IMG/VR virus record: IMGVR_UViG_3300024960_000061
Coordinates: 1-57,981 of that record
Length of the DNA stretch: 57,981 nucleotides
Strand: one strand, 5' to 3'
Origin: a virus
Lineage: Duplodnaviria; Caudoviricetes
Numbering within the stretch: position 1 is the stretch's first letter; the number at the start of each line of letters is the position of its first letter. Positions 1 through 57,981 of the stretch are shown here, one piece after another. A program made the position numbers and the translations under genes. The notes beneath the pieces are model-generated. The model made no database searches. It saw only the letters and a list, made by a program, of their open reading frames with translations, and was not told the DNA's origin.

Positions 1-417
1 GTGCGCTGGTACTTCGCCGAGCTGCGCGGGGCGATCCGGGAGGGCCGGGCGCACCTCGGGATGTTCGACAACCGGATCCCGCAACCGCTCGCGCCGTTCG
101 GCTGGAGGGTGGACGCGCAGGGGCGCCACCACACCCTCGGCGAGACGGCGGGGCACTTCGATGCGACGCACGGGAACCTATGGGTGGCGGCCGACGCGGC
201 GCGGACGTTCCTTCCCGTCCCCCGTCCCCCGGTCCCCAGCCAGGTGCCCGAGCTGCCCCGCATCGACGCGTGCCTCTACCGGCTCGGGTGGCTCTCGGCC
301 GACAACATCACGAAGGCCCGGGGCGTCCCCAGCTACCGCGTGCGGGGCGACCTCGACCGGCGCGGCGGGAGCTACTGCGTCGTTCGGTGGGATCGCGTGC
401 GGGGGCTGTTGCTATGA
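1..417 (+). CDS. C-terminal part of a DUF927-like helicase/replication protein (5' end truncated by window)
   Basis: FAELRGAIREGRAHL / FGWRVD / LYRLGWLS align by eye with LLSLVLDAIGSGRAHT / WGYELQ / LHALGCLA at the C-terminus of the helicase at 46723-49134. Confidence 0.55.
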   Translation: MRWYFAELRGAIREGRAHLGMFDNRIPQPLAPFGWRVDAQGRHHTLGETAGHFDATHGNLWVAADAARTFLPVPRPPVPSQVPELPRIDACLYRLGWLSADNITKARGVPSYRVRGDLDRRGGSYCVVRWDRVRGLLL

Positions 418-418
418 T
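413..418 (+). promoter_or_regulatory. -10 box TATGAT for a near-leaderless Fis-like gene
   Basis: TGcTATGAT (extended -10 like) lies 10 nt before ATG 429; the same TATGAT-N10-ATG occurs at the paralogue (21342-21337). Confidence 0.6.
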
Positions 419-428
419 CGCTAGCACC

Positions 429-701
429 ATGGCCGCACCGAAGAAGTCCCCCGCGAAGAAGCCCCCGACGCCGACTGTGGCGGCCGCGCGCGCCGACGGT
501 CGACCGAAGTCGAAGCTCTCTCAGCACGGCGATCAGGCGAAGCTCGAGGCCGAGCGCGCGCTACTCCTCGCGACGCTGGAAGCGAAGGGCTGGAATCTCA
601 CGCACACAGCGCGGGAGCTCGCGATGACCGATGCGTCAGCAGTGCTCCGGGGGATCGACCGCTACGGGCTGCGTACGGAGTACGAAAAGCACAGGGTCTA
701 G
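429..701 (+). CDS. Fis-like (HTH_8) DNA-binding protein, copy 1
   Basis: ERALLLATLEAKGWNLTHTARELAM...VLRGIDRYGL, a Fis/NtrC C-terminal HTH pattern. Confidence 0.8.
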   Translation: MAAPKKSPAKKPPTPTVAAARADGRPKSKLSQHGDQAKLEAERALLLATLEAKGWNLTHTARELAMTDASAVLRGIDRYGLRTEYEKHRV

Positions 702-711
702 TCATCCGTGA

Positions 712-751
712 CATAGCTACGGTTGACAACTTAGTTATGCTGGACTAATGA
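712..751 (+). promoter_or_regulatory. Sigma70-type promoter TTGACA-N17-TAATGA with an imperfect palindrome centred on the -35
   Basis: TTGACA 723-728, TAATGA 746-751; CATAGCTAC-gGTTGaCAAC-TTAGTTATG dyad at 712-739; AT-rich island. Confidence 0.7.
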
Positions 752-758
752 TCCTCCC

Positions 759-795
759 GTAGCCCGCACGACACCCGCGGGCTCGGGAGGCCACC
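759..795 (+). promoter_or_regulatory. Conserved 5' leader hairpin plus RBS
   Basis: GT-AGCCCGC-N9-GCGGGCT-CGGGAGGCCACC-GTG; near-identical copy on the minus strand at 20948-20984. Confidence 0.75.
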
Positions 796-1104
796 GTGGA
801 TCACTCATCCCCGGCGACGCCGCGAAGGGACACGCCTGTCCCTCCGGCGCCGCCCGCGCATCGCCCTGCCAACGACCCCAGCCCCGCGCCGGACCTCGAC
901 TTCCCCGAGCCGGATCTGGAGTTCCCTGAGCCGGACCTCGACTTCCCCCCGCCAGACATCGACGACGAGCTCTCTGGCTGCCCGGTGTTCAACGCGCTCT
1001 GCGAGGCCCGCGCCGCCGAGTCGATCGAGCACCAGGAGGCGCAGCGGTTGCCCTGGGAGTTGTCGTGGACCCCGGCCGACGCCGTCAGCCCGGAGGCCGC
1101 GTGA
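796..1104 (+). CDS. Pro/acidic small protein with PDL(D/E)FP repeats, copy 1
   Basis: GGGAGG RBS then GTG; PDLDFPEPDLEFPEPDLDFP; paralogue at 20747-20947. Confidence 0.75.
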   Translation: MDHSSPATPRRDTPVPPAPPAHRPANDPSPAPDLDFPEPDLEFPEPDLDFPPPDIDDELSGCPVFNALCEARAAESIEHQEAQRLPWELSWTPADAVSPEAA

Positions 1105-1430
1105 TGAAGCGGAAGGTGTTCCGGCGGGCGGTGCGCGATCTCGCGGTGTTCTGCTCGAAGCAGAAGCTCGCGCTGCAGCTTGCGCAGGTCGAGGCCGCCG
1201 ACCGACGCGACGCGACCCACCAGGCGCACTGCGTCGCCGACCTCGCGCGAGAGCTGTCGGCGATCTCCGACGAGGCCCTCGCGGCCGCCACGGAGTGCCT
1301 GGACGATCGGCCCGACACCCTCGCCGCCCACGCCTCGCACGCGGCCCGCGCCGCGCGGCTGGCTCACCTCGCGGCGAAGGAACTCCGCCGACTCACCCGG
1401 GCGTCGTTGCGCGTCGGCGGGGGCCGGTGA
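1104..1430 (+). CDS. Hypothetical helical protein
   Basis: Start overlaps the upstream stop (GTGATG); Ala-rich helical ORF. Confidence 0.6.
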   Translation: MKRKVFRRAVRDLAVFCSKQKLALQLAQVEAADRRDATHQAHCVADLARELSAISDEALAAATECLDDRPDTLAAHASHAARAARLAHLAAKELRRLTRASLRVGGGR

Positions 1431-1624
1431 CGCCCGCCGAGGGGGAGGGCGAGTGCGCGCTCTGCCACCGTCTGGCGCCCGACGACGAGCTCGAACGCGT
1501 GGCGACGGCGCGCGGGGAGAGGCGCTACTGCGACCAGTGCATGTCGGCGGCGGAGCGCATCGTGGATGCCCTCGCGGCGCCCTTCCTCTGGGCGATGGGA
1601 GCGCGTCGGCGCGGGGCCGACTGA
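1427..1624 (+). CDS. Small zinc-finger protein
   Basis: GTGA overlap; CALC...CDQC motifs. Confidence 0.6.
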   Translation: MTPAEGEGECALCHRLAPDDELERVATARGERRYCDQCMSAAERIVDALAAPFLWAMGARRRGAD

Positions 1625-1815
1625 CGGGACGTTCGGCCTTTCCAGGCCCTGTGCCGAGGTGCTCGCGCGGCAAGGGTCAGAAGCAGGTGGGCTCGCGCGA
1701 GCACGAGGTCTCGCCGCGCACCATCCGCCACGACGTCGATGCGATGCAGGCTGCGAGTCTCGACGTCGGCGTGGAGGGCTCTCAGGTGCGGTTGCGGAAG
1801 GCGCCGACGTGGTGA
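1624..1815 (+). pseudogene. Degenerate winged-HTH (HTH_11-like) fragment
   Basis: HEVSPRTIRHDVDAM resembles the HTH_11 recognition helix; no clean start in frame. Confidence 0.35.
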
Positions 1816-2183
1816 GGCCCGCCCCGTACTTCCCGACGGCGGGTGCGGAGAGCTGGGCGACGGCGCGCCTGTACCTGGGCGTGATCGGCGGGGCCACGCT
1901 CGCCGAGGTCCTCGACTGGATGCACGGCGCGCCGGTCGCCAGTGGCTAGAGCTACCTCTACGGCACGGGCGTGCTATCCGCGGCAGTCACCTGCCCGCGC
2001 TGCGGCGGGGACCACAGCGGCACCGCCGAGGATCCGGGGCACCCCGACCTCGGCGGGTGTACCGAGCGGGAGGTCCTCTGCGGCACCTGCGACGAGGGCC
2101 TCATCCCGGTCGACGAGCTCGCCGCGCGGATGGCCCGGCTCGGTGAGTGGATGCCGCGGGAGCGGGACTACTTCGACTTCTAG
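1812..2183 (+). pseudogene. Zn-ribbon protein interrupted by an in-frame TAG
   Basis: MRPAPYFP...VASG*SYLYGTGVLSAAVTCPRCGG...CGTC stays in one frame across TAG 1947-1949. Confidence 0.45.
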
Positions 2184-2552
2184 ACTCGGCCGCCCCGAAC
2201 GACCTTCTCTGAAGGTCGCGAGCTTCATCCGACGCGCTGATGCCCTAAGCACGGTGCGCACATATGGCGTTCGCCGCCGACCCACCTCGCCGATGACGGT
2301 GCCCTGTGTTTATCGGGCAAATCGTCCCGGCGCTAGCACACGAAGCCGTCAACGTGGTTGTCAAAGATCAGTGCCATCGGGTTGGCAGTGACATTAACTG
2401 TCCAAGCACTTCGCGCCGAGAAACAGATGGAATTGGATTTCTGGAGGGGTCGGGCCATAGGTTGATCCCGCCCCAGAAAGGGTGACGGCCCGAGGCGTTC
2501 CCGCGCCCCGAGCCGTTCTGTCCACAACATCCACCGTGATGAGGTTTTCGAT

Positions 2553-2735
2553 ATGGACGATGAAGATCGTAGCGCACCGGTGCGCCCGAAGGAAGAAGTC
2601 GCCGGAACCACCCCGCCGGAGAAGCCGGTGGGGAACCGCCCCAACACCTGGAAGGGCATCGCCGAGGCGGCAGTGAAGGGCGCCGTCGGTGCCGTCGTCG
2701 CGTTCGCCCTGAAGCACCTCCTCGACCACCACTGA
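2553..2735 (+). CDS. Small protein with hydrophobic C-terminal helix
   Basis: GAGG RBS then ATG; WKGIAEAAVKGAVGAVVAFALKHLL. Confidence 0.55.
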   Translation: MDDEDRSAPVRPKEEVAGTTPPEKPVGNRPNTWKGIAEAAVKGAVGAVVAFALKHLLDHH

Positions 2736-2783
2736 GCTCAGCGCCTCCATCCCACCCCTCGGCGTATCCGCGCCCGCCACCGA

Positions 2784-2820
2784 CCCCGAATTAGCAACGC
2801 CCCCGACCCGTGAGGCCGAG
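2784..2820 (+). repeat. ~38-bp dispersed repeat, copy 1
   Basis: CCCCGAATTAGCAACGCCCCCGACCCGTGAGGCCGAG, closely matching 5453-5491. Confidence 0.7.
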
Positions 2821-2998
2821 AGCCAGCGAGCGACTGCGTCGGTACGCACCACGGTGCGGGGCCGCGGAACGCCGTCTCGTCCGGCGCAGCGCCGAGCTTC
2901 GTCGCGGCGCCCCGCAGGTTCGTGCGGCCTGTCCAGATCACCGCGAACGGCTCGTTCGGACGTCGCCGCGAGGCGCCTGAAATGCACTGCGCGACGGC

Positions 2999-3376
2999 AT
3001 GGACACCACTGCCGCTAACGCCCCCGCTGACCCCTGGGCCGGGTCCGAGATGCTCTCCACCTACAGCCGCGCCGCCGCGCTCGCCGACGGCGTCCTGGTC
3101 GACGTCACCGCCGAGGCCCGCGCCGTCGGCGTGACCTGCCCGGTGGCGCTGACCGCGGGCGCCTTCGAGGCCCTCGGCGCCGACGACCCCGAGCAGCTCG
3201 GGCGCGCGGTCGTTGCCCTGCGCGTCGCCGCGGGCCTCGCGCGGGGCTGCGACACCGACCGTGTCGACTTCCACCTGCGCGGCCGCGACGGCGCCTGGGT
3301 GCGCCTCTGGGCGCTCTGCGGGCCGGGCGACACCGCCGAGGGCATCATCACGGTGATGCTCGAGGGAGAAGACTGA
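2999..3376 (+). CDS. DUF6573-like protein
   Basis: YSRAAALADGVLVDV...CGPGD...ITVMLEGED pattern. Confidence 0.65.
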   Translation: MDTTAANAPADPWAGSEMLSTYSRAAALADGVLVDVTAEARAVGVTCPVALTAGAFEALGADDPEQLGRAVVALRVAAGLARGCDTDRVDFHLRGRDGAWVRLWALCGPGDTAEGIITVMLEGED

Positions 3377-3621
3377 TGGAACCCTACGAGGCGTGCGACG
3401 AGATCATCGCGCTGGTGTTCGGCCGGGGCTGCGACCCCGCGCAGCTCTGCGACCGGCCCGGCGCGCCGCCAGGGTCCGGGGTCACCCTCGCGGCGCTGCG
3501 GGCCGATCTCGGGGTCCGGCTCGGCGGCCGCGCCCTCCGGGAGGCGCTGGCCATCGTCGACGCGAGCGAGGCCACCGACGCCGCGTGGCGGGCCCGCGAG
3601 GCCATCCGGGGGATGCGATGA
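3376..3621 (+). CDS. Hypothetical protein
   Basis: TGATG-coupled ORF in operon. Confidence 0.55.
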   Translation: MEPYEACDEIIALVFGRGCDPAQLCDRPGAPPGSGVTLAALRADLGVRLGGRALREALAIVDASEATDAAWRAREAIRGMR

Positions 3622-3941
3622 GGCGCTACATCGTCTCCCTCGACGTCGCGGGCTTCGAGGCGGCGGTGCATGGCCTCGTCGCAACGACCGACGACGGGGC
3701 GGCGCTCCTCACCCGACTCGAGGCGCTGCTCGACGACGGGGCCGTCAACCATGTCGCGCCTCCGCCCGCGCCGCGCCGCCCCATTCTCAGCCCCGAGGCG
3801 GTCGCGGTCGCCCTCCGGGAGAGCGGGGGCAACGTCTCCGCCGCGGCTCGCGCCCTGGGCTACTCGCGGGCCGCGGTGCGCGAGAAGGCCGCGCTGTACC
3901 TCCCGACGGCTGCGAGTCCGCTCGACGACGGGCGCAGGTGA
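3618..3941 (+). CDS. Protein with C-terminal Fis-type HTH
   Basis: ATGA overlap; ALRESGGNVSAAARALGYSRAAV. Confidence 0.7.
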   Translation: MRRYIVSLDVAGFEAAVHGLVATTDDGAALLTRLEALLDDGAVNHVAPPPAPRRPILSPEAVAVALRESGGNVSAAARALGYSRAAVREKAALYLPTAASPLDDGRR

Positions 3942-3986
3942 CCGATCGGTGCTGGCGACGAGAGAGCCCGTCGCGTTGGTCGGGGC

Positions 3987-4193
3987 ATGGCCCCGGCGCC
4001 GGCGCACGCGAGCGCCGCGATCGGCAGCCGGTTGCCGGGTGTGCTGCCGCATCCCGGCACCCCGCCCTACACCCGCCGGGTGACGCCCGACGCCACCGCC
4101 CGCCTGGTCGCGCTCCCGGACCCGCTCCGCGCCTGGGCTCGCGAGTTCGTGCGCTTCCACCTCGGCGTGCACATCACGCGCGGGCTGCCGTGA
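3987..4193 (+). CDS. Hypothetical small protein
   Basis: ORF continuing the plus-strand run; weak support. Confidence 0.35.
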   Translation: MAPAPAHASAAIGSRLPGVLPHPGTPPYTRRVTPDATARLVALPDPLRAWAREFVRFHLGVHITRGLP

Positions 4194-4241
4194 GGGCACG
4201 CGCTCGTCCGGCTCGTCCTTTCCGTGTAGCCTCCCGGGCCC

Positions 4242-5483
4242 ATGGCAATCGTACCGGTCAACATCGGGCAGGCGGCCGAGAAGTTTCTTGAGACCGTAAA
4301 GTGGGTCGGCGGGCCGAAGATGGTCAGAGCCTTGGCCAGCGCAAATGCAGACGGTGTCCGGGAGCTGGCCGAGGCACAGGCCGACGCGGCCCGCACTCTC
4401 GCGCAAGGACACGCGGACGCAGCTCGCACACTCGCGCAAGGGCAGGTCGACGCGAAGAAGCTCATCGAACTCGGCGCGGTCGAGAGCCGTTACGAGCACC
4501 GGGAGCCCATGCTTCTCGATGAACCCAAGCCCGCCGAGGCGATCGTGTCAGCTGCAGGAACCGAGAGAGTCGAAACTGAGATGGCTGACGACGCCGAGCC
4601 GATCCCGTTGGTGCGCGCGAAGCAACTCCTAGATCGCGCGGCCGAGCGATCCACTCTCCAGGCCGTTCGGCAGCAGGAGAACCTCGAAGCGGTCTTGCAG
4701 ATCGCGAACGAGCACATTCGTGACGTCAAGGACGAGGATGTATCGGGGGACCCCGTCGACGACACGTGGAAGGCGCGGTTCTTCTCCGCCGCGCAGGACA
4801 TTTCCGATGACGAGATGCGGCGGCTCTGGGGGGCCGTGCTCGCTGGTGAGATCAAGCACCCCAAGTCTTTTTCGCTTCGGTGTCTGGATGTCCTCCGCAA
4901 CCTCACGAACGACGAGGCCCGGCTCTTCCAGCGACTGGCGCACTTCGTCGATCGCGAAGGGACCGCAATTTTCCCGAGCAAAGAGGCGAAGGGAGCGTTC
5001 GGTCTTAAGGATCTTGCGTCGCTCGTTGACGCTGGCCTGATCCATCCACACGTGGGGCTTGGAACCGTGATGAACTATAAGTCGCACGACGGAGGCCCCC
5101 TGAGGGCGATCCATGCCTTTGCTGAGTGGGCGGTAACGATAGAGGCCGACGTCCCCTCGGTGGCCGCGGGACTGCCAACCATTCTGCTGACTACGGCCGG
5201 GACTCAGCTCGCCGCGCTGACGGAGCGGACGATCGATCCCGAGCATTTGGTCGCTCTGCGCACGAAGGTTCGGTCAATACCCCTTCGGGCAGAGATCAGG
5301 CGCCTCGTCAGCTTCGGCGCTGATTCGGTCCAAGCATCTGAAGAGACATACGACCTCGATGATTCGGGCAGACTGGTGCCAAACGTCCCCACCGATGTCG
5401 GTGACTCTGCAGAGCCAGAATCTGCTGGCGTTGGCACTCCTCCCGAAAAGCGCCCCGAAATGAGCAGCGCCCCCGACCCGTGA
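4242..5483 (+). CDS. DUF2806-domain protein
   Basis: QQENLEAV...PVDDTWKARFFSAAQDISDDEMRRLWGAVLAGEIKHPKSFSLRCLDVLRNL; N-terminal ADAARTLAQG repeats; lower GC. Confidence 0.8.
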   Translation: MAIVPVNIGQAAEKFLETVKWVGGPKMVRALASANADGVRELAEAQADAARTLAQGHADAARTLAQGQVDAKKLIELGAVESRYEHREPMLLDEPKPAEAIVSAAGTERVETEMADDAEPIPLVRAKQLLDRAAERSTLQAVRQQENLEAVLQIANEHIRDVKDEDVSGDPVDDTWKARFFSAAQDISDDEMRRLWGAVLAGEIKHPKSFSLRCLDVLRNLTNDEARLFQRLAHFVDREGTAIFPSKEAKGAFGLKDLASLVDAGLIHPHVGLGTVMNYKSHDGGPLRAIHAFAEWAVTIEADVPSVAAGLPTILLTTAGTQLAALTERTIDPEHLVALRTKVRSIPLRAEIRRLVSFGADSVQASEETYDLDDSGRLVPNVPTDVGDSAEPESAGVGTPPEKRPEMSSAPDP

Positions 5484-5495
5484 GGGCCGAGGGCG
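5453..5495 (+). repeat. ~38-bp dispersed repeat, copy 2; hairpin with GTGA loop at the gene end
   Basis: CGCCCCCGACCC-GTGA-GGGCCGAGGGCG imperfect stem; matches 2784-2820. Confidence 0.65.
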
Positions 5496-5691
5496 AAGGA
5501 AGGTAGGGCCGGGGCGGTCCGCTGCGCGAGCCTGGGGGGGGAGGACGACTCGCGCGAGTCCGCCCCGGCGAGGCGGTGGGTATCACGGGGAGGGAGCGCG
5601 GCCGAAAGAAACGGCCGACTTGGGGGGCGGGGGACGAGCAGGACACGTGCTCCAAGTCCGACTGCGGTAGCGTCCGTTGCTGGAGGACTCG

Positions 5692-6891
5692 ATGGGACTA
5701 TCAGACGATCTTCGGCAGCTCTCGGATCAGGTTCGCAAGCGGCAGCAGCACGTGAAGGGTGAGGAGGCGACCAAGCAGGCCCTCATCATTCCGTTTCTGC
5801 AGGTGCTCGGCTTCGACGTCTACGACCCGCAGGAGGTCGGCCCGGAGTACATCGCCGACTTCGCCAAGAAGCGCCCCAGCGGCGGGATGGAGAAGGTCGA
5901 CTACGTCATCCGTATCAACGGCGAGCCGGCGATGTTCATCGAGTGCAAGCCGCTCGGCTCGGCGCCCGAGGACCACGACGGGCAGCTCGCGCGCTACTTC
6001 AACGCGACGCCCGGCGTGCACGTCGGGGTCGTGACGAACGGCACGCGCTACCGCTTCTTCACCGACCTGCGCGCGCCCAACATGATGGACGCCGCGCCCT
6101 TCTTCGAGTTCGACATCCTCTCCTTCACCGAGCGCGACGCGGACAACCTCCGCGCGTTCACCAAGGACGGATTCAACCCCGCCGCGATCCAGTCCGCCGC
6201 CGAGGACATCATCTACACCGAGCGCCTCACGGGCCTCGTCAACGAGGTGCTGCGGAACCCGTCCGAGAACTTCGTGCGCTTCCTCCTCAGCGAGCTCGAC
6301 CTGGTGCCGGGCCGAGTCACCGGGAAGGTCATCGATCGGTTCTCCCCGATCGTGAAGCGGGCGGTGCAGAGCACGCTCCTCGAGATGATGACGCGCTCGA
6401 TCCAGCAGGAGATCGCCAGCCCCGCCCCCACAGCGCCCGCCGTCGCCTCCGCCGCGGAGGCCCCGCCGTCACCGGTGCGAACCTCCATCCCCTCGGGGGA
6501 GGCCGGCGAGGCCGCTCGCGCCAGCATCGTCACGACGGCCGAGGAGATGGAGCTCTTCGAGGTCGTGAGCCGCATCTGCTCCGAGTCGGCGAGCAAGCAG
6601 GCGATCGGCTACAAGGACACCACCGCCTACTTCGGCATCAACCTCGGGAAGGTGACGCAGTGGTTCCTCCGCGCGTGGTGCACCGGCCCGCGCAAGGCGC
6701 TGGTGACGCGCGTGCCCGTCGAGCAGGTGCGCCTCCTCGCGCATGGCTTCGAGGTCGAGCCCGCCCCCGAGGGGATCGGCGCGAGCCGCGTCTACTTCGG
6801 CGCCATCAAGGACGTCGAGAAGCTCCGGCCGCTCGTGCTCATGGCGTACGAGGACCAGGTGCGACGGATGAAGGCGGGGGCCGACGAGTAG
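5692..6891 (+). CDS. Stand-alone HSDR_N (type I restriction R N-terminal) PD-(D/E)xK nuclease protein
   Basis: EEATKQALIIPFLQVLGFDVYDP..EV.PEY, KVDY, FIECK, QLARYF, TNG..YRFFTDL. Confidence 0.85.
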   Translation: MGLSDDLRQLSDQVRKRQQHVKGEEATKQALIIPFLQVLGFDVYDPQEVGPEYIADFAKKRPSGGMEKVDYVIRINGEPAMFIECKPLGSAPEDHDGQLARYFNATPGVHVGVVTNGTRYRFFTDLRAPNMMDAAPFFEFDILSFTERDADNLRAFTKDGFNPAAIQSAAEDIIYTERLTGLVNEVLRNPSENFVRFLLSELDLVPGRVTGKVIDRFSPIVKRAVQSTLLEMMTRSIQQEIASPAPTAPAVASAAEAPPSPVRTSIPSGEAGEAARASIVTTAEEMELFEVVSRICSESASKQAIGYKDTTAYFGINLGKVTQWFLRAWCTGPRKALVTRVPVEQVRLLAHGFEVEPAPEGIGASRVYFGAIKDVEKLRPLVLMAYEDQVRRMKAGADE

Positions 6892-7048
6892 CAGCTCCCC
6901 GGCTGCGGTACTCGCGCGCTGCCCCTCCATCTCTCCCTCCTCCTCGCGCTCATCACGATCACAAGCCTCACTCCGCACCGGTGCGGGGTCGAGCGGTTCA
7001 AGGTCCGTCGCACACGATGCAGACGACGCGGTGCCCTCAAGTGGCGCC

Positions 7049-8497
7049 CTATTCGTCGGAGAGGTCGTCTGCTTCCGCTTCGGGGACGGCCGCTTGTGCC
7101 GGGGCTGGAGGGGCGTCACCGGTCGAGATCAACCTCACGTCCCGGAGGAGGTAGTCGTGGCGCATGTCGGTGCCCATGGGCTGGACGCGGATGCGGTAGC
7201 GAGCGCTCGTCGAGAGCACGATGGTTATTGCTCCCGCGAGGTACGACGTGCGCAGCACCGAGTCGATCCGTCCGCTGATCGGCTCCCGCGTCGCGTCGTC
7301 CATGAAAGCGAAGCTGCCGTTGGGCGATGCGTTGAAGCCCATGAAGAAGCCCTCGACCAGTCGATGCTCCTGCATCAAGAGGCGGCGCGCCTCGTCTAGC
7401 GTCCCCTTCGCACGCTTCGCCCGAACGGGCGTAACGTGGAGCCGTCGATGCGGCGTCTTTAGGTACAACTCCAGCCCGGATCTACGCATCCCCTCGAGGA
7501 AGCTGGCCATCACGCTCTCGGCTGCGGGGTCGCGTCGGAACGCGTCAGCGAGAGTTTCGGGGTTCGCGGCCCGGTCGAGCAGGAACTCCAACGTCTCCCA
7601 CGCTTGATCGAACCCTTCGGCGCCGGGCCCATCGACCCGAAGCCCGAAGGATCCGGCTACGGCCGTAAGGAGAGGCTGGTCGCCCTTCACGCTGCGCGTG
7701 GTCTCGACGACGCGCATCACGCCTTGATAGGCATGCAGAAGGCTGAATGCTCCGATCGAGTGCCCGTGCACGGGTTTCCCGTCGAACATGATCGCGCGCT
7801 CGTGGGGCACGTCCACGATGGTCTGCCGGAGGTCCAGCCGGGCCTCTTCGGCCAGGTCATCGAACTGCAGCCCTGCCGGAAGTTCCGCCGGTGGGTAGGA
7901 CTGCATCGAGACCGGCTGACCATGCCGGTTGTAGTCGACGATCTCGACCTCCCCGTCGTGCTCGTCGACCAACACGCCCACCGAGCTCAGCCCGTCCAAT
8001 AGAGCGCGCCAGGAATACTTGGAGACCGGCACGAAGAGCCACCGCACCAGCCCGCTACCCTCGTCGACGTGGATGCCGAGGCGACGCACGTCGTGGTGGT
8101 CCATCGTCGTCAGCATTTCCCTTCGTCCACCTCGGATCAGATGCTCGACCGATCGACGCCCGACTGTCTTGTGCAGGTCGCTCGTGACGATCGTTCGCCG
8201 CGGCACCCAGGGAAGCACGAAGCTCGTCAGCGCGTGATTCTCGCGCGGTGAGGTACCGAAGTGGCGCGCGGCAAGGCCCTTCGGGCGCGGCTCCTCACGC
8301 TTGTCCGTGAGCCACTCCGTCAGGGGCCCGAGCTCGGCAGCGGTGGGCGCGAACGCACCGCACACGCCGCATTGCGTCACCGGAAGCGACTCGGGCAGCT
8401 CATACGCGTGGCCGAGGTGCTTCCAGAATCGCCGCGGGCCTGTGCGCGGCGAGATCTCTCCTTCCTCGCAAATCGGGCAGCGGACTTCGTCGCTCAC
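7049..8497 (-). CDS. MqsA/YgiT-type zinc finger fused to a large DUF6575-like plus putative OB-fold region
   Basis: N-terminal CPIC...CGVCG; central RWLFVPVS motif; no C-terminal Cro-type HTH; start overlaps the toxin stop. Confidence 0.6.
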   Translation of the reverse strand: MSDEVRCPICEEGEISPRTGPRRFWKHLGHAYELPESLPVTQCGVCGAFAPTAAELGPLTEWLTDKREEPRPKGLAARHFGTSPRENHALTSFVLPWVPRRTIVTSDLHKTVGRRSVEHLIRGGRREMLTTMDHHDVRRLGIHVDEGSGLVRWLFVPVSKYSWRALLDGLSSVGVLVDEHDGEVEIVDYNRHGQPVSMQSYPPAELPAGLQFDDLAEEARLDLRQTIVDVPHERAIMFDGKPVHGHSIGAFSLLHAYQGVMRVVETTRSVKGDQPLLTAVAGSFGLRVDGPGAEGFDQAWETLEFLLDRAANPETLADAFRRDPAAESVMASFLEGMRRSGLELYLKTPHRRLHVTPVRAKRAKGTLDEARRLLMQEHRLVEGFFMGFNASPNGSFAFMDDATREPISGRIDSVLRTSYLAGAITIVLSTSARYRIRVQPMGTDMRHDYLLRDVRLISTGDAPPAPAQAAVPEAEADDLSDE

Positions 8498-8871
8498 GAC
8501 GGCCTCGCTCTCACGCGATCGCCGCCGATCGTGACCATGTCTCGCCGCGGAGGATGGAACGAGATGAGCACCACGTTCTCCTTCGTCTTGGTGTGGTGGA
8601 TTCGCAGCTTCACATAGAACCCACAGCCGCTGAGGGTCAGGGCGTACACGTCCGAAACGGGATGTTCATTGTCGTCAAACCGCTCGCAGAACCGGCTCTC
8701 CGTAAGGTTGGCAAGGGCCTTCTCGATTTCGTCTTTCGCATCGATGGGGTCCGCGTTGAGAGCTGTACAGACGGCGTCTAGGGTGTTCGAGGCGCGGTCG
8801 GGATCGATGCTCCACGATCCGCACCGGACCAAATCAACCACGTCACGCACCGGGTGGAGGGGACGCTTCAC
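8494..8871 (-). CDS. MqsR-like mRNA interferase toxin
   Basis: SDVY...FYVKL...VVLISFH motifs; directly upstream of a Zn-finger gene. Confidence 0.7.
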   Translation of the reverse strand: MKRPLHPVRDVVDLVRCGSWSIDPDRASNTLDAVCTALNADPIDAKDEIEKALANLTESRFCERFDDNEHPVSDVYALTLSGCGFYVKLRIHHTKTKENVVLISFHPPRRDMVTIGGDRVRARPS

Positions 8872-9128
8872 CTCTGTAGTTCCCGGCTCGCGTGTTCACC
8901 CCACCCCATGGAGCGGTAACGATGCCTCCTCCGTCGCTACGTTCGCAACGGGATTGATGGTTGTTGGTAGGGATATGGCCCTGAACATTCGTACCCCAAC
9001 GGGGTCCGAGGGACAAGGAGCGAGGCAGGGCAACTGATGCTGCGCACGAGATGGGAGGGGGCCGCCGCTGCGGACGCAGGGCGGCGGGCGCGGATCCGGC
9101 AGACACCGGCGCGGTAGTGGTCGGAAGG

Positions 9129-9221
9129 TCAGTACGTGCGCACCGGCCCGAAGGCCAGCGCCACGATCAGGGCGCCCGCGGCGACGTACGCGCCGACGCA
9201 GGTGAGGACCTCAGCGATCAC
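9129..9221 (-). CDS. 30-aa transmembrane peptide
   Basis: GTGA overlap with the endolysin stop; IAEVLTCVGAYVAAGALIVALAF. Confidence 0.45.
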   Translation of the reverse strand: MIAEVLTCVGAYVAAGALIVALAFGPVRTY

Positions 9222-10363
9222 GTGCACTGGAGGTGCGCGAGCAGCTCGGCGCCGATGCGTCCGTCGCCGTCGAGTGCGCGCGCGTGCAGCCAGCTCGTGG
9301 CGGCCGCCGTCGAGCGCGGTCCCCACGCGCCGTCGCCCACGACGCCCACGCGCCCCTGCGCCCAGGCGGTGATCACCGGCCAGTCGGTCTGCCCGAGGTC
9401 TGCGCCGAGCTCCCCGCGCTCGGCCGCGCAGAGCACCCGCAGCGCCTGGCGCCCGTCGTCGTCGAGCCGCGTCGGCGCCGCCCACAGAGCCAGCAGCTCC
9501 CGCGCGCCGACCGCCGCGGTGTCCCGCGCGTCGACGTGGTGGGCCTGGACGTAGGACCGCACTGGGACGGCCGGGTCGATCCACCCGAGCGTGGCCGCGC
9601 GGGTGTAGGAGGCCTGCGACGAGGCCACGCGTCGCTGCAGCGCACCGAGGCCCGCCATCGGCTGAGGCTTGCCCTCGGGCTTCGCGGGTGCGGCGTACCG
9701 CTGCGGAAGCTCGATGTCGACGGGGCCGCTCTTCGGGAGCCCGACGCCGGCGGCCTTCGCGACGGCCCCGCCGAGGTACGCGCTCCAGGGGTAGCCCTCC
9801 TCGTCGGCGTCGATGCGCCCGGCGTGGTCGCGCTCCTCGGGGTGGTAGTGCGGGTGGTCGTAGGCCGTGTGCCCCAGGAGCAGCCCCGGGCACTCGGCGC
9901 GGATGTGGTCGATCGCCTCGACGGCGAGGATGCGAGCGGCCGCAGGGTGGACCTTCCCGGCGGCCTCGCTGTTGATCACCAGCAGATCGGCGCCGATGTC
10001 CCGCGCGGCGCGCGCGGCCGGGAGGTACACGCGCTCGAGGATGCCGTCGACGGTGGCCTTGGTGACCTGCTCGACCCAGCCGTCCCAAGCGACGCCGACC
10101 CAGAGCGCGATGTCGGGCAAGACGGCGCGCACCTGCTCGGCGCAGCGTCGCGCGTCGGCTGCGAGGCCCTTCGGCCCGGCGTGGAGCTGCACGACAGCAG
10201 GGCGCGCCTCGCGCAACAGCGGGAGGGCGTCGTTGACCGCGCGCGGCAGGCCGTCGCCCGACCAGAGGGTGAGGGCGTGGCGGCGGGTGATGGGGCGCGG
10301 CGAGGCGCTCCGGCGGAGCTGCGCCTGCAGGCGGCCCTCGAGGGCGTCGATGGCGCCCGTCAC
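9218..10363 (-). CDS. Putative endolysin (glycoside-hydrolase-like domain plus peptidoglycan-binding domain)
   Basis: C-terminal AWAQ..GVVGDGAWGPRS...DGDGRIG peptidoglycan-binding pattern; position at the end of the late operon. Confidence 0.65.
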   Translation of the reverse strand: MTGAIDALEGRLQAQLRRSASPRPITRRHALTLWSGDGLPRAVNDALPLLREARPAVVQLHAGPKGLAADARRCAEQVRAVLPDIALWVGVAWDGWVEQVTKATVDGILERVYLPAARAARDIGADLLVINSEAAGKVHPAAARILAVEAIDHIRAECPGLLLGHTAYDHPHYHPEERDHAGRIDADEEGYPWSAYLGGAVAKAAGVGLPKSGPVDIELPQRYAAPAKPEGKPQPMAGLGALQRRVASSQASYTRAATLGWIDPAVPVRSYVQAHHVDARDTAAVGARELLALWAAPTRLDDDGRQALRVLCAAERGELGADLGQTDWPVITAWAQGRVGVVGDGAWGPRSTAAATSWLHARALDGDGRIGAELLAHLQCT

Positions 10364-11067
10364 GCCGGAACCTGTCCCTTCACGTCAGCGGCGTGCGTCT
10401 CCAGCCAGTCGATGGCGACCCGGGCCGCACGGACGTTGGGCACCCCGCCCTTGTCCATCGTGCGGTAGTGCGAGCGCAGCACCGCGCGCCCCATGTCGAC
10501 GCCCGCGCTCATGAGCGCGTAGTGCCGGCGCAGGCCTTCGGTGATCTCCTCGATGGGACGGCGGGCGCCGCCGCACCAGGCGCGGAGGGCCTCGGTGGTG
10601 GCGTACTGGTCGCCTTCGATCTTGCCCAGGTACTCCGCGGCGTCCTTCGTCGCGATCGAGCAGAGGTAGAGCGCCGTGTGCGTGGTCGACCGGGGCCACC
10701 AGCCGGCGTCGACGCCGTCCTTGTCCTGCCCGACGTGACCGCCCTCGTGGGGGCCGACGAGGATGCGCGTCAGCGCCTTCTCGGGCGTGTACCAGCTCCG
10801 CGGGAGCGCGATGGTGGAACCGATGGTGGTGCCGAACTCCGAGAGGTACGCGGGCCCGGTGGGCAGCCCGATCTTCGGCACGTCGAGGGAGAGGAACGAC
10901 GCGAGCTCGCGCACCTTGTCGACCCCATCGCCCACCGCGTCGAAGGCCCCGGCGATGACCCGGTGGAGGGCCTGCTCCTCCTTCACGACGAAGGTGCAGC
11001 CGAACTCCTTCTCGATGGCGAGCTGCAGCCCGTCGGCGACCTGATGGAGGCGCTCGAGGGCGATCAC
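10360..11067 (-). CDS. HExxH zinc metallopeptidase-like protein
   Basis: TTIG..I..P and HEGGHVGQ with downstream E (KIEGDQY); GTGA coupling on both sides. Confidence 0.6.
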   Translation of the reverse strand: MIALERLHQVADGLQLAIEKEFGCTFVVKEEQALHRVIAGAFDAVGDGVDKVRELASFLSLDVPKIGLPTGPAYLSEFGTTIGSTIALPRSWYTPEKALTRILVGPHEGGHVGQDKDGVDAGWWPRSTTHTALYLCSIATKDAAEYLGKIEGDQYATTEALRAWCGGARRPIEEITEGLRRHYALMSAGVDMGRAVLRSHYRTMDKGGVPNVRAARVAIDWLETHAADVKGQVPA

Positions 11068-11906
11068 CGCGCACCCCCGTCCGCCGCGGGCGCACAGGAG
11101 CCGACGCCGTCGGCATCGATCACGCACACTCGGCCCGTGCGGTCGCAGGGCTCGTCACCCATGGGGGTGAGCTCGCCGGTCCCGGCCGCGCAGTAGTGGG
11201 GCTGGTTGCGGACGCAGGAGTACTCCCCTCGCGCGCCGCAGGCCGGGCGGTTCCAGTTGGGGCACCCCATGAGCCCGAGGCCCACGCCGAACACGACGGC
11301 GAGTAGCCACGCGACATAGAGCAGCGACCCGAAGTCGACGCTCCCGCGCTGGCCACTGGGCGCGCCCAGGGGGAGGGTGGCCGCGCGCATCGGCGAGGTC
11401 GTCGGGTCGCGCAGGATCTCCGCGACGAGGCCTGCGAGCTCGGCCGGGGTGGCGGTGGTGGCCACCGGCGCCGGCGTGCGGAGCTTCTGCACCTGCGCCT
11501 CGGCGATGCGCTCCAGCAGCTTCGTGGTGCTCTCGATGTCGAGGGCCGTGAGCGCGCGCAGCTGCGTGAGCGAGTCGCCGCCGAGGTGCCAGAGGTCGGT
11601 CACCACGCGGCGCAGGTAGCGCGGTCCGTCGATGGCGGGGTTCCAGGCGCCCGGCTTCGAGGGGTCCTTGAGGTCGCGGACCTCGGCCTCGGTGGAGAGC
11701 ACGAGCGTCGCGGCGAGGGCCGTCAGCGCGTCGAGGGAGGCTCCGACGGCGATGGCCGCGGCGCCCTTGGCGTCGGCGCTCTGGCGCGCGCGGTAGGCCC
11801 GCAGCGCGAGCACCTTGGCGCGCGCGAGCGGGAGCAGCGCGATCGACACGAGGGCGATCGCGAGGACGATGAGGAGGGGAGCGTGGGAGTGGATCCAGGG
11901 GAGCAT
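11064..11906 (-). CDS. Membrane protein (holin-like) with C-terminal lipobox-like Cys-rich region
   Basis: N-terminal TM; second TM ending LMGC followed by a Cys-rich tail. Confidence 0.55.
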   Translation of the reverse strand: MLPWIHSHAPLLIVLAIALVSIALLPLARAKVLALRAYRARQSADAKGAAAIAVGASLDALTALAATLVLSTEAEVRDLKDPSKPGAWNPAIDGPRYLRRVVTDLWHLGGDSLTQLRALTALDIESTTKLLERIAEAQVQKLRTPAPVATTATPAELAGLVAEILRDPTTSPMRAATLPLGAPSGQRGSVDFGSLLYVAWLLAVVFGVGLGLMGCPNWNRPACGARGEYSCVRNQPHYCAAGTGELTPMGDEPCDRTGRVCVIDADGVGSCAPAADGGAR

Positions 11907-11996
11907 GGACGGGGGCCTTTCCGCGGCCGATGCGGCGCGTAGGTGGAGCGAGGCGGTGTTGCAGGAAGCGGCAGACCCTGACGGCCTGCCGGTGGG

Positions 11997-12383
11997 TCAG
12001 CGGGAGGGGGTGCGCGGCCGGTCGTCGGGTCGCGGCGCCAGCGCGAGATCGAGCTGGATGCGGAGCGCGCGGAGGTCGCTCTGGATGGCCGCAAGCGTGT
12101 CGCGCGTCGTGCGGTCGTCCGTGGCGCGCTGCGCGGTCTCGGCTCGCGTCTCGGTACGAAGCTCGCCGAGCTGCTGCTGGAGCACCACGGTCTGCGCAGC
12201 GGTGTCGCGTGCGAGGTCGCGGGTGGCCACCGCGTGCATCCCGAGGCCGCCGAGCATCAGCAGCGCGACGAAGCCCATGCCGCGCGCGAAGAAGTAGGCG
12301 TTCTCGAGGTCGCGCACGCGGCGCTCCGGGTCCGTCGGGACCGCCGCACGTTGCTGCGAGGTGTCGGGGTTGGAGTCGGTCAC
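11997..12383 (-). CDS. Single-TM coiled-coil protein (lysis-associated?)
   Basis: GTGA overlap; GMGFVALLMLGGLG TM then a coiled coil. Confidence 0.55.
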   Translation of the reverse strand: MTDSNPDTSQQRAAVPTDPERRVRDLENAYFFARGMGFVALLMLGGLGMHAVATRDLARDTAAQTVVLQQQLGELRTETRAETAQRATDDRTTRDTLAAIQSDLRALRIQLDLALAPRPDDRPRTPSR

Positions 12384-13111
12384 GGCGTCGCCCACGCGGG
12401 GGCGCCCGCGACGATCTTGATCACCTGGCCGTCGGTGCCGGGCGGGAGGACCGTCCCGGCGCCGCCGCTGCCGAACACCAGCATCGAGCCCGCCACGGTC
12501 CCCTCTTCGAGGAGGATCGCCCGGACCTTCGTGAACACCACGTCGCTCGTGTCGAGCGAGAATCCCCCGGGGACTGTGAGCTGGTAGAGGCTGCCCTCCT
12601 CCTGATCGAGCAGGGCGAGCCCGGTGGCGAAGTCCACTGAGGTGTCGAAGTCCGCGCGGCGAGTGAACACCGCGAGCCTGCCGCCGGGGTCGTCCGCGCC
12701 CGTGTCGGTGACGGTGTAGACGCCGGTGGTGCTGAGGCTCGTCGACTGGAAGCGGAAGAGGATGCTCGTGCCCAGGCTGAGGCCGAAGCCCGTCACGTCC
12801 ATGTTCGAGCCCGCGGTGAGGGTCTTCGCGATCGGGTCGTAGACCATCGTCGCGAGTGGCCCGGCGTCCAGGCCAGTGACGCTGAGCACGAGGGCCACGG
12901 GGTCGCGCATCGTGAGCGAACAACCGGAGAGGGCCGCGACGAGCGCCGTCGCACCGACGTCCGTGGCATCGGGCATAGCGTGGACGTGGCCCGCGTCCGA
13001 CGCCTCGCCCGTGGAGCCCGCGACGGCGGTACCCAGGGGCTCCGGGGTCGCGGTGGAGAGGGAGGCGCCGTTGCCTGCGCCCTGTGCGATGCCGTTGACT
13101 CCGAGCGCCAT
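12380..13111 (-). CDS. Putative tail-fibre-associated structural protein
   Basis: Gly/Ala/Thr-rich; C-terminal LPPGTDGQVIKIVAGAPAW fibre-like motif. Confidence 0.5.
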   Translation of the reverse strand: MALGVNGIAQGAGNGASLSTATPEPLGTAVAGSTGEASDAGHVHAMPDATDVGATALVAALSGCSLTMRDPVALVLSVTGLDAGPLATMVYDPIAKTLTAGSNMDVTGFGLSLGTSILFRFQSTSLSTTGVYTVTDTGADDPGGRLAVFTRRADFDTSVDFATGLALLDQEEGSLYQLTVPGGFSLDTSDVVFTKVRAILLEEGTVAGSMLVFGSGGAGTVLPPGTDGQVIKIVAGAPAWATP

Positions 13112-13114
13112 GGC

Positions 13115-13477
13115 CTAGGTCCCCACCAGGTCGAGCGCGACGTTGCCCGCCGCGGCGGCCGTGACCTCGACGTCGAGCTGCTCGGCGACGGAGGTGCCGT
13201 AGAGGTCGTACACGCGCTGCGAGGCGCCGTCGGCGATCGGGAGCCCCGTGGAGACCGACTCCCACGGGCCCCAGCCGCCGTCCGCGCGGTTGCGGAAGCG
13301 CACGCGCAGGGCGGTGATCGCGGCCGCCGTGTTGTTGGTGAGGATCAGCGACCAGCGCGGGGCGCGCGCGAGGGTCAGCGGCGACCGTCCGGTGGTGGCC
13401 GAGAGGACGGTCACTCCGAGGATGACGGCCCACGCGGGCACCACCTGGTCGGCGACGGGGATGGGGTGATGGGACAT
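13115..13477 (-). CDS. Hypothetical virion protein (beta-rich)
   Basis: MSHHPIP...LDLVGT, within the late operon. Confidence 0.55.
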   Translation of the reverse strand: MSHHPIPVADQVVPAWAVILGVTVLSATTGRSPLTLARAPRWSLILTNNTAAAITALRVRFRNRADGGWGPWESVSTGLPIADGASQRVYDLYGTSVAEQLDVEVTAAAAGNVALDLVGT

Positions 13478-13548
13478 GAGGGCTCCAGGGCGGCAGGTGG
13501 CCGCGGTGGCGTGCGTGGCGATGGAAGGGGAGACGAAGGCGGCGCGGG

Positions 13549-14427
13549 CTACTCGGTGAACCCGAGCACGTCGATCGTGTAGGTCGCAGTCGCGTTGGAG
13601 AGCGCGACGCCGTAGCCGATCGCCAGGTCCGCGTCGGGCGTCACCTCGAGCTCGGTGGTCAGCGTGGCGATTGCCTCGTTGCCGCTCGCGTTCGGGCTCG
13701 CCTTCGCCAGCTGAGAGGCGAACGTTGCCCCGTCGCGCTCGTAGAGGGACAGCGTCCCGAGGCCGTTGGCACCCGTGCTGATGGCGTCGATCTCCGCCCG
13801 GATGATCGCGGTGCGAGCGTGCGGCGGGAGCGTGGGAGCGAGCGGGAGCGCGGTCAGGCCCGCCGCGGCCGTGTCGGTGAAGCGGAGCCCGTCGCTGGCG
13901 AAGTCGCTGTTGACCGAAACCATCGCGCTCCGGCGGTACAGGTAGCGCCCGCCCGTCGCGCGGAAGGGGATCACCGCGCCCGCGGCATCGGTGCGGAAGC
14001 ACCCGAGGTAGCGGTGCGTCCCGAGCCCCGTCGACTTCCACGTCTTTGAGGCGTCGGGTGCGTCGAGGCTGTGCTGCAGCGCGAGCGCCCCGGCGTTGTC
14101 GTAGGCGTAGATGTAGCGCCACGCGGACGCGGCCGAGAGAGCGCCCGGCACCTCGAAGGTGTCGGCCGTCGCGGCGAGCAACTTCTCGCCGATCACGACG
14201 GACAGGATCTTGTCGACGAACACGCCGGTGCCCGAGACGGGCGTGTCGCAGCGGATGCGACCGCTCCAGAGGAGCGCGCCGGAGAGCGCGTTGAGCAGCA
14301 CGCGGGTGCGGCGCGCGAGCTTCCCGAGCGGGGTCGACACGCTCGCCGCGGTGCGCGGGTCCCCGCCGACCGGAACGGGGATGGTGCTGTCGAAGGTGAC
14401 GGGCGTTTCGGTGACGTCGACGGGCAT
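13549..14427 (-). CDS. Tail fibre / receptor-binding-like protein
   Basis: Follows the baseplate I-like gene; LARRT..L N-terminal anchor and WRYIY, RYLGCFRTD motifs. Confidence 0.55.
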   Translation of the reverse strand: MPVDVTETPVTFDSTIPVPVGGDPRTAASVSTPLGKLARRTRVLLNALSGALLWSGRIRCDTPVSGTGVFVDKILSVVIGEKLLAATADTFEVPGALSAASAWRYIYAYDNAGALALQHSLDAPDASKTWKSTGLGTHRYLGCFRTDAAGAVIPFRATGGRYLYRRSAMVSVNSDFASDGLRFTDTAAAGLTALPLAPTLPPHARTAIIRAEIDAISTGANGLGTLSLYERDGATFASQLAKASPNASGNEAIATLTTELEVTPDADLAIGYGVALSNATATYTIDVLGFTE

Positions 14428-14430
14428 GGG

Positions 14431-15111
14431 TTAGATCCTCACTTCGAAGAAGGCTGGGTCATCGACCCAGGTGTCGTCGGTCGCGTGTTCTGGGACGATC
14501 TCCCCGCCGTCCCAGATGCCGCCGTCGTCGTAGTGGTCGGTCGCTCCGAAGAGGAACCGCAGCCACCCGGCGTCGCGCGCGTTGGTCACCTGGCGGAAGA
14601 AGGCGCGCAGCCCCGGGGCCTCGTCGGCGCTCAGGTCGCTGTCCCAGGTGCCGCCGTCGTCGTAGTCGCCAGCGTCGGCCCAGGTGCCATCGGCCGTGAA
14701 GCCGTGCGACGCGGAGGGGATCACCATCCACCAGCGGGCCCAGAGGTCGGGGCGCCCCTGAGGCCAGTCGCGCCCGGTGAAGAGCGCGGGGCCGGTGACG
14801 CCGTAGAGAGCGCCCGCGTTGACCAGCGCGGTCTGCGTGCCGGCCCAGACCCAAGTGTCCCATCCCCCCGCGATGCGCGCGCGGTACTGGCTGCTTGTGA
14901 ACCCCGGGAGGGGCAGGATCGCCGCGTCGGCGCCGAGCATCGGGAGAGCGTCGTCCGGGCAGCGCAGCACCAGGCCCGCGTCGACCGCATCGACCGCGAG
15001 GGTGACTACGCGGTCCTTCATCGTGCCCTGCGAGCGGCCCCACGACGTGCCGTAGGGGCCCGCGAGCGCCGTCGGGTAGAGCCCGGGCTGGAAGTCTCGA
15101 TAGAGGGTCAT
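14431..15111 (-). CDS. Baseplate wedge protein (P2 gpI-like)
   Basis: PDDALPMLG..., YRARI..W..W..AGT; DDGGTWD repeats. Confidence 0.65.
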   Translation of the reverse strand: MTLYRDFQPGLYPTALAGPYGTSWGRSQGTMKDRVVTLAVDAVDAGLVLRCPDDALPMLGADAAILPLPGFTSSQYRARIAGGWDTWVWAGTQTALVNAGALYGVTGPALFTGRDWPQGRPDLWARWWMVIPSASHGFTADGTWADAGDYDDGGTWDSDLSADEAPGLRAFFRQVTNARDAGWLRFLFGATDHYDDGGIWDGGEIVPEHATDDTWVDDPAFFEVRI

Positions 15112-15200
15112 GCGTGTCCGGCCTTCGGACAGTGCTCGGAGCTCTGTCGCGGGGTGGTGGCGGGCGGGGACGGGGGGCGGTTAGCGTCGCGAGCGTGGCC

Positions 15201-15359
15201 CTACGCCGTGCGTCGATCCCACCAGTAGTTGAGCGCGACCGTCAGGGAGACGAAGAGCGCGAGCCCGGCGAGGCCGCGTGCCTGGTCGGCGGGAGGGGTG
15301 AGACGCTCCGCGAGCGTGGTCAACGCGCTCGCAACGACGACGGTCAGGAGCACTTTCAT
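15201..15359 (-). CDS. Small membrane protein (two hydrophobic segments)
   Basis: MKVLLTVVVASAL...LAGLALFVSLTVALNYWW. Confidence 0.5.
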   Translation of the reverse strand: MKVLLTVVVASALTTLAERLTPPADQARGLAGLALFVSLTVALNYWWDRRTA

Positions 15360-15406
15360 CCGCCGCAGCGTGGTTCGACCGACAGCCGACATCAAGGAGC
15401 CTCCCG

Positions 15407-16240
15407 GTGAGCGACGACAAGAAGCAGAGCGGATCCGACACAGGGACAGCAGCGCTGGTGATCGCGAGCGCAGTCGTGGGGGCGGACATCTATGACAAGA
15501 CGAAGCACACGCCGCTTGCGGTCGCGGTCGGCACCCTGGGCGCTGGCGCAGCCGTGTGGGGCCGGATCTCCGGACGCGTGAAGGAGCGCTTCGATCGGTT
15601 CATGGCGTCGTGGTCGAGCCAGGCCGAATCGGAGCTTCCGCCGCCAGGCGAAGAACGCGACCGCGCCGTTGAAGAGTCGGGCGACGTGCTGATCGAGCAT
15701 GTGCAGTTGCTCATGCGCGCGCTCGATCCTGCGGTCATCCCGGCGCTAGGGCGGCTCGCCGCTCCCTATATCGCGGGTGCAAAGCCTGACGCGTTCTTCC
15801 GAGGCGCTACCCGGATGATCTCGGAGTTCTCCGAAGGCCAACTCGTCGACGCGCAGCGCATCTTCCATGCGACATGGGGAGTCCCGGTCGATATATCCGG
15901 CGCGTATGTGAGCACTTCCGGGCCACCCTTTAGAGTCTATTGGAGAGAAACCAAGATCCGCTTGAAGGGCGGTTGGCTGGTCAAGGTGCCCTGGGCGATC
16001 GATGATGCCGAACCCGTGTTCCGCGCGATGCGGCTGGCCGGTTTGGCGGACAACGACCCGATGGGCTCCTCAGACTTTTCTGTGGGCCCGGGGCTTCTCT
16101 ACCTGCCCCGCAACATCATTACGCGCCTAGCGAGAGCGCTCGGCCCTCCGACAGGCGACTCCCCGCCCGCTCCCCCGGACGACCCGGTCCCCACCCCTGT
16201 GGCACCGCCGTCGCGATCCGGCGCCGCCGACCCTCGGTGA
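15407..16240 (+). CDS. Hypothetical accessory protein (moron)
   Basis: AAGGAG RBS then GTG; opposite strand to the tail genes; lower GC. Confidence 0.7.
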   Translation: MSDDKKQSGSDTGTAALVIASAVVGADIYDKTKHTPLAVAVGTLGAGAAVWGRISGRVKERFDRFMASWSSQAESELPPPGEERDRAVEESGDVLIEHVQLLMRALDPAVIPALGRLAAPYIAGAKPDAFFRGATRMISEFSEGQLVDAQRIFHATWGVPVDISGAYVSTSGPPFRVYWRETKIRLKGGWLVKVPWAIDDAEPVFRAMRLAGLADNDPMGSSDFSVGPGLLYLPRNIITRLARALGPPTGDSPPAPPDDPVPTPVAPPSRSGAADPR

Positions 16241-16272
16241 CGTCCCCAGCCCGGCCCGCGTATCTTCCGGCC

Positions 16273-16833
16273 ATGCGCCCTCTCTTCCTCGCAGCCCTCC
16301 TAGCCGCCTGCGCCGCTGACCCCGTCCTGCTGCCCGACTCCGGGCCGTGCTCGAGCGCGTGTGGCGCTGGCACCGTCTGCCAGGGCGGGGCCTGCGTGGC
16401 GGTCGATGCTGGAGCGCTAGATGCGGGAGCGCGCTGCACGCCCGGCACTCAAGGCACCTGCGCCTGCCTGCCCGGACCTATGCGGGCCGTCTTCGTGTGC
16501 CCCGCGAGCGGGGTGCCGCCGGAGACGTGCCCGTGCAGCGAGGACGTCGACGGCGCGGTGCGCGACGTCCAGGTGCTCGACATCCCGGACGTGCCGCACG
16601 ATCAGAGCGTCGACAACGGCCCGCCGGACACCGGGGCGGTGGATGCCGGGAGAGACGTACCTGTTGTCGATGCAGGGCGCTGCCCGAGCGGGCCTGTCGG
16701 CGAGTGCGACGGGCGGAACGTGAGCCTCGTCACCGGGGAGAGGGATATCGACGGGCGGGTGCGGTTCTGCGGCGCCTGCAACGTGACCTGCGCTGCGGGC
16801 GAGGTCTGCGCCTCGTGTCGCTGCGGGCGATGA
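16273..16833 (+). CDS. Cys-rich lipoprotein of myxobacterial type
   Basis: Signal MRPLFLAALLAAC; DAG repeats; CGACNVTCAAGEVC. Confidence 0.75.
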   Translation: MRPLFLAALLAACAADPVLLPDSGPCSSACGAGTVCQGGACVAVDAGALDAGARCTPGTQGTCACLPGPMRAVFVCPASGVPPETCPCSEDVDGAVRDVQVLDIPDVPHDQSVDNGPPDTGAVDAGRDVPVVDAGRCPSGPVGECDGRNVSLVTGERDIDGRVRFCGACNVTCAAGEVCASCRCGR

Positions 16834-18015
16834 CTACGAGAAGTTGATCGTCGAGGCGTCCACCGTGGCAATAGTGAGGGCCGGGATGGCGACATCGCCG
16901 CAGTTGAGGTCCACGTCGATCAGGAGGCCCTGCACCGCAGCGAAGATGCTGTACGCGATGGCGGCCTCGTCGACGAAGATGTCCGTGCTGCCGTTCCCCA
17001 TCGGGAGCCCGTTGACGTAGTTCTCGACCGCGAGCTGCACCTTCGCTTGATTCGTAAGGGTGCTCTGCCCCGCCTTGAACCTCACGGTGGACGTCGACAG
17101 GTCCACGGCGACGGTGGCCGAGTGATTGATCGTCACCGTATCAGTGAGGGGCTTCCGGCTCGCGACGAACACCCGCACCGCGTTGCGCTGGGAGTCCGTT
17201 AGTAGGCCGCTGGACCCCGCGATGGCAATGCCCACCTCCCCGGTCCCGGTCGCGACGGTGAACCCTACGCGGGTCACGCCGCAGTTGGTGCCGGTGGCCG
17301 TGTTGTCCATCGTCGCCGAGCGCAGGACGTAGCTGTAAGCATCCTGCGTCCCCGCGCCGAACGCGATCGTGGCCCATCGCCCCCGACATCTCGCAACGAG
17401 AGAGGCGTTGCTCTCGCGGGCGATGGCCATCTCGATATCAATCCAGTCCGTGCCGCTCGCGGCGCTGACGGACATACCCGCCGCGGCGGGGGCGACGATG
17501 GAGGCGCCCGCGAGCGAGCGGTTGTAGGCCGTCCCCTCGCCCTCGGCGCGCACCGGGATCGTCACGCTCCCGTTGTTGGGGACGATGACGCCGGTGCTGT
17601 TGGTGCTGCGGTAGAGGTAGCCGCCTGCGGGGGTCGTTATGACCAGTCCCGCGGGCGGGATGGTCTCGGGTCCGGCGAGCGCGCTGCATGTGAGCGTGAC
17701 GGTTCCCTGCGCCCGCGTGGCCTGCACTCTGTCGAGAGCAAAGGTGCTACGGGCCCGCAGATCGAGCCACGCGCCGTCATCGTCGAGCGCCGCAGCGGTG
17801 TCGAGGAAGGCCGCGGCGGCGAGCTTCGCCACGGTGACGTGGACGTCTTCCAGCGCGCGCGCATCAGCGACCACGAGGGTGCGCAGGATCGAACCCGGCT
17901 GCATCGCGGTCGGCCCGATGGGAGGGTCGGCCGCACCGAGCACCGCCAGGGCTTCGTCGATGAGCTGGTTCTCGGTCTTCGGCGTAAGGACTTCGTCGAC
18001 GCTGGTGATGCTCAT
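16834..18015 (-). CDS. Baseplate J-like protein
   Basis: ATRAQGTVTLT, AEGEGTAYN, ESNASLVARC, GTQDAY motifs. Confidence 0.85.
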   Translation of the reverse strand: MSITSVDEVLTPKTENQLIDEALAVLGAADPPIGPTAMQPGSILRTLVVADARALEDVHVTVAKLAAAAFLDTAAALDDDGAWLDLRARSTFALDRVQATRAQGTVTLTCSALAGPETIPPAGLVITTPAGGYLYRSTNSTGVIVPNNGSVTIPVRAEGEGTAYNRSLAGASIVAPAAAGMSVSAASGTDWIDIEMAIARESNASLVARCRGRWATIAFGAGTQDAYSYVLRSATMDNTATGTNCGVTRVGFTVATGTGEVGIAIAGSSGLLTDSQRNAVRVFVASRKPLTDTVTINHSATVAVDLSTSTVRFKAGQSTLTNQAKVQLAVENYVNGLPMGNGSTDIFVDEAAIAYSIFAAVQGLLIDVDLNCGDVAIPALTIATVDASTINFS

Positions 18016-18431
18016 CGGTCGTTGGTTCCCGTGGTGAGGAGCTGCGCGCTGGCGTCGGAGAGGGAGAGCACCAGGGCGAACGAGCGCCCCACGACGGGGA
18101 AGACGGTGCCGGTAACGGTGAGCCGATCGCCGTCGAGAACGACCGTGAGAGCGACGTCATCGACGCGCTCGTCCGCGCGGCACTCCTCCTCCGCCGCGCG
18201 GGCGATCTCGCGGAGGTCGGCGTCGTCGAGGGAGTCGTTCAGCGCGGCGCGGATGTCCATCCCGAAGGAGGCGTCATCGAGCAAACTCCCGCGCGGAGTG
18301 ACGAGCCGGTGCGCGAGCGCCTGGGCCAGCGCGGCGGTCCCGCGGATCGGCGGGGCGTACACGTCGAGGTCAAAGAACCCGTCCGCCCCCACGCCGCACG
18401 CGAGGTCGAAGCCGTAGTTGGTGGTGGTCAT
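18012..18431 (-). CDS. Baseplate wedge / sheath initiator (gp25-like)
   Basis: LAQALAHRLVTPRGSLLDD..FG.D, DERVDDV; coupled to J. Confidence 0.75.
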   Translation of the reverse strand: MTTTNYGFDLACGVGADGFFDLDVYAPPIRGTAALAQALAHRLVTPRGSLLDDASFGMDIRAALNDSLDDADLREIARAAEEECRADERVDDVALTVVLDGDRLTVTGTVFPVVGRSFALVLSLSDASAQLLTTGTNDR

Positions 18432-18529
18432 GGGCGGCGCTTTGTGGGTGGTGAGCGCGCACCCCGGCCGCTGCTACGGCGGGCCGGATTGCCGCATTGG
18501 AGGGGAGAACCGGGGCGGTGGCAAGAGGG

Positions 18530-19669
18530 TCAGGCCGCGGCGCGACCGCGGTTGGCGTGTCCGCCGGGCGTGGCCGGGGTGCTGATCGCGTCTTCCGGCG
18601 ACCACCCACGGTTGAGCCGGAACCTGATCGTGCTCGGCCCGATGCCTGTCGCCCGAGCCCACTCGCTCACGCGGAGCGTTCTGCCGTGCGCGGTGACGAA
18701 CTTGCGCGGCCGCTCCGCGGTGGTCGCGGTGGCCGAGAGGTAGAGCGCGTGCTTGCGATCGAGGTACACCGTGGCGCCGCCGTAGAGCGCTCGGATGACC
18801 GACGTCGCGACGGTGTTGCCGCACAGCTTGCCGGTCACCGATCGGCTCTCTGCTCTGTAGTGAACCCGCGCCTTCGTGCGAGAGACGCGGCGCGCGAACG
18901 CAAGGAATCCTTCGACCATGGGGACACTGCCCTCCAGAGCGACGTGCCATTGCTTCGTCGTCTTGTGTCGCCCGATCGTCCCATCCCCATCGATGGCGCC
19001 GCGCCAGAAGTGACGCTCAAGATCGGGGCGCAGCGCGGGCGGCGTCGCAATCAGGCTCTTGGCCTGCACCACGTTGTGCCTCGCCAGCCCCGAAACGAGC
19101 TCGGTGCTGGCGATGGCGTACGACGCCGCTGGGAATCCGTTGTTCTCGACGGTGACGATAGGGTGGTCCGACGACAGCGCCGTGCGGAACTTCTCTAGGT
19201 GCCCGACGTCGCGCGCCTGGAGCAGCACGCGCATCAGCTTCCTTGTCACGTAGCCATCGGCCATCAGGAACCCGAGCCAATACGCCTTCGCTTCGGTGTC
19301 GATGACGTCGAAGTAGTGGTGGTCGCAGCCGTACCGACGGTGCGAAACGGCCAGTGACCGAACCTTCCCGCCCTGCCGCCGCACAGCAGCGGTGATGGTG
19401 ACCGGCGCGAGATTGAGCGCGCGGCCCAAGGCGACGCACGACTCGCCGTTGCGGTAACGCTCCACGATGGCGCGCTCGGCTTCCGTCGAGAGGATCATCG
19501 CGGCCTCGGAGCGGCTCCGCATCGGCTCCCCGTTCCGCTTCAGGATCATCGCCGCCGATGCGGTCGGCACGCCCGCCGCCGCCGCGGCTCCCGCGGTGGA
19601 CTTCCCCGAGCGGTACGCGGTCACGACGGCACCAACAACATCAGGGGGCCATGCGACGCCTCGGCCCAT
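18530..19669 (-). CDS. LAGLIDADG homing-endonuclease-like protein with HTH domains
   Basis: YWLGFLMADGY and HFWRGAIDGDG motifs; TGATG coupling. Confidence 0.8.
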   Translation of the reverse strand: MGRGVAWPPDVVGAVVTAYRSGKSTAGAAAAAGVPTASAAMILKRNGEPMRSRSEAAMILSTEAERAIVERYRNGESCVALGRALNLAPVTITAAVRRQGGKVRSLAVSHRRYGCDHHYFDVIDTEAKAYWLGFLMADGYVTRKLMRVLLQARDVGHLEKFRTALSSDHPIVTVENNGFPAASYAIASTELVSGLARHNVVQAKSLIATPPALRPDLERHFWRGAIDGDGTIGRHKTTKQWHVALEGSVPMVEGFLAFARRVSRTKARVHYRAESRSVTGKLCGNTVATSVIRALYGGATVYLDRKHALYLSATATTAERPRKFVTAHGRTLRVSEWARATGIGPSTIRFRLNRGWSPEDAISTPATPGGHANRGRAAA

Positions 19670-20262
19670 CACTTCACCGCGCCCTTCATGCTGACCGCGC
19701 GCTCCGCAGGCCAGCCTCGATCCAGCCGCGCCGCGATCGTCCCGCCGCGCACCCCGTAGACATCGCTCCACTCGGCCACGCACCGCGCGACGCCGAAGGC
19801 GGCCACGACCCGGTTGTTGTCCTTGTTCCGCCCCTGCGTCGTCGCCGTCGCCCACCGCACGTTGCCGGGCTCGTAGCCGCGGTCGTTGTCGATGCGGTCC
19901 AGGCTGGCGCCGTCGAAGGGGCGCGGGCCAACGTCGGCCGCGAACGCCGCGAAGCTCGCAGACCAGCGGGGACAGACCGTGATGCCGCGTCCGCCGTACC
20001 TATCGTTGGAGGCGTCGCCGCAGCGCGCCCGCATCCCGACCCACACCTCGTAGAGGGGCGACCCCGCGGCCCGGTGATCTTCTGACGCCCTCCGCTCGCT
20101 CGCCTTCCCGCACCCGCAGTCGCGCGCCTTCGTCCGCGCCGCCATCGTCACCGACCGTCCGCAGTCGCAGGCCCACACCGCGAGCTGCACCCAACCGCGG
20201 GCGGTGCGGACCCTCCCGTCGCAGAGCCGCACCATCACCAGCGCGCCGCGGCGGCGCATCAC
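19669..20262 (-). CDS. Phage HNH-type endonuclease
   Basis: YGGRGITVCPRW..F..F..D.G.RP...SLDRIDNDRGYEPGNVRWAT. Confidence 0.8.
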   Translation of the reverse strand: MMRRRGALVMVRLCDGRVRTARGWVQLAVWACDCGRSVTMAARTKARDCGCGKASERRASEDHRAAGSPLYEVWVGMRARCGDASNDRYGGRGITVCPRWSASFAAFAADVGPRPFDGASLDRIDNDRGYEPGNVRWATATTQGRNKDNNRVVAAFGVARCVAEWSDVYGVRGGTIAARLDRGWPAERAVSMKGAVK

Positions 20263-20750
20263 TTCTTCGCTCCGCGCCAGCGCCGCTCGATGTCCCCGCC
20301 GTCGTTCCGCGCTTCGTACGTCGCCCCACGCAGCAGCAACGTCCCGACGCGCTTGATGAGCCGAGCCCGGTCGACCACTTCCCGCGTGATGAACGCGACC
20401 GCGCTCGGCCGCTCGCTGTTCTCTAGGACGTACTCAACGCTCTTCCCGAGCAGCACCGTGAGGTGCTTCATCGTCTCCCCGAGCACCGCGGCCGTGTGCT
20501 CAGGGCGGGTGCGGTCGTCGGCTTCGGCGTAGAGCGTCGCGAGGGCCAGCGCCTCGTCGATGGAGAAGATGGCGTGGTCCTTCAGGTCGGCCAGGATCGC
20601 GTCGTATCCCTGTTCCCAGGGCAGCCGCTCCCCCGGGACCGGCGTGGCCTGGAGCTTCGCGATGCAGGCATCGCAGAGGGTGTGCTTGGACGGGCGGAAG
20701 CAGTCGATGCAGCGGTCGGCCGCGAGCACGAAAGGGCGACGCGGCTTCAT
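20259..20750 (-). CDS. Hypothetical protein with N-terminal Zn finger
   Basis: CIDC...CDAC; RLPWE motif shared with 796-1104. Confidence 0.65.
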   Translation of the reverse strand: MKPRRPFVLAADRCIDCFRPSKHTLCDACIAKLQATPVPGERLPWEQGYDAILADLKDHAIFSIDEALALATLYAEADDRTRPEHTAAVLGETMKHLTVLLGKSVEYVLENSERPSAVAFITREVVDRARLIKRVGTLLLRGATYEARNDGGDIERRWRGAKK

Positions 20751-20947
20751 CGCACGGCCTCGCCAACAAGAGCGCTGTCGAGGTTGGGCGGCGGGACGTC
20801 TAGGTCGGGCGCGCCGGGCTCAAGGTCCGGCGGCGAGGGGAAGTCGAGGTCCGGCGGCGAGGGCTGCGGATCGACGACAGGGCGATGCGTTGGCGGCGCC
20901 GGAGGGACGGGGACGTCCTTCGGCACCGCCGGGGTCTGATGAACCAC
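20747..20947 (-). CDS. Pro/acidic small protein with PDLDFP repeats, copy 2
   Basis: VPPAPPTHRP...PDLDFPSPPDLEP..PDLDVPPP; paralogue of 796-1104. Confidence 0.75.
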   Translation of the reverse strand: MVHQTPAVPKDVPVPPAPPTHRPVVDPQPSPPDLDFPSPPDLEPGAPDLDVPPPNLDSALVGEAVR

Positions 20948-20984
20948 GGTGGCCTCCCGAGCCCGCGTGGTTGGTGCGGGCTAC
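20948..20984 (-). promoter_or_regulatory. Conserved 5' leader hairpin plus RBS, copy 2
   Basis: Minus strand GTAGCCCGC-N9-GCGGGCTCGGGAGGCCACC-GTG. Confidence 0.75.
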
Positions 20985-20991
20985 AGAGAGA

Positions 20992-21033
20992 ACACTAGCG
21001 GATTGCTAAACTTAGCGCAAGGCTAACCTTAGC
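20992..21033 (-). promoter_or_regulatory. Promoter TTGCGC-N17-TAGTGT with two GCTAA-N2-TTAGC palindromes
   Basis: -35 at 21020-21015, -10 at 20997-20992; palindromes at 21005-21016 and 21022-21033. Confidence 0.75.
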
Positions 21034-21035
21034 GG

Positions 21036-21326
21036 TTAGCTCTGTTTCGGGCGCCCCGCCTTGGCGTCGCCGCGCTCCTTCGCCGCCTCGTACTCCTCGG
21101 TCAGTCCGAGCACCTTGATCGCTCGGTTGACGTCGCCCGGTCCGGCCATCTCCAGCGACTCAGCGACGCGGGTGAGGTTCCAGCCGCACTCCTTGAGCGC
21201 CCCGAGAAGCATCCCGCGCTGCGCGGCCTCGCCCGCCTGGGTGAGCTTCGACTTGCGTCGCGCCTCGGGTTCCGTCGCCTTCGCCGGGGTCTTCTTCCGT
21301 CCGCCGCTCGTCTTCGTCGTCGCCAT
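21036..21326 (-). CDS. Fis-like (HTH_8) DNA-binding protein, copy 2
   Basis: KSKLTQAGE...LLGALKECGWNLTRVAESLEM...IKVLGL; TATGAT 10 nt upstream of the ATG. Confidence 0.8.
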   Translation of the reverse strand: MATTKTSGGRKKTPAKATEPEARRKSKLTQAGEAAQRGMLLGALKECGWNLTRVAESLEMAGPGDVNRAIKVLGLTEEYEAAKERGDAKAGRPKQS

Positions 21327-21411
21327 GCCGCCGAGCATCATACGCGACCTCCTAGTCACCCGCCTACGCCGCGGCAACGGCGGAGCTTCACGCCTCGGCC
21401 CCTCGGCCCCG

Positions 21412-21975
21412 TCAGCGCAGCGAGAGGGGCTGCGCGCCGGAGGTCGGCTTCGCGTCGGGCGGGATCGGAGCCGGTGCGACCTCGTCCTCCGATGCCGGAG
21501 GCTCCGCCGGAGCGCCGTCGGTCAGGCCACCATCCGCCGCGCCATCCGCCGGCGGAGGTAGCGTCTCCACCCGCTTCGGGGGCGGCGCGCTCTCGCCGGG
21601 TTTGGGGACCTCAAGCTCCGCGAACGCAGTGTCGAAGGTGCCGCGCCGGAGTTCCCTCGCAAGTACCGCGTAGGTGTCGTGCTTGTCGCCTTCCTTCACC
21701 TCGCCGAGCATCAGCACGACGATCGCGTTCTTCTCCGGCGACGCGATCCACACGATGCGCGTGCGATCCCCGACGTGTCTGGCGCGGATGCCCGAAAGAT
21801 CCTCGCTCTTGATGTGGGAGGGGTTGAGCCCGTGCTCGGGGAGGTACTCGACGAGCGCGTGCCGGACAGCCTTCCAGAGCTTGCCAACAGGCTTCTCCGG
21901 CTTCGCCTCGCCCTTGGCCTTGAGGCTGGCGATCTGCTCGGCCGCGACCGGTGAGTAGGTGATCTTGATCAGCAC
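21412..21975 (-). CDS. RelE/YhaV-like toxin with Pro-rich tail
   Basis: ITYSPVA, RTRIVW...IVVLML, KEGDKHDTYAVL.R.L..G. Confidence 0.65.
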   Translation of the reverse strand: MLIKITYSPVAAEQIASLKAKGEAKPEKPVGKLWKAVRHALVEYLPEHGLNPSHIKSEDLSGIRARHVGDRTRIVWIASPEKNAIVVLMLGEVKEGDKHDTYAVLARELRRGTFDTAFAELEVPKPGESAPPPKRVETLPPPADGAADGGLTDGAPAEPPASEDEVAPAPIPPDAKPTSGAQPLSLR

Positions 21976-21989
21976 CGGACCCTCGGGTT

Positions 21990-22484
21990 CTAGAGGTCCA
22001 GCGCGACGCTCGGGCCGTCCCCGACATCCTCCGGGAACGGGATAGCCAAGTCCTCGTCGGCCCCCAGAAGCGGCTCCTCGCCGAGCATGTGACCCAGAAA
22101 CACCAGGTCGTTCGTCAGGCTGTCCACGTTACGATCGAGAGCCGCCTTCAGGCGCTTCGCCAGTGGAGGGAAGTGTTTCCGCAGGGAGCGCAAAAACGGA
22201 TCCCAGGAGCCATCGCGGATCTGATGGAGCAGGCGCACCCCTTCCCTATACACACTCACCAATTCCGTCCGGTCGACAGCCCCCGAGTCGAGCGCGAAGA
22301 AGTTTGACAGCGGATTACCCCGCTCTCCCAGACAACCCTCAAGCGCCTTCGTCTTGTGGAGCGCATGATCGCGCAGCGCGCGAAGGTTCGGGTGAGCAGA
22401 GACGGCCGCCGGGGCCCCGATCGCCCCGAAGATGAGCGCGGCCTTCGCCGGGTTCATGTGCTTGACGGTGTTCATCTGCATCAT
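21990..22484 (-). CDS. Putative antitoxin of unrecognised family
   Basis: Immediately upstream of the toxin; acidic C-terminus DEDLAIPFPEDV; start codon uncertain. Confidence 0.5.
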   Translation of the reverse strand: MMQMNTVKHMNPAKAALIFGAIGAPAAVSAHPNLRALRDHALHKTKALEGCLGERGNPLSNFFALDSGAVDRTELVSVYREGVRLLHQIRDGSWDPFLRSLRKHFPPLAKRLKAALDRNVDSLTNDLVFLGHMLGEEPLLGADEDLAIPFPEDVGDGPSVALDL

Positions 22485-22515
22485 GACGGGCACCGGAGGG
22501 AGCGCATGGAGGGGC

Positions 22516-22552
22516 AAGGTAGCCTTGGGATGCACAGGGGCGCAACCCTGTG
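22516..22552 (-). promoter_or_regulatory. Promoter with a perfect inverted repeat bracketing the -35
   Basis: CACAGGG-[TTGCGC]-CCCTGTG (22533-22552), TACCTT -10 at 18-nt spacing. Confidence 0.6.
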
Positions 22553-22641
22553 GCAACCGGGTTCAGTACCTGCGGCGGCCTGCGCGGGCGGGACAAGGCT
22601 GCGGAGGGGCCTCCAGCGGGGGATGGGAGGCGACGAAAGAC

Positions 22642-22719
22642 TCACGTCCACGCCAGGCCGAAGTAGGGGTCCAAGTCGGAGGCGCTCGGGGTGCCGATGT
22701 CGATGCCCAGGGAGGTCAC
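22642..22719 (-). pseudogene. Truncated N-terminus of a gp25-like wedge gene
   Basis: GTGA-coupled to the spike gene; TSLGIDI...DLDPYF resembles TNYGFDL...DLDVY of 18012-18431; stops after 25 codons. Confidence 0.6.
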
Positions 22720-23864
22720 GGGAGCCTCAGGAGGTCGGTGCCCTCGGTGATGGTGCCGTCGAGCGAGATGGGTGCGGCGTTCGGGATCGTGGGTGGCGCG
22801 CCGGGCGTTCCCGGGAACAACGGGTTGGCGACCTCCACCGTGCCCGTGGGGATGGTCACCCGCACCGAGTGCCCGTTGCGCGCGGCGCCATGCGTGCCGC
22901 CGTAGAGCGTCCACCGGCCCGCCGCTGTCGAGGGCTCCCAGAGCACCACCACGGGGCGGCGCGGGTCCGCGTTCTCATACGTGAAGCTGACGAGCGAGCC
23001 CTCGGGGATCTCCACGGTGAGCCCGGGGAGCGTGCGGTAGGGCACGTCCGCGCAGCTCGGCCGCCGAGGGTCTTCCGGGCGGAGGTCCAGGCGCCCGGAG
23101 GCGCGCTGCTGCACCACCGTCGCGCTGTAGCAGCCGGTGAAGTCGAGGCGCCGGGTGATGCGCCGCACGACGGCCTCGAAGGCTGCCATCAGTCGTCCCC
23201 CGGCCACGTCCTCGCGCTCCTCCAGCACCGACGTCCGCAGCGCCACGCCGTCGAGCCGGTGCGTGACGGCGCCGATGCGCACCGCGGTCCCGTCGAGGGT
23301 GACGGTCTGCCCGGGCGCGAGGTCGAGCGCCGCATCACCCGCGAGCTCGGTCGAGCCGGTGACGGGCTCGCGGCCCATCACGTCGACGTCGCGCACCGTG
23401 ACCGTGGCCCACGTCTCCCCGCCCACCCACACCGTGCCGTCGGCGAGCACCCGCCAGGGCATCCCGGCGTAGCGCGCGACCTCGGCGACGGCGATGTCCC
23501 CGGTGGCCCGGGTGCGGTGCCATCGGGAGACCGCCACCGCGAGGGAGTCGGCGCTCGGGGCGATGGTCTCGCCCGCCGCGCGCAGGGCCTCCTCGAGCAC
23601 CGCGCGCAGGGTGGTCCCGGCGAGCGCCACGGGGGGCAGCTCGCGCTGCAGTCCGCCCGCGCCGCCCACGATCCGCCCCGACCAGCGGCCGTACGCGACC
23701 GCGCCCCGCACGACGGTCCCGCGCCAGACGCGGCCCTCCAGGTCGAGGGTGACCGCGCCGGTGACGTCGGTGTCGCTGTCCACCTCCACGTCCGCCGTCC
23801 ACGCGCCGAAGCGCGGAATGACCAGCGAGAGGGCCAGCAGGGGGTGTGCGTTGAGGGTGGTCAT
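22716..23864 (-). CDS. Baseplate hub plus spike fusion protein
   Basis: PRFGAWTADV, WRVLADGTVWVG..W hub-like N-terminus; OB-fold-like spike C-terminus (YSATVVQQ...DPRRP, AARNGH). Confidence 0.65.
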   Translation of the reverse strand: MTTLNAHPLLALSLVIPRFGAWTADVEVDSDTDVTGAVTLDLEGRVWRGTVVRGAVAYGRWSGRIVGGAGGLQRELPPVALAGTTLRAVLEEALRAAGETIAPSADSLAVAVSRWHRTRATGDIAVAEVARYAGMPWRVLADGTVWVGGETWATVTVRDVDVMGREPVTGSTELAGDAALDLAPGQTVTLDGTAVRIGAVTHRLDGVALRTSVLEEREDVAGGRLMAAFEAVVRRITRRLDFTGCYSATVVQQRASGRLDLRPEDPRRPSCADVPYRTLPGLTVEIPEGSLVSFTYENADPRRPVVVLWEPSTAAGRWTLYGGTHGAARNGHSVRVTIPTGTVEVANPLFPGTPGAPPTIPNAAPISLDGTITEGTDLLRLP

Positions 23865-24595
23865 CGGGGAGCAGCGGCGCCGCTGGCCGAGGGCCGAGCG
23901 ACGCGCGCGGGGGCGGCGATGGGGGCGATCGTCTCGCCGTGGTTCTGAATGGGCCGGGCGGCCGCAGGCGTCTCGGCGGGCGTCGTGGTCGTGCGCACGG
24001 CGCGCGCCACCGGTTCCTTGTGCGACTTGAACTTGATGGTCAGCAGCACCATCCCGCTGTCCGCGTCGTACTCGGGCAGCGAGACCGACTCGACGGTGGC
24101 CATCGTGATGCGCGCGAACGCCAGCGAGGGGTACGCCACCGGGAAGGCGTTGGAGCCCTGACGCGTCGGCGCCTCGTCGGAGAGGCGCGCGTAGATCGCG
24201 TCCATCTCCTGCACGTGCAGGTCTTCCTCGGCCTCGTCGTCTTCGGGGAAGGCACCGAGGGTGACCGTGAAGTCCACCTTGTCGTGCCCCGCGGCCACGC
24301 TGCGCCCGCCGTTGCGGCCGCGTGGGCTGCGATGGTCGCTCTTCGGCTTCAGGGCATCGCCGCTGACGGTGACCTTCCCTGTGAACGCCACGCCTGCGAT
24401 GGTGATCTCATCCCACTTCGTGGGGTCGGCCCACGGCGCCGCCAGCGCGACGCGGGAGGGCGTCGGTGGAGGCGCCGCGGGTCGGCGAGCGCGGTGGGGC
24501 GTGGTGCCCGGAGCGGCGGCCGCCGGCGTCGCGGGGAGCCCCTGGAAGAACCCGGGGGCCCGCGTGTCGTCGCCTGCGGCGAGTGGGGTGGTCAT
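23861..24595 (-). CDS. Tail tube initiator / baseplate-associated protein
   Basis: Follows the tape measure gene; WDEITIAG..G.V motif. Confidence 0.55.
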   Translation of the reverse strand: MTTPLAAGDDTRAPGFFQGLPATPAAAAPGTTPHRARRPAAPPPTPSRVALAAPWADPTKWDEITIAGVAFTGKVTVSGDALKPKSDHRSPRGRNGGRSVAAGHDKVDFTVTLGAFPEDDEAEEDLHVQEMDAIYARLSDEAPTRQGSNAFPVAYPSLAFARITMATVESVSLPEYDADSGMVLLTIKFKSHKEPVARAVRTTTTPAETPAAARPIQNHGETIAPIAAPARVARPSASGAAAPR

Positions 24596-27366
24596 GCGCC
24601 ACCCGCGAGCTGCATCCGACCGAAGGTGCCGACGAGGTACTCCTCGATGCGCTCGCCAATCGTCATGCCGGTCTCCTCAGCGCTCGCACCGCCCTGCACC
24701 TGAACGACGATGCTGATCGAGGGAGCGCCCATCGAGCCCATCCCCGCCCCGCCGAAGCCCGGTAGGCCCGGTGGCGCGACGACGTTGGACATCGCCGACT
24801 GGACGCCACCAGCGCCCGAGTCGAGCCCCTGCGTGACGCCCATCGCCATGAACTCGCCAATCTCCGCCATGACGCGGGAGGGCGACTTGATCTGGAGGTC
24901 GGTGCGCGCCTGCGTGGGCAGGCTGTCCATCACGGAGCTGACCTCCGACTGCATGAACGCCTGCTGCGAGCGGAAGCCCGCCGCGACGCCTTGGCCCATG
25001 TTCTGGCCGATGCCGAAGAAGTCAGCCGCCGCCCTCGCCGCGGTGCCCCGCGGGAGAATGGCGTCGATTGCCGCGTCGTGCGCCCGACCGCGCAGGAAGT
25101 CGATCGGGTGGAGCATCAGTTGGATGACGTCCCGCACCCCGGCCTCGATCTGCGGGAGCAACTGCCCCGCCGCGATGAGCCGTGCGACCCATCGCGTCGT
25201 GAGCATCGACACCCGGAGCATGAAGACGGCGATGGAGGCTAGCCCGCGCCCGAACTCCCGCGCCTCGGGCCCGAGCTCTCGCATCGTACCCGCGAGGTCG
25301 CTGAACCCTCCCAGGCTTCGCAGGAAGGGCATGAACCCTTCGAGGAACCCTCCGCTGAACCCCTGCCAGATGGCGCGGAGCGGCGGGAGGAGGGCCTTCA
25401 CGGTTTCCATCACCGAGGACAGCGCGCCGTCGAAGCCGCCGTCACCGAAGATGGTGCCGACAAACATTGCGGCGTCGTTCACCAGTCCGGCGAAGATGGC
25501 CTGGAGGGCCTTCCCGTTGTTGGTGGTGCCCGCGAGCATGCTGGTGATGTCGGTCAGCATCGACTTCAGCATCACGATGCCGGGGAGGTTCTCGATATCC
25601 TGAATGGACGAGATGAAGGTCTGGAAGCCCTCGCCCAAGTTGGACAGCACCGCGGCCATCGACCCCGACTTCGACCGCGCGAAATCGCCGCTGTTGCGGT
25701 TGCCGAGCTGGCTGTTCTGCTCGGCCAGAATCGCGTCGTGCATCTGACGGCCGGTGATCTGGCCGTTGCCCTGCGCGGTGCGAATACGCCGTTGATACGC
25801 CGCCTCGGTGTCGTTGCCTTGAACGATATGCGCCGCGACGGCCGCGCGGCGCATGGCTGCGACCTCGCTCACCCCGGCGGCCATCGCCGCCGGGCGGTAG
25901 TCGGCCGAGCGCGCAACGGAGCTGTTCCGCAGTTGCCCCATCTGGAGCATGAAGCGCGAGGCGGTCCCTGCGTCGTTAGGATGCAGCGCGCCCGCGTCCG
26001 CCGCGGCAGCGGTCATCGTCCGCGCCTCGGCGCCCTGGTAGCCCGCCGTCGTGGCCTGCGTGCGCAGCTCGGTCACCTGCTGCGTGGAGAGAGGCGTTTC
26101 GCGACCGAACTGCTGCGCCCAGCGGAACTCATCCTGCGCGGCCGAGCCGCGCGCAGCCTGGCGCTCCTGAGCGCTCATCCGCTCTTCGCCCGGCACCCGC
26201 ATCAGGGTGGTGAGCGTCATCAGGGTGGACTCCCTGAAGCTGATCATCTGGAGGATGGCGCCACCGATGGAGAGGGCGAGCTGCCCGAACTCCATCACCA
26301 GCCCACCGATCTGCCCGATGATCTCGAAGGTCGTGCGGGTGATCGACAGCATGGCGCTGCCGAGTGCGTAGACCGCGGCCATGAGGGCCGTCGCTCCCGC
26401 TGCGGCGTAACCCATCGCGGAGATGCCGCCGCGGCCAATCAGGCCTTCCAGCGCCGACATGATCGGCGACGCGTCGCGTTGCGCGTTCTGCCGCACAAGG
26501 GCGCGGTCGAGCCGCACGCCTTCCTGACGATGCCTCGCTGCAGCCCGCTCGTTCTGCCGTCGCCCCCACGCCTGCGCGCTCTGCTGCGATCGGTAGATGC
26601 CGCGGTAGTAGCGCTCGCTGTCCCGGGCATCGCGCGCCACTCCGCGCGACCGATCGCGCGCAGCAGCCCGCTCCCCTCGCTGCACCTGGCCGAAGTGCCG
26701 ATCAGCCAGACGCCGGTTGGCGTCGTCGAGGCGCGACTGCCGCGCGACCCGCTGCTCACGCTCCCGGCCCGCGCGCTGCTCTCCGCGCTGGAACGCGGCG
26801 AAGTGCCCGTCCGCCATGCGGCGGTTGGCGTCGTCAACGCGCGCCTTGCGCTGCTCTCCGCGCTGCACCTGCGCGAAGTGCCCGTCGGCCATGCGCCGAT
26901 CGGCCGCCTCGCGTCGAGCCCGGTTGGCCTCGCGCTGCTCGCGCTCGCGGGCCTGACGGCGCTCGCCCCGCTGGAACGTCGCGTAGTGCCCGTCCGCCTC
27001 GCGGCGCGCCCTCGCCTCGCGCTGCTCACGCTGGGCTGAGACGCGCGCGACGGCCCCGTGCGCATCGAGCTGCTGCTTCGTCTCGCGGCGGCGCTGGCGG
27101 TCCGCCGCCCGATCGTCGCGCACCCGCTGCGCCTGGGTCGACCGCTGCTCGCGGAGCGCGCGGGTCTGCTCCCGGATGAGCCCGGCCTGCGCGCGCAGTC
27201 GGCGGGAGGTGTCCCCACCGCCCATGCCGCGCAGGGCCTTGTCGGTGAGGCCCGCCAGGCTCTGCAGCTCGCGCATGGCCGCGTTGAGCGCCACCACCTC
27301 GCGCTTGATGCGCTTGGCGTTGGCCGCGGCCTTGTCCTCGAGCTTGAGTGACCAGCAAGTTTCCAT
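24592..27366 (-). CDS. Tape measure protein
   Basis: Long helical ORF after the chaperone; FGRETPLS..QV and LQIKSPSRVM..IG motifs. Confidence 0.85.
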   Translation of the reverse strand: METCWSLKLEDKAAANAKRIKREVVALNAAMRELQSLAGLTDKALRGMGGGDTSRRLRAQAGLIREQTRALREQRSTQAQRVRDDRAADRQRRRETKQQLDAHGAVARVSAQREQREARARREADGHYATFQRGERRQAREREQREANRARREAADRRMADGHFAQVQRGEQRKARVDDANRRMADGHFAAFQRGEQRAGREREQRVARQSRLDDANRRLADRHFGQVQRGERAAARDRSRGVARDARDSERYYRGIYRSQQSAQAWGRRQNERAAARHRQEGVRLDRALVRQNAQRDASPIMSALEGLIGRGGISAMGYAAAGATALMAAVYALGSAMLSITRTTFEIIGQIGGLVMEFGQLALSIGGAILQMISFRESTLMTLTTLMRVPGEERMSAQERQAARGSAAQDEFRWAQQFGRETPLSTQQVTELRTQATTAGYQGAEARTMTAAAADAGALHPNDAGTASRFMLQMGQLRNSSVARSADYRPAAMAAGVSEVAAMRRAAVAAHIVQGNDTEAAYQRRIRTAQGNGQITGRQMHDAILAEQNSQLGNRNSGDFARSKSGSMAAVLSNLGEGFQTFISSIQDIENLPGIVMLKSMLTDITSMLAGTTNNGKALQAIFAGLVNDAAMFVGTIFGDGGFDGALSSVMETVKALLPPLRAIWQGFSGGFLEGFMPFLRSLGGFSDLAGTMRELGPEAREFGRGLASIAVFMLRVSMLTTRWVARLIAAGQLLPQIEAGVRDVIQLMLHPIDFLRGRAHDAAIDAILPRGTAARAAADFFGIGQNMGQGVAAGFRSQQAFMQSEVSSVMDSLPTQARTDLQIKSPSRVMAEIGEFMAMGVTQGLDSGAGGVQSAMSNVVAPPGLPGFGGAGMGSMGAPSISIVVQVQGGASAEETGMTIGERIEEYLVGTFGRMQLAGGA

Positions 27367-27373
27367 GGAGGTT

Positions 27374-27607
27374 CTACGGACGGATGCGGGAGCGGGACGG
27401 GGGACCGGAGGGCTTCCCCTTCCCCATGCCCGCGACGCCCTTCACCAGGGCGTTGAGGAGGCAGTGGTGTTCGGCGAGCAGGATCGCGCCCGCGCGGGCC
27501 TCATCCGAAGCGGCGTCCAGGTCGTGATGGAAGAGCGCGAGGTACGCGTCCGCCATCACGTGGAGGTCCTTCGGCGCGAGGTCCCGGGCGAGCGCTAGCG
27601 CTTTCCC
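27374..27607 (-). CDS. Tail assembly chaperone -1 frameshift extension (gpGT-like)
   Basis: Open -1 frame from slippery G GGA AAG to the stop at 27374. Confidence 0.7.
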   Translation of the reverse strand, partial: GKALALARDLAPKDLHVMADAYLALFHHDLDAASDEARAGAILLAEHHCLLNALVKGVAGMGKGKPSGPPSRSRIRP

Positions 27608-27954
27608 TCGCGGACCTCCAGACCTCCGCGCGCCTTCTCGAGGAGCGTCTGGCCGAGCTCCTCCGCGAGGGCCGGGTGGCTCTCGCGGAGCTCGTCGAAG
27701 ACCTCCGGCGAGGGCCAGACGCACAGGCCGCGAGCGAACAGCGTCGCCTCCTGCCCCGCGCCCGAGCCGCCGAGCATCGACTGCCGCTGGAGGCCCTTGT
27801 AGCGGAGGTAGTCCCCCTTCGTGCTCGCCTTGAACACGAAGTCGTCGCCGGCCGTCCCCTCCGCCGCCTCCTCGTCCACGATCGTGAGGACGCGGGCGCC
27901 GGGGTGCTGGGTGCGGATCTTGGTGAGCTCGTCGTCGCTGATGGTGCGGGCCAT
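27595..27954 (-). CDS. Tail assembly chaperone (gpG-like)
   Basis: Between tube and tape measure genes; ends E-G-K-R on GGGAAAG. Confidence 0.75.
   Translation of the reverse strand: MARTISDDELTKIRTQHPGARVLTIVDEEAAEGTAGDDFVFKASTKGDYLRYKGLQRQSMLGGSGAGQEATLFARGLCVWPSPEVFDELRESHPALAEELGQTLLEKARGGLEVREGKR
27601..27607 (-). other. Programmed -1 frameshift slippery site GGGAAAG
   Basis: In-register X XXY YYZ heptamer identical to the lambda G/T site. Confidence 0.75.
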
Positions 27955-27956
27955 GG

Positions 27957-28406
27957 CTATCTCCTGCGGCTGCTGTCGATGATGTAGAGGCCGTTGCGCT
28001 TCAGGCGCATGAACGTGAACGGCACCTCGCGCTTGAACGCCTCGGTGCCCTCCTCCCCGCCGCCCTCGCCGTCGCCCCCGAGCATGCAGCGCTCCAGGAT
28101 GTCGGTGTACACGGGGGTGCCGATGTCGCCGTACTGCGCGACGATCTCGAAGGGCTTGCGACCGTAGCCGTTGCCCAGGGCGGCGATGAACTCGCGCATC
28201 GCGAGCTCGAGGAAGGTGATGGACGAGTCCTCGTTCTCGACCTTCCCGGAGGTGCGGCCGATCGGGTACGGGCTCGCGCCGTACACCATCTCGCGCGTCA
28301 CCTTCTGGGCGTACTTGCAGCCGGTGATGCCGGTGATCTCCTGGCCTGCCGCCTTCAGCGTGAAGCTCTGCCAGGAGAGCTCGAATCCTTCTTCAGTGGC
28401 GCTCAT
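27957..28406 (-). CDS. Tail tube protein
   Basis: After the sheath; SW......G..ITGI, YG...PIGRT.G. Confidence 0.75.
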   Translation of the reverse strand: MSATEEGFELSWQSFTLKAAGQEITGITGCKYAQKVTREMVYGASPYPIGRTSGKVENEDSSITFLELAMREFIAALGNGYGRKPFEIVAQYGDIGTPVYTDILERCMLGGDGEGGGEEGTEAFKREVPFTFMRLKRNGLYIIDSSRRR

Positions 28407-28412
28407 GGTCGA

Positions 28413-29870
28413 TTACTCCCTGGTGAACCCGAGATCGAGGGCGATGGTCTTGGCGTAGTTGCGCGGCCGGAACCGCAGCTTGAAGCGGAGCTGCTCGGTG
28501 GTGAGCACGTCGTCGGTGCGGTTCACGCGCGCGCTCGCCGTCGAGACGAACTTCCGGTCGATGAGCTCGCGCTGAAGGGCGGAGTCCACGGACTGGTCGA
28601 AGGCGTCCGCGGCGCTCGACGAGAGCACCCCGCCGTCGCCCGTGTCGTTGTCCTCGTTGATGAAGTCCGTGGCCGCCGCGAGGGCGACGCGGGCCGCGTA
28701 GCAGATCGTCCGCACCCGCATCACGCTGGTGAAGTCGGTCCCCGTGGCAGCGGCGCTCCGGTCGGTGGCGAAGTAGCCGCTGCGGCCGCGGATGGCCTGG
28801 GCACCGAGGAAGCGCTGCGCATCGAGCGACGAGAGCGCACTGTCGGCGAAGTCGTGGTGGAGGGTCACGATCCCAGCGAGGGCGCCGGTGCGGACGCGGC
28901 CCGGGTGCTGCGACACCGGGATGGTCGCGAAGCGCGGCGAGAGCAGGTAGGCCAGCGAGCGGCGCCATGTGGCCGGCATCACCCGGGAGGCCTGCGTGGC
29001 GTATGCGGCGCACACCGCGACGAGATCGGCCGAGATTCCGGCGAAGCCCGGGGTGGTGCCTTCGAGCACGCCCACCCAGGTGGCGATGGACTCACCCGAG
29101 GACTGGTCGCGCGCCTCGGCGAGGATCCACCGGAAGATGCTCGCTGCGCGCAGGTTGGTGCTGGCCGTCGAGACCGTGGCGAACGTGGTGGCGTCGATCG
29201 GCCCCACCACGTGCACGAACTCATGGTCGAGCGTATCGGCGACGGCCTGACAGGCGGCGAGCGCGGCCGCGAGGCCTGCGGCGTCGAAGGTCGGCGCCGT
29301 GGTCGTGAAGCTGTAGATGTTGCCCGTGTAGAGCAGCAGCGTGTTGATGGCGTCGGAGAACGTCAGCGTGATGCCGGTGTTGGCGATCACGAGGACGCCA
29401 CTGACAGGCACCGGCGTCTCGGGGCCGTAGGTGGTCCCGCCGTCGAGGCTGATCTGCACGCTGGCGGTCAGCGCCTCCAGCGTGGCGCCGTCGCGGATGA
29501 CCTTGACCTTGACGTCGTAGGCATCGAGCGGGACGCCCGTGACGGTGCACGTCATCGGCGAGGCGCCAGCGGGGCTCGCGGGGGCCGTACCCGAGGCGCC
29601 GCCCGAGAGGCCCGCGAGGGCGCCCGCGGACGCGGTGGCGGTGCGGCAGACCGCGACGGGACCGCCCGCGAGGTCGAGCGTGGTGGCCGCGGCTTCGACC
29701 ACCGGGCCGTAGCCGAACGCCGCGATGAGCGCGTCGATGTTGGCGCAGAGGACGGGCGTGGCGGCGGTGCCCGCGGACGAGCACCCGACGAAGCACGGCG
29801 GGAGGTCGAGCTGCTGGGCGTTCCCCAGGCTCTGGTTGGAGAGGGTGGCGCTGGCGCCTGAGATGCTCAT
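28413..29870 (-). CDS. Tail sheath protein (DUF2586-like)
   Basis: FGYGP, HPGRVRTGAL, C-terminal RPRNYAKTI.L.LGF. Confidence 0.8.
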   Translation of the reverse strand: MSISGASATLSNQSLGNAQQLDLPPCFVGCSSAGTAATPVLCANIDALIAAFGYGPVVEAAATTLDLAGGPVAVCRTATASAGALAGLSGGASGTAPASPAGASPMTCTVTGVPLDAYDVKVKVIRDGATLEALTASVQISLDGGTTYGPETPVPVSGVLVIANTGITLTFSDAINTLLLYTGNIYSFTTTAPTFDAAGLAAALAACQAVADTLDHEFVHVVGPIDATTFATVSTASTNLRAASIFRWILAEARDQSSGESIATWVGVLEGTTPGFAGISADLVAVCAAYATQASRVMPATWRRSLAYLLSPRFATIPVSQHPGRVRTGALAGIVTLHHDFADSALSSLDAQRFLGAQAIRGRSGYFATDRSAAATGTDFTSVMRVRTICYAARVALAAATDFINEDNDTGDGGVLSSSAADAFDQSVDSALQRELIDRKFVSTASARVNRTDDVLTTEQLRFKLRFRPRNYAKTIALDLGFTRE

Positions 29871-29891
29871 GGTTGCGGTCTCCGCGGGGGG

Positions 29892-30446
29892 TCAGGTGAT
29901 TTCGCCCGCGTCGACGTCGCCGTCGCCGGGGGTGCCGTGGGGCGTCTCGATGACCGCCGCCGTCGGGCGCACGGTCGGGACGGTGAGGTTGGGGACGTCG
30001 ATCGCGACGGCGATCGAGAGGACGTAGGCGTCGCCGAGCGCGTTCTGGCCGGGGCTCTCCACCCAGGCGCCACCCTGGAGGTCGAGGAAGGGCATCGGGC
30101 CGCCGGTCTTCACCAGCGCGCGGGAGAGGCGCGCGACGAGGGCCTCCGTCGCGCCCATGTCGGTCACGATCGGGACCATGCCGGGCGCGCTTGCGGCGCC
30201 CCAGACGTCGATCGTGGCGCCCGCCATGCGGGTGATGAGCGATCGGCCGTTGTGGCTCCGCGCGACCTTCTGAGCGCCCGTGAAGCGGTCCCGGCTGGGG
30301 CACCAGACGATGCGCGGCGGCGAGGCGTTCCAGTCGCGAGCGCGGGTGGACACCACGAGCTGCACGAACTCCCCCCCGTCGGCATTGAGCCGGTCCATCA
30401 CCACGCGGGCGAAGTGCTCGAGGCCCGTAAAGGGGGTGCGGCTCAT
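29892..30446 (-). CDS. Tail terminator / neck protein (putative)
   Basis: Position between the morphogenesis gene and sheath; PPRIVW.P motif. Confidence 0.55.
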   Translation of the reverse strand: MSRTPFTGLEHFARVVMDRLNADGGEFVQLVVSTRARDWNASPPRIVWCPSRDRFTGAQKVARSHNGRSLITRMAGATIDVWGAASAPGMVPIVTDMGATEALVARLSRALVKTGGPMPFLDLQGGAWVESPGQNALGDAYVLSIAVAIDVPNLTVPTVRPTAAVIETPHGTPGDGDVDAGEIT

Positions 30447-30886
30447 CGGGGCAGGTGTCCTCTCGCCGCGTCATCAGCGGCCTCGCCCAGGACGATCGTC
30501 CAGCCCGTCGAGAGTCCGGCCTCGTCGGGATAGAAGGGGCGCCGGGGGATGACCTTCCGGGGGGCCTCGGACTGGTGGTAGCTGCCGTAGTTGGCGAACC
30601 AGTCGACGCCGGCGAAAACGAAGCCGCCGGCGTCGACCATGTAGAGCGTCGCCGCGGCGACCAGCTTGCGGGTCTTCATCAGCGTGGGCCCGCCCGGCCG
30701 GGGGCGCTTCAGGGGCCGCCAGGGCGTGCCGTCGGGAGCGCGGCTCTCGACGAACCCCCGGCGGATGAGCCCCTGCGCCCCGACGGCGAGACCGACCGCC
30801 ACGTCGTGCGCCACGGTGCCATCGGACCAGTCGTCGAGGGCAGCGAGCAGCACGTCGAGCGACGTGCCCGACTGGCGAAGGCTCAC
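30443..30886 (-). CDS. Virion morphogenesis / tail completion protein (Mu gpG-like)
   Basis: F...RAPDGTPWRPL, Y..YHQ, IPRRPF. Confidence 0.75.
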   Translation of the reverse strand: MSLRQSGTSLDVLLAALDDWSDGTVAHDVAVGLAVGAQGLIRRGFVESRAPDGTPWRPLKRPRPGGPTLMKTRKLVAAATLYMVDAGGFVFAGVDWFANYGSYHQSEAPRKVIPRRPFYPDEAGLSTGWTIVLGEAADDAARGHLPR

Positions 30887-31578
30887 CGCCGCGTCCCGGT
30901 GCTCACGCGCGGTCCGCGCACGGCCGGAGCGCTCTCGGTCGCGCGCGGCTGCGTCTCGCCATGGAGCACGGCGTCGAAGCGCTTGCGCGCCCCGGCCGCC
31001 CGCTTCTCGAAGAGCTCGTCGCTCCCGTCGCTGGGGCGGTACCCGGTCACCGCCATCACATCCGAGGCGATGATGGCGCAGGTGTCCCGCACGACGTCGG
31101 TGGGCACCTCGGTGAGCGGGAACGTGAACGCCCGCGAGAGGTACCGCACCGCCTCCTCGTTGCCGGCGCGGCGGCACGTGGCCACGCTGGAGACGCTCGT
31201 CCAGGCGTAGGTGGCGCCGGTGACGAGCGTCCCGACGAAGCGGACGCCGACGCCGGTGCCTACGCCCGAGGGCGTCACCAGCGCAGCCGCGGCGCTGGCG
31301 GGGGTCGTGGCCGTCGCGGTCCAGGTGGAGCCGCCGTCGAGGCTCCACCGCCAGGTGGCCACGCCGGGGGCGCCGCCCGCGACGACCTGGAGCAGCACCG
31401 GCAGCTGGTCGAGCTCGAGCGCGGCCACGTCGAGACACCCCGCGGGCACGACGACGCCCGCGCCCGCCCCGGTGGGGGTGATGGGCGCGTGCGTCGTGCG
31501 GGCCTGCTTGAGCGCCTCGGGGGGCAGCCCCAGCCGGAGGAAGTCCCCCAGCGTGGCGATCTCCTGGTAGGCGATCAC
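30883..31578 (-). CDS. Head-tail adaptor (Mu gp36-like) with inserted beta domain
   Basis: YL...FTFPLTEVP..V....CAIIA; internal SLDGGSTW domain. Confidence 0.65.
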   Translation of the reverse strand: MIAYQEIATLGDFLRLGLPPEALKQARTTHAPITPTGAGAGVVVPAGCLDVAALELDQLPVLLQVVAGGAPGVATWRWSLDGGSTWTATATTPASAAAALVTPSGVGTGVGVRFVGTLVTGATYAWTSVSSVATCRRAGNEEAVRYLSRAFTFPLTEVPTDVVRDTCAIIASDVMAVTGYRPSDGSDELFEKRAAGARKRFDAVLHGETQPRATESAPAVRGPRVSTGTRR

Positions 31579-31590
31579 GACGGGCTCAGG

Positions 31591-32538
31591 TCAGGGTCCG
31601 ACGGCCTTGATGCTCAGCTGGGGGAAGCTGTAGCCGAAGGCTGCGCGCCCCTCGGCGCCGAACACCAGCTCCTTGTTCTTCTTGCAGTGCTCGGAGTCGA
31701 GACCGAAGAGGATCCCGAGGCGGATCGCCTCGCGAAGCTGGAAGATGAAGGGCTTGATCGGCTGGTTGGTGACGCTGACGTACCAGCTCTTGTTGTCGCT
31801 GGCCGTGCCCGAGAGCTCGGGCAGCACCTTCACCCGCACGACGCCCTGGTTGATGTTGGTGACGCCGGCGTTGGCGCTCGCCGACTGCACGATGCCCGCC
31901 TCGGCGATGCGCAGGGCGGTGCCGCGCAGCGCCATCGGGACGGTGAGGTCCGTGGCCATGAGGCCGAGCGGCTCGCCGTCTTCGAGGGTGAACTGCGAGA
32001 TGGCGGTGAGCACCGCCTCGAAGTTCGCCTCGGTGAGCGCGGTGTTCACGAGGTAGTTGGAGAACGTACCCGCCGCGGGGCGGTTCGGGTCGACGGGGTG
32101 GTCCGTCGCGTAGAAGGTCTTGCCGTCGAAGCAGATGGCTTCAGCCACCGTGGCGTCGTGGCCCTTCTTCATCAGGCGCGCGATCTGGCGGTCGCCGAAC
32201 TTCGCGGCGTGCATGCCGAGCTGCTCGAAGATGGGCGCGAACATGCCGAGCTTGTCGTCGGCGATCTTGTTGCGCGGCACCTTGGCGTCGCGGTTGAAGT
32301 CCTTGTTCTTCAGCCGGTAGGCGCTCGCGGCGAGACCGCTCGTATTGCGCTCGGTGGTCCACTCTGCGAGGCCCGGGATGAGCTGGAGCCAGGAGTGCAC
32401 CTCCTCCTCGGTGTCCGAGGTGAGCAGCGTCGCGAAGAGCTTCCACCAGGGATCGCCCATCTTGATGCCGGCGCGAAAGCGCGTGTCGAAGTTCTGGAAC
32501 GCCGCATCGACGTCCTCGTTCATGAGGTCCTGGGCCAT
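31591..32538 (-). CDS. Major capsid protein (Mu gpT family)
   Basis: WL..IP.L.EW..ER, V.R..I.DD.LG.F, CFDG..FYA.DHP, KPFIFQ.R, FG...R...GY. Confidence 0.9.
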   Translation of the reverse strand: MAQDLMNEDVDAAFQNFDTRFRAGIKMGDPWWKLFATLLTSDTEEEVHSWLQLIPGLAEWTTERNTSGLAASAYRLKNKDFNRDAKVPRNKIADDKLGMFAPIFEQLGMHAAKFGDRQIARLMKKGHDATVAEAICFDGKTFYATDHPVDPNRPAAGTFSNYLVNTALTEANFEAVLTAISQFTLEDGEPLGLMATDLTVPMALRGTALRIAEAGIVQSASANAGVTNINQGVVRVKVLPELSGTASDNKSWYVSVTNQPIKPFIFQLREAIRLGILFGLDSEHCKKNKELVFGAEGRAAFGYSFPQLSIKAVGP

Positions 32539-32627
32539 GTCGGTCTCCGTTCAGTCGGGGTCGTGGGAGGGGGTGGGAGGCACGGGTGCGCCGGGCAGGG
32601 TGCTGTGAGCCCGCCCGGCGCCAGGGA

Positions 32628-33509
32628 TCAGGAGGCGGTCTGCGGCACCGAGCCGCTGAAGCGCAGCAGGGCCTTGGCCGCGACGCCGTTGCCCGAGATG
32701 GCGCCGAGCAGGATGGCCGCGGCGTGCGAGCCGAGGAGCGCGTCGTTGGCCGCGCCCGCGTCCGAGGTGTCGGTGCGGCCGGTGACCGCGGCCTTGGCGC
32801 GGCCGGCGTTGGTGGTGGCGACGCGCGCGCCGACGGCGAGGGCCGCGGAGCCCACGAGCTGCGTGACGCCCTCGTAGCGCACGATCGCCGGGGCGGCCGC
32901 GGCGGGCGCGTTCTGGAGCACCCCGAGGGGCTCCTCGCCCTCGGCCGAGCAGAGGACGACGTCCCCGGAGCCGTCGAGCTTCACGAAGTGAAACTGCGCG
33001 GCGGAGAGGTCGGCGCCGGCGGCGAGCACCACGTCCCGGTCGCTCGAGCTGCCCGCGGGGGCGTTCGCCGCGTGGGAGCCCACCTCCACCATGATCCGAC
33101 CCGCGTCGGTGATGGAGTGGATGCGACCGACGCAGGGCCGGGTGTTGCCGCCGTTGTGGCGGGAGAGCGTCTGGTTGTCGATCGCGTAGGCCTGGTGGCC
33201 CACGTCGGCGATCGTGATGGCGTTGGTGCCCGTGCCGTTGGTGAAGTCGGCGATGGTGCGCTCGACGTCGACCGAGAGAGCCCCGGCGGTGCCGGCGGAG
33301 TTGTCGACGCGCTTGCAGGCGATGCCGTGCACCACGAGGTCGCCGTTGCCCGCGCCCTCGACGGCGTTGGCGGCGTAGCCCGTGGCGTCGCCCATCACCA
33401 GGGCGCCCGAGTAGAGGAGGGTCGCCGCGGCGACGGGGATGCGGAAGCGGCGGGCGATCGGGTCGTGCCCGAGCCCGTCGACCTTGCGGTCGGTGGTCTG
33501 TGCGGTCAT
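32628..33509 (-). CDS. Capsid cement / decoration protein, two tandem domains
   Basis: VDNSAG.AG...DVG..AY..DNQT domain plus DLS..QFHFVKL...LGVLQNAP (DUF2190-like) domain. Confidence 0.7.
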   Translation of the reverse strand: MTAQTTDRKVDGLGHDPIARRFRIPVAAATLLYSGALVMGDATGYAANAVEGAGNGDLVVHGIACKRVDNSAGTAGALSVDVERTIADFTNGTGTNAITIADVGHQAYAIDNQTLSRHNGGNTRPCVGRIHSITDAGRIMVEVGSHAANAPAGSSSDRDVVLAAGADLSAAQFHFVKLDGSGDVVLCSAEGEEPLGVLQNAPAAAAPAIVRYEGVTQLVGSAALAVGARVATTNAGRAKAAVTGRTDTSDAGAANDALLGSHAAAILLGAISGNGVAAKALLRFSGSVPQTAS

Positions 33510-33601
33510 GGCGTGGAAGCTCCTGGTGGGTGTTCAGGGAGGCAGTGGAGGCGGGAAGGCAGGGAGGCGGCGGGAGGGGGCGCTACACGTCCCCGGAGGG
33601 G

Positions 33602-34969
33602 TCAGCGCCCGGCCAGGCGCTCCTTCTTCGCGGCGAGCACCGCGTCGAGGTCGTTGCCCATCTGGCGGGCGATGCGGATCTCCTTCTCGGTGAGCACCAC
33701 CTCGCCGACCTGGGCGCCGGGCGTCCCCGGGATCTCGATCTTCGAGCGCCCGGGCTGCGGGGCGGCGAGGTTCGCCAGCGGCGCGCGCTCGGCGATCATC
33801 GTGCGGAGCTGCTCGGTCGACTGCGACCCGATCCACCCCTCGCCCGCGCGGATCTGCGCGGCCTCGGCCGGCGTCACCTTCATCGTGCGCTCCCCCTCGG
33901 CCACGACGGCCTCGCGGTCGGCCTTCGCCTTCGCCTCCCGCTGGGTCTTCTCCTGCGCCTCGGTGGCGGTGGCGGCGGCGGCGCGCGCCGTCGCGAGCTC
34001 GGCCGAGACGGCCGGCAGGCGCTCGTGGGAGTCCTTCCAGGCGGAGAGGCGCCCGAGGGCCTCCTCGGGGTTGGCGGTGTTCAGCATCCCCAGAACCTTC
34101 TTCGCGAACTCGTCCATGGTCTTCCTCGTGGCGTTGGCCGCGCGCGCGGCGGTGGTCTTCATGCCCAGCGTCGACGCGCGGGCGAGGCATTCAGTGAAGG
34201 TGCAGACGTCGTCGGCCAGGTGCGCCGCGACGGCGTCGGGGCCCCAGAGCACCCCGGCCCCGAGGGCCAGCACCTTGTCGGCGCCGAGCCCGCGACCGGC
34301 GGAGACGAGCTCGGCGAAGGTGCGCGCCATGCGGTCGATGACGGCCTGCTCGCGGGCGACGACGTCGTCAGTGATGGGGAGGTCCGGGTGGCCCTCCGCC
34401 TTGAACGGGCCCGAGCGGATCACGACGACCTTGAGGCCGAGCTCCTCGTTCATCTTCGTGCGGTCGCGCATCACCGACATGGCGCCCACGCTCCCCACCT
34501 GGCCGAGGGGCGGGAGGAAGATGGAGGAGGCCGCGCAGGCGAGCGCGTATCCGCCCGAGAGCGCCATCTCGTCGGCGTAGGCGACCAGCGGCTTGCCCGC
34601 TCGCGCCGCCGCCTCGCGCATCGTGCGCACCGCCTCGAAGCACCCCGCCTGCTCGCCCCCGGGGCTGTTGATCTTCAGCACCACCGCAGTGGTGCGCACG
34701 TCGGAGAGCGCGGCGCACACCTGGTCGGCGATGGCGTCGTAGCCCGGGTAGTAGTAGCCGCCGCGCTGCATGAGCGGGCCCTCGACGCTGACCACGGCCA
34801 CGTCGCCCACCATGCCGTAGGGCAGCGGGCACCCGTCGGCGCTGCGGGCGAGCGGTACGCGCGCGACCCAGCGGTCGAGCGACTCGAGGGAGTGGAGCAG
34901 CGCCGGGCCGCCGGTCTCGAAGGCGCGCAGTTCGGCGGGCGCAGTGGTGGGGATCGCGGGGTTGTTCAT
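33602..34969 (-). CDS. S49-family prohead protease with scaffold tail
   Basis: INSPGG, ALSGGYALA, VGSVG motifs; coiled-coil C-terminus. Confidence 0.9.
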   Translation of the reverse strand: MNNPAIPTTAPAELRAFETGGPALLHSLESLDRWVARVPLARSADGCPLPYGMVGDVAVVSVEGPLMQRGGYYYPGYDAIADQVCAALSDVRTTAVVLKINSPGGEQAGCFEAVRTMREAAARAGKPLVAYADEMALSGGYALACAASSIFLPPLGQVGSVGAMSVMRDRTKMNEELGLKVVVIRSGPFKAEGHPDLPITDDVVAREQAVIDRMARTFAELVSAGRGLGADKVLALGAGVLWGPDAVAAHLADDVCTFTECLARASTLGMKTTAARAANATRKTMDEFAKKVLGMLNTANPEEALGRLSAWKDSHERLPAVSAELATARAAAATATEAQEKTQREAKAKADREAVVAEGERTMKVTPAEAAQIRAGEGWIGSQSTEQLRTMIAERAPLANLAAPQPGRSKIEIPGTPGAQVGEVVLTEKEIRIARQMGNDLDAVLAAKKERLAGR

Positions 34970-36426
34970 GCGGCCATCCGGTAGCGCTGGCGGTGGAGGA
35001 AGCGGCGGGCGCTCGCGTGGGCGGCGCGCACCTCGGGGAGCTCGTCGTCGGCCTCGTCGCTGGCGCCCTCGTCGGGCGTCGGGGGCGCCGCGGCGACCAC
35101 GCGGAGGCGCACGCCGTACTCCTCGGCCACCGCGTCGACGTCGACCTCGCGGGTGCGGTCGGTGAACTTCCCGAGCGCGTCCTGCCAGGCGCTGACCATG
35201 CCAGCGGCGGCAGTCTGCGTCTCGGCGCGTCGGGCGAGGTCCTCGGGCGGCGTCGGGTCGTAGACGGCCCACGGGGCAAGGTCCGCGTCGCCGTAGTTCC
35301 ACAGAGCCCAGAGGCGCAGCACCTGGTCGTAGAACGCCGTCGCGAGCAGGTAGGCGTCCGCCTCGCGGAGGTCCTGCTTCACCCCGATGCCGGTCTGCGC
35401 CGAGGCCTTCGCGCCCACCGAGGCGTTCTCGGTGGAGAGGTTGGAGCCCTCGATCGCGATGGAGACGTCGCCGTCCTGGCGCTCGATCAGGGTCTTGAAC
35501 CCCTCGTGCGCGGGGTCCTTCGGCTCGATGAGGTTGACCTTGTAGCTGGCCTTCCCGTCGTCGCCCTGGGGGCTGACGATGGTGGTGTCCGTCGCGAGGT
35601 CGCGCATCTGGTCGAACCAGACCTGCGTGTCGTCGCTCTCCGCCTTCGAGTCGGGGACCTGCAGCTCGACGATCGGGAGGCCGTGCTTCTCCGACCAGCG
35701 GTTCCAGTCGCGCAGCGCCGCGGCGCGGGCCTCGCCGACGAGGCCGAGGCAGCGCAGCACGCCTCGCATCCATGGCCGCGAGCGGGCGGCGCTGAAGAGC
35801 ACCCAGCGGCCATCGCCAGGCACCACCTCCACCTCGCCCTGCGCGGTGAGGGCGATGAAGCACTGGCGCTCCCAGTCGTAGCGGAGGTTGGTCGGGTGCC
35901 AGACCGTGAGGCGCGGGATCCATCGCCCGCGGCCGAGGACGACGTTCACCACGCAGAGGCAGAACCCCATGGTGACCAGCCCGCGCAGGACCTCGCTGGT
36001 GGTCTCCTCTCCGGCGATGGTGGGCCAGTCGGCCTCCAGCGCCTTCGCGGCGGCGCCGACGCGCTGCTTGTGCCCCAGGCCGGGCAGGATGGTGAACGGC
36101 GAGCCCACCACCCCGAGGCAGCGGTTGTTGAGCGCACCGTGGATGCGCGGGTTTCGGTCGAGCGCGTCGGCGAGCAGCGCACTCGCCTGGAACTCGCCCG
36201 CCTCGTGGGCGCTGATGATGCGCTTGACCGTCTCGAAGGTGCGGTCCCAGGCGGCGGTGCCCGGGCGCAGCTGGTCGGTCTTCTTCTTCGCCTCGCCGAG
36301 GCGATGCACCACGATCGTCGGCGCGTCGGCGGCCGGGAGCCTCGGCCGCGCCAGACGCGACGCGGCCTTCGCGAACCGGGCGGCGACGCCGCGGAGGTAG
36401 GAGTAGGCGCGGGCGATGGGGTTCAT
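34966..36426 (-). CDS. Portal protein (DUF935 / Mu gp29-like)
   Basis: Between terL and the protease; GVLRCL, W..WSEKHGLP, ISIAI.G.NL.TE, L..WNYG. Confidence 0.8.
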   Translation of the reverse strand: MNPIARAYSYLRGVAARFAKAASRLARPRLPAADAPTIVVHRLGEAKKKTDQLRPGTAAWDRTFETVKRIISAHEAGEFQASALLADALDRNPRIHGALNNRCLGVVGSPFTILPGLGHKQRVGAAAKALEADWPTIAGEETTSEVLRGLVTMGFCLCVVNVVLGRGRWIPRLTVWHPTNLRYDWERQCFIALTAQGEVEVVPGDGRWVLFSAARSRPWMRGVLRCLGLVGEARAAALRDWNRWSEKHGLPIVELQVPDSKAESDDTQVWFDQMRDLATDTTIVSPQGDDGKASYKVNLIEPKDPAHEGFKTLIERQDGDVSIAIEGSNLSTENASVGAKASAQTGIGVKQDLREADAYLLATAFYDQVLRLWALWNYGDADLAPWAVYDPTPPEDLARRAETQTAAAGMVSAWQDALGKFTDRTREVDVDAVAEEYGVRLRVVAAAPPTPDEGASDEADDELPEVRAAHASARRFLHRQRYRMAA

Positions 36427-38042
36427 GTGCGGGGAGCGAGGAGGCCGCGGGCGCTCGCGACGAGCTTGCGCACCGCCTCCTGGGAGATGGCGGGCGTGGT
36501 GCCCTGGAGCATCAGCTCGGTGAGCCCGAGCGAGAGCGCGTCGATGGAGCCCGGGGAGACCCGCGACGTCGCGTAGTCGTGGTGGGTCATCGTGTGCTCG
36601 AGGGCCGCAAAGCCGGGGCCCACGTGAGAGACGAGGCTCGCGCGGCCGGTGAGAGGCTCGCCGTACAGCTCGCGCACCGTCTCGGCGCGGCCCCGCTTGT
36701 CGCCGCGGGCGCCCACCTTCACCAGGCGCACGAGGATGCGCTCGGGCTCGTGCTGGCGGCCCGTGGCGCGGCTCTTGTCGAGGGCCTCCTGGAGAAGCCA
36801 TCCGATGATGGCCTCCTCGATGAGCGCGCCGCCGCCGTCCGACTCCGCGCAGATGCTGTGGGCCTTGTGCTTGCGGTAGCTCGCCACCGCACGCCCGACC
36901 CAGCCCTTCACGCCCGCGTGTGCGCTCGCGTCGTCGAGCACGTAGCCGCGGCCGTCGGCGCCGCGGGCGATGGTCACGACGCCCGCGTCGTCGGCCTTCG
37001 CCGCGCGGGCCTCGTCGCTCTGGTTGGGGTCGACGTAGACCTCGCAGCGGGAGAGCGAGGGCGCCACCGGCACGCGCCAGGGGACGATGTGGTCCCAGGT
37101 CCAGAGCGCGCCGTCGACGCTCCGCCGGGGCTTGCCCTGGAGCATCGCCTCGGCCTCGGCCTCGGGGGTGTTGCAGAGGTGCTCCTTCGCGCCCTCCAGG
37201 GTCCAGCCGAAGGAGCGGCCGTCGGGTAGCTCGCGCCGGGGGTTGAGGACGTGGGTCGCGGTCGCGTAGGGGCGCGGGGACGGGACGAGCTTCCCGCGCC
37301 CGTCGAGCTCGCCGAGCATCGGGAGGTTGATGACCTCCCAGCCGGCGCCAAACGCGCCCGCCTCGATCTCCCCGATGAGGTCCGGGTCGCACCAGCGGGT
37401 GTGGATGGCCAGCAGGCTCATGCCCTCCTGCCCGCGCTGGAGGATCACCGAGCTCATGTGCGAGCGGACCGACCGCCGCGTCGCCTCGGAGAGCGCCGCC
37501 TCGCGGTTCTTGTAAGGGTCATCAATGACCCCGAGCGCCGCGGGCTGGCCCGAGCCGGGACCATCGACGGAGGTGAACAGGCACCCTCCGCCGGCGGAAG
37601 TCCGCCACATGCTGAGGTTCTGCCGGTCGGCGGCGAGGTCGACGCCGGCGGCGCGGGCGATGGCGCGGCACCGGTGCGATTTGTCGTTGGTCTGCTCCTT
37701 CTGGTAGGTCGAGTAGATGACCGGCCAGGTCGGGTGCTGGCCGAGGATCTGCGCGATGCCGTGGAGTACCAGCTCGGTCTTGCCGTGCTGGGTCGGGACC
37801 GAGATGCAGGCGCGCACCCGCTCGCCGCGGCGGATGCGGTCGAAGAGGTCCGCGACCTGCGCGAGATGCTCCGGCGAGAGGAAGCCTGGAGAGACTCGCG
37901 GGACGTACTCCAGCAGCGTCTCCGAGGCCTTCTCCTCCGCCTCGAGCCGGCGGAGCCTCTCCTCCTTCAGCGCGCGGAGCTCAGCCGCCGCGATCGCGTC
38001 GGCGCTGCTCGGCCGCGGCGAGGCGAGCGTCGAGTTCCTCAT
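36423..38042 (-). CDS. terL: Terminase large subunit
   Basis: Walker A PTQHGKT, IDDPYK, HTRW..DL, C-terminal RNase-H-type domain. Confidence 0.9.
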   Translation of the reverse strand: MRNSTLASPRPSSADAIAAAELRALKEERLRRLEAEEKASETLLEYVPRVSPGFLSPEHLAQVADLFDRIRRGERVRACISVPTQHGKTELVLHGIAQILGQHPTWPVIYSTYQKEQTNDKSHRCRAIARAAGVDLAADRQNLSMWRTSAGGGCLFTSVDGPGSGQPAALGVIDDPYKNREAALSEATRRSVRSHMSSVILQRGQEGMSLLAIHTRWCDPDLIGEIEAGAFGAGWEVINLPMLGELDGRGKLVPSPRPYATATHVLNPRRELPDGRSFGWTLEGAKEHLCNTPEAEAEAMLQGKPRRSVDGALWTWDHIVPWRVPVAPSLSRCEVYVDPNQSDEARAAKADDAGVVTIARGADGRGYVLDDASAHAGVKGWVGRAVASYRKHKAHSICAESDGGGALIEEAIIGWLLQEALDKSRATGRQHEPERILVRLVKVGARGDKRGRAETVRELYGEPLTGRASLVSHVGPGFAALEHTMTHHDYATSRVSPGSIDALSLGLTELMLQGTTPAISQEAVRKLVASARGLLAPRT

Positions 38043-38562
38043 TGGTCAGCGCCCCGATGGGCTTCCCGTCGCTGGTGACGTCGTGGCGCTCGGCGGGCAG
38101 CGTGCCGTCGGCGCGCATCTCGGCGACCCGAGCCTCCGCGCGGAGCTTCCGCAGATGTACCCGCCGGAGCGGAGCCTCCGCGCGGAACTTCAACAACGAC
38201 TCGGCCGCCCGCCAGTCGCCCGGGACGCCCTTCGTCTCCGGCTGGCCGCCCTTCGCGGCCTGGGGCTTCACGCCCTCCGCCGCGCGGCGGATGTACCCGA
38301 CCAGCGCGACGTCGCTCTCTGCCACGGCTTGGTCGACGGCCTTCGCGAGCTCGGCGAAGCGCTCGTCGGCGGCCTTCTCCTCCTCCTCGGTCGCGTCGCC
38401 GGCCCGGACCCGCAGCGCGAAGCGCCCGGCCCGGAGCCACTTGCAGAAGCACGACCACTGCACGCCGGCGAACCCGACGGCCTGCCGGAGCGAGCTGCCC
38501 GCCTTCAGCGCGGCAACGATGCGGGCGCGATCCTCGTCGGTGTAGGTCAGCGGCGGGGCCAT
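37981..38562 (-). CDS. terS: Terminase small subunit
   Basis: N-terminal HTH, DWRAA..LL, HDVTSDGKPI tail; directly upstream of terL. Confidence 0.75.
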   Translation of the reverse strand: MAPPLTYTDEDRARIVAALKAGSSLRQAVGFAGVQWSCFCKWLRAGRFALRVRAGDATEEEEKAADERFAELAKAVDQAVAESDVALVGYIRRAAEGVKPQAAKGGQPETKGVPGDWRAAESLLKFRAEAPLRRVHLRKLRAEARVAEMRADGTLPAERHDVTSDGKPIGALTNEELDARLAAAEQRRRDRGG

Positions 38563-39245
38563 CAGGCGGCGACATTCCAGAAGAGCGCGCCGGGGCGCGA
38601 GCGCACGAAGCGCCAGACCTTGGCGTCGTAGTTCCCGCACGAGGGGAAGGGCGGGGGCTCGGCGGCGTCCTGCTCGTAGCGCTCGAGGGCGACGTGGAGG
38701 GTGGCGCGCCCGACGTTCGGCGGCTTCCCGACGCGCACCGCATGGACCTCGGCGGACGGCCACGCATCGGCCAGCGCCCGCGCGAGCGTCCCGCTGCCGG
38801 CGGCGCACCACACCTCGCGGGGGGCGAGGCCGATCGAGCGGGCCGCAGCGACGAGGGCGTCGTGCGCCTCGTCGTTGTCGAAGCCGAAGGGCACGAGGGC
38901 GGCGCCGACGCGCCGTGCGTACTCCCGAGCCCGGGCCTGCACCACCACCAGGTGCCCGGGGGTGACCTGCACGACCTTCGCCCCGGCCCGGTGGGCGCGG
39001 AGCGTCCGCTCGTGAGGTTCGTTCCGCTTCGCCACGAACACCGTCGCCCGGGCGCCCGCCTCCGCCGCAGCGTGGGCCAGCGCGATCTGCGCGTAGCCCT
39101 GCGCGGGCGACGCGTATACGAACTCCGCGGCGGCGCGGGCCCGGAGGAGCTTCTCGGCGACGCGCTGCTTCGAGCCGCCAGGGAGGAGGTCGTCCCGCAC
39201 CACCAGCACGCCGTCGTGCTCGCGCACGACCGGCCGCGGGATCAG
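38562..39245 (-). CDS. PLP-dependent enzyme (fold type II / PALP family)
   Basis: VRDDLLPGGSKQR (PLP lysine), GSGT, YDAK.W; start uncertain (CTG 39245 overlapping the MTase stop, or GTG 39227). Confidence 0.8.
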   Translation of the reverse strand: MIPRPVVREHDGVLVVRDDLLPGGSKQRVAEKLLRARAAAEFVYASPAQGYAQIALAHAAAEAGARATVFVAKRNEPHERTLRAHRAGAKVVQVTPGHLVVVQARAREYARRVGAALVPFGFDNDEAHDALVAAARSIGLAPREVWCAAGSGTLARALADAWPSAEVHAVRVGKPPNVGRATLHVALERYEQDAAEPPPFPSCGNYDAKVWRFVRSRPGALFWNVAA

Positions 39246-40876
39246 GCGAGCACCTCGCCGAACTCGGAGGCGGGGTCGCCGACGCCGGTGGGCGCGTCGC
39301 CGGGCCCGAGCAGCTCGTCGGCGTCGATCGGGCCGCACGCCTCGGTCGCGCGCTTCGGGTCGCCCTTCACGAACACGAGCACGTTCTGGTGTGCCTTGCC
39401 GAGCTTCCGCGCCGCGAGGAACGCCCGCGGCGCTCGGATCGCGAGGGACGCAGCCTGGGTGACCAGCACGGCCTCGTTGTAGAGCGCGCAGCCGGCGGCC
39501 TCGAAGGCCTCGACCGTGACGCTGGGGAACTTGCGGTAGCGCCCCTTGGCGTCTCGCAGGTCGCCGACGACGAAGCACGCGAAACGGTCGGGGCGGAGCC
39601 GCGCCACCGCGTGGGCGATGATCTCCCGGTAGGCCGCGCAGAACGCCGGCCACTCCATCGTCGAGAGATCGTTCGGGTCGTCGGAGTAGCGTTCGAGGTC
39701 CGCGTACGGCGGGCACGAGAACACGAGGTCGAAGGCCTCGCCCGCAGGGAGCAGCGCGGGCAGCCGGCGGGAGTCGCCGACGATCCACCGCGGGGCGGCC
39801 TCGAGCGTCGCGGCAGCGGCCTGGGCCTCGTTCGCGGCGACCTGCTCGGCGCGGAGCTCGACGCCCGTGTACGCGCGCCCGAGCCAACCCGCGACGAGCC
39901 CGCGAACGGAGCCGCCCGCGAAGGGGTCGAGCACCGCGGCGCCCGGGGCACTGAACCAGCGGTAGGCCGCCTCGGCGAGCACCGGGTCGAAGATCGACGT
40001 GCCGTGCTGCGCGGCGAGCTCGGCGTGGTCGCGCAGGAACTCCTCCCACGGCAGCGGGCGCCCGAGGCGCGCCTCGACCGCGTTCTTCGCCGCGTACATC
40101 TGCGGCGACTGCGCGCTGTTGGAGTAGACGAGCCCGTCCTGCGTGCGGTCGCCCTCGTTGCCGCGCCCGAGCTCGCTCTCGATGCCACGCGCGATCCACG
40201 CGCGCTTGCGCTCCTGCCAGTAGCCCTGCCGGGCGTCGAGCACCGTGAAGGGCGGGATGCCGAACCGCTCGGCCAGCGTCGCCGGTCGGGCCGCGGGGTC
40301 GCGCGAGCCGGCCGCTCCATCGGCGGCAGGGTCTCCCGGCGAGCCGGAGGCGCCCTCGTCGGCGCCGTCGAGGATCGCGTCGCCCGCGCCCTGCACGAGG
40401 GCGTCGAGCGCGGCGTCGTCGAAGCCGATGTCGGCGAGCAACTCGGTCCCGCGGCCGAAGGTCGAGAGCATCTCCAACACGCGCACCGAGTCGTCGACGC
40501 CCTGGAGCGCCTTCGCGTTGTCGGCGACGGTCATCGCGTCCGCCTCGGCGTCGCCCACGTCGACCAGGCGCACCGGGACCATGCCGGGGCCCGGAGCCTC
40601 CGGGTCGAAGAGGTGCTCGGCGCCGCCGCGCGGCTCGCCGTCGACGACGAGGCCCGCGAGGATCGCCTGCGCGGCCTCGAGGCGGCCGTGCCCGCCGATG
40701 ATCCGGCGCGAGCGGCGCTGCGCCACGATGGGCGCGCCCCACGCGGTGCGGAGGATCGTGCGGGCGAGGCGCATCACCTCGTCGCCGTGCATCCTCGGGT
40801 TGCGCGGGTTGGGGCGCAGCTCGGAGACGTGCACGTAGATCGCGGCGGGCGCGGGCTGAGGGAGCGTGGTGTCCAT
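39242..40876 (-). CDS. ParB-like domain plus amino-DNA-methyltransferase-fold fusion
   Basis: PNPRNPR.H, IIGGHGR, ADN (ParB); DPFAGGS motif I; FSCPPY motif IV. Confidence 0.85.
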   Translation of the reverse strand: MDTTLPQPAPAAIYVHVSELRPNPRNPRMHGDEVMRLARTILRTAWGAPIVAQRRSRRIIGGHGRLEAAQAILAGLVVDGEPRGGAEHLFDPEAPGPGMVPVRLVDVGDAEADAMTVADNAKALQGVDDSVRVLEMLSTFGRGTELLADIGFDDAALDALVQGAGDAILDGADEGASGSPGDPAADGAAGSRDPAARPATLAERFGIPPFTVLDARQGYWQERKRAWIARGIESELGRGNEGDRTQDGLVYSNSAQSPQMYAAKNAVEARLGRPLPWEEFLRDHAELAAQHGTSIFDPVLAEAAYRWFSAPGAAVLDPFAGGSVRGLVAGWLGRAYTGVELRAEQVAANEAQAAAATLEAAPRWIVGDSRRLPALLPAGEAFDLVFSCPPYADLERYSDDPNDLSTMEWPAFCAAYREIIAHAVARLRPDRFACFVVGDLRDAKGRYRKFPSVTVEAFEAAGCALYNEAVLVTQAASLAIRAPRAFLAARKLGKAHQNVLVFVKGDPKRATEACGPIDADELLGPGDAPTGVGDPASEFGEVLA

Positions 40877-40896
40877 CGGGGAGGGGAGGGGAGGGT

Positions 40897-41373
40897 TCAA
40901 CTCGGGTCGGAGGCGTCGGGCTCGTGCTGCGCCACGAGGGCGTCGCCCAGGCGGCGCGCGGTGACGAGGTAGCGCTCGCCGCCGAGGATGCGGTGGAGGT
41001 CCAGCAGCGCGGCGATGTCGAGCGAGAGCGGCGCGCCCGCGGAGCGGTGGCGCATATGCTCGCGCAGCCGCTCGATCTCCCGCGTGGCGCTCCCCAGATC
41101 CTCGTCGCGCTCGCGCAGGAGCACGGCCACCTCGTCGCGCTGGCCTTCGACCGCGGTGAGCTTCGACTCGACCTCGCGCACCCGGAAGCGCCCGCCTTCG
41201 AGGTCGCGACCGAGCTGCTCGGCGCGCGCGTTCGCAGCAGCGAGGGCGGCTTCGCGGGCCTCGAGGTCGGCGGTGAGCTCCCCCACACGGGCGGCCAGCG
41301 AGGCGTTGGCCTGCTCGAGCTCGACGAGGGGATTCGTGTCAGGGAGCTTCGTGGTGGGGTCGGTCTTCGCCAT
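40897..41373 (-). CDS. Coiled-coil hypothetical protein
   Basis: GGAG RBS; heptad-rich ORF. Confidence 0.65.
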   Translation of the reverse strand: MAKTDPTTKLPDTNPLVELEQANASLAARVGELTADLEAREAALAAANARAEQLGRDLEGGRFRVREVESKLTAVEGQRDEVAVLLRERDEDLGSATREIERLREHMRHRSAGAPLSLDIAALLDLHRILGGERYLVTARRLGDALVAQHEPDASDPS

Positions 41374-41436
41374 GGTGTTCTCCGGTCAATCGGCGAAAAG
41401 GCGGGCATCTCGCCCCGCGCGTGAGAGCGTCGGGGG

Positions 41437-41709
41437 ATGAAGCATCTCGCTCGCGTCGCAGACCCGTCACAGGCCGTCGTCTTTATCCACGTCTTCGACC
41501 GGGCGACCGGTGGGTGGGACGTGCAGCAGCGTTACTTCCGCCGCATCCCGATCGCGGGCGAGTACTTCGCGTTTGACGGACACGGTGGATGGTTCGAGGT
41601 CCGGTACGTCGTCCACTGCCCGTTCCCAGAGGCCGACTGCGACGCTGAGATCTACGGGATCGCGGCGGATGCCAGTGCCGTCCAACGGACGATTACGCGC
41701 GCGGACTAA
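41437..41709 (+). CDS. Hypothetical protein
   Basis: Non-repetitive ORF, RIPIAGEY...WFEVRYVVH. Confidence 0.6.
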   Translation: MKHLARVADPSQAVVFIHVFDRATGGWDVQQRYFRRIPIAGEYFAFDGHGGWFEVRYVVHCPFPEADCDAEIYGIAADASAVQRTITRAD

Positions 41710-41755
41710 GCTCTACGAGGCGGCCAGGAAGCGTGGCAAAACGTTTGAGCGCGAG

Positions 41756-42079
41756 TTAGGCAGCGCAGGCAGGTAGCCGCCCGTGGATGAGGTCGTCGTA
41801 GTCGCCCCGGTGCAGGAGCTTCGTCGGGCGGCCGCGCCGGCTCTTCACCTCGCGCACCCGGCACCAGCCCTCCCGCTCAGCGGCGGCGATGAAGGCCCGC
41901 GCGCGACGCAACGAACCGCCTCGCACGCCCATCAGGGCGCGGGCAGTCATCCAGGCCGCGTCGTCGTGCGAGAGGGCGGAGGTCACCGTGGAGGGGCTGC
42001 GGGCGCACGAATGCCGTTGGCACCCCCATGCGGCGTGGCAGTTATGGCCGAGGATGTACGGGGCGGAGCTCCCCGTCAA
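41756..42079 (-). CDS. Hypothetical protein (possible wHTH)
   Basis: Coupled to the upstream stop; basic RRGRPTKL. Confidence 0.45.
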   Translation of the reverse strand: MTGSSAPYILGHNCHAAWGCQRHSCARSPSTVTSALSHDDAAWMTARALMGVRGGSLRRARAFIAAAEREGWCRVREVKSRRGRPTKLLHRGDYDDLIHGRLPACAA

Positions 42080-43071
42080 GCCCAGGGAACATTGACGGTC
42101 TTGACGCCTTGGACGGACACCACGGTTTCGGAGTACCCGTCGCGCGAGCGCTTTCGGATCTCACCGTCAAAAACCGTGACCCCTTCCAAGAGGTCCGCCG
42201 CGAAGAGAGCCTCCCGGAGGTTCGCGCTCGCCAGGAACTGCTTCGCGTCGTCCTTCCATCGGAGAAGGTCCTGCGCTTGGCGTTCGATCTCCCCGAGCTT
42301 CTCTCGGAGACTACGCGCGCGCTGCGCACTCGGCCGTTTCGTCTCCCACGTCCTCACCGCCGCCCAAGCGTCGTCGATCGTCTCCGAAGCGCTCGCGTAG
42401 GGCCCGGCCGTGGTCATCTTCCCGTCGAAAAGCCCCAGCCCAACGATCGTCGAACGAAGCACCCGCCCAGGAGCATCCCGCCCGATGAGGAAGCCTCGAT
42501 CATTGACGTAGACCGCGCCGCGCTCGGCGAGAGAATCGTCGCCACCGAGCCGAGCGCGCATCCGACGGGCTAGTTTCGAGAACTCCGACCCCTCGATCGC
42601 ACGTCGGAACGCTAGGAGCGGCGCGGCCTCCCGTTCGACCCTGGCGATCAGGGCCGGAAGCTCTCGCACAAGCCGCTCCACCACCGCCTGGTACTGCTGG
42701 TAGTCCCGCGCCTGCGACCTACGTTGGCGGAGCGCCACGAACCCTTCCACCAGATCCGCGCCGCATTTCAGCCCAAGGCAAACAACAACGCCGCAGTGCG
42801 TCCGGACCACCAAGCCTTCCTGATGAGGGTGGTTCCGGTTGCTGCATGGGACGTTGACACCGAAATTGTAGAACGCGAGGAGGTTGTCGACGCGAGCGCG
42901 GTGCCGGACCTCCTGCTCGCGAACAAGTCCCGGAAACGCATCGAGTTCATCCGACGTTTCCAGTTCACGCACGTCCTCGAGTTCGACACCGACCAATCCC
43001 GACTCGATGACCGTGTTGCAGGCCGAACAGAACGGATACGCCGTCGACGTTTCATTCTGACCCTTCGTCAT
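42076..43071 (-). CDS. Hypothetical protein with Cys/His metal-binding motif
   Basis: ATGA-coupled; PCS...H..GLVV.T.CG....LG.KCG; lower GC than neighbours. Confidence 0.65.
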   Translation of the reverse strand: MTKGQNETSTAYPFCSACNTVIESGLVGVELEDVRELETSDELDAFPGLVREQEVRHRARVDNLLAFYNFGVNVPCSNRNHPHQEGLVVRTHCGVVVCLGLKCGADLVEGFVALRQRRSQARDYQQYQAVVERLVRELPALIARVEREAAPLLAFRRAIEGSEFSKLARRMRARLGGDDSLAERGAVYVNDRGFLIGRDAPGRVLRSTIVGLGLFDGKMTTAGPYASASETIDDAWAAVRTWETKRPSAQRARSLREKLGEIERQAQDLLRWKDDAKQFLASANLREALFAADLLEGVTVFDGEIRKRSRDGYSETVVSVQGVKTVNVPWA

Positions 43072-43970
43072 GAGCGGATTCTGTAGCGATCCCGCGCTGG
43101 AGGTCCAGAAGGTGCCGCGTCTCGGCGTTTCTCGACGTACCCCTGTCCGCCGCACGGCTTGCACGTCAGGTCCCATCCATCGCACGCACCGCAGCGCACC
43201 CATTCGATCTCTCCCTCCCAGACGTCGGCCGCGCGCAACGTCAACGTCCGCCCGCTGGTGGTGGTGGCCTCGAGCACCAGCCGCGAGGGAAGAACCTTCC
43301 AGCGCACGCGAGTATCGGCGTTGGCGAACCGCAGTCCCACCTCGCGATAGAGCGCGCGCAGTCCATCGGCGAGGGTGCCCTCCCGCTGAAGCCAAGTGAG
43401 CACCGCGCGCATGGCGGGGTCGAAGTCCGTCAGATCGCGGATGCGATCACACGCACCGGACCCGAGCGCGGCTGGCGCGAAGGTGCTGGCGAACGCCCCC
43501 GGGAGGATCGCAGGCGTCACGACCGAGGTCTGCACCCGAATCCGGGCGGCGAGCGGACCGGGGATCGGAGCGCCGCTCTCGGTACGATCGGCCGATTTGG
43601 GCGAGACGCCATCCGCTGCCCACCCAAGCGGCCCACCACGGTCGGGTCGCAGCTCGGTGAGAAGTCGGCGCGCGCGCACAAGCTCGGGGTCTTCCACGTG
43701 CGTCACCCGCTCGACCGGAGCGACGCTCGAGGGGCGCAGCCGGGCTTCGTCGGCGACCTGCACCCGCGCGTCGGGCTGCGCGCCAGGTCGTGACGCGCGC
43801 CGTGGCGCTGGCGCTTCGACAGTCGGCGCCGCGGGAAGCAGCGCGGGCCGCTCGATGACGGCCTCCGTCGGGCCGTACGCCTCGCCGCACTCGGGGCAGG
43901 TGGCCTCGCGCCGCTCGCGCTGCACCAGCACGATCGTAGGCATACAACATCGCGTAATCGGCTCACCCAT
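43068..43970 (-). CDS. Hypothetical protein with zinc ribbons
   Basis: CPECG at the N-terminus; CGAC...CKPCGGQG at the C-terminus. Confidence 0.55.
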   Translation of the reverse strand: MGEPITRCCMPTIVLVQRERREATCPECGEAYGPTEAVIERPALLPAAPTVEAPAPRRASRPGAQPDARVQVADEARLRPSSVAPVERVTHVEDPELVRARRLLTELRPDRGGPLGWAADGVSPKSADRTESGAPIPGPLAARIRVQTSVVTPAILPGAFASTFAPAALGSGACDRIRDLTDFDPAMRAVLTWLQREGTLADGLRALYREVGLRFANADTRVRWKVLPSRLVLEATTTSGRTLTLRAADVWEGEIEWVRCGACDGWDLTCKPCGGQGYVEKRRDAAPSGPPARDRYRIRS

Positions 43971-44734
43971 CAGCTGCTCCCTACCGGCGGCGGTTCGTTG
44001 AACGTGTGGACATGCGCCGGGAGCTTCGCGTTGCGCGCGAACCCCAGCGTGACGAGCGCGCTGGTGACGCCCTGCGGCTCCGCCAGGTCGTGCAGGACCT
44101 CCACGGCGACCGGCCTCCCCTGGCGCGCCCGCGTGGCGACGGCGCGCACCATCGCGCTGTCGCGGGTCATCGGCCAGCTACGCCAGTGCGGCGCCTTCGA
44201 CGACGGCACCTCCGCGGACTTCGCCCAGCGGCCGATCACGGCGCCGTCGACGTCGACGATGGTCCCGTCGAGGCGGTAGACGGCGCAGCGCACCGGCCGC
44301 TTAATGCGCTGCACCTCCTCCAGCGCCCATGTGCCGGGCCCGGGCGCGTCCGCGACGACGACGGTCTCGGCGAAGTCGACGATGCACTCCACCAGGTGGC
44401 GCGCCCACGTCTCCGCGCCGGGCCGCTGTACCAGCGTCGTCGAGCCGGTGAGCAGCGTCAGGTACTCCGGGGGCTCGTCGAAGCCCTCGGTCGGCGGCGC
44501 ACGGGCAATGACCAGCGCCGCGCATGCGGGGCAGTGATCGACGCCAGCACCCGCGGACACCGCGCACCCACGGCACAACGGGGCGTCGCAGGTGCGCTTG
44601 CGACCGGGCATCTGGCCGTCGCAGAGCAGCTCGGCGCCACGTCGCCCGCACACCGAGCAGGAGCGCCGACGCACCCCTCGGGTGCAGACGATCGCCATGC
44701 CCCCGCCGGGGAGGTCCATGCGCTCACAGGGCAT
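43970..44734 (-). CDS. Zinc-finger plus SLOG/DUF2493-like fusion
   Basis: Cys cluster CSVC..LCD..TCDAPLC..C..DHCP; LLTGS, VVVADAPGP, RDSAMV resemble SLOG motifs. Confidence 0.5.
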   Translation of the reverse strand: MPCERMDLPGGGMAIVCTRGVRRRSCSVCGRRGAELLCDGQMPGRKRTCDAPLCRGCAVSAGAGVDHCPACAALVIARAPPTEGFDEPPEYLTLLTGSTTLVQRPGAETWARHLVECIVDFAETVVVADAPGPGTWALEEVQRIKRPVRCAVYRLDGTIVDVDGAVIGRWAKSAEVPSSKAPHWRSWPMTRDSAMVRAVATRARQGRPVAVEVLHDLAEPQGVTSALVTLGFARNAKLPAHVHTFNEPPPVGSS

Positions 44735-44814
44735 CGCGGCCGCCCTCCTCGCGCACGCGCGTTAGGTCCCCGATCGCGGGGGAGAGCCCATCCCGCCCCG
44801 CTCTGCCCCCTCTG

Positions 44815-44965
44815 CCTGGAACGCCCTGGAACGCCCTGGAACGCCACGCTGCCGGTCCGTTGTCAGCCGTTGTCAGCAGACCCCTCCGATGCTGACAACG
44901 GTCGAAACCGCGAGCAGAACAGGGGTTCTCACTAGCCGTTGTCAGCAGTGTCAGCATTGTCAGCA
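44815..44965. repeat. Iteron-like repeat cluster
   Basis: CCTGGAACGC x3 (44815-44844); TGTCAGC x6 including a 12-bp inverted pair (44867-44878 / 44890-44901). Confidence 0.8.
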
Positions 44966-45177
44966 CCCCTCACAGCGTCCGTTGCAGCAACGACCATCAC
45001 GGCCAGCTCAAGCGCCCGGCGGACGCGGTGGGGCGCGGCGGGGTCGCCCTGGATCAGGTCGAGCGCGCGGGCGGCCTGGGGCTGCTCGAGCACCGCCAGG
45101 GCGAGGCCCCGGATGGTGGCCTCGGCGAGCTGGCCGTCGGCGGCCTCGCGCAGGACCTGGAGGGCCCACGTCCCCAC
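44932..45177 (-). CDS. Small helical ORF, possibly a detached integrase C-terminal tail
   Basis: LALAVL...ALDL...RRALELAV; frame stays open up to 45285, across the att core. Confidence 0.45.
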   Translation of the reverse strand: MGTWALQVLREAADGQLAEATIRGLALAVLEQPQAARALDLIQGDPAAPHRVRRALELAVMVVAATDAVRGADNADTADNG

Positions 45178-46565
45178 GACGTCCCCAGAACGGGGGTAAG
45201 CGGGCGTAACGACAGAGTCGACCTCCCCCCTACGGATCTGGGGGTTGGAAGTTCGACCCTTCCCGGGCGCGCAAGTAGTTTTCGATCACCCGGGGGGGTG
45301 GCGTGGGACAAAAGGTTTGTCCCACGCGGGGCCGTCTGGGCGGCCTTCCGGTGGAGGTGATCGGACGAGAGGTGTGCGTACCTCTCGGTCACCTCGGTGT
45401 CGCTGTGCCCAAGGAAGGTCGCGATTTCCGAGAGCGACCACTGGACGCCCCAGGTGCCCATGATCAGGTGCGACGCGCAGGTGTGCCGCAGGTCGTGGAA
45501 GCGTACGGGCCGACCGAGCCCCAGGCGCTTCGAGTAGCCCTCCTGGCGGACGTTCTCCCGCACGCGGGTGCCGTCGGCTTCCTTCCGCACCTTGAGGAGG
45601 TGGTAGTCAGCCCAGCGCGCGTCGTCGCTGCGCCCCCGGCGCCCGCCGCGGGACGTGGGGAACACCAGGCCCTCCTTCGAGGTCGGTGCGATCTCCTTCC
45701 ACCGGGTCAGGAACTCCAGTGCAGGTCCGAGCAGCGGAACGGGGCGGCTCTTCCCATTCTTCGGGGGACCCTTGTGGCTGAACTTCACGATGACCTCCGG
45801 GCGCGCGGCGTTGAGATGCACGTCCACCCAGTGCAGGCCCCAGATCTCCCCCTGCCGCAGACCCGAGTACGCGGCGAAGAGGTAGACGAGGCGGTTGGCC
45901 TCGGGGATCGTCGTCGAGGCCTCCAGGCGCGCGAGCTCGTCAAGGGTCAGGTAGGTGCCGACCTCGTTGCCTCGCTGGCGCCGCCCCCGGACGTGGACGT
46001 CGCTGGCGGGGTTCGAGCTCAGCAGGCCCTTCTCCCGGGCGCCTTCCAGCATCTGCCGCAGCTGCGACAGCACCTTCGAGACGGTGTCGCGGGAGAGCTT
46101 CCGGCTCGATGGGGCGTGGCTTCTCTCCCCGCCCTTCGTCGCGACCAGCGCGGGCTTGAGCATCATCGCGCTCAGCCAGGCTCGCACGTCGGACTCGGCG
46201 ATGGCGTCGAGGGCGAGCGCGGCGAGGGGCGTCTCGGCGATGTGGCAGTCCCACTGCGACCGGAGAGTGTCGATGGAGCGGAGGTCTCCGAGCTTCTCCT
46301 GCTCGTCCAACCAGCGTGCCCCGAAACGCCGGAGGCTGTCCTCTTCGGGGCGGCACTGCGCCGCCGCGTGGTGCAGCACTGCGAGCGTCGCTCGCTGGCG
46401 CTCGGCATCCTCCCGGGCGGCGAAGGTGTCCCCGACCTTCTTCTCTCCGACCCACACCCGTACCCTGAACCGCCCCGAGGGCAGTGTTTCCACCGACCCC
46501 ACTCCCTCGCGGTCCCTGGCAGGACCCCGGACTCGCCGATCCTTGTTTCTCGCGAGCTCTCCCAT
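45054..46565 (-). CDS. int: Tyrosine integrase reading through the att core
   Basis: SGLRQGE, KNGKSR, FHDLRHT, LGHSD..VTERYAHL; continues ARPGRVELPT (antisense tRNA). Confidence 0.92.
   Translation of the reverse strand: MGELARNKDRRVRGPARDREGVGSVETLPSGRFRVRVWVGEKKVGDTFAAREDAERQRATLAVLHHAAAQCRPEEDSLRRFGARWLDEQEKLGDLRSIDTLRSQWDCHIAETPLAALALDAIAESDVRAWLSAMMLKPALVATKGGERSHAPSSRKLSRDTVSKVLSQLRQMLEGAREKGLLSSNPASDVHVRGRRQRGNEVGTYLTLDELARLEASTTIPEANRLVYLFAAYSGLRQGEIWGLHWVDVHLNAARPEVIVKFSHKGPPKNGKSRPVPLLGPALEFLTRWKEIAPTSKEGLVFPTSRGGRRGRSDDARWADYHLLKVRKEADGTRVRENVRQEGYSKRLGLGRPVRFHDLRHTCASHLIMGTWGVQWSLSEIATFLGHSDTEVTERYAHLSSDHLHRKAAQTAPRGTNLLSHATPPGDRKLLARPGRVELPTPRSVGGRSTLSLRPLTPVLGTSWGRGPSRSCARPPTASSPRPPSGASPWRCSSSPRPPARST
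45230..45273 (+). tRNA. 3' half of tRNA-Arg(ACG) = att core (not a complete tRNA)
   Basis: CTACGGA anticodon loop, T-arm GGAAG-TTCGACC-CTTCC, acceptor 3' strand CGGGCGC-G; no matching 5' half upstream. Confidence 0.8.
45301..45327. repeat. 12-bp perfect inverted repeat (possible integrase arm sites / post-tRNA hairpin)
   Basis: GCGTGGGACAAA-agg-TTTGTCCCACGC; related GTCCCCA repeats at 45170-45187. Confidence 0.65.
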
Positions 46566-46722
46566 GGCCTCGACCCTCTCTTCGCGACCCCACCTGTGGG
46601 GGTACGCACGACGGACGTCACTGTACACATCTGAAACAGCGGGAAAACAAGGCGATGCCCTGTGTCCTGCCCGGACGACACCACGGCGGACACCAGCAAC
46701 ATTCGCGGACCTTGGTGCGAGT

Positions 46723-49134
46723 TCAACCCCGGTCGAACGGGTCGATGTCCGAGGGGAACTCGGCCACCTCGTCGGACGACCCACCCGGTAGCACGCCTTC
46801 GGGATGCGCCGACGTCCCGCTCGTCGCCAGGGCGTTCGTGCTCGGAGGTGTCTCCTCTCCGAGGGCATCGAGGCGCACCGCCCACGCGTCAGGCTGAGAC
46901 CCGTCGGCGGTGCGAACCGGAACGGCGATCCTGGCGCGCGCCGTGCCCAGGCTGGTCTTCGCGAGGCAGCCGAGCGCATGGAGTGCCTTCCCCATCGCCG
47001 AAGTGTCTCCACCCAGTTCGCGGCCCTGACGCTTCGACTCCAAGCGAGCGGCCGCCAGGGCCGGTCCCGGCAGGAGATAGAGCACGCCCGGAGACTCATG
47101 GTGGTGGTAGCCGACGCAATCGCCCCGGGGCCGTGCCTCGTCGCCCTGGAGCTCGTAGCCCCACGCGTGGGCGTCCGCCGGAGGCACCGTCCGCCGTGCC
47201 TTGTGTGCCCCGTGAAGCACGATGGCCGGCGTGTGTGCGCGCCCCGAGCCGATCGCGTCGAGGACTAGGCTGAGCAGGCGTCGTCCAACGTCCTCGTCAG
47301 CGACCCGCGTGCGGTGCGCGCTGGCGACCGACTGCAGCGCCCACATCATGCGCTTCCGGTGCTGCTCGACCTCCGCGGCGGGCACGCCGAACGCCGTGAA
47401 GAAGCGCAGCAGGCTCTCGGCACCGAGGGCGAGGCCGCCCATCAGATCGGCGGTCCGATCGCGGATTTCGAAGCCGAAGCGCAGCGCCGCTGCCCTTTCT
47501 TCAGCAATCGCGCGCGGTCGGAGATCTCCGATCTGGGACGCAAGCCACTGGATGTAGAGGGCCATCCCGGAGCTCAACTCGCCAGCGGTTGCGCGTGCGT
47601 CGAGGTCCGCCACGTTCGGGGGGAGCGGCCCGTCGAAGCCGACGGTGGAGATGCGGTTGATCGTGGAGGCGGTGTCGCCCTTGGGGTCGATCTCGCCGAC
47701 GGAGAGCAGGTCGCACCGCGACTCGGGGAGGGCCCGCGTGCCGCCGTCGCGGCGCCCCCGTGCTGCCGACGACTCATTGAAGTGCGCCCGCAGGATCGCA
47801 TCGACGCGCTGGGCCGGGACGGTCGATCTGAGGTCGTCAATGAAGAACACCGCGTCGCCTGCGCCCGCCAGCAGCGGATACGTCCCCGCCGGACTCCCTT
47901 CCCACGAACCGGGTGGGTGGGTCCGGTCCATTGCCCCACCGAAAAGACGCTGGACGAGGCTTGCCAGGAGGGTCTTGCCGACGCCGCTCGCCCCGGTCAC
48001 ATGAACCGCGCAGCGCGATCCGCCCAGCGGCGCGTGGAACGCCAGGGCCACCATCGGAACGATGACCGTCGCCGGCTCCAGCGAGACGAGGTCCACGAGG
48101 GCGCGGATCGCGGGCGCCACCCCGGTGCCGGTCGGTGGCGCGGGCAGCACGTAGTGGCGGAGGGCCGGCGGGGGGACCGCCACCAGCTCCGCCACCGGAC
48201 CCGCAGCGCCGATCGCGCCGCCAGCGTGGAGGTACACCTGCTCGCCGTGGTGCTCGACCCACCCGAGGTAGCCGTACTGGCGGCGGCTGACGGTCACGCC
48301 TCGAGACGCCGCCGCGATCGCCCGGCGGAGGTGTCCATCTGTCGAGGATCCGGGGCCACGGTCTGCGCCTTCCGTTCCGAGCACCCTGGCCATCCAGTCC
48401 ATCGAGTCGAGGGACGCTGCGGGGATGACGACGTAGCGGGGCGTCGCGTCTCCAGCGACGCACACCGACATTCGGAGAGCGAGGTCGGCCGGTGCGTCGG
48501 GCGCTTCCCGCCGTTCGATCTGCTCCACGATGACGGCGGAGAACTCGGCGAGGCTCGTGGTCGTCAAGCGGCCGTCGGGGCGCTGCTCCGTGAGCAGCGT
48601 GCGCCCGGGGCGGATCGTGTACTGATGGGGCCCGCGGGTGACGTCGGCGTAGTGGACGCGCCGGTCGGGATCCGCCGCGCGCTCGGCCTCGAGCGCCGCC
48701 GCGGCGGCCTCCTGAACGGCGTCCAAGGCGGCGCGGTGCTCCGCAGATGCTCGCTGCGTGTGTTCGCGCTCGGCGGCCTTCTGGCGCCTATCCTCGGCGG
48801 AGAGAGCGCCGTCCAGATCCTTCATCGCTAGGCCGGCCGCCTTGAGTGCCGATCGCACCTGGGCGAACCGACGCCAGCCCTCCATTCGCAGCTGGTGGAG
48901 GAAGCGCACGTTCAGCGGGTCGAGGGCCAGCGTTGCGTCGCCGGTCGTCCGAACCAGCTCGAGCAGATCCTCCACCGGATCGGGAACGCCAACGTGCTCG
49001 GCCCGGCGGACGGTGCGTGCCGCCTCCGCGTCGGCCTCGGCACCGAAATACTCGACGATGCCACTGCCCGGGGCCTCAGACCGCATTCCCTTGGCTGAAC
49101 CGTTGGTCGTCGCCCGGTCTTCATTTCGCTCCAC
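46723..49134 (-). CDS. DUF927-like P-loop replicative helicase
   Basis: YGYLGW, YLHAGGAIG, Walker A GASGVGKT, FFIDD; start uncertain. Confidence 0.75.
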   Translation of the reverse strand: MERNEDRATTNGSAKGMRSEAPGSGIVEYFGAEADAEAARTVRRAEHVGVPDPVEDLLELVRTTGDATLALDPLNVRFLHQLRMEGWRRFAQVRSALKAAGLAMKDLDGALSAEDRRQKAAEREHTQRASAEHRAALDAVQEAAAAALEAERAADPDRRVHYADVTRGPHQYTIRPGRTLLTEQRPDGRLTTTSLAEFSAVIVEQIERREAPDAPADLALRMSVCVAGDATPRYVVIPAASLDSMDWMARVLGTEGADRGPGSSTDGHLRRAIAAASRGVTVSRRQYGYLGWVEHHGEQVYLHAGGAIGAAGPVAELVAVPPPALRHYVLPAPPTGTGVAPAIRALVDLVSLEPATVIVPMVALAFHAPLGGSRCAVHVTGASGVGKTLLASLVQRLFGGAMDRTHPPGSWEGSPAGTYPLLAGAGDAVFFIDDLRSTVPAQRVDAILRAHFNESSAARGRRDGGTRALPESRCDLLSVGEIDPKGDTASTINRISTVGFDGPLPPNVADLDARATAGELSSGMALYIQWLASQIGDLRPRAIAEERAAALRFGFEIRDRTADLMGGLALGAESLLRFFTAFGVPAAEVEQHRKRMMWALQSVASAHRTRVADEDVGRRLLSLVLDAIGSGRAHTPAIVLHGAHKARRTVPPADAHAWGYELQGDEARPRGDCVGYHHHESPGVLYLLPGPALAAARLESKRQGRELGGDTSAMGKALHALGCLAKTSLGTARARIAVPVRTADGSQPDAWAVRLDALGEETPPSTNALATSGTSAHPEGVLPGGSSDEVAEFPSDIDPFDRG

Positions 49135-50170
49135 AATCCACCTCGCCACGGCGCTGAGCCGCGAGAAAGTCGTCCAGACCCTTCCATCGGGGATCCCATC
49201 GCCAGACACCGGCGTCGGGGTCTACGTGCGCGCGCAGGGCGTTGAGGAGTGCCTGCTCTGTGCGGGCGACGACGGGGTTCGTGCTGGCGTCTGCATCGAA
49301 CGCGATCACGACGCGGCGCGCCCCCCAGAACTTCAGCAGATCCATGATGGGACCCCACGCCTGGACCCCGGGGATCGACACTACCGGCGAGCCGAGCAGC
49401 GCCGTCGCGACGTCTGCCTTCAGCTCGCCCTCGGTAACGACGAGCCGCTCGGCGCCGACGTCGCGCATCGCCTGCGCGGCGAGCGGAACGTGCGGCGCAG
49501 CGGACGCGGAAGGTCCGCCGTGGCTTCGGCTGGTGATGTACTGATAACGGTTCCCGTCACATGGGTCCGGCCGGCGCACCTTGAGCGCCACGATGCGGTC
49601 CTCGGGATTCCGCACCGGGATGAGCAGCCCCGGCCAGCCACCGAGCGACCACCACCCTTGGCCATCGGCAGTGCGCCACACGATGCCCGGCACGCCCGAG
49701 GCGACCTCCGCGCCCACGGCATCGACCACGGCGCGCGCTACCCGCGCCCGACCCGTCGTCGAGAGGGTGCGATATCCGTTCGTGTCGATCGCCGCGTCGT
49801 CGAGCCCCCGGCGGCGGAGGGCGTCCCGATCGACGTCGTTCAGGCGAAGCGCGGCGAGTGCGGCGCGGTACGCCCGGTCCACGTCCTCGATCTTCGCGTG
49901 CGTGATGGTCGGCGTCGGGGCGACGGCGACCGGCCTCTGCGGGCGTCCGCCGAAGTGATGGATGTGGAACTCCACGCCCGCCCGGTTGATTCGTGCCCGA
50001 CCCGATGCGATCCGCTTACAGAGGATGGTAAGACCGTCCCGCGCGACCTGGCACCAGCTGCCTCCGCCGCACACGGGACATCGCCGCGACGACGACACGT
50101 CGGACCACGGACGGCCTCCCACGCGCGCCTGTCCTGCGGCGTCCCTGAGGGCCTCCTTCAGGCGACCCAT
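49121..50170 (-). CDS. DUF3854/TOPRIM-type primase with N-terminal Zn finger
   Basis: CPVCG..WC, VTEGELKAD, IAFDAD, KGLDDFL. Confidence 0.85.
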   Translation of the reverse strand: MGRLKEALRDAAGQARVGGRPWSDVSSSRRCPVCGGGSWCQVARDGLTILCKRIASGRARINRAGVEFHIHHFGGRPQRPVAVAPTPTITHAKIEDVDRAYRAALAALRLNDVDRDALRRRGLDDAAIDTNGYRTLSTTGRARVARAVVDAVGAEVASGVPGIVWRTADGQGWWSLGGWPGLLIPVRNPEDRIVALKVRRPDPCDGNRYQYITSRSHGGPSASAAPHVPLAAQAMRDVGAERLVVTEGELKADVATALLGSPVVSIPGVQAWGPIMDLLKFWGARRVVIAFDADASTNPVVARTEQALLNALRAHVDPDAGVWRWDPRWKGLDDFLAAQRRGEVDCGAK

Positions 50171-50336
50171 CGGACTGCTCCACACGGCAGCGACGCGCTG
50201 AGCACCCGTGCCGTCCCACCGTGTGCGGAGCACGACGCGTGACGGGGACGTTGAGAGCCTCGTCGCGGGCGAGGCAGGGACCCGAGAGGCCCAGACCTAC
50301 CTTGGGCGAGCGAGGCAGTCGTGAACGCCGTCGAGT

Positions 50337-50696
50337 TCATCGGGACGCCTTCCGCAGAGCCCGTGCGCGCGCACGGGTCACCGCATCGACCGACTCGTGG
50401 GTGACGATCGCCTGCGACGACGCCGCCCTCAGAGCGGCCCTCCCGCGGGACAGGTCCTCCTCGACGAAGCCCGCGCGCTTCAGGAGCACGTCCACCCGTG
50501 CCAGTTCCTCCGACGTGGCGGCGTCGTAAAGGGCCCGGTCGTGCGGCGTAGGCGCGGGCGGAAGAACGCGCGCTGGGGCTCGCTGTGCCGCCCGCTGTGC
50601 GGCGAGCTCTCGCCGCAGCAGATCCACGAGGCGCCGGCTCTGTGCTTCGTCGAGCGCTCGGGCGACACCGCGACTCTGGGTTCCGCGCGCGCTCAT
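50337..50696 (-). CDS. Hypothetical protein
   Basis: ATGA-coupled ORF upstream of the primase. Confidence 0.45.
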   Translation of the reverse strand: MSARGTQSRGVARALDEAQSRRLVDLLRRELAAQRAAQRAPARVLPPAPTPHDRALYDAATSEELARVDVLLKRAGFVEEDLSRGRAALRAASSQAIVTHESVDAVTRARARALRKASR

Positions 50697-51098
50697 CGAC
50701 ACCTCCGGCCGGGCTCGTCTCCGGGCGCCTGGTCGTCGCGACGCGCCGTCCATCCACCCCTGTGCGGAGCGCCGCCGCGACCGGGCCACGTCGGCGGTAG
50801 GCAGGGCCGCCCAGAGCGGTCCGCATCATCGGTAGCGGCCATCCGCCGTGTCGGAGCGGACGCCCGCAGGACGCAACGCTGCGACGGGCGCGGCCTCGCT
50901 CGTCGACGGGAATCATCCCGCCCATGAGAGGACTCAGCGACGCACGACGCGTCCAGACGGTCGTCCTGCTGTGCGTGTTCCGGCTCGCGCAGGCCATGGT
51001 GTGCCAGCGCCCAGCGGGCTCGCAGCCCGCGAAGCATCGTCGATTCCATCGTCGCGACTCCCGACGACCTGGGGCGAACCCCGCGGCCGCCCACAGGT

Positions 51099-51407
51099 TC
51101 AGGCGGTTCCGAGGTCCTCGATCGGCGCGTTCACCATCGAAACGCCGGCGGTCGTCCCGCGGTGCGCGTCGGCGGCCGCGGACGTCACGCCAGTGCCGCT
51201 GCCCTCGACAGCCGCCAGCCGCCCGGCGGACGCGAGGAGGGCGGCGGCGGTCATCGCCAGCACGGGCGCGCCGGAGAGCGCGCGGTACACGCTCTGGGGG
51301 CTACGGACCTGCGCGTCGTCGCAGACTGCCTGGGCGCCGAGGCGCGCGACGACTGCCTGCAGAACAGCCCGCTCGTCGGCGGACAGCGTGATTCCTCTGA
51401 TCGCCAT
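51099..51407 (-). CDS. Small Cro/excisionase-like HTH protein
   Basis: LG.QAVCDDAQVRSPQSVYRALSG.PV; first gene after an AT-rich palindromic promoter region. Confidence 0.55.
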   Translation of the reverse strand: MAIRGITLSADERAVLQAVVARLGAQAVCDDAQVRSPQSVYRALSGAPVLAMTAAALLASAGRLAAVEGSGTGVTSAAADAHRGTTAGVSMVNAPIEDLGTA

Positions 51408-51449
51408 GGGTCAACCTCGCCTTCACGACGAGGGCTACCATTTATCGAT

Positions 51450-51471
51450 CAATAGACAAGTGCGTCTATTG
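51450..51471. promoter_or_regulatory. Operator-like palindrome overlapping the Fis-like gene stop
   Basis: CAATAGAC-N6-GTCTATTG perfect inverted repeat. Confidence 0.65.
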
Positions 51472-52197
51472 TTTTTTCTGGGACCCCTTCGATTTCCGAC
51501 CGCGCCGGACCAGGCCAGAGAGCCGCGCGCGCTCCAGGTCCTTTCCGAGGCCCAGGTCCTTGATCGTCCTCAGGACGACGGTGGTGCCAGCGAGGCCCAA
51601 CTCTTCGGCGGCGGCCGGCATGTTCCACTCGTGGCGATTCAGTACCTCGCGAAGCACCGCCCGACGCAACGCGGCGGACATGAGACTACCGAGGGCCAGG
51701 AGCTTGTTGCTGCCCATCGCCCTCAGATCCTGGCACTCGATCAGTTCGCCCAGTGCGTCGAGCATTGCTCCCGGTGCGAGATCCATGAACTTGAGCCGCC
51801 AGGAGGCTCCATCGTCGCCGCACACGGGCTCGTACTCCGGCATCTCCGTGGCCTGATGCAGGCGCGTCATGGCCTCGGCGACCCGGTCGGAGATTGCCGT
51901 CCGTGGTTCCGTTGGGGCGAGGTGGATCCGCATCGCGGGCAACTCGCGAGCTGCCAGCGCTCCCTCCTCGTCGTCGGGAGGAGCGAGCGCCGCGAAAACG
52001 ACCGTGGTTTGCTCGCGTAGGTAGCGCGCGAGTTCCCGTCGGCGGTCCACCGAGAGGCTCCAATCCGCCGAGTCTTCCAGCCGCCGGCGGCGATCGATCA
52101 TCTTCGACTTGGACCCCGCTCGGGCGACACCCGTCTTTCGTGAGCCCGAGCCCGGCTCAGCAACATGTCCAGCCATCGCATGTTTCGAGGCGCTCAC
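51466..52197 (-). CDS. Protein with C-terminal Fis-like HTH, copy 3
   Basis: VLREVLNRHEWNMPAAAEELGL...VLRTIKDLGL, similar to 429-701 and 21036-21326. Confidence 0.7.
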   Translation of the reverse strand: MSASKHAMAGHVAEPGSGSRKTGVARAGSKSKMIDRRRRLEDSADWSLSVDRRRELARYLREQTTVVFAALAPPDDEEGALAARELPAMRIHLAPTEPRTAISDRVAEAMTRLHQATEMPEYEPVCGDDGASWRLKFMDLAPGAMLDALGELIECQDLRAMGSNKLLALGSLMSAALRRAVLREVLNRHEWNMPAAAEELGLAGTTVVLRTIKDLGLGKDLERARLSGLVRRGRKSKGSQKKQ

Positions 52198-52650
52198 GTC
52201 GTCTCCTTCTCAGCAGCTGCGGGCGTGCGGACGTCCCCGAGAAACGGCCCGCCGTGGGCAACCGCTAAGGTCACCCCTAGCACCGGCCCAAGAGCTGCGC
52301 CCGACGATCCGACAGACCTCTCGATCACCTGCCAAGTGAGCCGAATCACGCCCCAGCGTCTCCTGCTTCCTTGGCCCCCGCCTGCGTCAGATTGGCGCTC
52401 GCGGAGTTCACCGCCCGAGCGTAGCCGATGGCGTACGACCAGTGCCATCGCAATGCGTGGAGCCGTGATGCGTGGAGCCGAGATTTGTCGCGCACGACCC
52501 GGGTTTCACCTGGGGGCCGCGCCGCTGTGGTTGGCCGGCGCGCACCGGTGGGTTGGCCCGCGCGCACCTGCGGTGTTCCCCAAGGGCAGTGGACACGGGC
52601 GGCGATCGGACTCGCCCGCCTGGGAGCTCGGGGAGAACGAGACCAGAGAC

Positions 52651-53125
52651 ATGAGTCGAACGACGAACGAGACGCCTCAGTCGGGGCTACCGACGACCGC
52701 CGAGAGTGAGGACGTGCGCACGCGCCCCGGCCGCTGCTCGGTCGCGGGCCGCCAGGCCGCGGTGCTCGAGCTCTTCGCGGGCAAGGCCATGCAAGGCCAT
52801 GATCGACCAGCTCGCCCGCCGCTTCGGGGGCCACCCGGAGACCATCGAGCAATGGCGCTCCGTGGCCCTGGGCGGCATCCACGAAGCCTTCGCCAAGGGC
52901 TCCAAGTTCCCCAAGGAGCGCGAGCTGGAGCGCAAGAACCGCCAGCTCTGTGACGCGGTCACCGAGGGCTCCATCCGCGAGGCCGTGCTCAAGCGGTAGC
53001 TGGAGGCCGCTCGCGGCGCGCGCCCTACACTGCCCGCGAAGTCGCGGCTGTGGCACGGGCACGGCGCGTCGCATGAGGGGCGTGCGCGGCGCCCCTGGGG
53101 TTCAGCTGGACTACCTCTGCGCCGA
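52651..53125 (+). pseudogene. IS3-family transposase OrfA remnant
   Basis: AVLELFAGK / IDQLARRFG.HPETIEQWR...ELERKNRQL; frameshifted by a GCAAGGCCAT duplication (52781-52800); in-frame TAG at 52997. Confidence 0.7.
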
Positions 53126-53147
53126 GGGTTTCGAACGGACCGCCGCT

Positions 53148-54152
53148 CTACTCGGGGGCGCAGCGGCGCTCACGAAACCGCGGCACCAGCCGGTCGCCCG
53201 CCCACAGGAAGCGCGCCGTGACGGAGCAGACCCGGAGCCGCGATCCGCGCACCGTCGGCGACTCGCCGGTGACGGTGAGCCCGTCCGGGTCGAGCCACGG
53301 TCCGCCGCCGAAGTCGCCGGGCCCGCCGGTGACGTCGAAGCCCTCGGAGTGGCTCCAGGCGGTGTGCGCCTCGGGCGACGCGGGCGAGCTCTCGAGGATC
53401 GCCCACTCGCGCGACTGCCAGCGGGACCACGACCGCGTGTGCAGCGCTTGGATCAGCGCGCGCACCCGCGACGCGTGCCACAGCGGCCGGAGCGCGACCT
53501 CCCCGAAGGCCGCCGCCTCGTACGAGGGCGCCGGCGGCTCGAAGCGGAAGGCCAGCACCGCCTCCCCGGTGTCGAGCCGGAACCCGTACACCGCCGTGTC
53601 GCTGGTGACGTTCACGCGCTGAGCCGCCAGCACCCACCAGATAGCGCCCTCGGTGGAGTCGTGCGGCCCGATCACGTCCAGCCGGACGAGGCTGCCGTAA
53701 GCGACGTCGTCGCCGCCGCCCTCCTGGTCGAAGAGGGGGAACGGGCCGACGCCCGCGCGCTCGGTCGGCCCGGTGAGGCGCGCGCGGATCGCCGCGGCGT
53801 CCGAGTCGAGCTCCCCGTGCGCGACCTCGCCCATCACAGCCACGATCCAGGCGAGCGTTCGCGCGCGCATTTGCGCGAAGAGCGCGCGGGCGTCGGCGGG
53901 GATCTCCTGCTCGCCCGTGTACTCGAAGGGCCGCAGCGCGGCGCGTGCCGCGACCATCGCCGCGACCTCCGGCGGCGTCGGGGGCGCGGGCTGCTCCTCA
54001 GCAACCGCGGCGGGATCCGCGGCCGTCGCCGACTCGGGGCACGACGGTGCCGCCGCGCGCTCGGGCGGCGGGGCTCCCGGGCGCGTCTGCACCGTCCGGG
54101 TGCAGGCCGTCAGCAACGCGAGCAGCAGGGTCGCCCGTCGCCCGACGCCCAC
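53148..54152 (-). CDS. Putative lipoprotein
   Basis: RRATLLLALLTAC lipobox; start uncertain. Confidence 0.55.
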   Translation of the reverse strand: MGVGRRATLLLALLTACTRTVQTRPGAPPPERAAAPSCPESATAADPAAVAEEQPAPPTPPEVAAMVAARAALRPFEYTGEQEIPADARALFAQMRARTLAWIVAVMGEVAHGELDSDAAAIRARLTGPTERAGVGPFPLFDQEGGGDDVAYGSLVRLDVIGPHDSTEGAIWWVLAAQRVNVTSDTAVYGFRLDTGEAVLAFRFEPPAPSYEAAAFGEVALRPLWHASRVRALIQALHTRSWSRWQSREWAILESSPASPEAHTAWSHSEGFDVTGGPGDFGGGPWLDPDGLTVTGESPTVRGSRLRVCSVTARFLWAGDRLVPRFRERRCAPE

Positions 54153-54267
54153 GCCCGCGTGGCTCCAGGCCCACAATGATCGCCCCGGCCGAATGCCGCC
54201 CATCATGGTCGTGCGCATGGTCGACGGCGCACAGCACGCGATGTGCCCGCCCCTCCCCGCTGGGGGG

Positions 54268-54701
54268 TCACCCCGCATCGGGGTACGCGCCCATCGCGCG
54301 CCACGGCCGGTCGGGCAGGCACGCGCTCCCGCGCTGAATCGTCGCCCTGTCGCAGCCGCCGTACTGCGACGCCACCGGGAGGCTCAGGCACCCATTGGAC
54401 ACGCAGCGCCCGCGCGCGGTCGCGCAGCCCATCGCGTACTCGCGCACCTCGTTGGCGGAGGAGTCGGCGTTCGACCCGCACTGCCGCGCGACCGGTCCCG
54501 CATCGGGCACCACGCAGTCCAGCAGCGTGCAGCCCGCCTGACCGCCGGCCATACACGCACAGGTGCTGCAGCCGTCGGGCGCACGCCACGTCTGGCCACC
54601 GCGCAGCGGCCCGTTGGGAAGTCGCAGACCAGGGCCGGTCCGGTGTCGGCGCCCGCATCGGCGCTCGCGTCGGTGGTCGTCCCGGCGCCCGCGGTGGTCA
54701 A
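54268..54701 (-). pseudogene. Degenerate Cys-rich DAG-repeat secreted protein
   Basis: DASADAGADTG and Cys-rich segments split over frames. Confidence 0.35.
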
Positions 54702-54729
54702 AAATCAGCGGATCCAGTGGCCGTCTACA

Positions 54730-55451
54730 CCAGCACGGTCACCGCGCTCTGCGCGCTGCTCACATCTCCCGATCGAGCTACTACGCGGCGCGACGCGCAT
54801 GCGAGCACGACCCGGCGGCCGCCGCCACGCCGTCGGCGACCGAGGAGCGATCGGCCGAGACAAGGGACGATCGACACCCACCCAGGGGTCGACGGCTCGC
54901 TGCGTCGGTCGAGCGCGTGGTGGCAGGCCTGCGCGAGGTCGTCTCGTGGTACCCCGCCTGGGGCGTGTGCAAGGTTTGGGCGACGCTGCGGCGCGACGGG
55001 CTGGTGGTGGCGCGCAAGCGGGGCAGGGCGCTGAAGAAGCGCGCGGGGCTGCTCATCCGCGCCTCGCAAGGCCGTGGCGTCGCCGCGCGAGCACGTCTGG
55101 GTGCCCGAGCCCAACCGGCGGTTCGCCACGGACCTGACGCTGGTGTGGACGCGGCGCAAGGGGTGGGTGGCCGTGGCGCCGACGATCGACTGCGGGTGCC
55201 GAGGCGTGCTGGGACTCGTGGTGTCCCGGAGCCGGGAGGCTCGGGTGGTGCTGGCGTCCGTCGATCAGGCCCTGAAGGCGGCGTTCGGGGAGCCGTTGGG
55301 GGTGGAGCGTATTCTCGACCACGGGTCGCAGTACACGGGCGGGGATTGCCGCGCGCTGCTGGGGTGCTGGGGCGTCGAGCAGACCTTCTCGCCGGTGGGC
55401 CGCCCGACGTGGTACGCGGTCGTGGAGCCGCTCAGATCAGGAACCGGCTGA
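54730..55451 (+). pseudogene. IS3-family transposase OrfB (DDE) remnant
   Basis: ISRSSYY, WG..KVWA.L, PNRRFATDLT, DHGSQYT; frameshifted and truncated. Confidence 0.8.
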
Positions 55452-55467
55452 CGCCCGTGAGCTGCTG

Positions 55468-56568
55468 GTGTGGGGCGGCCCCTTCGTCGACACCGGTGCC
55501 AGCGCCCAGTATGCGCCCGCCGGCGGCGCCGACACGGATGGCGGCGCGCGGGAGCTGTGGACGGGCGCGCCGTTCGCCTCGCCCGAGCGCTGGAGGTCGT
55601 GTAGGGTCTGGCCGGATCTGCTAGTGCCCACTCAGGAAACAGGCCGGTTTCGCTTCGCGTGGTGGAACACGAGTTTCAATCGCAGCCGTCCGAAGGGCAA
55701 TGGGACGGGCCCGAAAGCGACGAAAGCGATTGCGGACCACAAGGAGCGAACCGAACTCGCTGAAAACGTGATCCGCGAGCTACTCCAGACTGCTGACTGT
55801 GTCGCACTCGGCGAGGTTGAGGCGGACGAACACCTGGGCCTCGAGCAAGCGCTTGGCGGGGCGGCGCTGTCCTGGTACCGAGACGACAGCCGCGGGCTGA
55901 GCCTGGCAATCAACACGAGCGTGGCCACGCTGGTTTCGGACCTTCGTCATCGCACCCGGGAGGGGACGCGGAACTTCCACACGGCGTGGCAGGCGTCACT
56001 GTGGCTGATCCACGCGCCTGCTCAGCTGGACCTCTACGTCGTGCATTGGCCTTCAGACGTTGGCGCGCCCGCCGGAGCCCACCGGCGAACCCTGGGTCAG
56101 AACCTGAGGCACATCGTGGCCGACTGTCCCGCTCCGCCGAGCGGTACGCGTGGGCACCAGATCGTCCTCGGCGACTTCAACGAAGAGCCGTTCGACGAAG
56201 GATTGGCGCAGGGGCTGCTCGCGGGGCGGGACCGTTATCGCGTGCGGAGCGCCGACCCGCCCGGCGCGTTCCTCTACAACCCGTGCTGGCGGATGCTCGG
56301 CGAACAGCGGCCGTGGCCTACTACCGCGCCGATCGCTCCCGCCGGCTCCGCCTATCATCCGGGCAGCGGGAGTTCTCGCTGGCGGACCATCGACCAGGTT
56401 GTGCTGAGCGGCGGATTGTTGGGCGACGACGGCTGGGTGCTCGACGAGAAGGCGCTCCAGTACGTGGAGCACAAGGACATCTTCGACCCGGCCGCTGGCA
56501 CCCTGGTAAATCGATTCGATCACCTTCCGCTCATCGGCAGTCTCGTCCACCTCAAACAAGGTCCGTGA
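55468..56568 (+). CDS. Endonuclease/exonuclease/phosphatase (EEP) family protein
   Basis: AWWN, LGEV, HWPS, LGDFNEEPF, DQV, DHLP; true start may be GTG 55624. Confidence 0.85.
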   Translation: MWGGPFVDTGASAQYAPAGGADTDGGARELWTGAPFASPERWRSCRVWPDLLVPTQETGRFRFAWWNTSFNRSRPKGNGTGPKATKAIADHKERTELAENVIRELLQTADCVALGEVEADEHLGLEQALGGAALSWYRDDSRGLSLAINTSVATLVSDLRHRTREGTRNFHTAWQASLWLIHAPAQLDLYVVHWPSDVGAPAGAHRRTLGQNLRHIVADCPAPPSGTRGHQIVLGDFNEEPFDEGLAQGLLAGRDRYRVRSADPPGAFLYNPCWRMLGEQRPWPTTAPIAPAGSAYHPGSGSSRWRTIDQVVLSGGLLGDDGWVLDEKALQYVEHKDIFDPAAGTLVNRFDHLPLIGSLVHLKQGP

Positions 56569-56570
56569 AG

Positions 56571-57077
56571 ATGTCCGATTATAAAGACGCATTCCGTAAA
56601 GGGTTGACGGCGTACGGGCAGTACGCGGCCGCAGAGAAGGAGGTTCGCCTCGTCCTCGCACGCGCATCCGAGGAACTCTCCGCGGCGACTGACGGTGCCT
56701 TGCAGCTCCAGTGGGCCACCCTGACCCGCGATGCACGCCCGCCGACGCTCATGGAGACGGTCACCCGCTCGCCCCCTCCGCAAGAGAGTTACCGCGCAAT
56801 CACGGCCAAGGTGGGCGCGAAAGTGGTCGAACTGGCTCGCCTTGACCTCGACGACCGAACTGGCTGGCCAGCGACACTGGCCTACGCCAGGGAACACGAG
56901 ATTTGCAGCGACGCGACCGCCTTGGAGAGGGCGCTCATCGAGATGCTCGGGACTCAACGCGCGGGGAGGCTGCTGAGCAGTATCGGGGCTGCCTTGCTTC
57001 CAGACGAGCCCGCTCCCACCCAGGCGCAGGAGGGCCCCGGCGTGGACGGTTCGGCCGAAGTTGAGAAGAAGGACTGA
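56571..57077 (+). CDS. Hypothetical partner of the EEP protein
   Basis: ATG 2 nt after the EEP stop; MSDYKDAFRKGL...GWP...CSD..ALE.AL. Confidence 0.7.
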   Translation: MSDYKDAFRKGLTAYGQYAAAEKEVRLVLARASEELSAATDGALQLQWATLTRDARPPTLMETVTRSPPPQESYRAITAKVGAKVVELARLDLDDRTGWPATLAYAREHEICSDATALERALIEMLGTQRAGRLLSSIGAALLPDEPAPTQAQEGPGVDGSAEVEKKD

Positions 57078-57108
57078 TCGCTGCGGCGTTGCCGTTCGGC
57101 CGAGTCTG

Positions 57109-57981
57109 TTATTCCGAGCGACCATCCCGGCGAAGCTGCGTCTCCAAGGGTCGTCGGGCCTCCTCAGCCAGCGAGGCGCCTGGCGGGACACTCGGAGCGT
57201 TCCTGGTCCAAACCCTTCTCACCGTGTTCGGCAGCCACCGGCCGCCACGCTGCGTCGGGTGGCCCTCGTTTGCGAGCTGGCAGGCGATGGCAGCGAACGA
57301 TCGCCCCTCCCCTCGTAGCGCGCGGATGCGCTCGATGATCGCGAACTGCTCGTCCACAGGCTCAAGGACTCGGCGCCCCGTCGTCGGGTCGGTCGCCTTG
57401 GCGTGCCGCCAGCCGAGCGCCGCTCGACCGAGGACCACACCTTCGGCGCGAAGGTGGGCTAGCGCGTCCGCCGTTCGCTCCCCGATGGCCTCCCGCTCCC
57501 ACTGGGCAACGGTCATCAGGATGAACAACGTCATGCGGCCAGCCGCCGTGCGTGTGTCGATCTGGTCGGCTACGGACACCAGCGCCCATCGCCCCTCGGC
57601 GAAGTAGGTCTCGATGAGTAGGCCCAGGTCCACCACCCGACGCGTCAGCCGGTCGAGCTTCGGCACCAGCAGCGCGTCGGCCTGGTGCTCCCGCAGCATC
57701 GCCAGCGCGCGCTGTAGCCCGGGGCGGTCGAGCGTCTTCGCGCTCAACCCTTCGTCTGCCTCGACCGAGAGCAGCTCGAGGTCGTGCGCGGCGCAGTGGG
57801 CCCGCAACTTCGCCCGCTGGGCGTCGAGCGAGACGCCCTCGTCGGCCTGGCGCTCGGTGCTTACCCGCACGTAGCCCACGACCCGTGTCAGCGTCGGCCC
57901 GGCCGCGGCATCGCTGGTGCCCGGACGGGCCTTCGATCGGCTTCCGCGAGGCCGTCCACCGCGGTTCACTGGGAGGTTCAT
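57109..57981 (-). CDS. Serine recombinase (resolvase plus recombinase domain)
   Basis: GYVRVST..Q, DEGLS, RPGL, KLDRLTR, ERE.I.ERT. Confidence 0.9.
   Translation of the reverse strand: MNLPVNRGGRPRGSRSKARPGTSDAAAGPTLTRVVGYVRVSTERQADEGVSLDAQRAKLRAHCAAHDLELLSVEADEGLSAKTLDRPGLQRALAMLREHQADALLVPKLDRLTRRVVDLGLLIETYFAEGRWALVSVADQIDTRTAAGRMTLFILMTVAQWEREAIGERTADALAHLRAEGVVLGRAALGWRHAKATDPTTGRRVLEPVDEQFAIIERIRALRGEGRSFAAIACQLANEGHPTQRGGRWLPNTVRRVWTRNAPSVPPGASLAEEARRPLETQLRRDGRSE

Follow-up and report, generated by a model that had tools for sequence, protein, structure and literature searches.

Can a prophage keep accessory genes under their own control when they lie among essential ones? The question is raised by a 57,981-nt stretch of viral DNA (an IMG/VR provirus, referred to throughout as the window), in which the same leader sequence, GTAGCCCGC-N9-GCGGGCTCGGGAGGCCACC-GTG, occurs twice with identical spacing, each copy being preceded by a small gene of the HTH_8 type and by a promoter that is sigma-70-like and bears palindromes. 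A sequence-only reading had proposed that the two loci, here termed cassettes A and B, are copies of a portable switch in which a stand-alone Fis-like helix-turn-helix (HTH) protein controls a downstream operon.

Here, we compare cassettes A and B with each other, with related loci in other viral and metagenome records, and with described regulatory systems. The cassette is found in a group of uncultured GC-rich tailed prophages, where accessory genes lying among essential ones are probably switched on and off by it, as a self-contained unit.

Two copies of one cassette

That both loci have the same architecture with identical spacing was confirmed by direct reading and by motif search. The pattern GTAGCCCGC-N9-GCGGGCTCGGGAGG has exactly two matches in the window, at 759-790 (+) and 20984-20953 (-); two or more matches to the leader motif were found in none of 100 dinucleotide-preserving shuffles, and a search of the whole record with the motif returned the same two copies. 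A TATGAT at 413-418 is followed by N10 and ATG 429 in cassette A, as is a TATGAT at 21342-21337 by N10 and ATG 21326 in cassette B, and the leaders end on GTG start codons at 796 and 20947, respectively. The general order is the HTH stop codon, an AT-rich promoter with inverted repeats, six to seven pyrimidines, a GC hairpin, GGAGG, and a start codon.

The two copies agree to very different degrees along their length. DNA similarity is strong from exactly G759 onwards (215 nt, 79.5% identity), and the peptides encoded directly behind the leaders are 62% identical. The HTH proteins share 41% amino-acid identity and are much more diverged than the leader region, and the genes following the peptides are weakly related (26% identity, E = 6e-5); in DNA this rich in GC, frame-translated BLAST of the A and B regions gave too much noise to be of use. 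A third and diverged cassette, C, recognized by its HTH_8 match and the family profile, lies at 51408-51942 (-). It comprises HTH_C (158 aa, 51942-51466), followed by TTGTCT...GATAAAT, GTAGCCC and ATG 51407, and its hairpin (CCTCG-N9-CGAGG) contains the Shine-Dalgarno (SD) sequence.

The HTH proteins and their gene starts

The earlier description of the HTH proteins as Fis-like is borne out by Pfam HTH_8 and by fold matches. HTH_A (414-701, +), assigned as a stand-alone Fis/NtrC-type HTH protein by Pfam HTH_8 and a fold model, is 95 aa long if it starts at ATG 414 and 90 aa if it starts at ATG 429, and HTH_B (21036-21341, -), identified with the family profile, is 101 aa long. Both HTH_A (24.2 bits) and HTH_C (25.5 bits) score above the HTH_8 gathering cutoff of 22 bits; HTH_B scores 17.6 bits, below that cutoff, and matches the family profile with E = 6.9e-37. 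The model of HTH_A (pLDDT 82.7 overall, at least 90 over the domain) has helices at residues 34-57, 62-68, 74-83 and 87-93, corresponding to a long dimerisation helix and then a helix-turn-helix. Its top Foldseek matches are the NtrC4 DNA-binding domain, NtrX, ZraR and Fis, the best of them with probabilities of 0.9-1.0, TM-scores by target of 0.5-0.7 and rmsd of 0.7-0.9 over 46 residues; the E-values are weak, none being better than 0.25, as the domain is a small one. A profile search of solved structures returned 4fth and 3e7l (E = 0.045-0.09), and no Aca chain was found either in that search (E up to 1) or among the Foldseek matches listed. By these models the HTH proteins have a Fis/NtrC-type DNA-binding fold, and they may be dimers. 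Sigma-54 activators (NtrC4, NtrX, ZraR) and Fis are thus their best matches in both sequence and fold, although the cassette proteins differ from the sigma-54 activators in having neither a receiver nor an AAA+ domain and in being phage-borne. The family has a basic N-terminal tail and comprises 356 clusters at 50% identity (E up to 1e-3), for which metagenomes are the only known source; all ten clusters looked up derive from metagenome assemblies.

One part of the earlier reading was not supported, namely that the HTH genes are near-leaderless. The TATGAT itself contains an in-frame ATG, which in cassette A (ATG 414) overlaps as ATGA the TGA stop codon (415-417) of an upstream open reading frame, and which in cassette B (ATG 21341) has AGGAGG 6 nt upstream. 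The upstream frame in cassette A (1-417, +) is open at the 5′ end of the window, has a third-position GC content of 0.94, and gave no family match in a profile search. There is no -35 element at 16-18 nt from the TATGAT, and the promoter scan calls no promoter there. Among relatives, HTH genes start either through an ATGA or GTGA overlap or behind GGAGG, and TATGAT or TATGCT is present at only four of about 11 loci.

The upstream neighbors also bear on whether the HTH protein and the product of the preceding gene could be a toxin-antitoxin pair in reversed (HigBA-like) order, with the HTH protein as antitoxin. The frame upstream of HTH_B (21975-21412) has a sub-threshold match to Toxin_YhaV (E = 8.1e-6; 26.4 bits, where the cutoff is 35), and there is a published description of antitoxins with a Fis-like HTH (COG2886) that pair with PIN toxins (PMC2701414). 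However, the frame upstream of HTH_A is unrelated to that upstream of HTH_B, and other HTH copies have differing upstream neighbors, or none on the same strand. A type II toxin-antitoxin order was rejected because the toxin-like neighbor is seen at cassette B only, and there below threshold, and we consider an antitoxin role highly improbable.

Promoters and candidate operators

The operator and promoter of cassette A (712-752, +) were located by promoter scan and inverted repeats. The promoter has a -35 of TTGACA (723-728), a -10 of AATGAT (747-752; element about 746-752) and a predicted +1 at G759; with ten of 12 consensus matches it is the sole site called in 4.5 kb, where 0.2 are expected. 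The repeat CATAGCTA-N12-TAGTTATG (712-739), with one mismatch and unique in the window, flanks the -35, and a second repeat, TTAGT/ACTAA, extends into the -10. In cassette B (20985-21033, -; palindromes and direct reading) the palindrome GCTAANNTTAGC is present at 21033-21022 and 21016-21005, its only two occurrences in the window. The promoter has a -35 of TTGCGC (21020-21015), a -10 of TAGTGT (20997-20992) inside GCTAGTGT, a TCTCTCT discriminator and a predicted +1 at G20984; it has six of 12 consensus matches and is not called by the promoter scan. It also has a palindrome centered near -42.5, a position typical of activators.

Across nine cassettes, the promoters have between six and ten of the 12 consensus positions, with a -35 of TTGACA in three and of TTGACT in three, and eight of the nine have exact inverted repeats of at least 5 bp in the promoter region. 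Four cassettes (A, B and those of records G001 and L011) have homologous leaders; exact repeats of at least 5 bp are centered near -34 in B, G001 and L011, an exact repeat lies near -18/-19 in A, G001 and L011, and a half-site copy overlaps the -10 in all four. The half-site spacing varies from 7 to 20 bp among cassettes, which is hard to square with one fixed dimer geometry. Each operator is confined to its own cassette and is unique within its record, and the dyad symmetry overlaps the core promoter, as in repressor-controlled promoters. We infer from this arrangement that the HTH protein binds these candidate operators and controls the adjacent promoter; the start sites given here are predictions, and repression is the sign of regulation that the overlap suggests.

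The sign could be the opposite. The HTH protein may be an activator, or have a dual function, in a relay in which the last product of one unit switches on the next promoter and the hairpin is merely a 5′ stabiliser; Mor and C of phage Mu act in such a relay. This would fit the position of the HTH gene as the last of an upstream unit (ATGA- or GTGA-coupled in cassette A, L004 and L005), the serial copies within one record (two in G003, 1.35 kb apart, and four in G004), and the weak cassette B promoter with its palindrome near -42.5. Activator-dependent promoters usually lack a consensus or near-consensus -35, however, and TTGACA or TTGACT is present in six of the nine promoters; half-sites overlap the -10 in all four homologous-leader cassettes, and the pyrimidine stretch complementary to the SD, described below, is left unexplained. 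A relay of the Mu type specifically was rejected, since Mor and C are Mor-family proteins whose target promoters have no recognisable -35, and the cassette proteins match HTH_8 only, with no match to the Mor family in Pfam. We regard activation as an unlikely alternative to repression.

A leader predicted to distinguish transcripts by their origin

Leader A (759-798, +) consists of a hairpin at 759-783 with a 7-bp GC stem and a 9-nt loop, the SD sequence CGGGAGG at 784-790, and GTG 796, and leader B (20945-20984, -) has a hairpin, CGGGAGG at 20959-20953, and GTG 20947. Between the -10 and the predicted +1 of cassette A is the sequence CCTCCC (753-758, +; noted from fold prediction), which together with G759 forms CCTCCCG, complementary to the SD. 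Because CCTCCC precedes the predicted +1, this anti-SD would be present only in read-through RNA; in such RNA, arriving from the HTH gene, the ribosome site is therefore predicted to be sequestered.

In seven of the nine cassettes, the SD is predicted to be unpaired with a probability of at most 0.04 in read-through RNA, versus 0.34-0.85 in RNA beginning at the predicted +1, where the SD is thus only partly open; the other two (G003_a and G004_a) are without a predicted difference. Compared with random genomic 12-mers the effect is significant (Fisher p = 2e-5 for all nine; 0.002 with the four homologous leaders counted once). Shuffles of each cassette's own 12 nt are a weak control, reaching the observed value in fractions of 0.19, 0.15, 0.17, 0.04, 0.10, 0.00, 0.89, 0.08 and 0.03, and the effect is therefore in part mere pyrimidine richness beside a purine-rich SD. 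Judging from these fold predictions, anti-SD pairing may influence translation of the first cargo gene.

The hairpin was also considered as an intrinsic terminator, and rejected: the scan calls nothing terminator-like at 759-790 or 20984-20953, and the stem is followed by CGGGAGGCCACC, without a U tract. An Rfam 15 covariance search of 600-1200 and 20600-21400 gave no match at E up to 1. The alignment of the four homologous leaders is misaligned by a 1-nt indel and represents two lineages only. In a metatranscriptome library, one 225-nt contig (590-814, no mismatch) spans the 3′ end of the HTH gene, the promoter and the leader, and is compatible with read-through RNA, though DNA can occur in such libraries.

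Cargo genes and genomic position

The first cargo gene of cassette A encodes a 102-aa Pro/acidic peptide (796-1104, +) that carries PDLDFP repeats as well as an RLPWELSW motif. The stop codon of this gene overlaps the start of a second gene (109 aa; 1101-1430, +), which is weakly related to the C-terminal part of a 163-aa protein encoded by cassette B. There, the gene for a 66-aa peptide (20747-20947, -) overlaps through ATGA the gene for this Cys-rich protein (20259-20750, -), which contains RLPWEQGY, has similarity to the cassette A cargo, and matches both the C-terminus of peptide A and the product of gene 1101-1430. A protein atlas search with the 163-aa protein gave no match at or above 0.9.

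Further cargo of cassette B consists of two HNH-type endonuclease genes (18530-20262, -; individually 20262-19669 and 19624-18530), assigned by profile matches, which precede the baseplate wedge and J genes (18431-16834). The cassette of G001 occupies the same site of the tail module, between the tape-measure/hub genes on one side and the baseplate wedge and J genes on the other, and both cassettes are on the late-gene strand. Bro-N-type proteins are often annotated as antirepressors, and the cargo of G001 and of G005 matches Bro-N weakly, below the cutoff (E = 0.0026). Cargo types across the cassettes include HNH endonucleases, TnpB, Bro-N-like proteins and LPWE mini-proteins.

Recurrence and exchange of modules

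As for whether the leader and homologues of the HTH gene occur together, the layout is present after ten of 15 readable HTH-family copies, in seven viral or metagenome records, and no such cassette is downstream in the other five (L021, L022, L023, L025 and L026). The ten are cassettes A, B and C of the window (G000), one in G001, two of the three copies in G002, G003_a, G004_a, G005/L011, and L005 (= L006); the sample is small and drawn from one clade of related records. The hairpins of five of them (G002_a, G002_b, G003_a, G004_a and L005) share no sequence with those in the window, and the order of -10, six to seven pyrimidines, stem, GGAGG and start is kept in all five. The architecture is thus a recurring unit, in several records with sequences unlike those of the window.

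Further searches for relatives yielded little. An exact leader-motif scan of viral contigs found nothing, and the relaxed motif found four stretches, two of which are the relatives G001 and G005; L029 and L030 were rejected as leader relatives, having unrelated A-rich terminator-like hairpins. No relative was confirmed by protein-pattern scans of viral contigs (with the two HTH proteins, the two peptides, or an A-type HTH alignment), and tblastn with both HTH proteins against 50,697 phage records gave no match. A scan of genome contigs returned one locus (L003, in a Blastocatellia MAG; 35% identity over 43 residues), and a scan of metagenomes returned three short contigs, one of which (L004) ends at the HTH stop codon.

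The records also suggest how the cassettes were assembled. G001 and L011 have the leader and a 235-aa cargo protein in common, and both the HTH gene and the operator are different; a DNA contig from another metagenome matches the window only from base 753 onwards. These comparisons support independent recombination of two modules, HTH plus operator and leader plus cargo, with the junction at the predicted +1.

The same boundary could be read in another way, in which the adjacency of the genes is structural: the HTH gene, whose product would be a Fis-like nucleoid protein of the phage or would regulate something else, just ends a unit, another protein binds the palindromes, the hairpin is a U-less terminator and 5′ stabiliser, and A and B are identical in part through recent duplication or a recombination tract. 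The abrupt onset of identity at G759 and the joining of the foreign contig at 753 are as at a recombination boundary; no relatives of the peptide are seen beyond the lineage, a word search of 38 candidates returning only the window's own two proteins; and lambda NinH, a phage protein that resembles Fis and bends DNA, has in the available part of its description no assigned operator (PMC7166090). Against this, the order recurs with unrelated hairpins and operators in the five further cassettes, and the HTH gene and operator change together while the cargo is constant (G001 versus L011). Moreover, G001 (100% complete) and G005 (77% complete) each have a single family HTH gene, directly upstream of an operator-bearing promoter, and contain no second family member; neither hairpin has a U tract or a terminator-like call, and, as a weaker point, the RNA-library contig passes through the hairpin to base 814. 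Structural adjacency therefore seems improbable, if no more so than activation.

Discussion

The reading we prefer is that a dedicated local repressor, together with an insulated promoter and leader, gates accessory cargo, and from the sequence comparisons we give it a probability of roughly one half. The cassette would consist of two modules, the first being the gene for a small dimeric Fis/NtrC-type HTH protein with its private operator, and the second the leader and cargo. The operator would have three half-sites at about -45, -26 and -12, and therefore dyads near -34 and -19 that overlap the -35 and -10, such that occupancy by the HTH protein would repress the downstream promoter. Because the repressor gene is upstream and on the same strand, its transcript, or read-through from the late operon, would enter the cargo; in this RNA, CCTCCC or CTCTC would pair with the GGAGG ribosome site, lengthening the GC hairpin to a 13-14 bp stem and leaving the first cargo gene untranslated. 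When the cassette promoter fires, the RNA would begin at the base of the hairpin, without the anti-SD and with a more open ribosome site, and would retain a likely stabilising 5′ hairpin; the small Pro/acidic LPWE protein and the translationally coupled genes could then be made.

A more elaborate version can be offered only tentatively. The cassettes may be portable ‘origin-of-transcript discriminators’ that combine a private Fis-type repressor with a promoter discriminator doubling as anti-SD, such that only RNAs born at the cassette promoter would be translated; the mobile and accessory cargo would be parked in essential late operons of GC-rich myovirus-like prophages and silent under read-through, with the +1/hairpin junction serving as the recombination joint.

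The earlier statement that this is not a described system holds only in part, in that close functional analogues exist, among them repressor-controlled acr-aca operons and the P22 mnt/arc/sar/ant moron in a late operon, and in that lambda NinH is a published phage Fis-like protein. For the leader, the nearest parallel is the ‘fold-back inhibition’ of IS10 and IS50, which depends on an inverted repeat lying ahead of the element's own start. Only when a transcript comes in from outside does this repeat pair with the ribosome site, so that read-through RNA is untranslated. The putative cassette anti-SD is upstream of a +1 that is itself a prediction, and by the folds it would pair with the SD in the majority of cassettes; to our knowledge, IS10 has no dedicated tandem repressor gene.

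For the setting, the parallel is P22 immunity I, whose repressors Mnt and Arc are ribbon-helix-helix proteins, with mnt divergent. The available part of one account describes the P22 ‘ant moron’ (mnt, arc, sar, ant) as a variable, independently promoted island in the late structural operon, which late transcripts must cross to reach the tail gene, and which has small dedicated repressors and an RNA-level block on the first cargo gene (PMC2629481). To that extent it resembles the cassette as proposed here, a repressor-controlled island with an RNA-level block amid late genes, and the weak Bro-N match of the G001 and G005 cargo is a further point of likeness, but P22 uses antisense RNA where a cis anti-SD is proposed here, and the cargo in the window consists of HNH endonucleases and LPWE peptides, not ant.

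In acr-aca operons (e.g. acrIF1-aca1 of phage JBD30), a small HTH dimer dedicated to the task shuts off a strong promoter, whose core contains one or two inverted repeats and from which small accessory proteins are expressed; transcription that escapes repression harms the phage, and the Pfam matches of Aca1 include HTH_8 (PMC9410906, PMC8633003). The inverted repeats in the core promoter, the small HTH protein and the accessory genes are all points of likeness. The order is different, in that aca is downstream of acr and represses its own promoter; an Aca-type placement was rejected here, with the HTH gene upstream of the promoter in all ten cassettes. Lambda NinH, in the available part of its description, is a stand-alone small Fis-type protein that forms homodimers and binds and bends DNA, and is presented as mimicking nucleoid-associated proteins; its 15-bp preference is degenerate, and it is described without a promoter dedicated to it (PMC7166090). 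The cassette HTH family differs from it in its basic N-terminal tail and putative private palindromic sites.

If the proposal is false, the cassettes are an ordinary duplicated promoter and leader region of a mosaic prophage. If it is true, it would state compactly how accessory islands inside essential operons are kept insulated by phages, with a private repressor gating transcription and the position at which the RNA starts gating translation, and the stand-alone Fis-type proteins of this unnamed family would acquire a function. The repressor/operator pairs, orthogonal to one another and with an insulator against read-through built in, would then also be useful genetic tools for GC-rich bacteria.

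Genome organization of the provirus

At 57,981 bases, the window covers an IMG/VR provirus record in full (83% complete by CheckV estimate); its GC content is about 71%, and no tRNA genes were found in it. ORFs were called with a crude codon-position gene finder written for this analysis and then scanned against Pfam and PHROGs, revealing a tailed prophage with nearly all of its genes on the minus strand. Assigned genes on that strand include primase-like genes (49975-46723), a tyrosine integrase (46502-45054), a 552-aa ParB-like/DNA methylase fusion (40900-39242), terminase (38042-36423), a Mu-type portal, protease and gpT head protein (36426-31591), tail sheath (29870-28413), tape measure (27366-24592), and baseplate wedge and J (18431-16834), after which large minus-strand ORFs that match no family, and may encode tail fibres, continue to about 9.2 kb. 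The ParB-like/DNA methylase gene and then a truncated-looking PALP (threonine dehydratase-like) gene lie directly upstream of the terminase gene (38562-40900, minus strand). The right end (52799-57879) carries insertion-sequence remnants (HTH_Tnp_1, 52799-52999; rve, 55074-55451) and a serine recombinase (57879-57109). The edge of the provirus may thus fall within the window.

Two copies of a putative regulatory cassette

Two cassettes, copy A (413-1104, plus strand) and copy B (21342-20747, minus strand), each consist of a gene for a Fis-like HTH protein (HTH_A and HTH_B), a promoter with palindromes, a pyrimidine stretch, a hairpin leader, a Shine-Dalgarno sequence (SD) and cargo genes. All elements listed in the sequence-only reading lie at the coordinates it gave. 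The leader motif indeed occurs exactly twice, and no pair of matches arose in any of 100 shuffles. Between the copies, nucleotide similarity begins exactly at the predicted transcription starts (G759 and G20984) and amounts to 79.5% identity over 215 nt, while the upstream HTH proteins share 41% identity, the peptides 62%, and the genes after the peptides are weakly related. These values indicate a duplicated unit of three genes in which the stretch from +1 into the peptide is sharply better conserved. The copy A promoter has 10/12 consensus matches and is called by a promoter scan; that of copy B has 6/12 and is not called. The palindromes of each copy are unique to its own cassette. Neither window hairpin is followed by a U tract, a terminator scan makes no call there, and Rfam has no match in either cassette region.

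The HTH family and its gene starts

HTH_A scores above the Pfam HTH_8 cutoff and HTH_B below it. A profile built from both retrieves 356 clusters (50% identity) with an E cutoff of 1e-3, or 106 with a cutoff of 1e-10, and stand-alone proteins of 80-120 aa predominate among them. Ten clusters looked up all come from metagenome assemblies only and hold proteins without a name, and neither HTH_A nor HTH_B has a match among 50,697 deposited phage records. In the alignment, Fis-type helices follow an N-terminal tail rich in Lys and Pro and a conserved KSKLTQ.G motif. An AlphaFold model (pLDDT 82.7) has a long helix and a helix-turn-helix and most closely resembles Fis and the NtrC4, NtrX and ZraR DNA-binding domains in fold, with good alignments and E-values that are weak for so small a domain.

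The HTH genes had been read as near-leaderless, with TATGAT as a -10. That description is not supported: TATGAT holds an ATG in frame with the HTH, so the -10 reading is unneeded, and there is no -35. In copy A, ATG 414 overlaps the stop codon (TGA, 415-417) of an upstream ORF that is well supported (third-position GC 0.94), and such an overlap usually signals translational coupling. In copy B, AGGAGG lies six bases 5′ of the TATGAT ATG. Starts in relatives show an ATGA overlap (locus L004), a GTGA overlap behind GGGAGGG (L005), or a position behind GGAGG (L020), and TATGAT or TATGCT is present in only 4 of about 11 loci. A second Met (MA..K), the other candidate start, hardly varies across the aligned family, and roughly half of the proteins in the database begin there. 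HTH genes of four diverged loci (window 413-431 and 21342-21324; L018; L020) have in common T-ATG-(A/C)T and then this second Met 4–5 codons on (GTG in L018); both starts may be in use, or the hexamer may act at the DNA level.

A third HTH_8 protein of 158 aa (51942-51466, minus strand) heads the replication-gene block and might be the main early regulator of the phage. Its gene and the diverged cassette behind it together take up 51408-51942 (minus strand); the cassette opens with the same GTAGCCC, and the SD lies within its hairpin. The copy A unit continues downstream with a DUF6573 protein (3050-3376, plus strand) and another HTH_8 protein (3618-3941, plus strand; 27.8 bits), which falls outside the family profile and whose gene is followed by neither promoter nor leader.

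Recurrence of the architecture

A B-type alignment search of viral contigs gave seven loci, and profile searches of those records added copies, giving three in the window's record (G000), one in G001 (100% complete), three in G002, two in G003 (1.35 kb apart), four in G004, one in G005 and none in G006. Reading the DNA 3′ of each HTH stop codon, with 15 distinct copies counted, we found the same order of elements within about 25–50 nt of the stop in 10; the layout is absent behind the other five (L021, L022, L023, L025 and L026). The order is an AT-rich sigma-70-like promoter with inverted repeats, 6–7 pyrimidine-rich bases, a GC-rich hairpin, GGAGG, 3–8 bases and a start codon, with TTGACA or TTGACT as the -35 in six of nine promoters. 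Hairpins of G001 and G005 are homologous to those of the window (ACGCCCGC, an 8–9-nt loop, GCGGGCAGGGAGG), and five further cassettes (G002_a, G002_b, G003_a, G004_a and L005) have the same layout with quite different stems. Because the layout recurs, including with different stems, the architecture is a property of the HTH family. On this point the sequence-only reading withstands a test that it had set for itself.

Cys-rich, secreted-looking small proteins (...C..DDC...C..GW.C....G.C) are encoded upstream of several HTH genes (L020, L017, L023), and each such gene is followed by a further promoter-like site that bears a palindrome of its own, e.g. AAAAGATA-N9-TATCTTTT in G004.

Operators and module exchange

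Half-sites lie at about -45, -26 and -12 in the four cassettes with homologous leaders (A, B, G001, and L011 of G005). One dyad centre lies near -34, where the repeat is exact in B, G001 and L011 and has one mismatch in A (712-739), and another near -18/-19 in A, G001 and L011; copy B has its exact repeats at centres of about -46, -42.5, -34 and -25.5. In each of the four, the -10 is overlapped by a copy of the half-site (ACTAATGAT, GCTAGTGT, CTAGGCT and GTCTAACAT). Copy B, with its weak promoter and a palindrome at about -42.5, would also allow the HTH to act as an activator in a relay, but repression is favoured because half-sites overlap the -10 and the -35 hexamers are good, and we consider activation unlikely.

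The leader and a 235-aa cargo protein are common to G001 and G005, whose HTHs and operators differ (TAGGCT versus TCTAAG half-sites); window copies A and B likewise share leader and peptide and not HTH and operator. In a 1,460-nt DNA contig from an unrelated activated-sludge metagenome, similarity to the window is limited to 753-1468 (38 differences), and the 209 bases before that are unlike it. These three cases indicate that the HTH-operator-promoter part and the leader-cargo part have been exchanged separately, with the joint at the predicted transcription start. An adjacency without regulatory meaning, combined with a recombination tract, seems to us improbable. G001 and G005 each encode a single family HTH, directly upstream of the operator-bearing promoter, and the operator is confined to that one site in the record. 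No better argument is at hand that each HTH pairs with its adjoining operator, although it falls short of proof.

Leader RNA and SD pairing

A start seven bases past the -10 would put the RNA 5′ end at the hairpin foot. Directly 5′ of the predicted +1 are SD-complementary bases (a putative anti-SD): CCTCCC in A, CTCTC in both copy B and G002_a, TCCTCCC in G001, CCTCTC in G005, CTCC plus GTC in G002_b, and TTCTCC in L005. In predicted foldings of nine cassettes, the SD has an unpaired probability of 0.001–0.04 in read-through RNA and 0.34–0.85 in RNA from the predicted +1 in seven, a difference not seen in G003_a and G004_a. Compared with random 12-mers of the same record, the native 12 upstream bases fall in the lowest 1–11% in seven of nine cassettes (Fisher p = 2e-5, or 0.002 with the four homologous leaders counted once). 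Shuffling the own 12 bases is a much weaker control than random genomic 12-mers, so composition accounts for part of the effect. A 225-nt metatranscriptome contig spans 590-814 (HTH 3′ end, promoter and leader) without mismatch, and a second spans 538-704; this fits read-through RNA, although it may reflect DNA carry-over.

Cargo and location

The first ORF behind the leader in most cassettes encodes a short acidic, Pro- or Cys-rich protein. It carries an [LP]PWE..[WFY] motif in copy A, G002_a, G002_b and G004_a and the variant PPPWG in G003_a; in copy B the PWE motif is shifted to the second ORF. The stop overlaps ATG or GTG in all six. The 235-aa first cargo protein of G001 and G005 has a below-threshold Bro-N match. 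Later cargo varies by record and includes TnpB-type OrfB_IS605 genes in G002_a and G004_a. Such a gene (OrfB_IS605 plus a Cas12f1-like TNB domain) directly follows a small LPWE peptide in L020/L032 (G002, 9.7–11.8 kb) and L017/L034 (G004, 41.1–43.2 kb).

Between cassette B and the baseplate genes are two free-standing endonuclease genes (18530-20262, minus strand), one HNH (phrog_3377, E = 1.2e-45) and one matching phrog_4645 with weak LAGLIDADG_3 and HNH matches, which look like homing-endonuclease cargo. Cassette B and that of G001 occupy the same tail-module position on the late-gene strand, with tape-measure/hub genes before and baseplate wedge and J after, and their islands (accessory cargo blocks) are of the "moron" type.

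Directly upstream of HTH_B is a 187-aa ORF (21412-21975, minus strand) with a below-cutoff Toxin_YhaV match (E = 8.1e-6; 26.4 bits, cutoff 35), which may form a toxin-antitoxin pair inside the tail-module island with a candidate partner at 21990-22556/22127. Fis-like HTH antitoxins are mentioned in PMC2701414. We regard an antitoxin role for the family HTH as highly improbable.

A proposed private repressor and insulated leader

We propose, with a probability of about one half, that in each cassette a private repressor is combined with an insulated promoter and leader. This protein would hold the island promoter off. As the repressor gene precedes the island on its strand, transcripts of that gene and of the late operon would run into the island, where the anti-SD would extend the hairpin and leave the first cargo gene untranslated; RNA started at the island promoter would lack the anti-SD. 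A known parallel to such a leader is the protection of IS10-type elements against outside transcription.

In acr-aca operons (PMC9410906 and PMC8633003) the core of a strong promoter carries inverted repeats, and small accessory proteins are encoded together with a dedicated HTH repressor, but in a different gene order. The P22 "ant moron" (PMC2629481) is a variable island in the late operon controlled by Mnt, Arc and sar antisense RNA, through which late transcription reads to the tailspike gene. Lambda NinH is called the first phage-encoded Fis-like protein by its authors (PMC7166090). A keyword search of open-access text found no description of stand-alone HTH_8 regulators in tandem before a target promoter in phages, which is weak evidence of absence.

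Overall, the sequence-only observation is borne out and widened to further records, and its interpretation is upheld in part. Each of the functional statements derives from analysing the sequences of about ten cassettes that belong to a single phage clade. Both the recurrent design and the putative anti-SD mechanism are attractive ideas open to testing.

What the first reader, a model, noticed from the sequence alone, without database searches (positions are those of the whole stretch)
37981..40876. ParB-methyltransferase plus PLP enzyme coupled to terminase: candidate two-step DNA hypermodification
Seen: ParB-MTase (CPPY motif IV), a PALP-fold enzyme with intact PLP lysine, and terS overlap stop-to-start. 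Known: phage PLP enzymes of this fold decarboxylate amino-acid-modified thymidines in 5-hmdU phages, and ParB-linked modifiers often sit beside terminases. No hmdU synthase, kinase or amino-acid:DNA transferase is visible here. Inference: the MTase fold may transfer the aminocarboxypropyl group of SAM to a base, which the PLP enzyme then decarboxylates or deaminates, giving a non-methyl modification around packaging time.
Basis: partly seen in the sequence, partly recalled or inferred. Interest (0 to 1): 0.78.

Follow-up and report, generated by a model that had tools for sequence, protein, structure and literature searches.

The report
Candidate phage DNA aminopropylation module
Just before its DNA-packaging genes, this prophage carries a methyltransferase-like enzyme and a vitamin-B6 decarboxylase that probably put a positively charged aminopropyl group from S-adenosylmethionine onto the phage DNA, a modification I found no description of.

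Summary
On the minus strand lie a ParB-methyltransferase (MT, 39242-40900, motif IV SCPPY), a 221-aa PALP protein with its lysine (38562-39227), terS and TerL.

- **PALP identity:** it falls in the same PHROG (7093) as Pseudomonas phage M6 gp52, a proven PLP decarboxylase of amino acids tethered to DNA.
- **PALP depends on the MT:** this MT family is adjacent in 75 of 80 viral loci. In 26 of 39 longer homologues PALP is nested inside the MT fold.
- **The MT often stands alone:** only 27 of 75 MT-anchored loci carry PALP.
- **New here:** in a sister clade of the same MT family, a pyruvoyl S-adenosylmethionine decarboxylase sits at the PALP position in 58 of 80 loci. One such decarboxylase (phage P2559S) is experimentally validated.
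- **Motif I switch:** those sister MTs carry Asp where PALP-linked MTs carry Gly (56/56 against 82/82). Spermidine synthase uses an Asp at that position to select decarboxylated SAM. The switch is essentially one lineage event.
- **No 5-hmdU pathway genes** were found.

Best reading (about 0.5): the MT transfers SAM's aminocarboxypropyl arm to DNA and PALP decarboxylates it to aminopropyl. Nothing is shown biochemically. An ordinary methylase remains a live rival.

The parts
39242..40900 (-). ParB-methyltransferase-like protein (552 aa from TTG 40900; ATG at 40876 is the alternative start). Proposed SAM-dependent aminocarboxypropyl transferase acting on DNA.
   Evidence: phrog_498 at 3e-98 and phrog_12517 at 1.7e-103. 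Pfam N6_N4_Mtase 28.5 bits, motif I region only. AF2 model of the MT core has pLDDT 83.4 and pTM 0.77. It is a class I Rossmann MTase fold; the nearest structures are TrmN 3tma and Trm11, with TM about 0.5.
40298..40861 (-). ParB/Srx-like N-terminal domain (about residues 14-201)
   Evidence: phrog_723 at 1.4e-19 (residues 14-201), phrog_620 at 1.4e-17 and phrog_15396 at 9.8e-25. Pfam ParB was not reported for the window protein at E<=0.1. PF02195 is present in some fused homologues.
39899..39928 (-). Motif I, DPFAGGSVRG. Gly330 (39911-39913) sits at the position where the SpeD-linked sister clade has Asp.
   Evidence: Read from the sequence. Invariant D58 P59 F60 G62 G63 S64 R66 G67 in alignment A2. 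Gly in 82 of 82 PALP-linked MTs and Asp in 56 of 56 SpeD-linked MTs.
39704..39718 (-). Motif IV, SCPPY, with an invariant Cys where amino-methyltransferases have D, N or S
   Evidence: Read from the sequence. C129 P130 P131 Y132 are invariant in A2 and in A3. [STA]CPPY occurs in 71 of 75 PALP-linked MT ORFs.
38562..39227 (-). Short PALP-fold (fold type II) PLP enzyme, 221 aa from GTG. Possible CTG start at 39245. Proposed decarboxylase of the DNA-borne amino acid.
   Evidence: Pfam PALP 4.2e-12. phrog_7093 at 2.2e-37, the family of M6 gp52 (2.2e-159). hhalign to gp52 gives E 1.6e-5 over 214 columns, probability 79%. AF2 pLDDT 91.6. Foldseek top hits are D-cysteine desulfhydrase 4d8w and the ACC-deaminase homologue 1j0a, TMq 0.81.
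39168..39170 (-). Codon of the predicted PLP-binding lysine (K20 in GGSKQR)
   Evidence: Invariant in 25 of 25 sequences. Aligned with K36 of M6 gp52, which the authors name as the likely internal-aldimine lysine (PMC8989533 passage).
37981..38562 (-). Terminase small subunit (193 aa). Its ATG shares one base with the PALP stop.
   Evidence: phrog_4102 at 3.1e-7 and phrog_1482 at 4.9e-6. Sequence read.
36423..38042 (-). Terminase large subunit (start uncertain; the longest ORF overlaps terS by 62 nt)
   Evidence: phrog_38 at 4.7e-32. Pfam Terminase_6C at 2.3e-4, 21.6 bits, just below its 22.6-bit cut-off.
40897..41373 (-). Coiled-coil protein of unknown role directly upstream. Its TGA overlaps the TTG of the ParB-MT ORF. 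It is a neighbour, not shown to belong to the module.
   Evidence: ORF list. Only weak coiled-coil-type matches. No tblastn match (E <= 1e-4) in any of the 80 PALP loci.

Best explanation
This is a two-enzyme module that modifies phage DNA after replication. It sits in the ParB-terminase locus and draws on the amino-acid arm of S-adenosylmethionine rather than its methyl group.

Step 1 (inferred): the ParB-MT binds DNA and SAM. It transfers the 3-amino-3-carboxypropyl (acp) group to a base and releases methylthioadenosine.

Step 2 (inferred from homology): the PALP enzyme forms a Schiff base with the free alpha-amine of the DNA-borne acp group. It then removes the carboxylate, as M6 gp52 does with glycinyl-thymidine, leaving a cationic 3-aminopropyl base.

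A sister clade of the same MT family appears to reach the same product by the other order. There a neighbouring AdoMetDC first makes decarboxylated SAM. That MT carries an Asp in the glycine loop and transfers the aminopropyl group directly.

The target atom is unresolved. One option is an exocyclic N of A or C, by likeness to (D/N/S)PPY enzymes. The other is C5 of a pyrimidine, through the invariant Cys of CPPY acting as a thiolate.

The likely use is protection from host nucleases, and perhaps charge neutralisation, at the time of packaging.

Shown here: gene identities, family memberships, linkage statistics, nested fusions and the motif switch. Not shown: any chemistry.
For: (a) PALP is in the PHROG of M6 gp52 and shares K36/K20 and the C-terminal PFP..YD.KAW..FWN box with it. 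gp52 and ViI gp226 decarboxylate amino acids tethered to DNA (PMC8989533 passages).

(b) PALP is tied to this MT.
- tblastn finds the MT beside PALP in 75 of 80 viral loci; the HMM finds it in 74 of 80.
- The gene order varies: MT then PALP in 75 loci, PALP then MT in 20, same ORF in 5, opposite strand in 1.
- In genome contigs the MT is present in 53 of 66 PALP loci.

(c) 26 of 39 longer homologues have PALP nested between motif I and motif IV. The insertion lies in the loop between helix aB and strand b3.

(d) In the sister clade of phrog_498 MTs, an AdoMet_dc gene lies directly downstream in 58 of 80 loci, before terS/TerL. That is the slot PALP holds in the window.

(e) The P2559S copy of that decarboxylase restored spermidine in E. 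coli lacking speD (PMC9992855 passage).

(f) Motif I shows Gly in 82 of 82 PALP-linked MTs and Asp in 56 of 56 SpeD-linked MTs. In spermidine synthase an invariant Asp in the middle of this loop excludes the SAM carboxylate (PMC1282579 passage).

(g) No MT column separates PALP-linked MTs (80) from unlinked full-flank MTs (32). The MT chemistry therefore seems to be the same with and without PALP. A methyl product would give PALP no amine to act on.

(h) No hmdU-pathway genes were found in the window.

(i) complex prediction of MT with PALP gave weak support.
- Score 0.47; best of 3 controls 0.00.
- The mark was reached by 58 of 80 solved complexes and 2 of 110 mismatched pairs.
- At 0.60 or under, it was reached by only 7 of those 80 and by both mismatches that passed.
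- The runs agree in at least 94% of contacts, and the partner's pLDDT is at least 81.
Against: - The MT often stands without any decarboxylase. 48 of 75 MT-anchored loci lack PALP, 23 of them with at least 2 kb on both sides.
- 21 of 27 cultured-phage records with the MT have neither partner. This fits a self-sufficient ordinary methylase.
- Pfam and PHROG name it a DNA methylase. Its nearest solved folds are methyltransferases (TrmN, Trm11, PrmA). No acp- or aminopropyl-transferase is among the listed top hits.
- The window's own MT has the Gly and Arg of a normal SAM binder.
- The Gly/Asp switch needs only 2 changes on the tree, with 2 independent pairs and no statistical weight.
- hhalign could not align the MT with a spermidine synthase (probability 0.6%). 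The positional equivalence of the Asp rests on my ungapped motif alignment between strand b1 and helix aA.
- 13 of 66 genomic PALP loci show no MT within 5 kb.
- The nested insertion lies in the aB-b3 loop. By my reading of the Rossmann topology, that is the sheet edge away from the cofactor site, so it does not show channelling.
- DNA as the substrate is inferred only from the ParB domain, the likeness to PF01555 and the locus.
- The provirus is 83% complete.
Confidence: 0.5

Rival explanations
1. Same end product, opposite order. PALP is a PLP-dependent SAM decarboxylase, a non-homologous stand-in for SpeD. It supplies decarboxylated SAM to the MT, which transfers the aminopropyl group directly to DNA.
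For: PALP and a validated AdoMetDC occupy the same slot between the MT and terS in two clades of one MT family. Nesting PALP inside the MT could serve to hand over a scarce cofactor. SAM is itself an alpha-amino acid with a bulky side chain, like gp52's substrates.
Against: All 82 PALP-linked MTs keep Gly and Arg in motif I, where all 56 SpeD-linked MTs have Asp and Phe or Met. So they look built to hold the SAM carboxylate. The characterised relatives of PALP act on DNA-tethered amino acids, not on free SAM.
Confidence: 0.15
2. The ParB-MT is an ordinary orphan N6-adenine or N4-cytosine DNA methyltransferase of the ParB-terminase locus. PALP has a separate or accessory role, for example handling SAM or S-adenosylhomocysteine, or an auxiliary metabolic function.
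For: Pfam N6_N4_Mtase is above its cut-off. phrog_498 is named 'DNA methyltransferase'. The fold matches are methyltransferases. The MT is frequently alone. ParB-fused MTases upstream of terminase are common in Paracoccus prophages and are read as m6A/m4C enzymes, with activity unconfirmed (PMC6536676 passage).
Against: It does not explain several results:
- a gp52-family decarboxylase is found almost only beside, or inside, this MT;
- a SAM decarboxylase replaces PALP in the sister clade, together with an Asp in the glycine loop;
- motif IV carries an invariant Cys instead of D, N or S.

The characterised ParB-associated MTases M.EcoGIX and M.BceJIII are beta-class DPPY enzymes (PMC7736820 passage). 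This family is nearly absent from plasmids, in 2 of 72,556 records.
Confidence: 0.2
3. The pair acts on something other than DNA. Candidates are a polyamine (a spermidine-synthase-like reaction that supplies counter-ions for packaging), a packaging or capsid protein, or an RNA.
For: Phage AdoMetDC genes have so far been read as polyamine genes (PMC9992855, abstract and passages). The nearest solved folds of the MT core are RNA and protein methyltransferases (TrmN, Trm11, PrmA). No result here shows DNA binding.
Against: The N-terminal ParB/Srx domain is present in both clades. Both halves of the MT resemble PF01555 DNA methylases. The module always sits in the locus where phage DNA-modifying genes cluster (PMC6536676 and PMC4738411 passages). 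PALP's characterised relatives work on DNA. There is no Pfam Spermine_synth match and no hhalign alignment to spermidine synthase.
Confidence: 0.08

Closest known systems
PLP-dependent decarboxylases of thymidine hypermodification (Pseudomonas phage M6 gp52, Salmonella phage ViI gp226)
   Same: Same PHROG (7093). Same ACC-deaminase-like fold type II. The lysine aligns with K36. Both share the C-terminal PFP..YD.KAW..FWN box. These enzymes act on an alpha-amino acid tethered to a base in polymeric DNA.
   Different: The window protein is about 55 residues shorter (221-227 against 278 aa). It is linked to a SAM-dependent MT-fold enzyme, not to the 5-hmdU kinase, the amino-acid:DNA transferase or the radical SAM isomerase. 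None of those was found here. The substrate would be SAM-derived acp, not glycine or serine on 5-hmdU.
Spermidine synthase with AdoMetDC (SpeE/SpeD): aminopropyl transfer from decarboxylated SAM by a methyltransferase-fold enzyme
   Same: Class I MTase fold. The sister clade of the window's MT is paired with a validated AdoMetDC. It carries an Asp in the middle of the glycine-rich loop, the feature that makes spermidine synthase specific for decarboxylated SAM.
   Different: No detectable sequence relation (no Pfam match; hhalign probability 0.6%). The ParB domain and the DNA-methylase-like motifs point to DNA, not putrescine. The window's own MT has Gly, not Asp, and is paired with a PLP enzyme.
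RNA aminocarboxypropyl transferases (Tyw2 for wybutosine, Tsr3 and TapT for acp3-uridines).
   Same: They set the precedent that SAM-binding enzymes, including one of the class I MTase fold, can transfer the acp arm of SAM to a nucleobase.
   Different: They act on RNA. They are not followed by decarboxylation. No homology to them was seen among the listed fold matches.
Orphan ParB-fused N6A/N4C DNA methyltransferases of the phage ParB-terminase (ParB-Tls) locus
   Same: Same locus, same N-terminal ParB domain, and partial similarity to PF01555.
   Different: The motif order is I then IV, not the beta-class order IV then I. Motif IV has an invariant Cys (CPPY). The family is tied to two unrelated decarboxylases. 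No member has a demonstrated product in anything I could read.

Membership tests
phrog_7093 / M6 gp52-type PLP decarboxylase acting on DNA-tethered amino acids | Profile match to the family that holds the characterised enzyme | tested here: met
   The window's PALP scores 2.2e-37 over profile positions 15-278 of 279. M6 gp52 scores 2.2e-159 over the full length. hhalign of A1 against gp52 gives E 1.6e-5 over 214 columns, with probability only 79%.
phrog_7093 / M6 gp52-type PLP decarboxylase acting on DNA-tethered amino acids | PLP-binding lysine and fold type II (ACC-deaminase-like) structure | tested here: met
   K20 is invariant and aligned with gp52 K36. The model has pLDDT 91.6. 1j0a matches with TMq 0.81, and D-cysteine desulfhydrase is the top hit.
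phrog_7093 / M6 gp52-type PLP decarboxylase acting on DNA-tethered amino acids | Genomic company of 5-hmdU DNA kinase, aGPT-Pplase/amino-acid:DNA transferase and dUMP hydroxymethylase | tested here: not met
   No such Pfam family among 85 ORFs of 41.4-58 kb. phmmer with the M6 gp51/53/54 region found nothing in the window. The company is instead the CPPY MT, in 75 of 80 loci.
phrog_7093 / M6 gp52-type PLP decarboxylase acting on DNA-tethered amino acids | Decarboxylase activity on modified DNA | not testable with these tools
   Needs an enzyme assay.
N6-adenine/N4-cytosine DNA methyltransferase (Pfam PF01555, beta class) | Pfam match above the gathering score over the whole domain | tested here: inconclusive
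   28.5 bits against a cut-off of 26.7, but only profile positions 176-217 of 221, the motif I region. The P2559S homologue matches positions 2-121 with its motif IV half.
N6-adenine/N4-cytosine DNA methyltransferase (Pfam PF01555, beta class) | Motif IV (D/N/S)PP(Y/F) and the beta-class order IV before I | tested here: not met
   Motif IV is [STA]CPPY with an invariant Cys. Motif I precedes motif IV.
N6-adenine/N4-cytosine DNA methyltransferase (Pfam PF01555, beta class) | Methyl transfer to DNA | not testable with these tools
   I could read no characterised member of the CPPY family. The characterised M.EcoGIX and M.BceJIII are DPPY enzymes.
Aminopropyltransferase (spermidine synthase type) | Acidic residue in the middle of the glycine-rich loop that excludes the SAM carboxylate | tested here: not met
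   The window's MT and all 82 PALP-linked MTs have Gly. The feature is met only in the sister clade, with 56 of 56 SpeD-linked MTs carrying Asp. The rule is taken from the PMC1282579 passage.
Aminopropyltransferase (spermidine synthase type) | Sequence membership (Pfam PF01564) | tested here: not met
   No Pfam hit. hhalign against a PF01564-positive protein gave probability 0.6%.
ParB/Srx N-terminal domain | Profile match | tested here: met
   Several ParB-like PHROGs, from 1e-24 to 1e-13. Pfam ParB was not reported for the window protein. PF02195 is seen in some fused homologues and in L044.
Terminase small subunit | Profile match and position before TerL | tested here: met
   phrog_4102 at 3.1e-7 and phrog_1482 at 4.9e-6. 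TerL (phrog_38 at 4.7e-32) is next downstream.

The most novel reading that the evidence does not exclude
A large, phage-wide family annotated as 'ParB DNA methyltransferases' (phrog_498, motif IV CPPY) consists of DNA aminoalkyl-transferases. These would make bases never described in DNA, in three forms:
- MT alone gives a 3-amino-3-carboxypropyl base.
- MT plus the gp52-like PLP enzyme gives a 3-aminopropyl base, by decarboxylation on the DNA.
- The Asp-variant MT plus AdoMetDC gives the same aminopropyl base from decarboxylated SAM.

If so, part of the AdoMetDC genes that make this the commonest 'polyamine' gene of phages would serve DNA modification rather than spermidine synthesis.
Probability: 0.45. 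Interest if true: 0.92.

Novelty: new variant of a known kind. Interest (0 to 1): 0.85.

Why it matters
If true, phage DNA hypermodification would gain a new chemical route: the amino-acid arm of SAM used on DNA, independent of 5-hmdU.

The family is large and spread across hosts. PALP relatives occur in 412 viral contigs. Hosts run from Firmicutes to haloarchaea.

It would also matter for three practical reasons:
- It would give a testable reason for the invariant Cys in motif IV.
- It would offer a new explanation for phage-encoded AdoMetDC.
- It would yield enzymes that place a primary amine on DNA from a cheap cofactor, which is useful for labelling.

Such adducts would also affect restriction, CRISPR and nanopore base-calling of these phages.

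Tried and rejected
Dead ends and weak results:
- Sequence search of PALP against PDB chains gave only colicin Ia at E 0.19, which I take as chance.
- NCBIfam gave only sub-threshold dehydratase and CcrM-type hits.
- tblastn of PALP against cultured phages found 3 records and missed the divergent Pam4 domain. Its sensitivity is therefore limited.
- Clustering of neighbour ORFs in the high-GC loci was polluted by antisense and alternative-frame ORFs. It showed no alternative tailoring enzyme in PALP-less loci, only terminases, portals, RusA and DUF1376.
- AdoMet_dc was absent from the first 155 loci. It appeared only when the scan was re-anchored on the P2559S-type MT.
- hhalign of the MT profile against a spermidine synthase gave no usable alignment.
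- A GC3-based gene call of the window was unreliable because antisense frames also score high.
- Of the three full-flank PALP loci without the MT by HMM, L042 and L044 carry a divergent TSPPY ORF directly downstream. These match phrog_12517 at 6.5e-7 and 1.2e-9, and L044 also has ParB_N. L058 has nothing recognisable.

Considered and set aside:
- A programmed frameshift fusing the MT and PALP in the window. There is no evidence for it.
- A role for PALP in removing S-adenosylhomocysteine. This does not explain the SpeD clade.

Literature limits:
- Searches for a described MT-PLP or MT-AdoMetDC DNA modification found none (all 10 searches used). The library covers open-access papers and bioRxiv only.
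- Iyer et al. 2013 (NAR 41:7635), which defined the ParB-Tls locus, is not held. I know its content only through citing passages and cannot say whether it lists PLP or AdoMetDC genes there.
- Supplements are closed. The complementation data for P2559S (SI Fig. S4 of PMC9992855) and the gp52 supplementary figures were not seen.
- From memory only: Tyw2, Tsr3 and TapT as acp transferases, and a report that changing the loop Asp of a plant spermidine synthase gives putrescine N-methyltransferase activity.

Full report
**What is in the window.** The record is an IMG/VR provirus of 57,981 bases, about 72% G+C, estimated 83% complete. On the minus strand the order is:
- a coiled-coil ORF (40897-41373);
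- a 552-aa ParB-methyltransferase-like protein, here called the MT (39242-40900);
- a short PALP protein (38562-39227);
- terS (37981-38562);
- TerL (36423-38042);
- then portal and protease ORFs.

Motif IV reads SCPPY at 39704-39718. The PALP lysine is present at 39168-39170. The PALP stop and the terS start share one base. The MT-PALP junction is less tidy. The first canonical start is a GTG 14 bases after the MT stop. A 4-base overlap exists only with CTG at 39245, the codon where the closest homologue (90% identical) begins MIPRP.

**The PALP protein.**
- Pfam PALP scores 4.2e-12 and phrog_7093 scores 2.2e-37.
- I located M6 gp52 in the unannotated M6 record with a profile of the window's family (E 7.8e-8 among M6 ORFs). 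Its lysine 36 lies in PSFSKIRG, and it is the full-length archetype of phrog_7093 (2.2e-159).
- Profile-profile comparison aligns 214 columns (E 1.6e-5, probability 79%). It places the window's K20 on K36 and reveals a shared C-terminal box, PFP..YD.KAW..FWN.
- The paper on thymidine hypermodification shows that purified gp52 and ViI gp226 decarboxylate C-alpha-glycinyl-thymidine and O-seryl-thymidine in DNA. It also reports that gp226 was modelled on PDB 1j0a (PMC8989533, passages).
- The AlphaFold model of the window protein (pLDDT 91.6, pTM 0.84) matches D-cysteine desulfhydrase best and 1j0a with TMq 0.81.
- The family is large and tightly conserved. There are 1196 proteins of about 227 aa at E<=0.001 among the 8000 candidates scored, at about 60% identity, and 62 invariant columns among 25 sequences.

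**The MT.**
- It belongs to phrog_498 and phrog_12517, with ParB-like PHROG matches at the N-terminus.
- Pfam sees only the motif I part of N6_N4_Mtase, plus a sub-threshold RsmD-like match. In the P2559S homologue, Pfam sees the motif IV half. Both halves therefore resemble DNA amino-methyltransferases, but in the order I then IV.
- The core is strongly conserved (alignment A2). The Cys of CPPY is invariant in A2 and A3. [STA]CPPY occurs in 71 of 75 PALP-linked ORFs.
- The model (pLDDT 83.4) is a class I Rossmann methyltransferase. Its nearest solved relatives are TrmN, Trm11 and PrmA, at TM about 0.5.
- The characterised ParB-associated methylases M.EcoGIX and M.BceJIII are DPPY beta-class enzymes (PMC7736820 passage). 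This family is nearly absent from plasmids, in 2 of 72,556 records.

**Linkage of PALP to the MT.**
- A scan of IMG/VR with the PALP alignment found 412 relatives. In the 80 loci kept, the MT is adjacent in 75 by tblastn and in 74 by HMM.
- Of the six HMM misses, three lie at contig ends. Of the other three, two carry a divergent ParB/TSPPY ORF next door.
- Gene order varies across the 101 paired loci. MT then PALP occurs in 75, PALP then MT in 20, the same ORF in 5, and the opposite strand in 1.
- In one-per-species genomes, 68 loci were found, mostly prophages of Alphaproteobacteria. 53 of the 66 PALP-positive loci have the MT within 5 kb and 13 do not.
- Among 39 longer homologues, 28 carry both PF00291 and PF01555. 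26 show the order motif I, PALP, motif IV. PALP is thus nested in the loop between helix aB and strand b3 of the MT.
- The cultured Erythrobacter phages R6L and ZS04 and Pseudanabaena phage Pam4 have this form. Microcystis phage Mae-JY30 has separate genes followed by the terminase.
- Complex prediction gave weak support. The score was 0.47 against a best control of 0.00. The mark was reached by 58 of 80 solved complexes and 2 of 110 mismatched pairs. At 0.60 or under it was reached by only 7 of those 80 and by both mismatches that passed. The runs agree in at least 94% of contacts, and the partner's pLDDT is at least 81.

**The reverse link does not hold.**
Of the 75 new loci, only 27 have PALP.
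- 23 of the 48 without PALP have at least 2 kb on both sides.
- CPPY is present with or without PALP.
- 21 of the 27 cultured-phage records with the MT have neither partner. Examples are Listeria B054, Enterococcus phiFL3A/B, mycobacteriophages, Clostridium phiCTP1 and halovirus HCTV-2.
- With or without PALP, the MT sits just upstream of terminases of different families.
- No alignment column separates the 80 PALP-linked MTs from the 32 full-flank unlinked Gly-type MTs. On a tree of the C-terminal half, the PALP label flips 24 times.
- PALP is therefore an optional add-on to an MT whose own sequence does not change.

**The new lead: a sister clade paired with a SAM decarboxylase.**
- In Croceibacter phage P2559S, the MT homologue gp66 is 38% identical with the same motifs, matches phrog_498 at 2.5e-122 and has a ParB-like N-terminus.
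- gp66 overlaps gp67, an AdoMet_dc protein (Pfam 2.1e-19). A published complementation test found gp67 to be a bona fide AdoMetDC. The word 'methyltransferase' does not occur in that paper's main text (PMC9992855).
- Re-anchoring the scan on this MT type gave 80 loci. In 58 of them an AdoMet_dc homologue (30-76% identical to gp67) lies directly downstream, followed by terS, TerL and portal. None of the 80 has PALP. Most copies keep the ESH self-processing box.
- Two unrelated decarboxylases thus occupy the same slot beside one MT family.

**The motif I switch.**
- The residue after the second Gly of motif I is Gly in 82 of 82 PALP-linked MTs and Asp in 56 of 56 SpeD-linked MTs. Unlinked MTs have 54 Gly, 7 Asp and 1 Glu. 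These are 200 distinct MTs, one per locus (fuller counts).
- Three residues on, Arg goes with Gly in 86 of 86. Phe goes with Asp in 59 of 60, with one Met.
- In spermidine synthase, an invariant Asp in the middle of this loop makes the pocket too small for the SAM carboxylate (PMC1282579 passage).
- The positional equivalence is my own ungapped alignment of VLDPFAGGS with VLILGGGDG between strand b1 and helix aA. hhalign did not confirm it.
- The switch needs only 2 changes on the tree and gives 2 independent pairs, with no statistical weight. It is a mechanistic pointer, not a replicated correlation.

**Mechanism.** A PLP enzyme needs a primary aliphatic amine. The only such group that an MT-fold enzyme can deliver is the acp arm of SAM.
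- I therefore propose acp transfer by the Gly/Arg-type MT, then decarboxylation on the DNA by PALP, giving an aminopropyl base.
- The Asp-type MT with AdoMetDC would reach the same product from decarboxylated SAM.
- MT-only phages would stop at acp.
- The target atom is open: an exocyclic N, or C5 of a pyrimidine through the invariant Cys. Thiolate attack at C6 is the route used by other C5-modifying enzymes (PMC8989533 discussion passage).
- All chemical steps are inference. The rivals are the reverse order (0.15), an ordinary methylase with an unrelated PALP (0.2) and a non-DNA target (0.08).

**Absence of the 5-hmdU route.** Pfam on 85 ORFs of 41.4-58 kb found only recombinases, integrases, DUF3854 and an endonuclease/exonuclease/phosphatase-family protein. 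The M6 neighbours of gp52 found nothing in the window. The provirus is incomplete, so this is not proof.

**Known or new.** The ParB-terminase locus as a home of DNA-modifying genes is known (passages in PMC6536676 and PMC4738411). So are gp52-type decarboxylases and phage AdoMetDC. My six literature searches found no description of an MT-PLP or MT-AdoMetDC pair as a DNA-modifying system. The founding paper on the locus and all supplements could not be read.

Noticed in passing
window 39227-39245: The closest homologue (90% identical) starts MIPRP. The window has CTG (Leu) at that codon, overlapping the MT stop as CTGA, and the first canonical start is GTG 18 bases downstream. Either a CTG start is used or the N-terminus is 6 residues shorter.
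   Followed up: partly
window 41441-57981: This part holds a serine resolvase/recombinase, a tyrosine integrase, an rve transposase core, DUF3854 and an endonuclease/exonuclease/phosphatase-family protein (Pfam). More than one integrative element may be present, and the prophage end is probably inside the window.
   Followed up: no
L159 3539-4318 (Croceibacter phage P2559S gp65): An ASCH-domain protein lies directly upstream of the MT-AdoMetDC pair. [quoted passage not shown]
   Followed up: no
L162 5322-5576 and L165 4722-4976: In one P2559S-like contig the AdoMet_dc homologue is 85 aa long and lacks the stretch with the ESH self-processing box. It is possibly an inactive copy.
   Followed up: no
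P0122 (1129 aa): One nested MT-PALP protein also carries a LAGLIDADG intein-type domain (PF14528).
   Followed up: no
P0152, P0155-P0157; L042 9159-10721; L044 8543-10060: PALP also occurs fused C-terminally to, or next to, a more distant MT type with motif IV [ST]SPPY. One of these is named TrmN6-like by its source. The partnership is therefore not limited to the CPPY clade.
   Followed up: partly
P0158 (1757 aa): A very long protein with PF01358 and FtsJ (PF01728) domains has a weak PALP-like region (E 2e-10).
   Followed up: no
L001 2374-3417 (Erythrobacter phage R6L gp7): A PAPS-reductase-like gene lies about 1.4 kb upstream of the nested ParB-MT-PALP gene gp1.
   Followed up: no
L318 3326-3967 and 5624-5735 (halovirus HCTV-2): The archaeal virus carries the ParB-MT, followed directly by a second AdoMet-MTase, with a third MTase about 2.3 kb further downstream.
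   Followed up: no
L269/L296 and L261/L286: Puniceibacterium antarcticum SM1211 and one Rhodobacter MAG each hold two PALP loci. In the MAG both lie on one contig, and one of them (L261) has no detectable MT.
   Followed up: no
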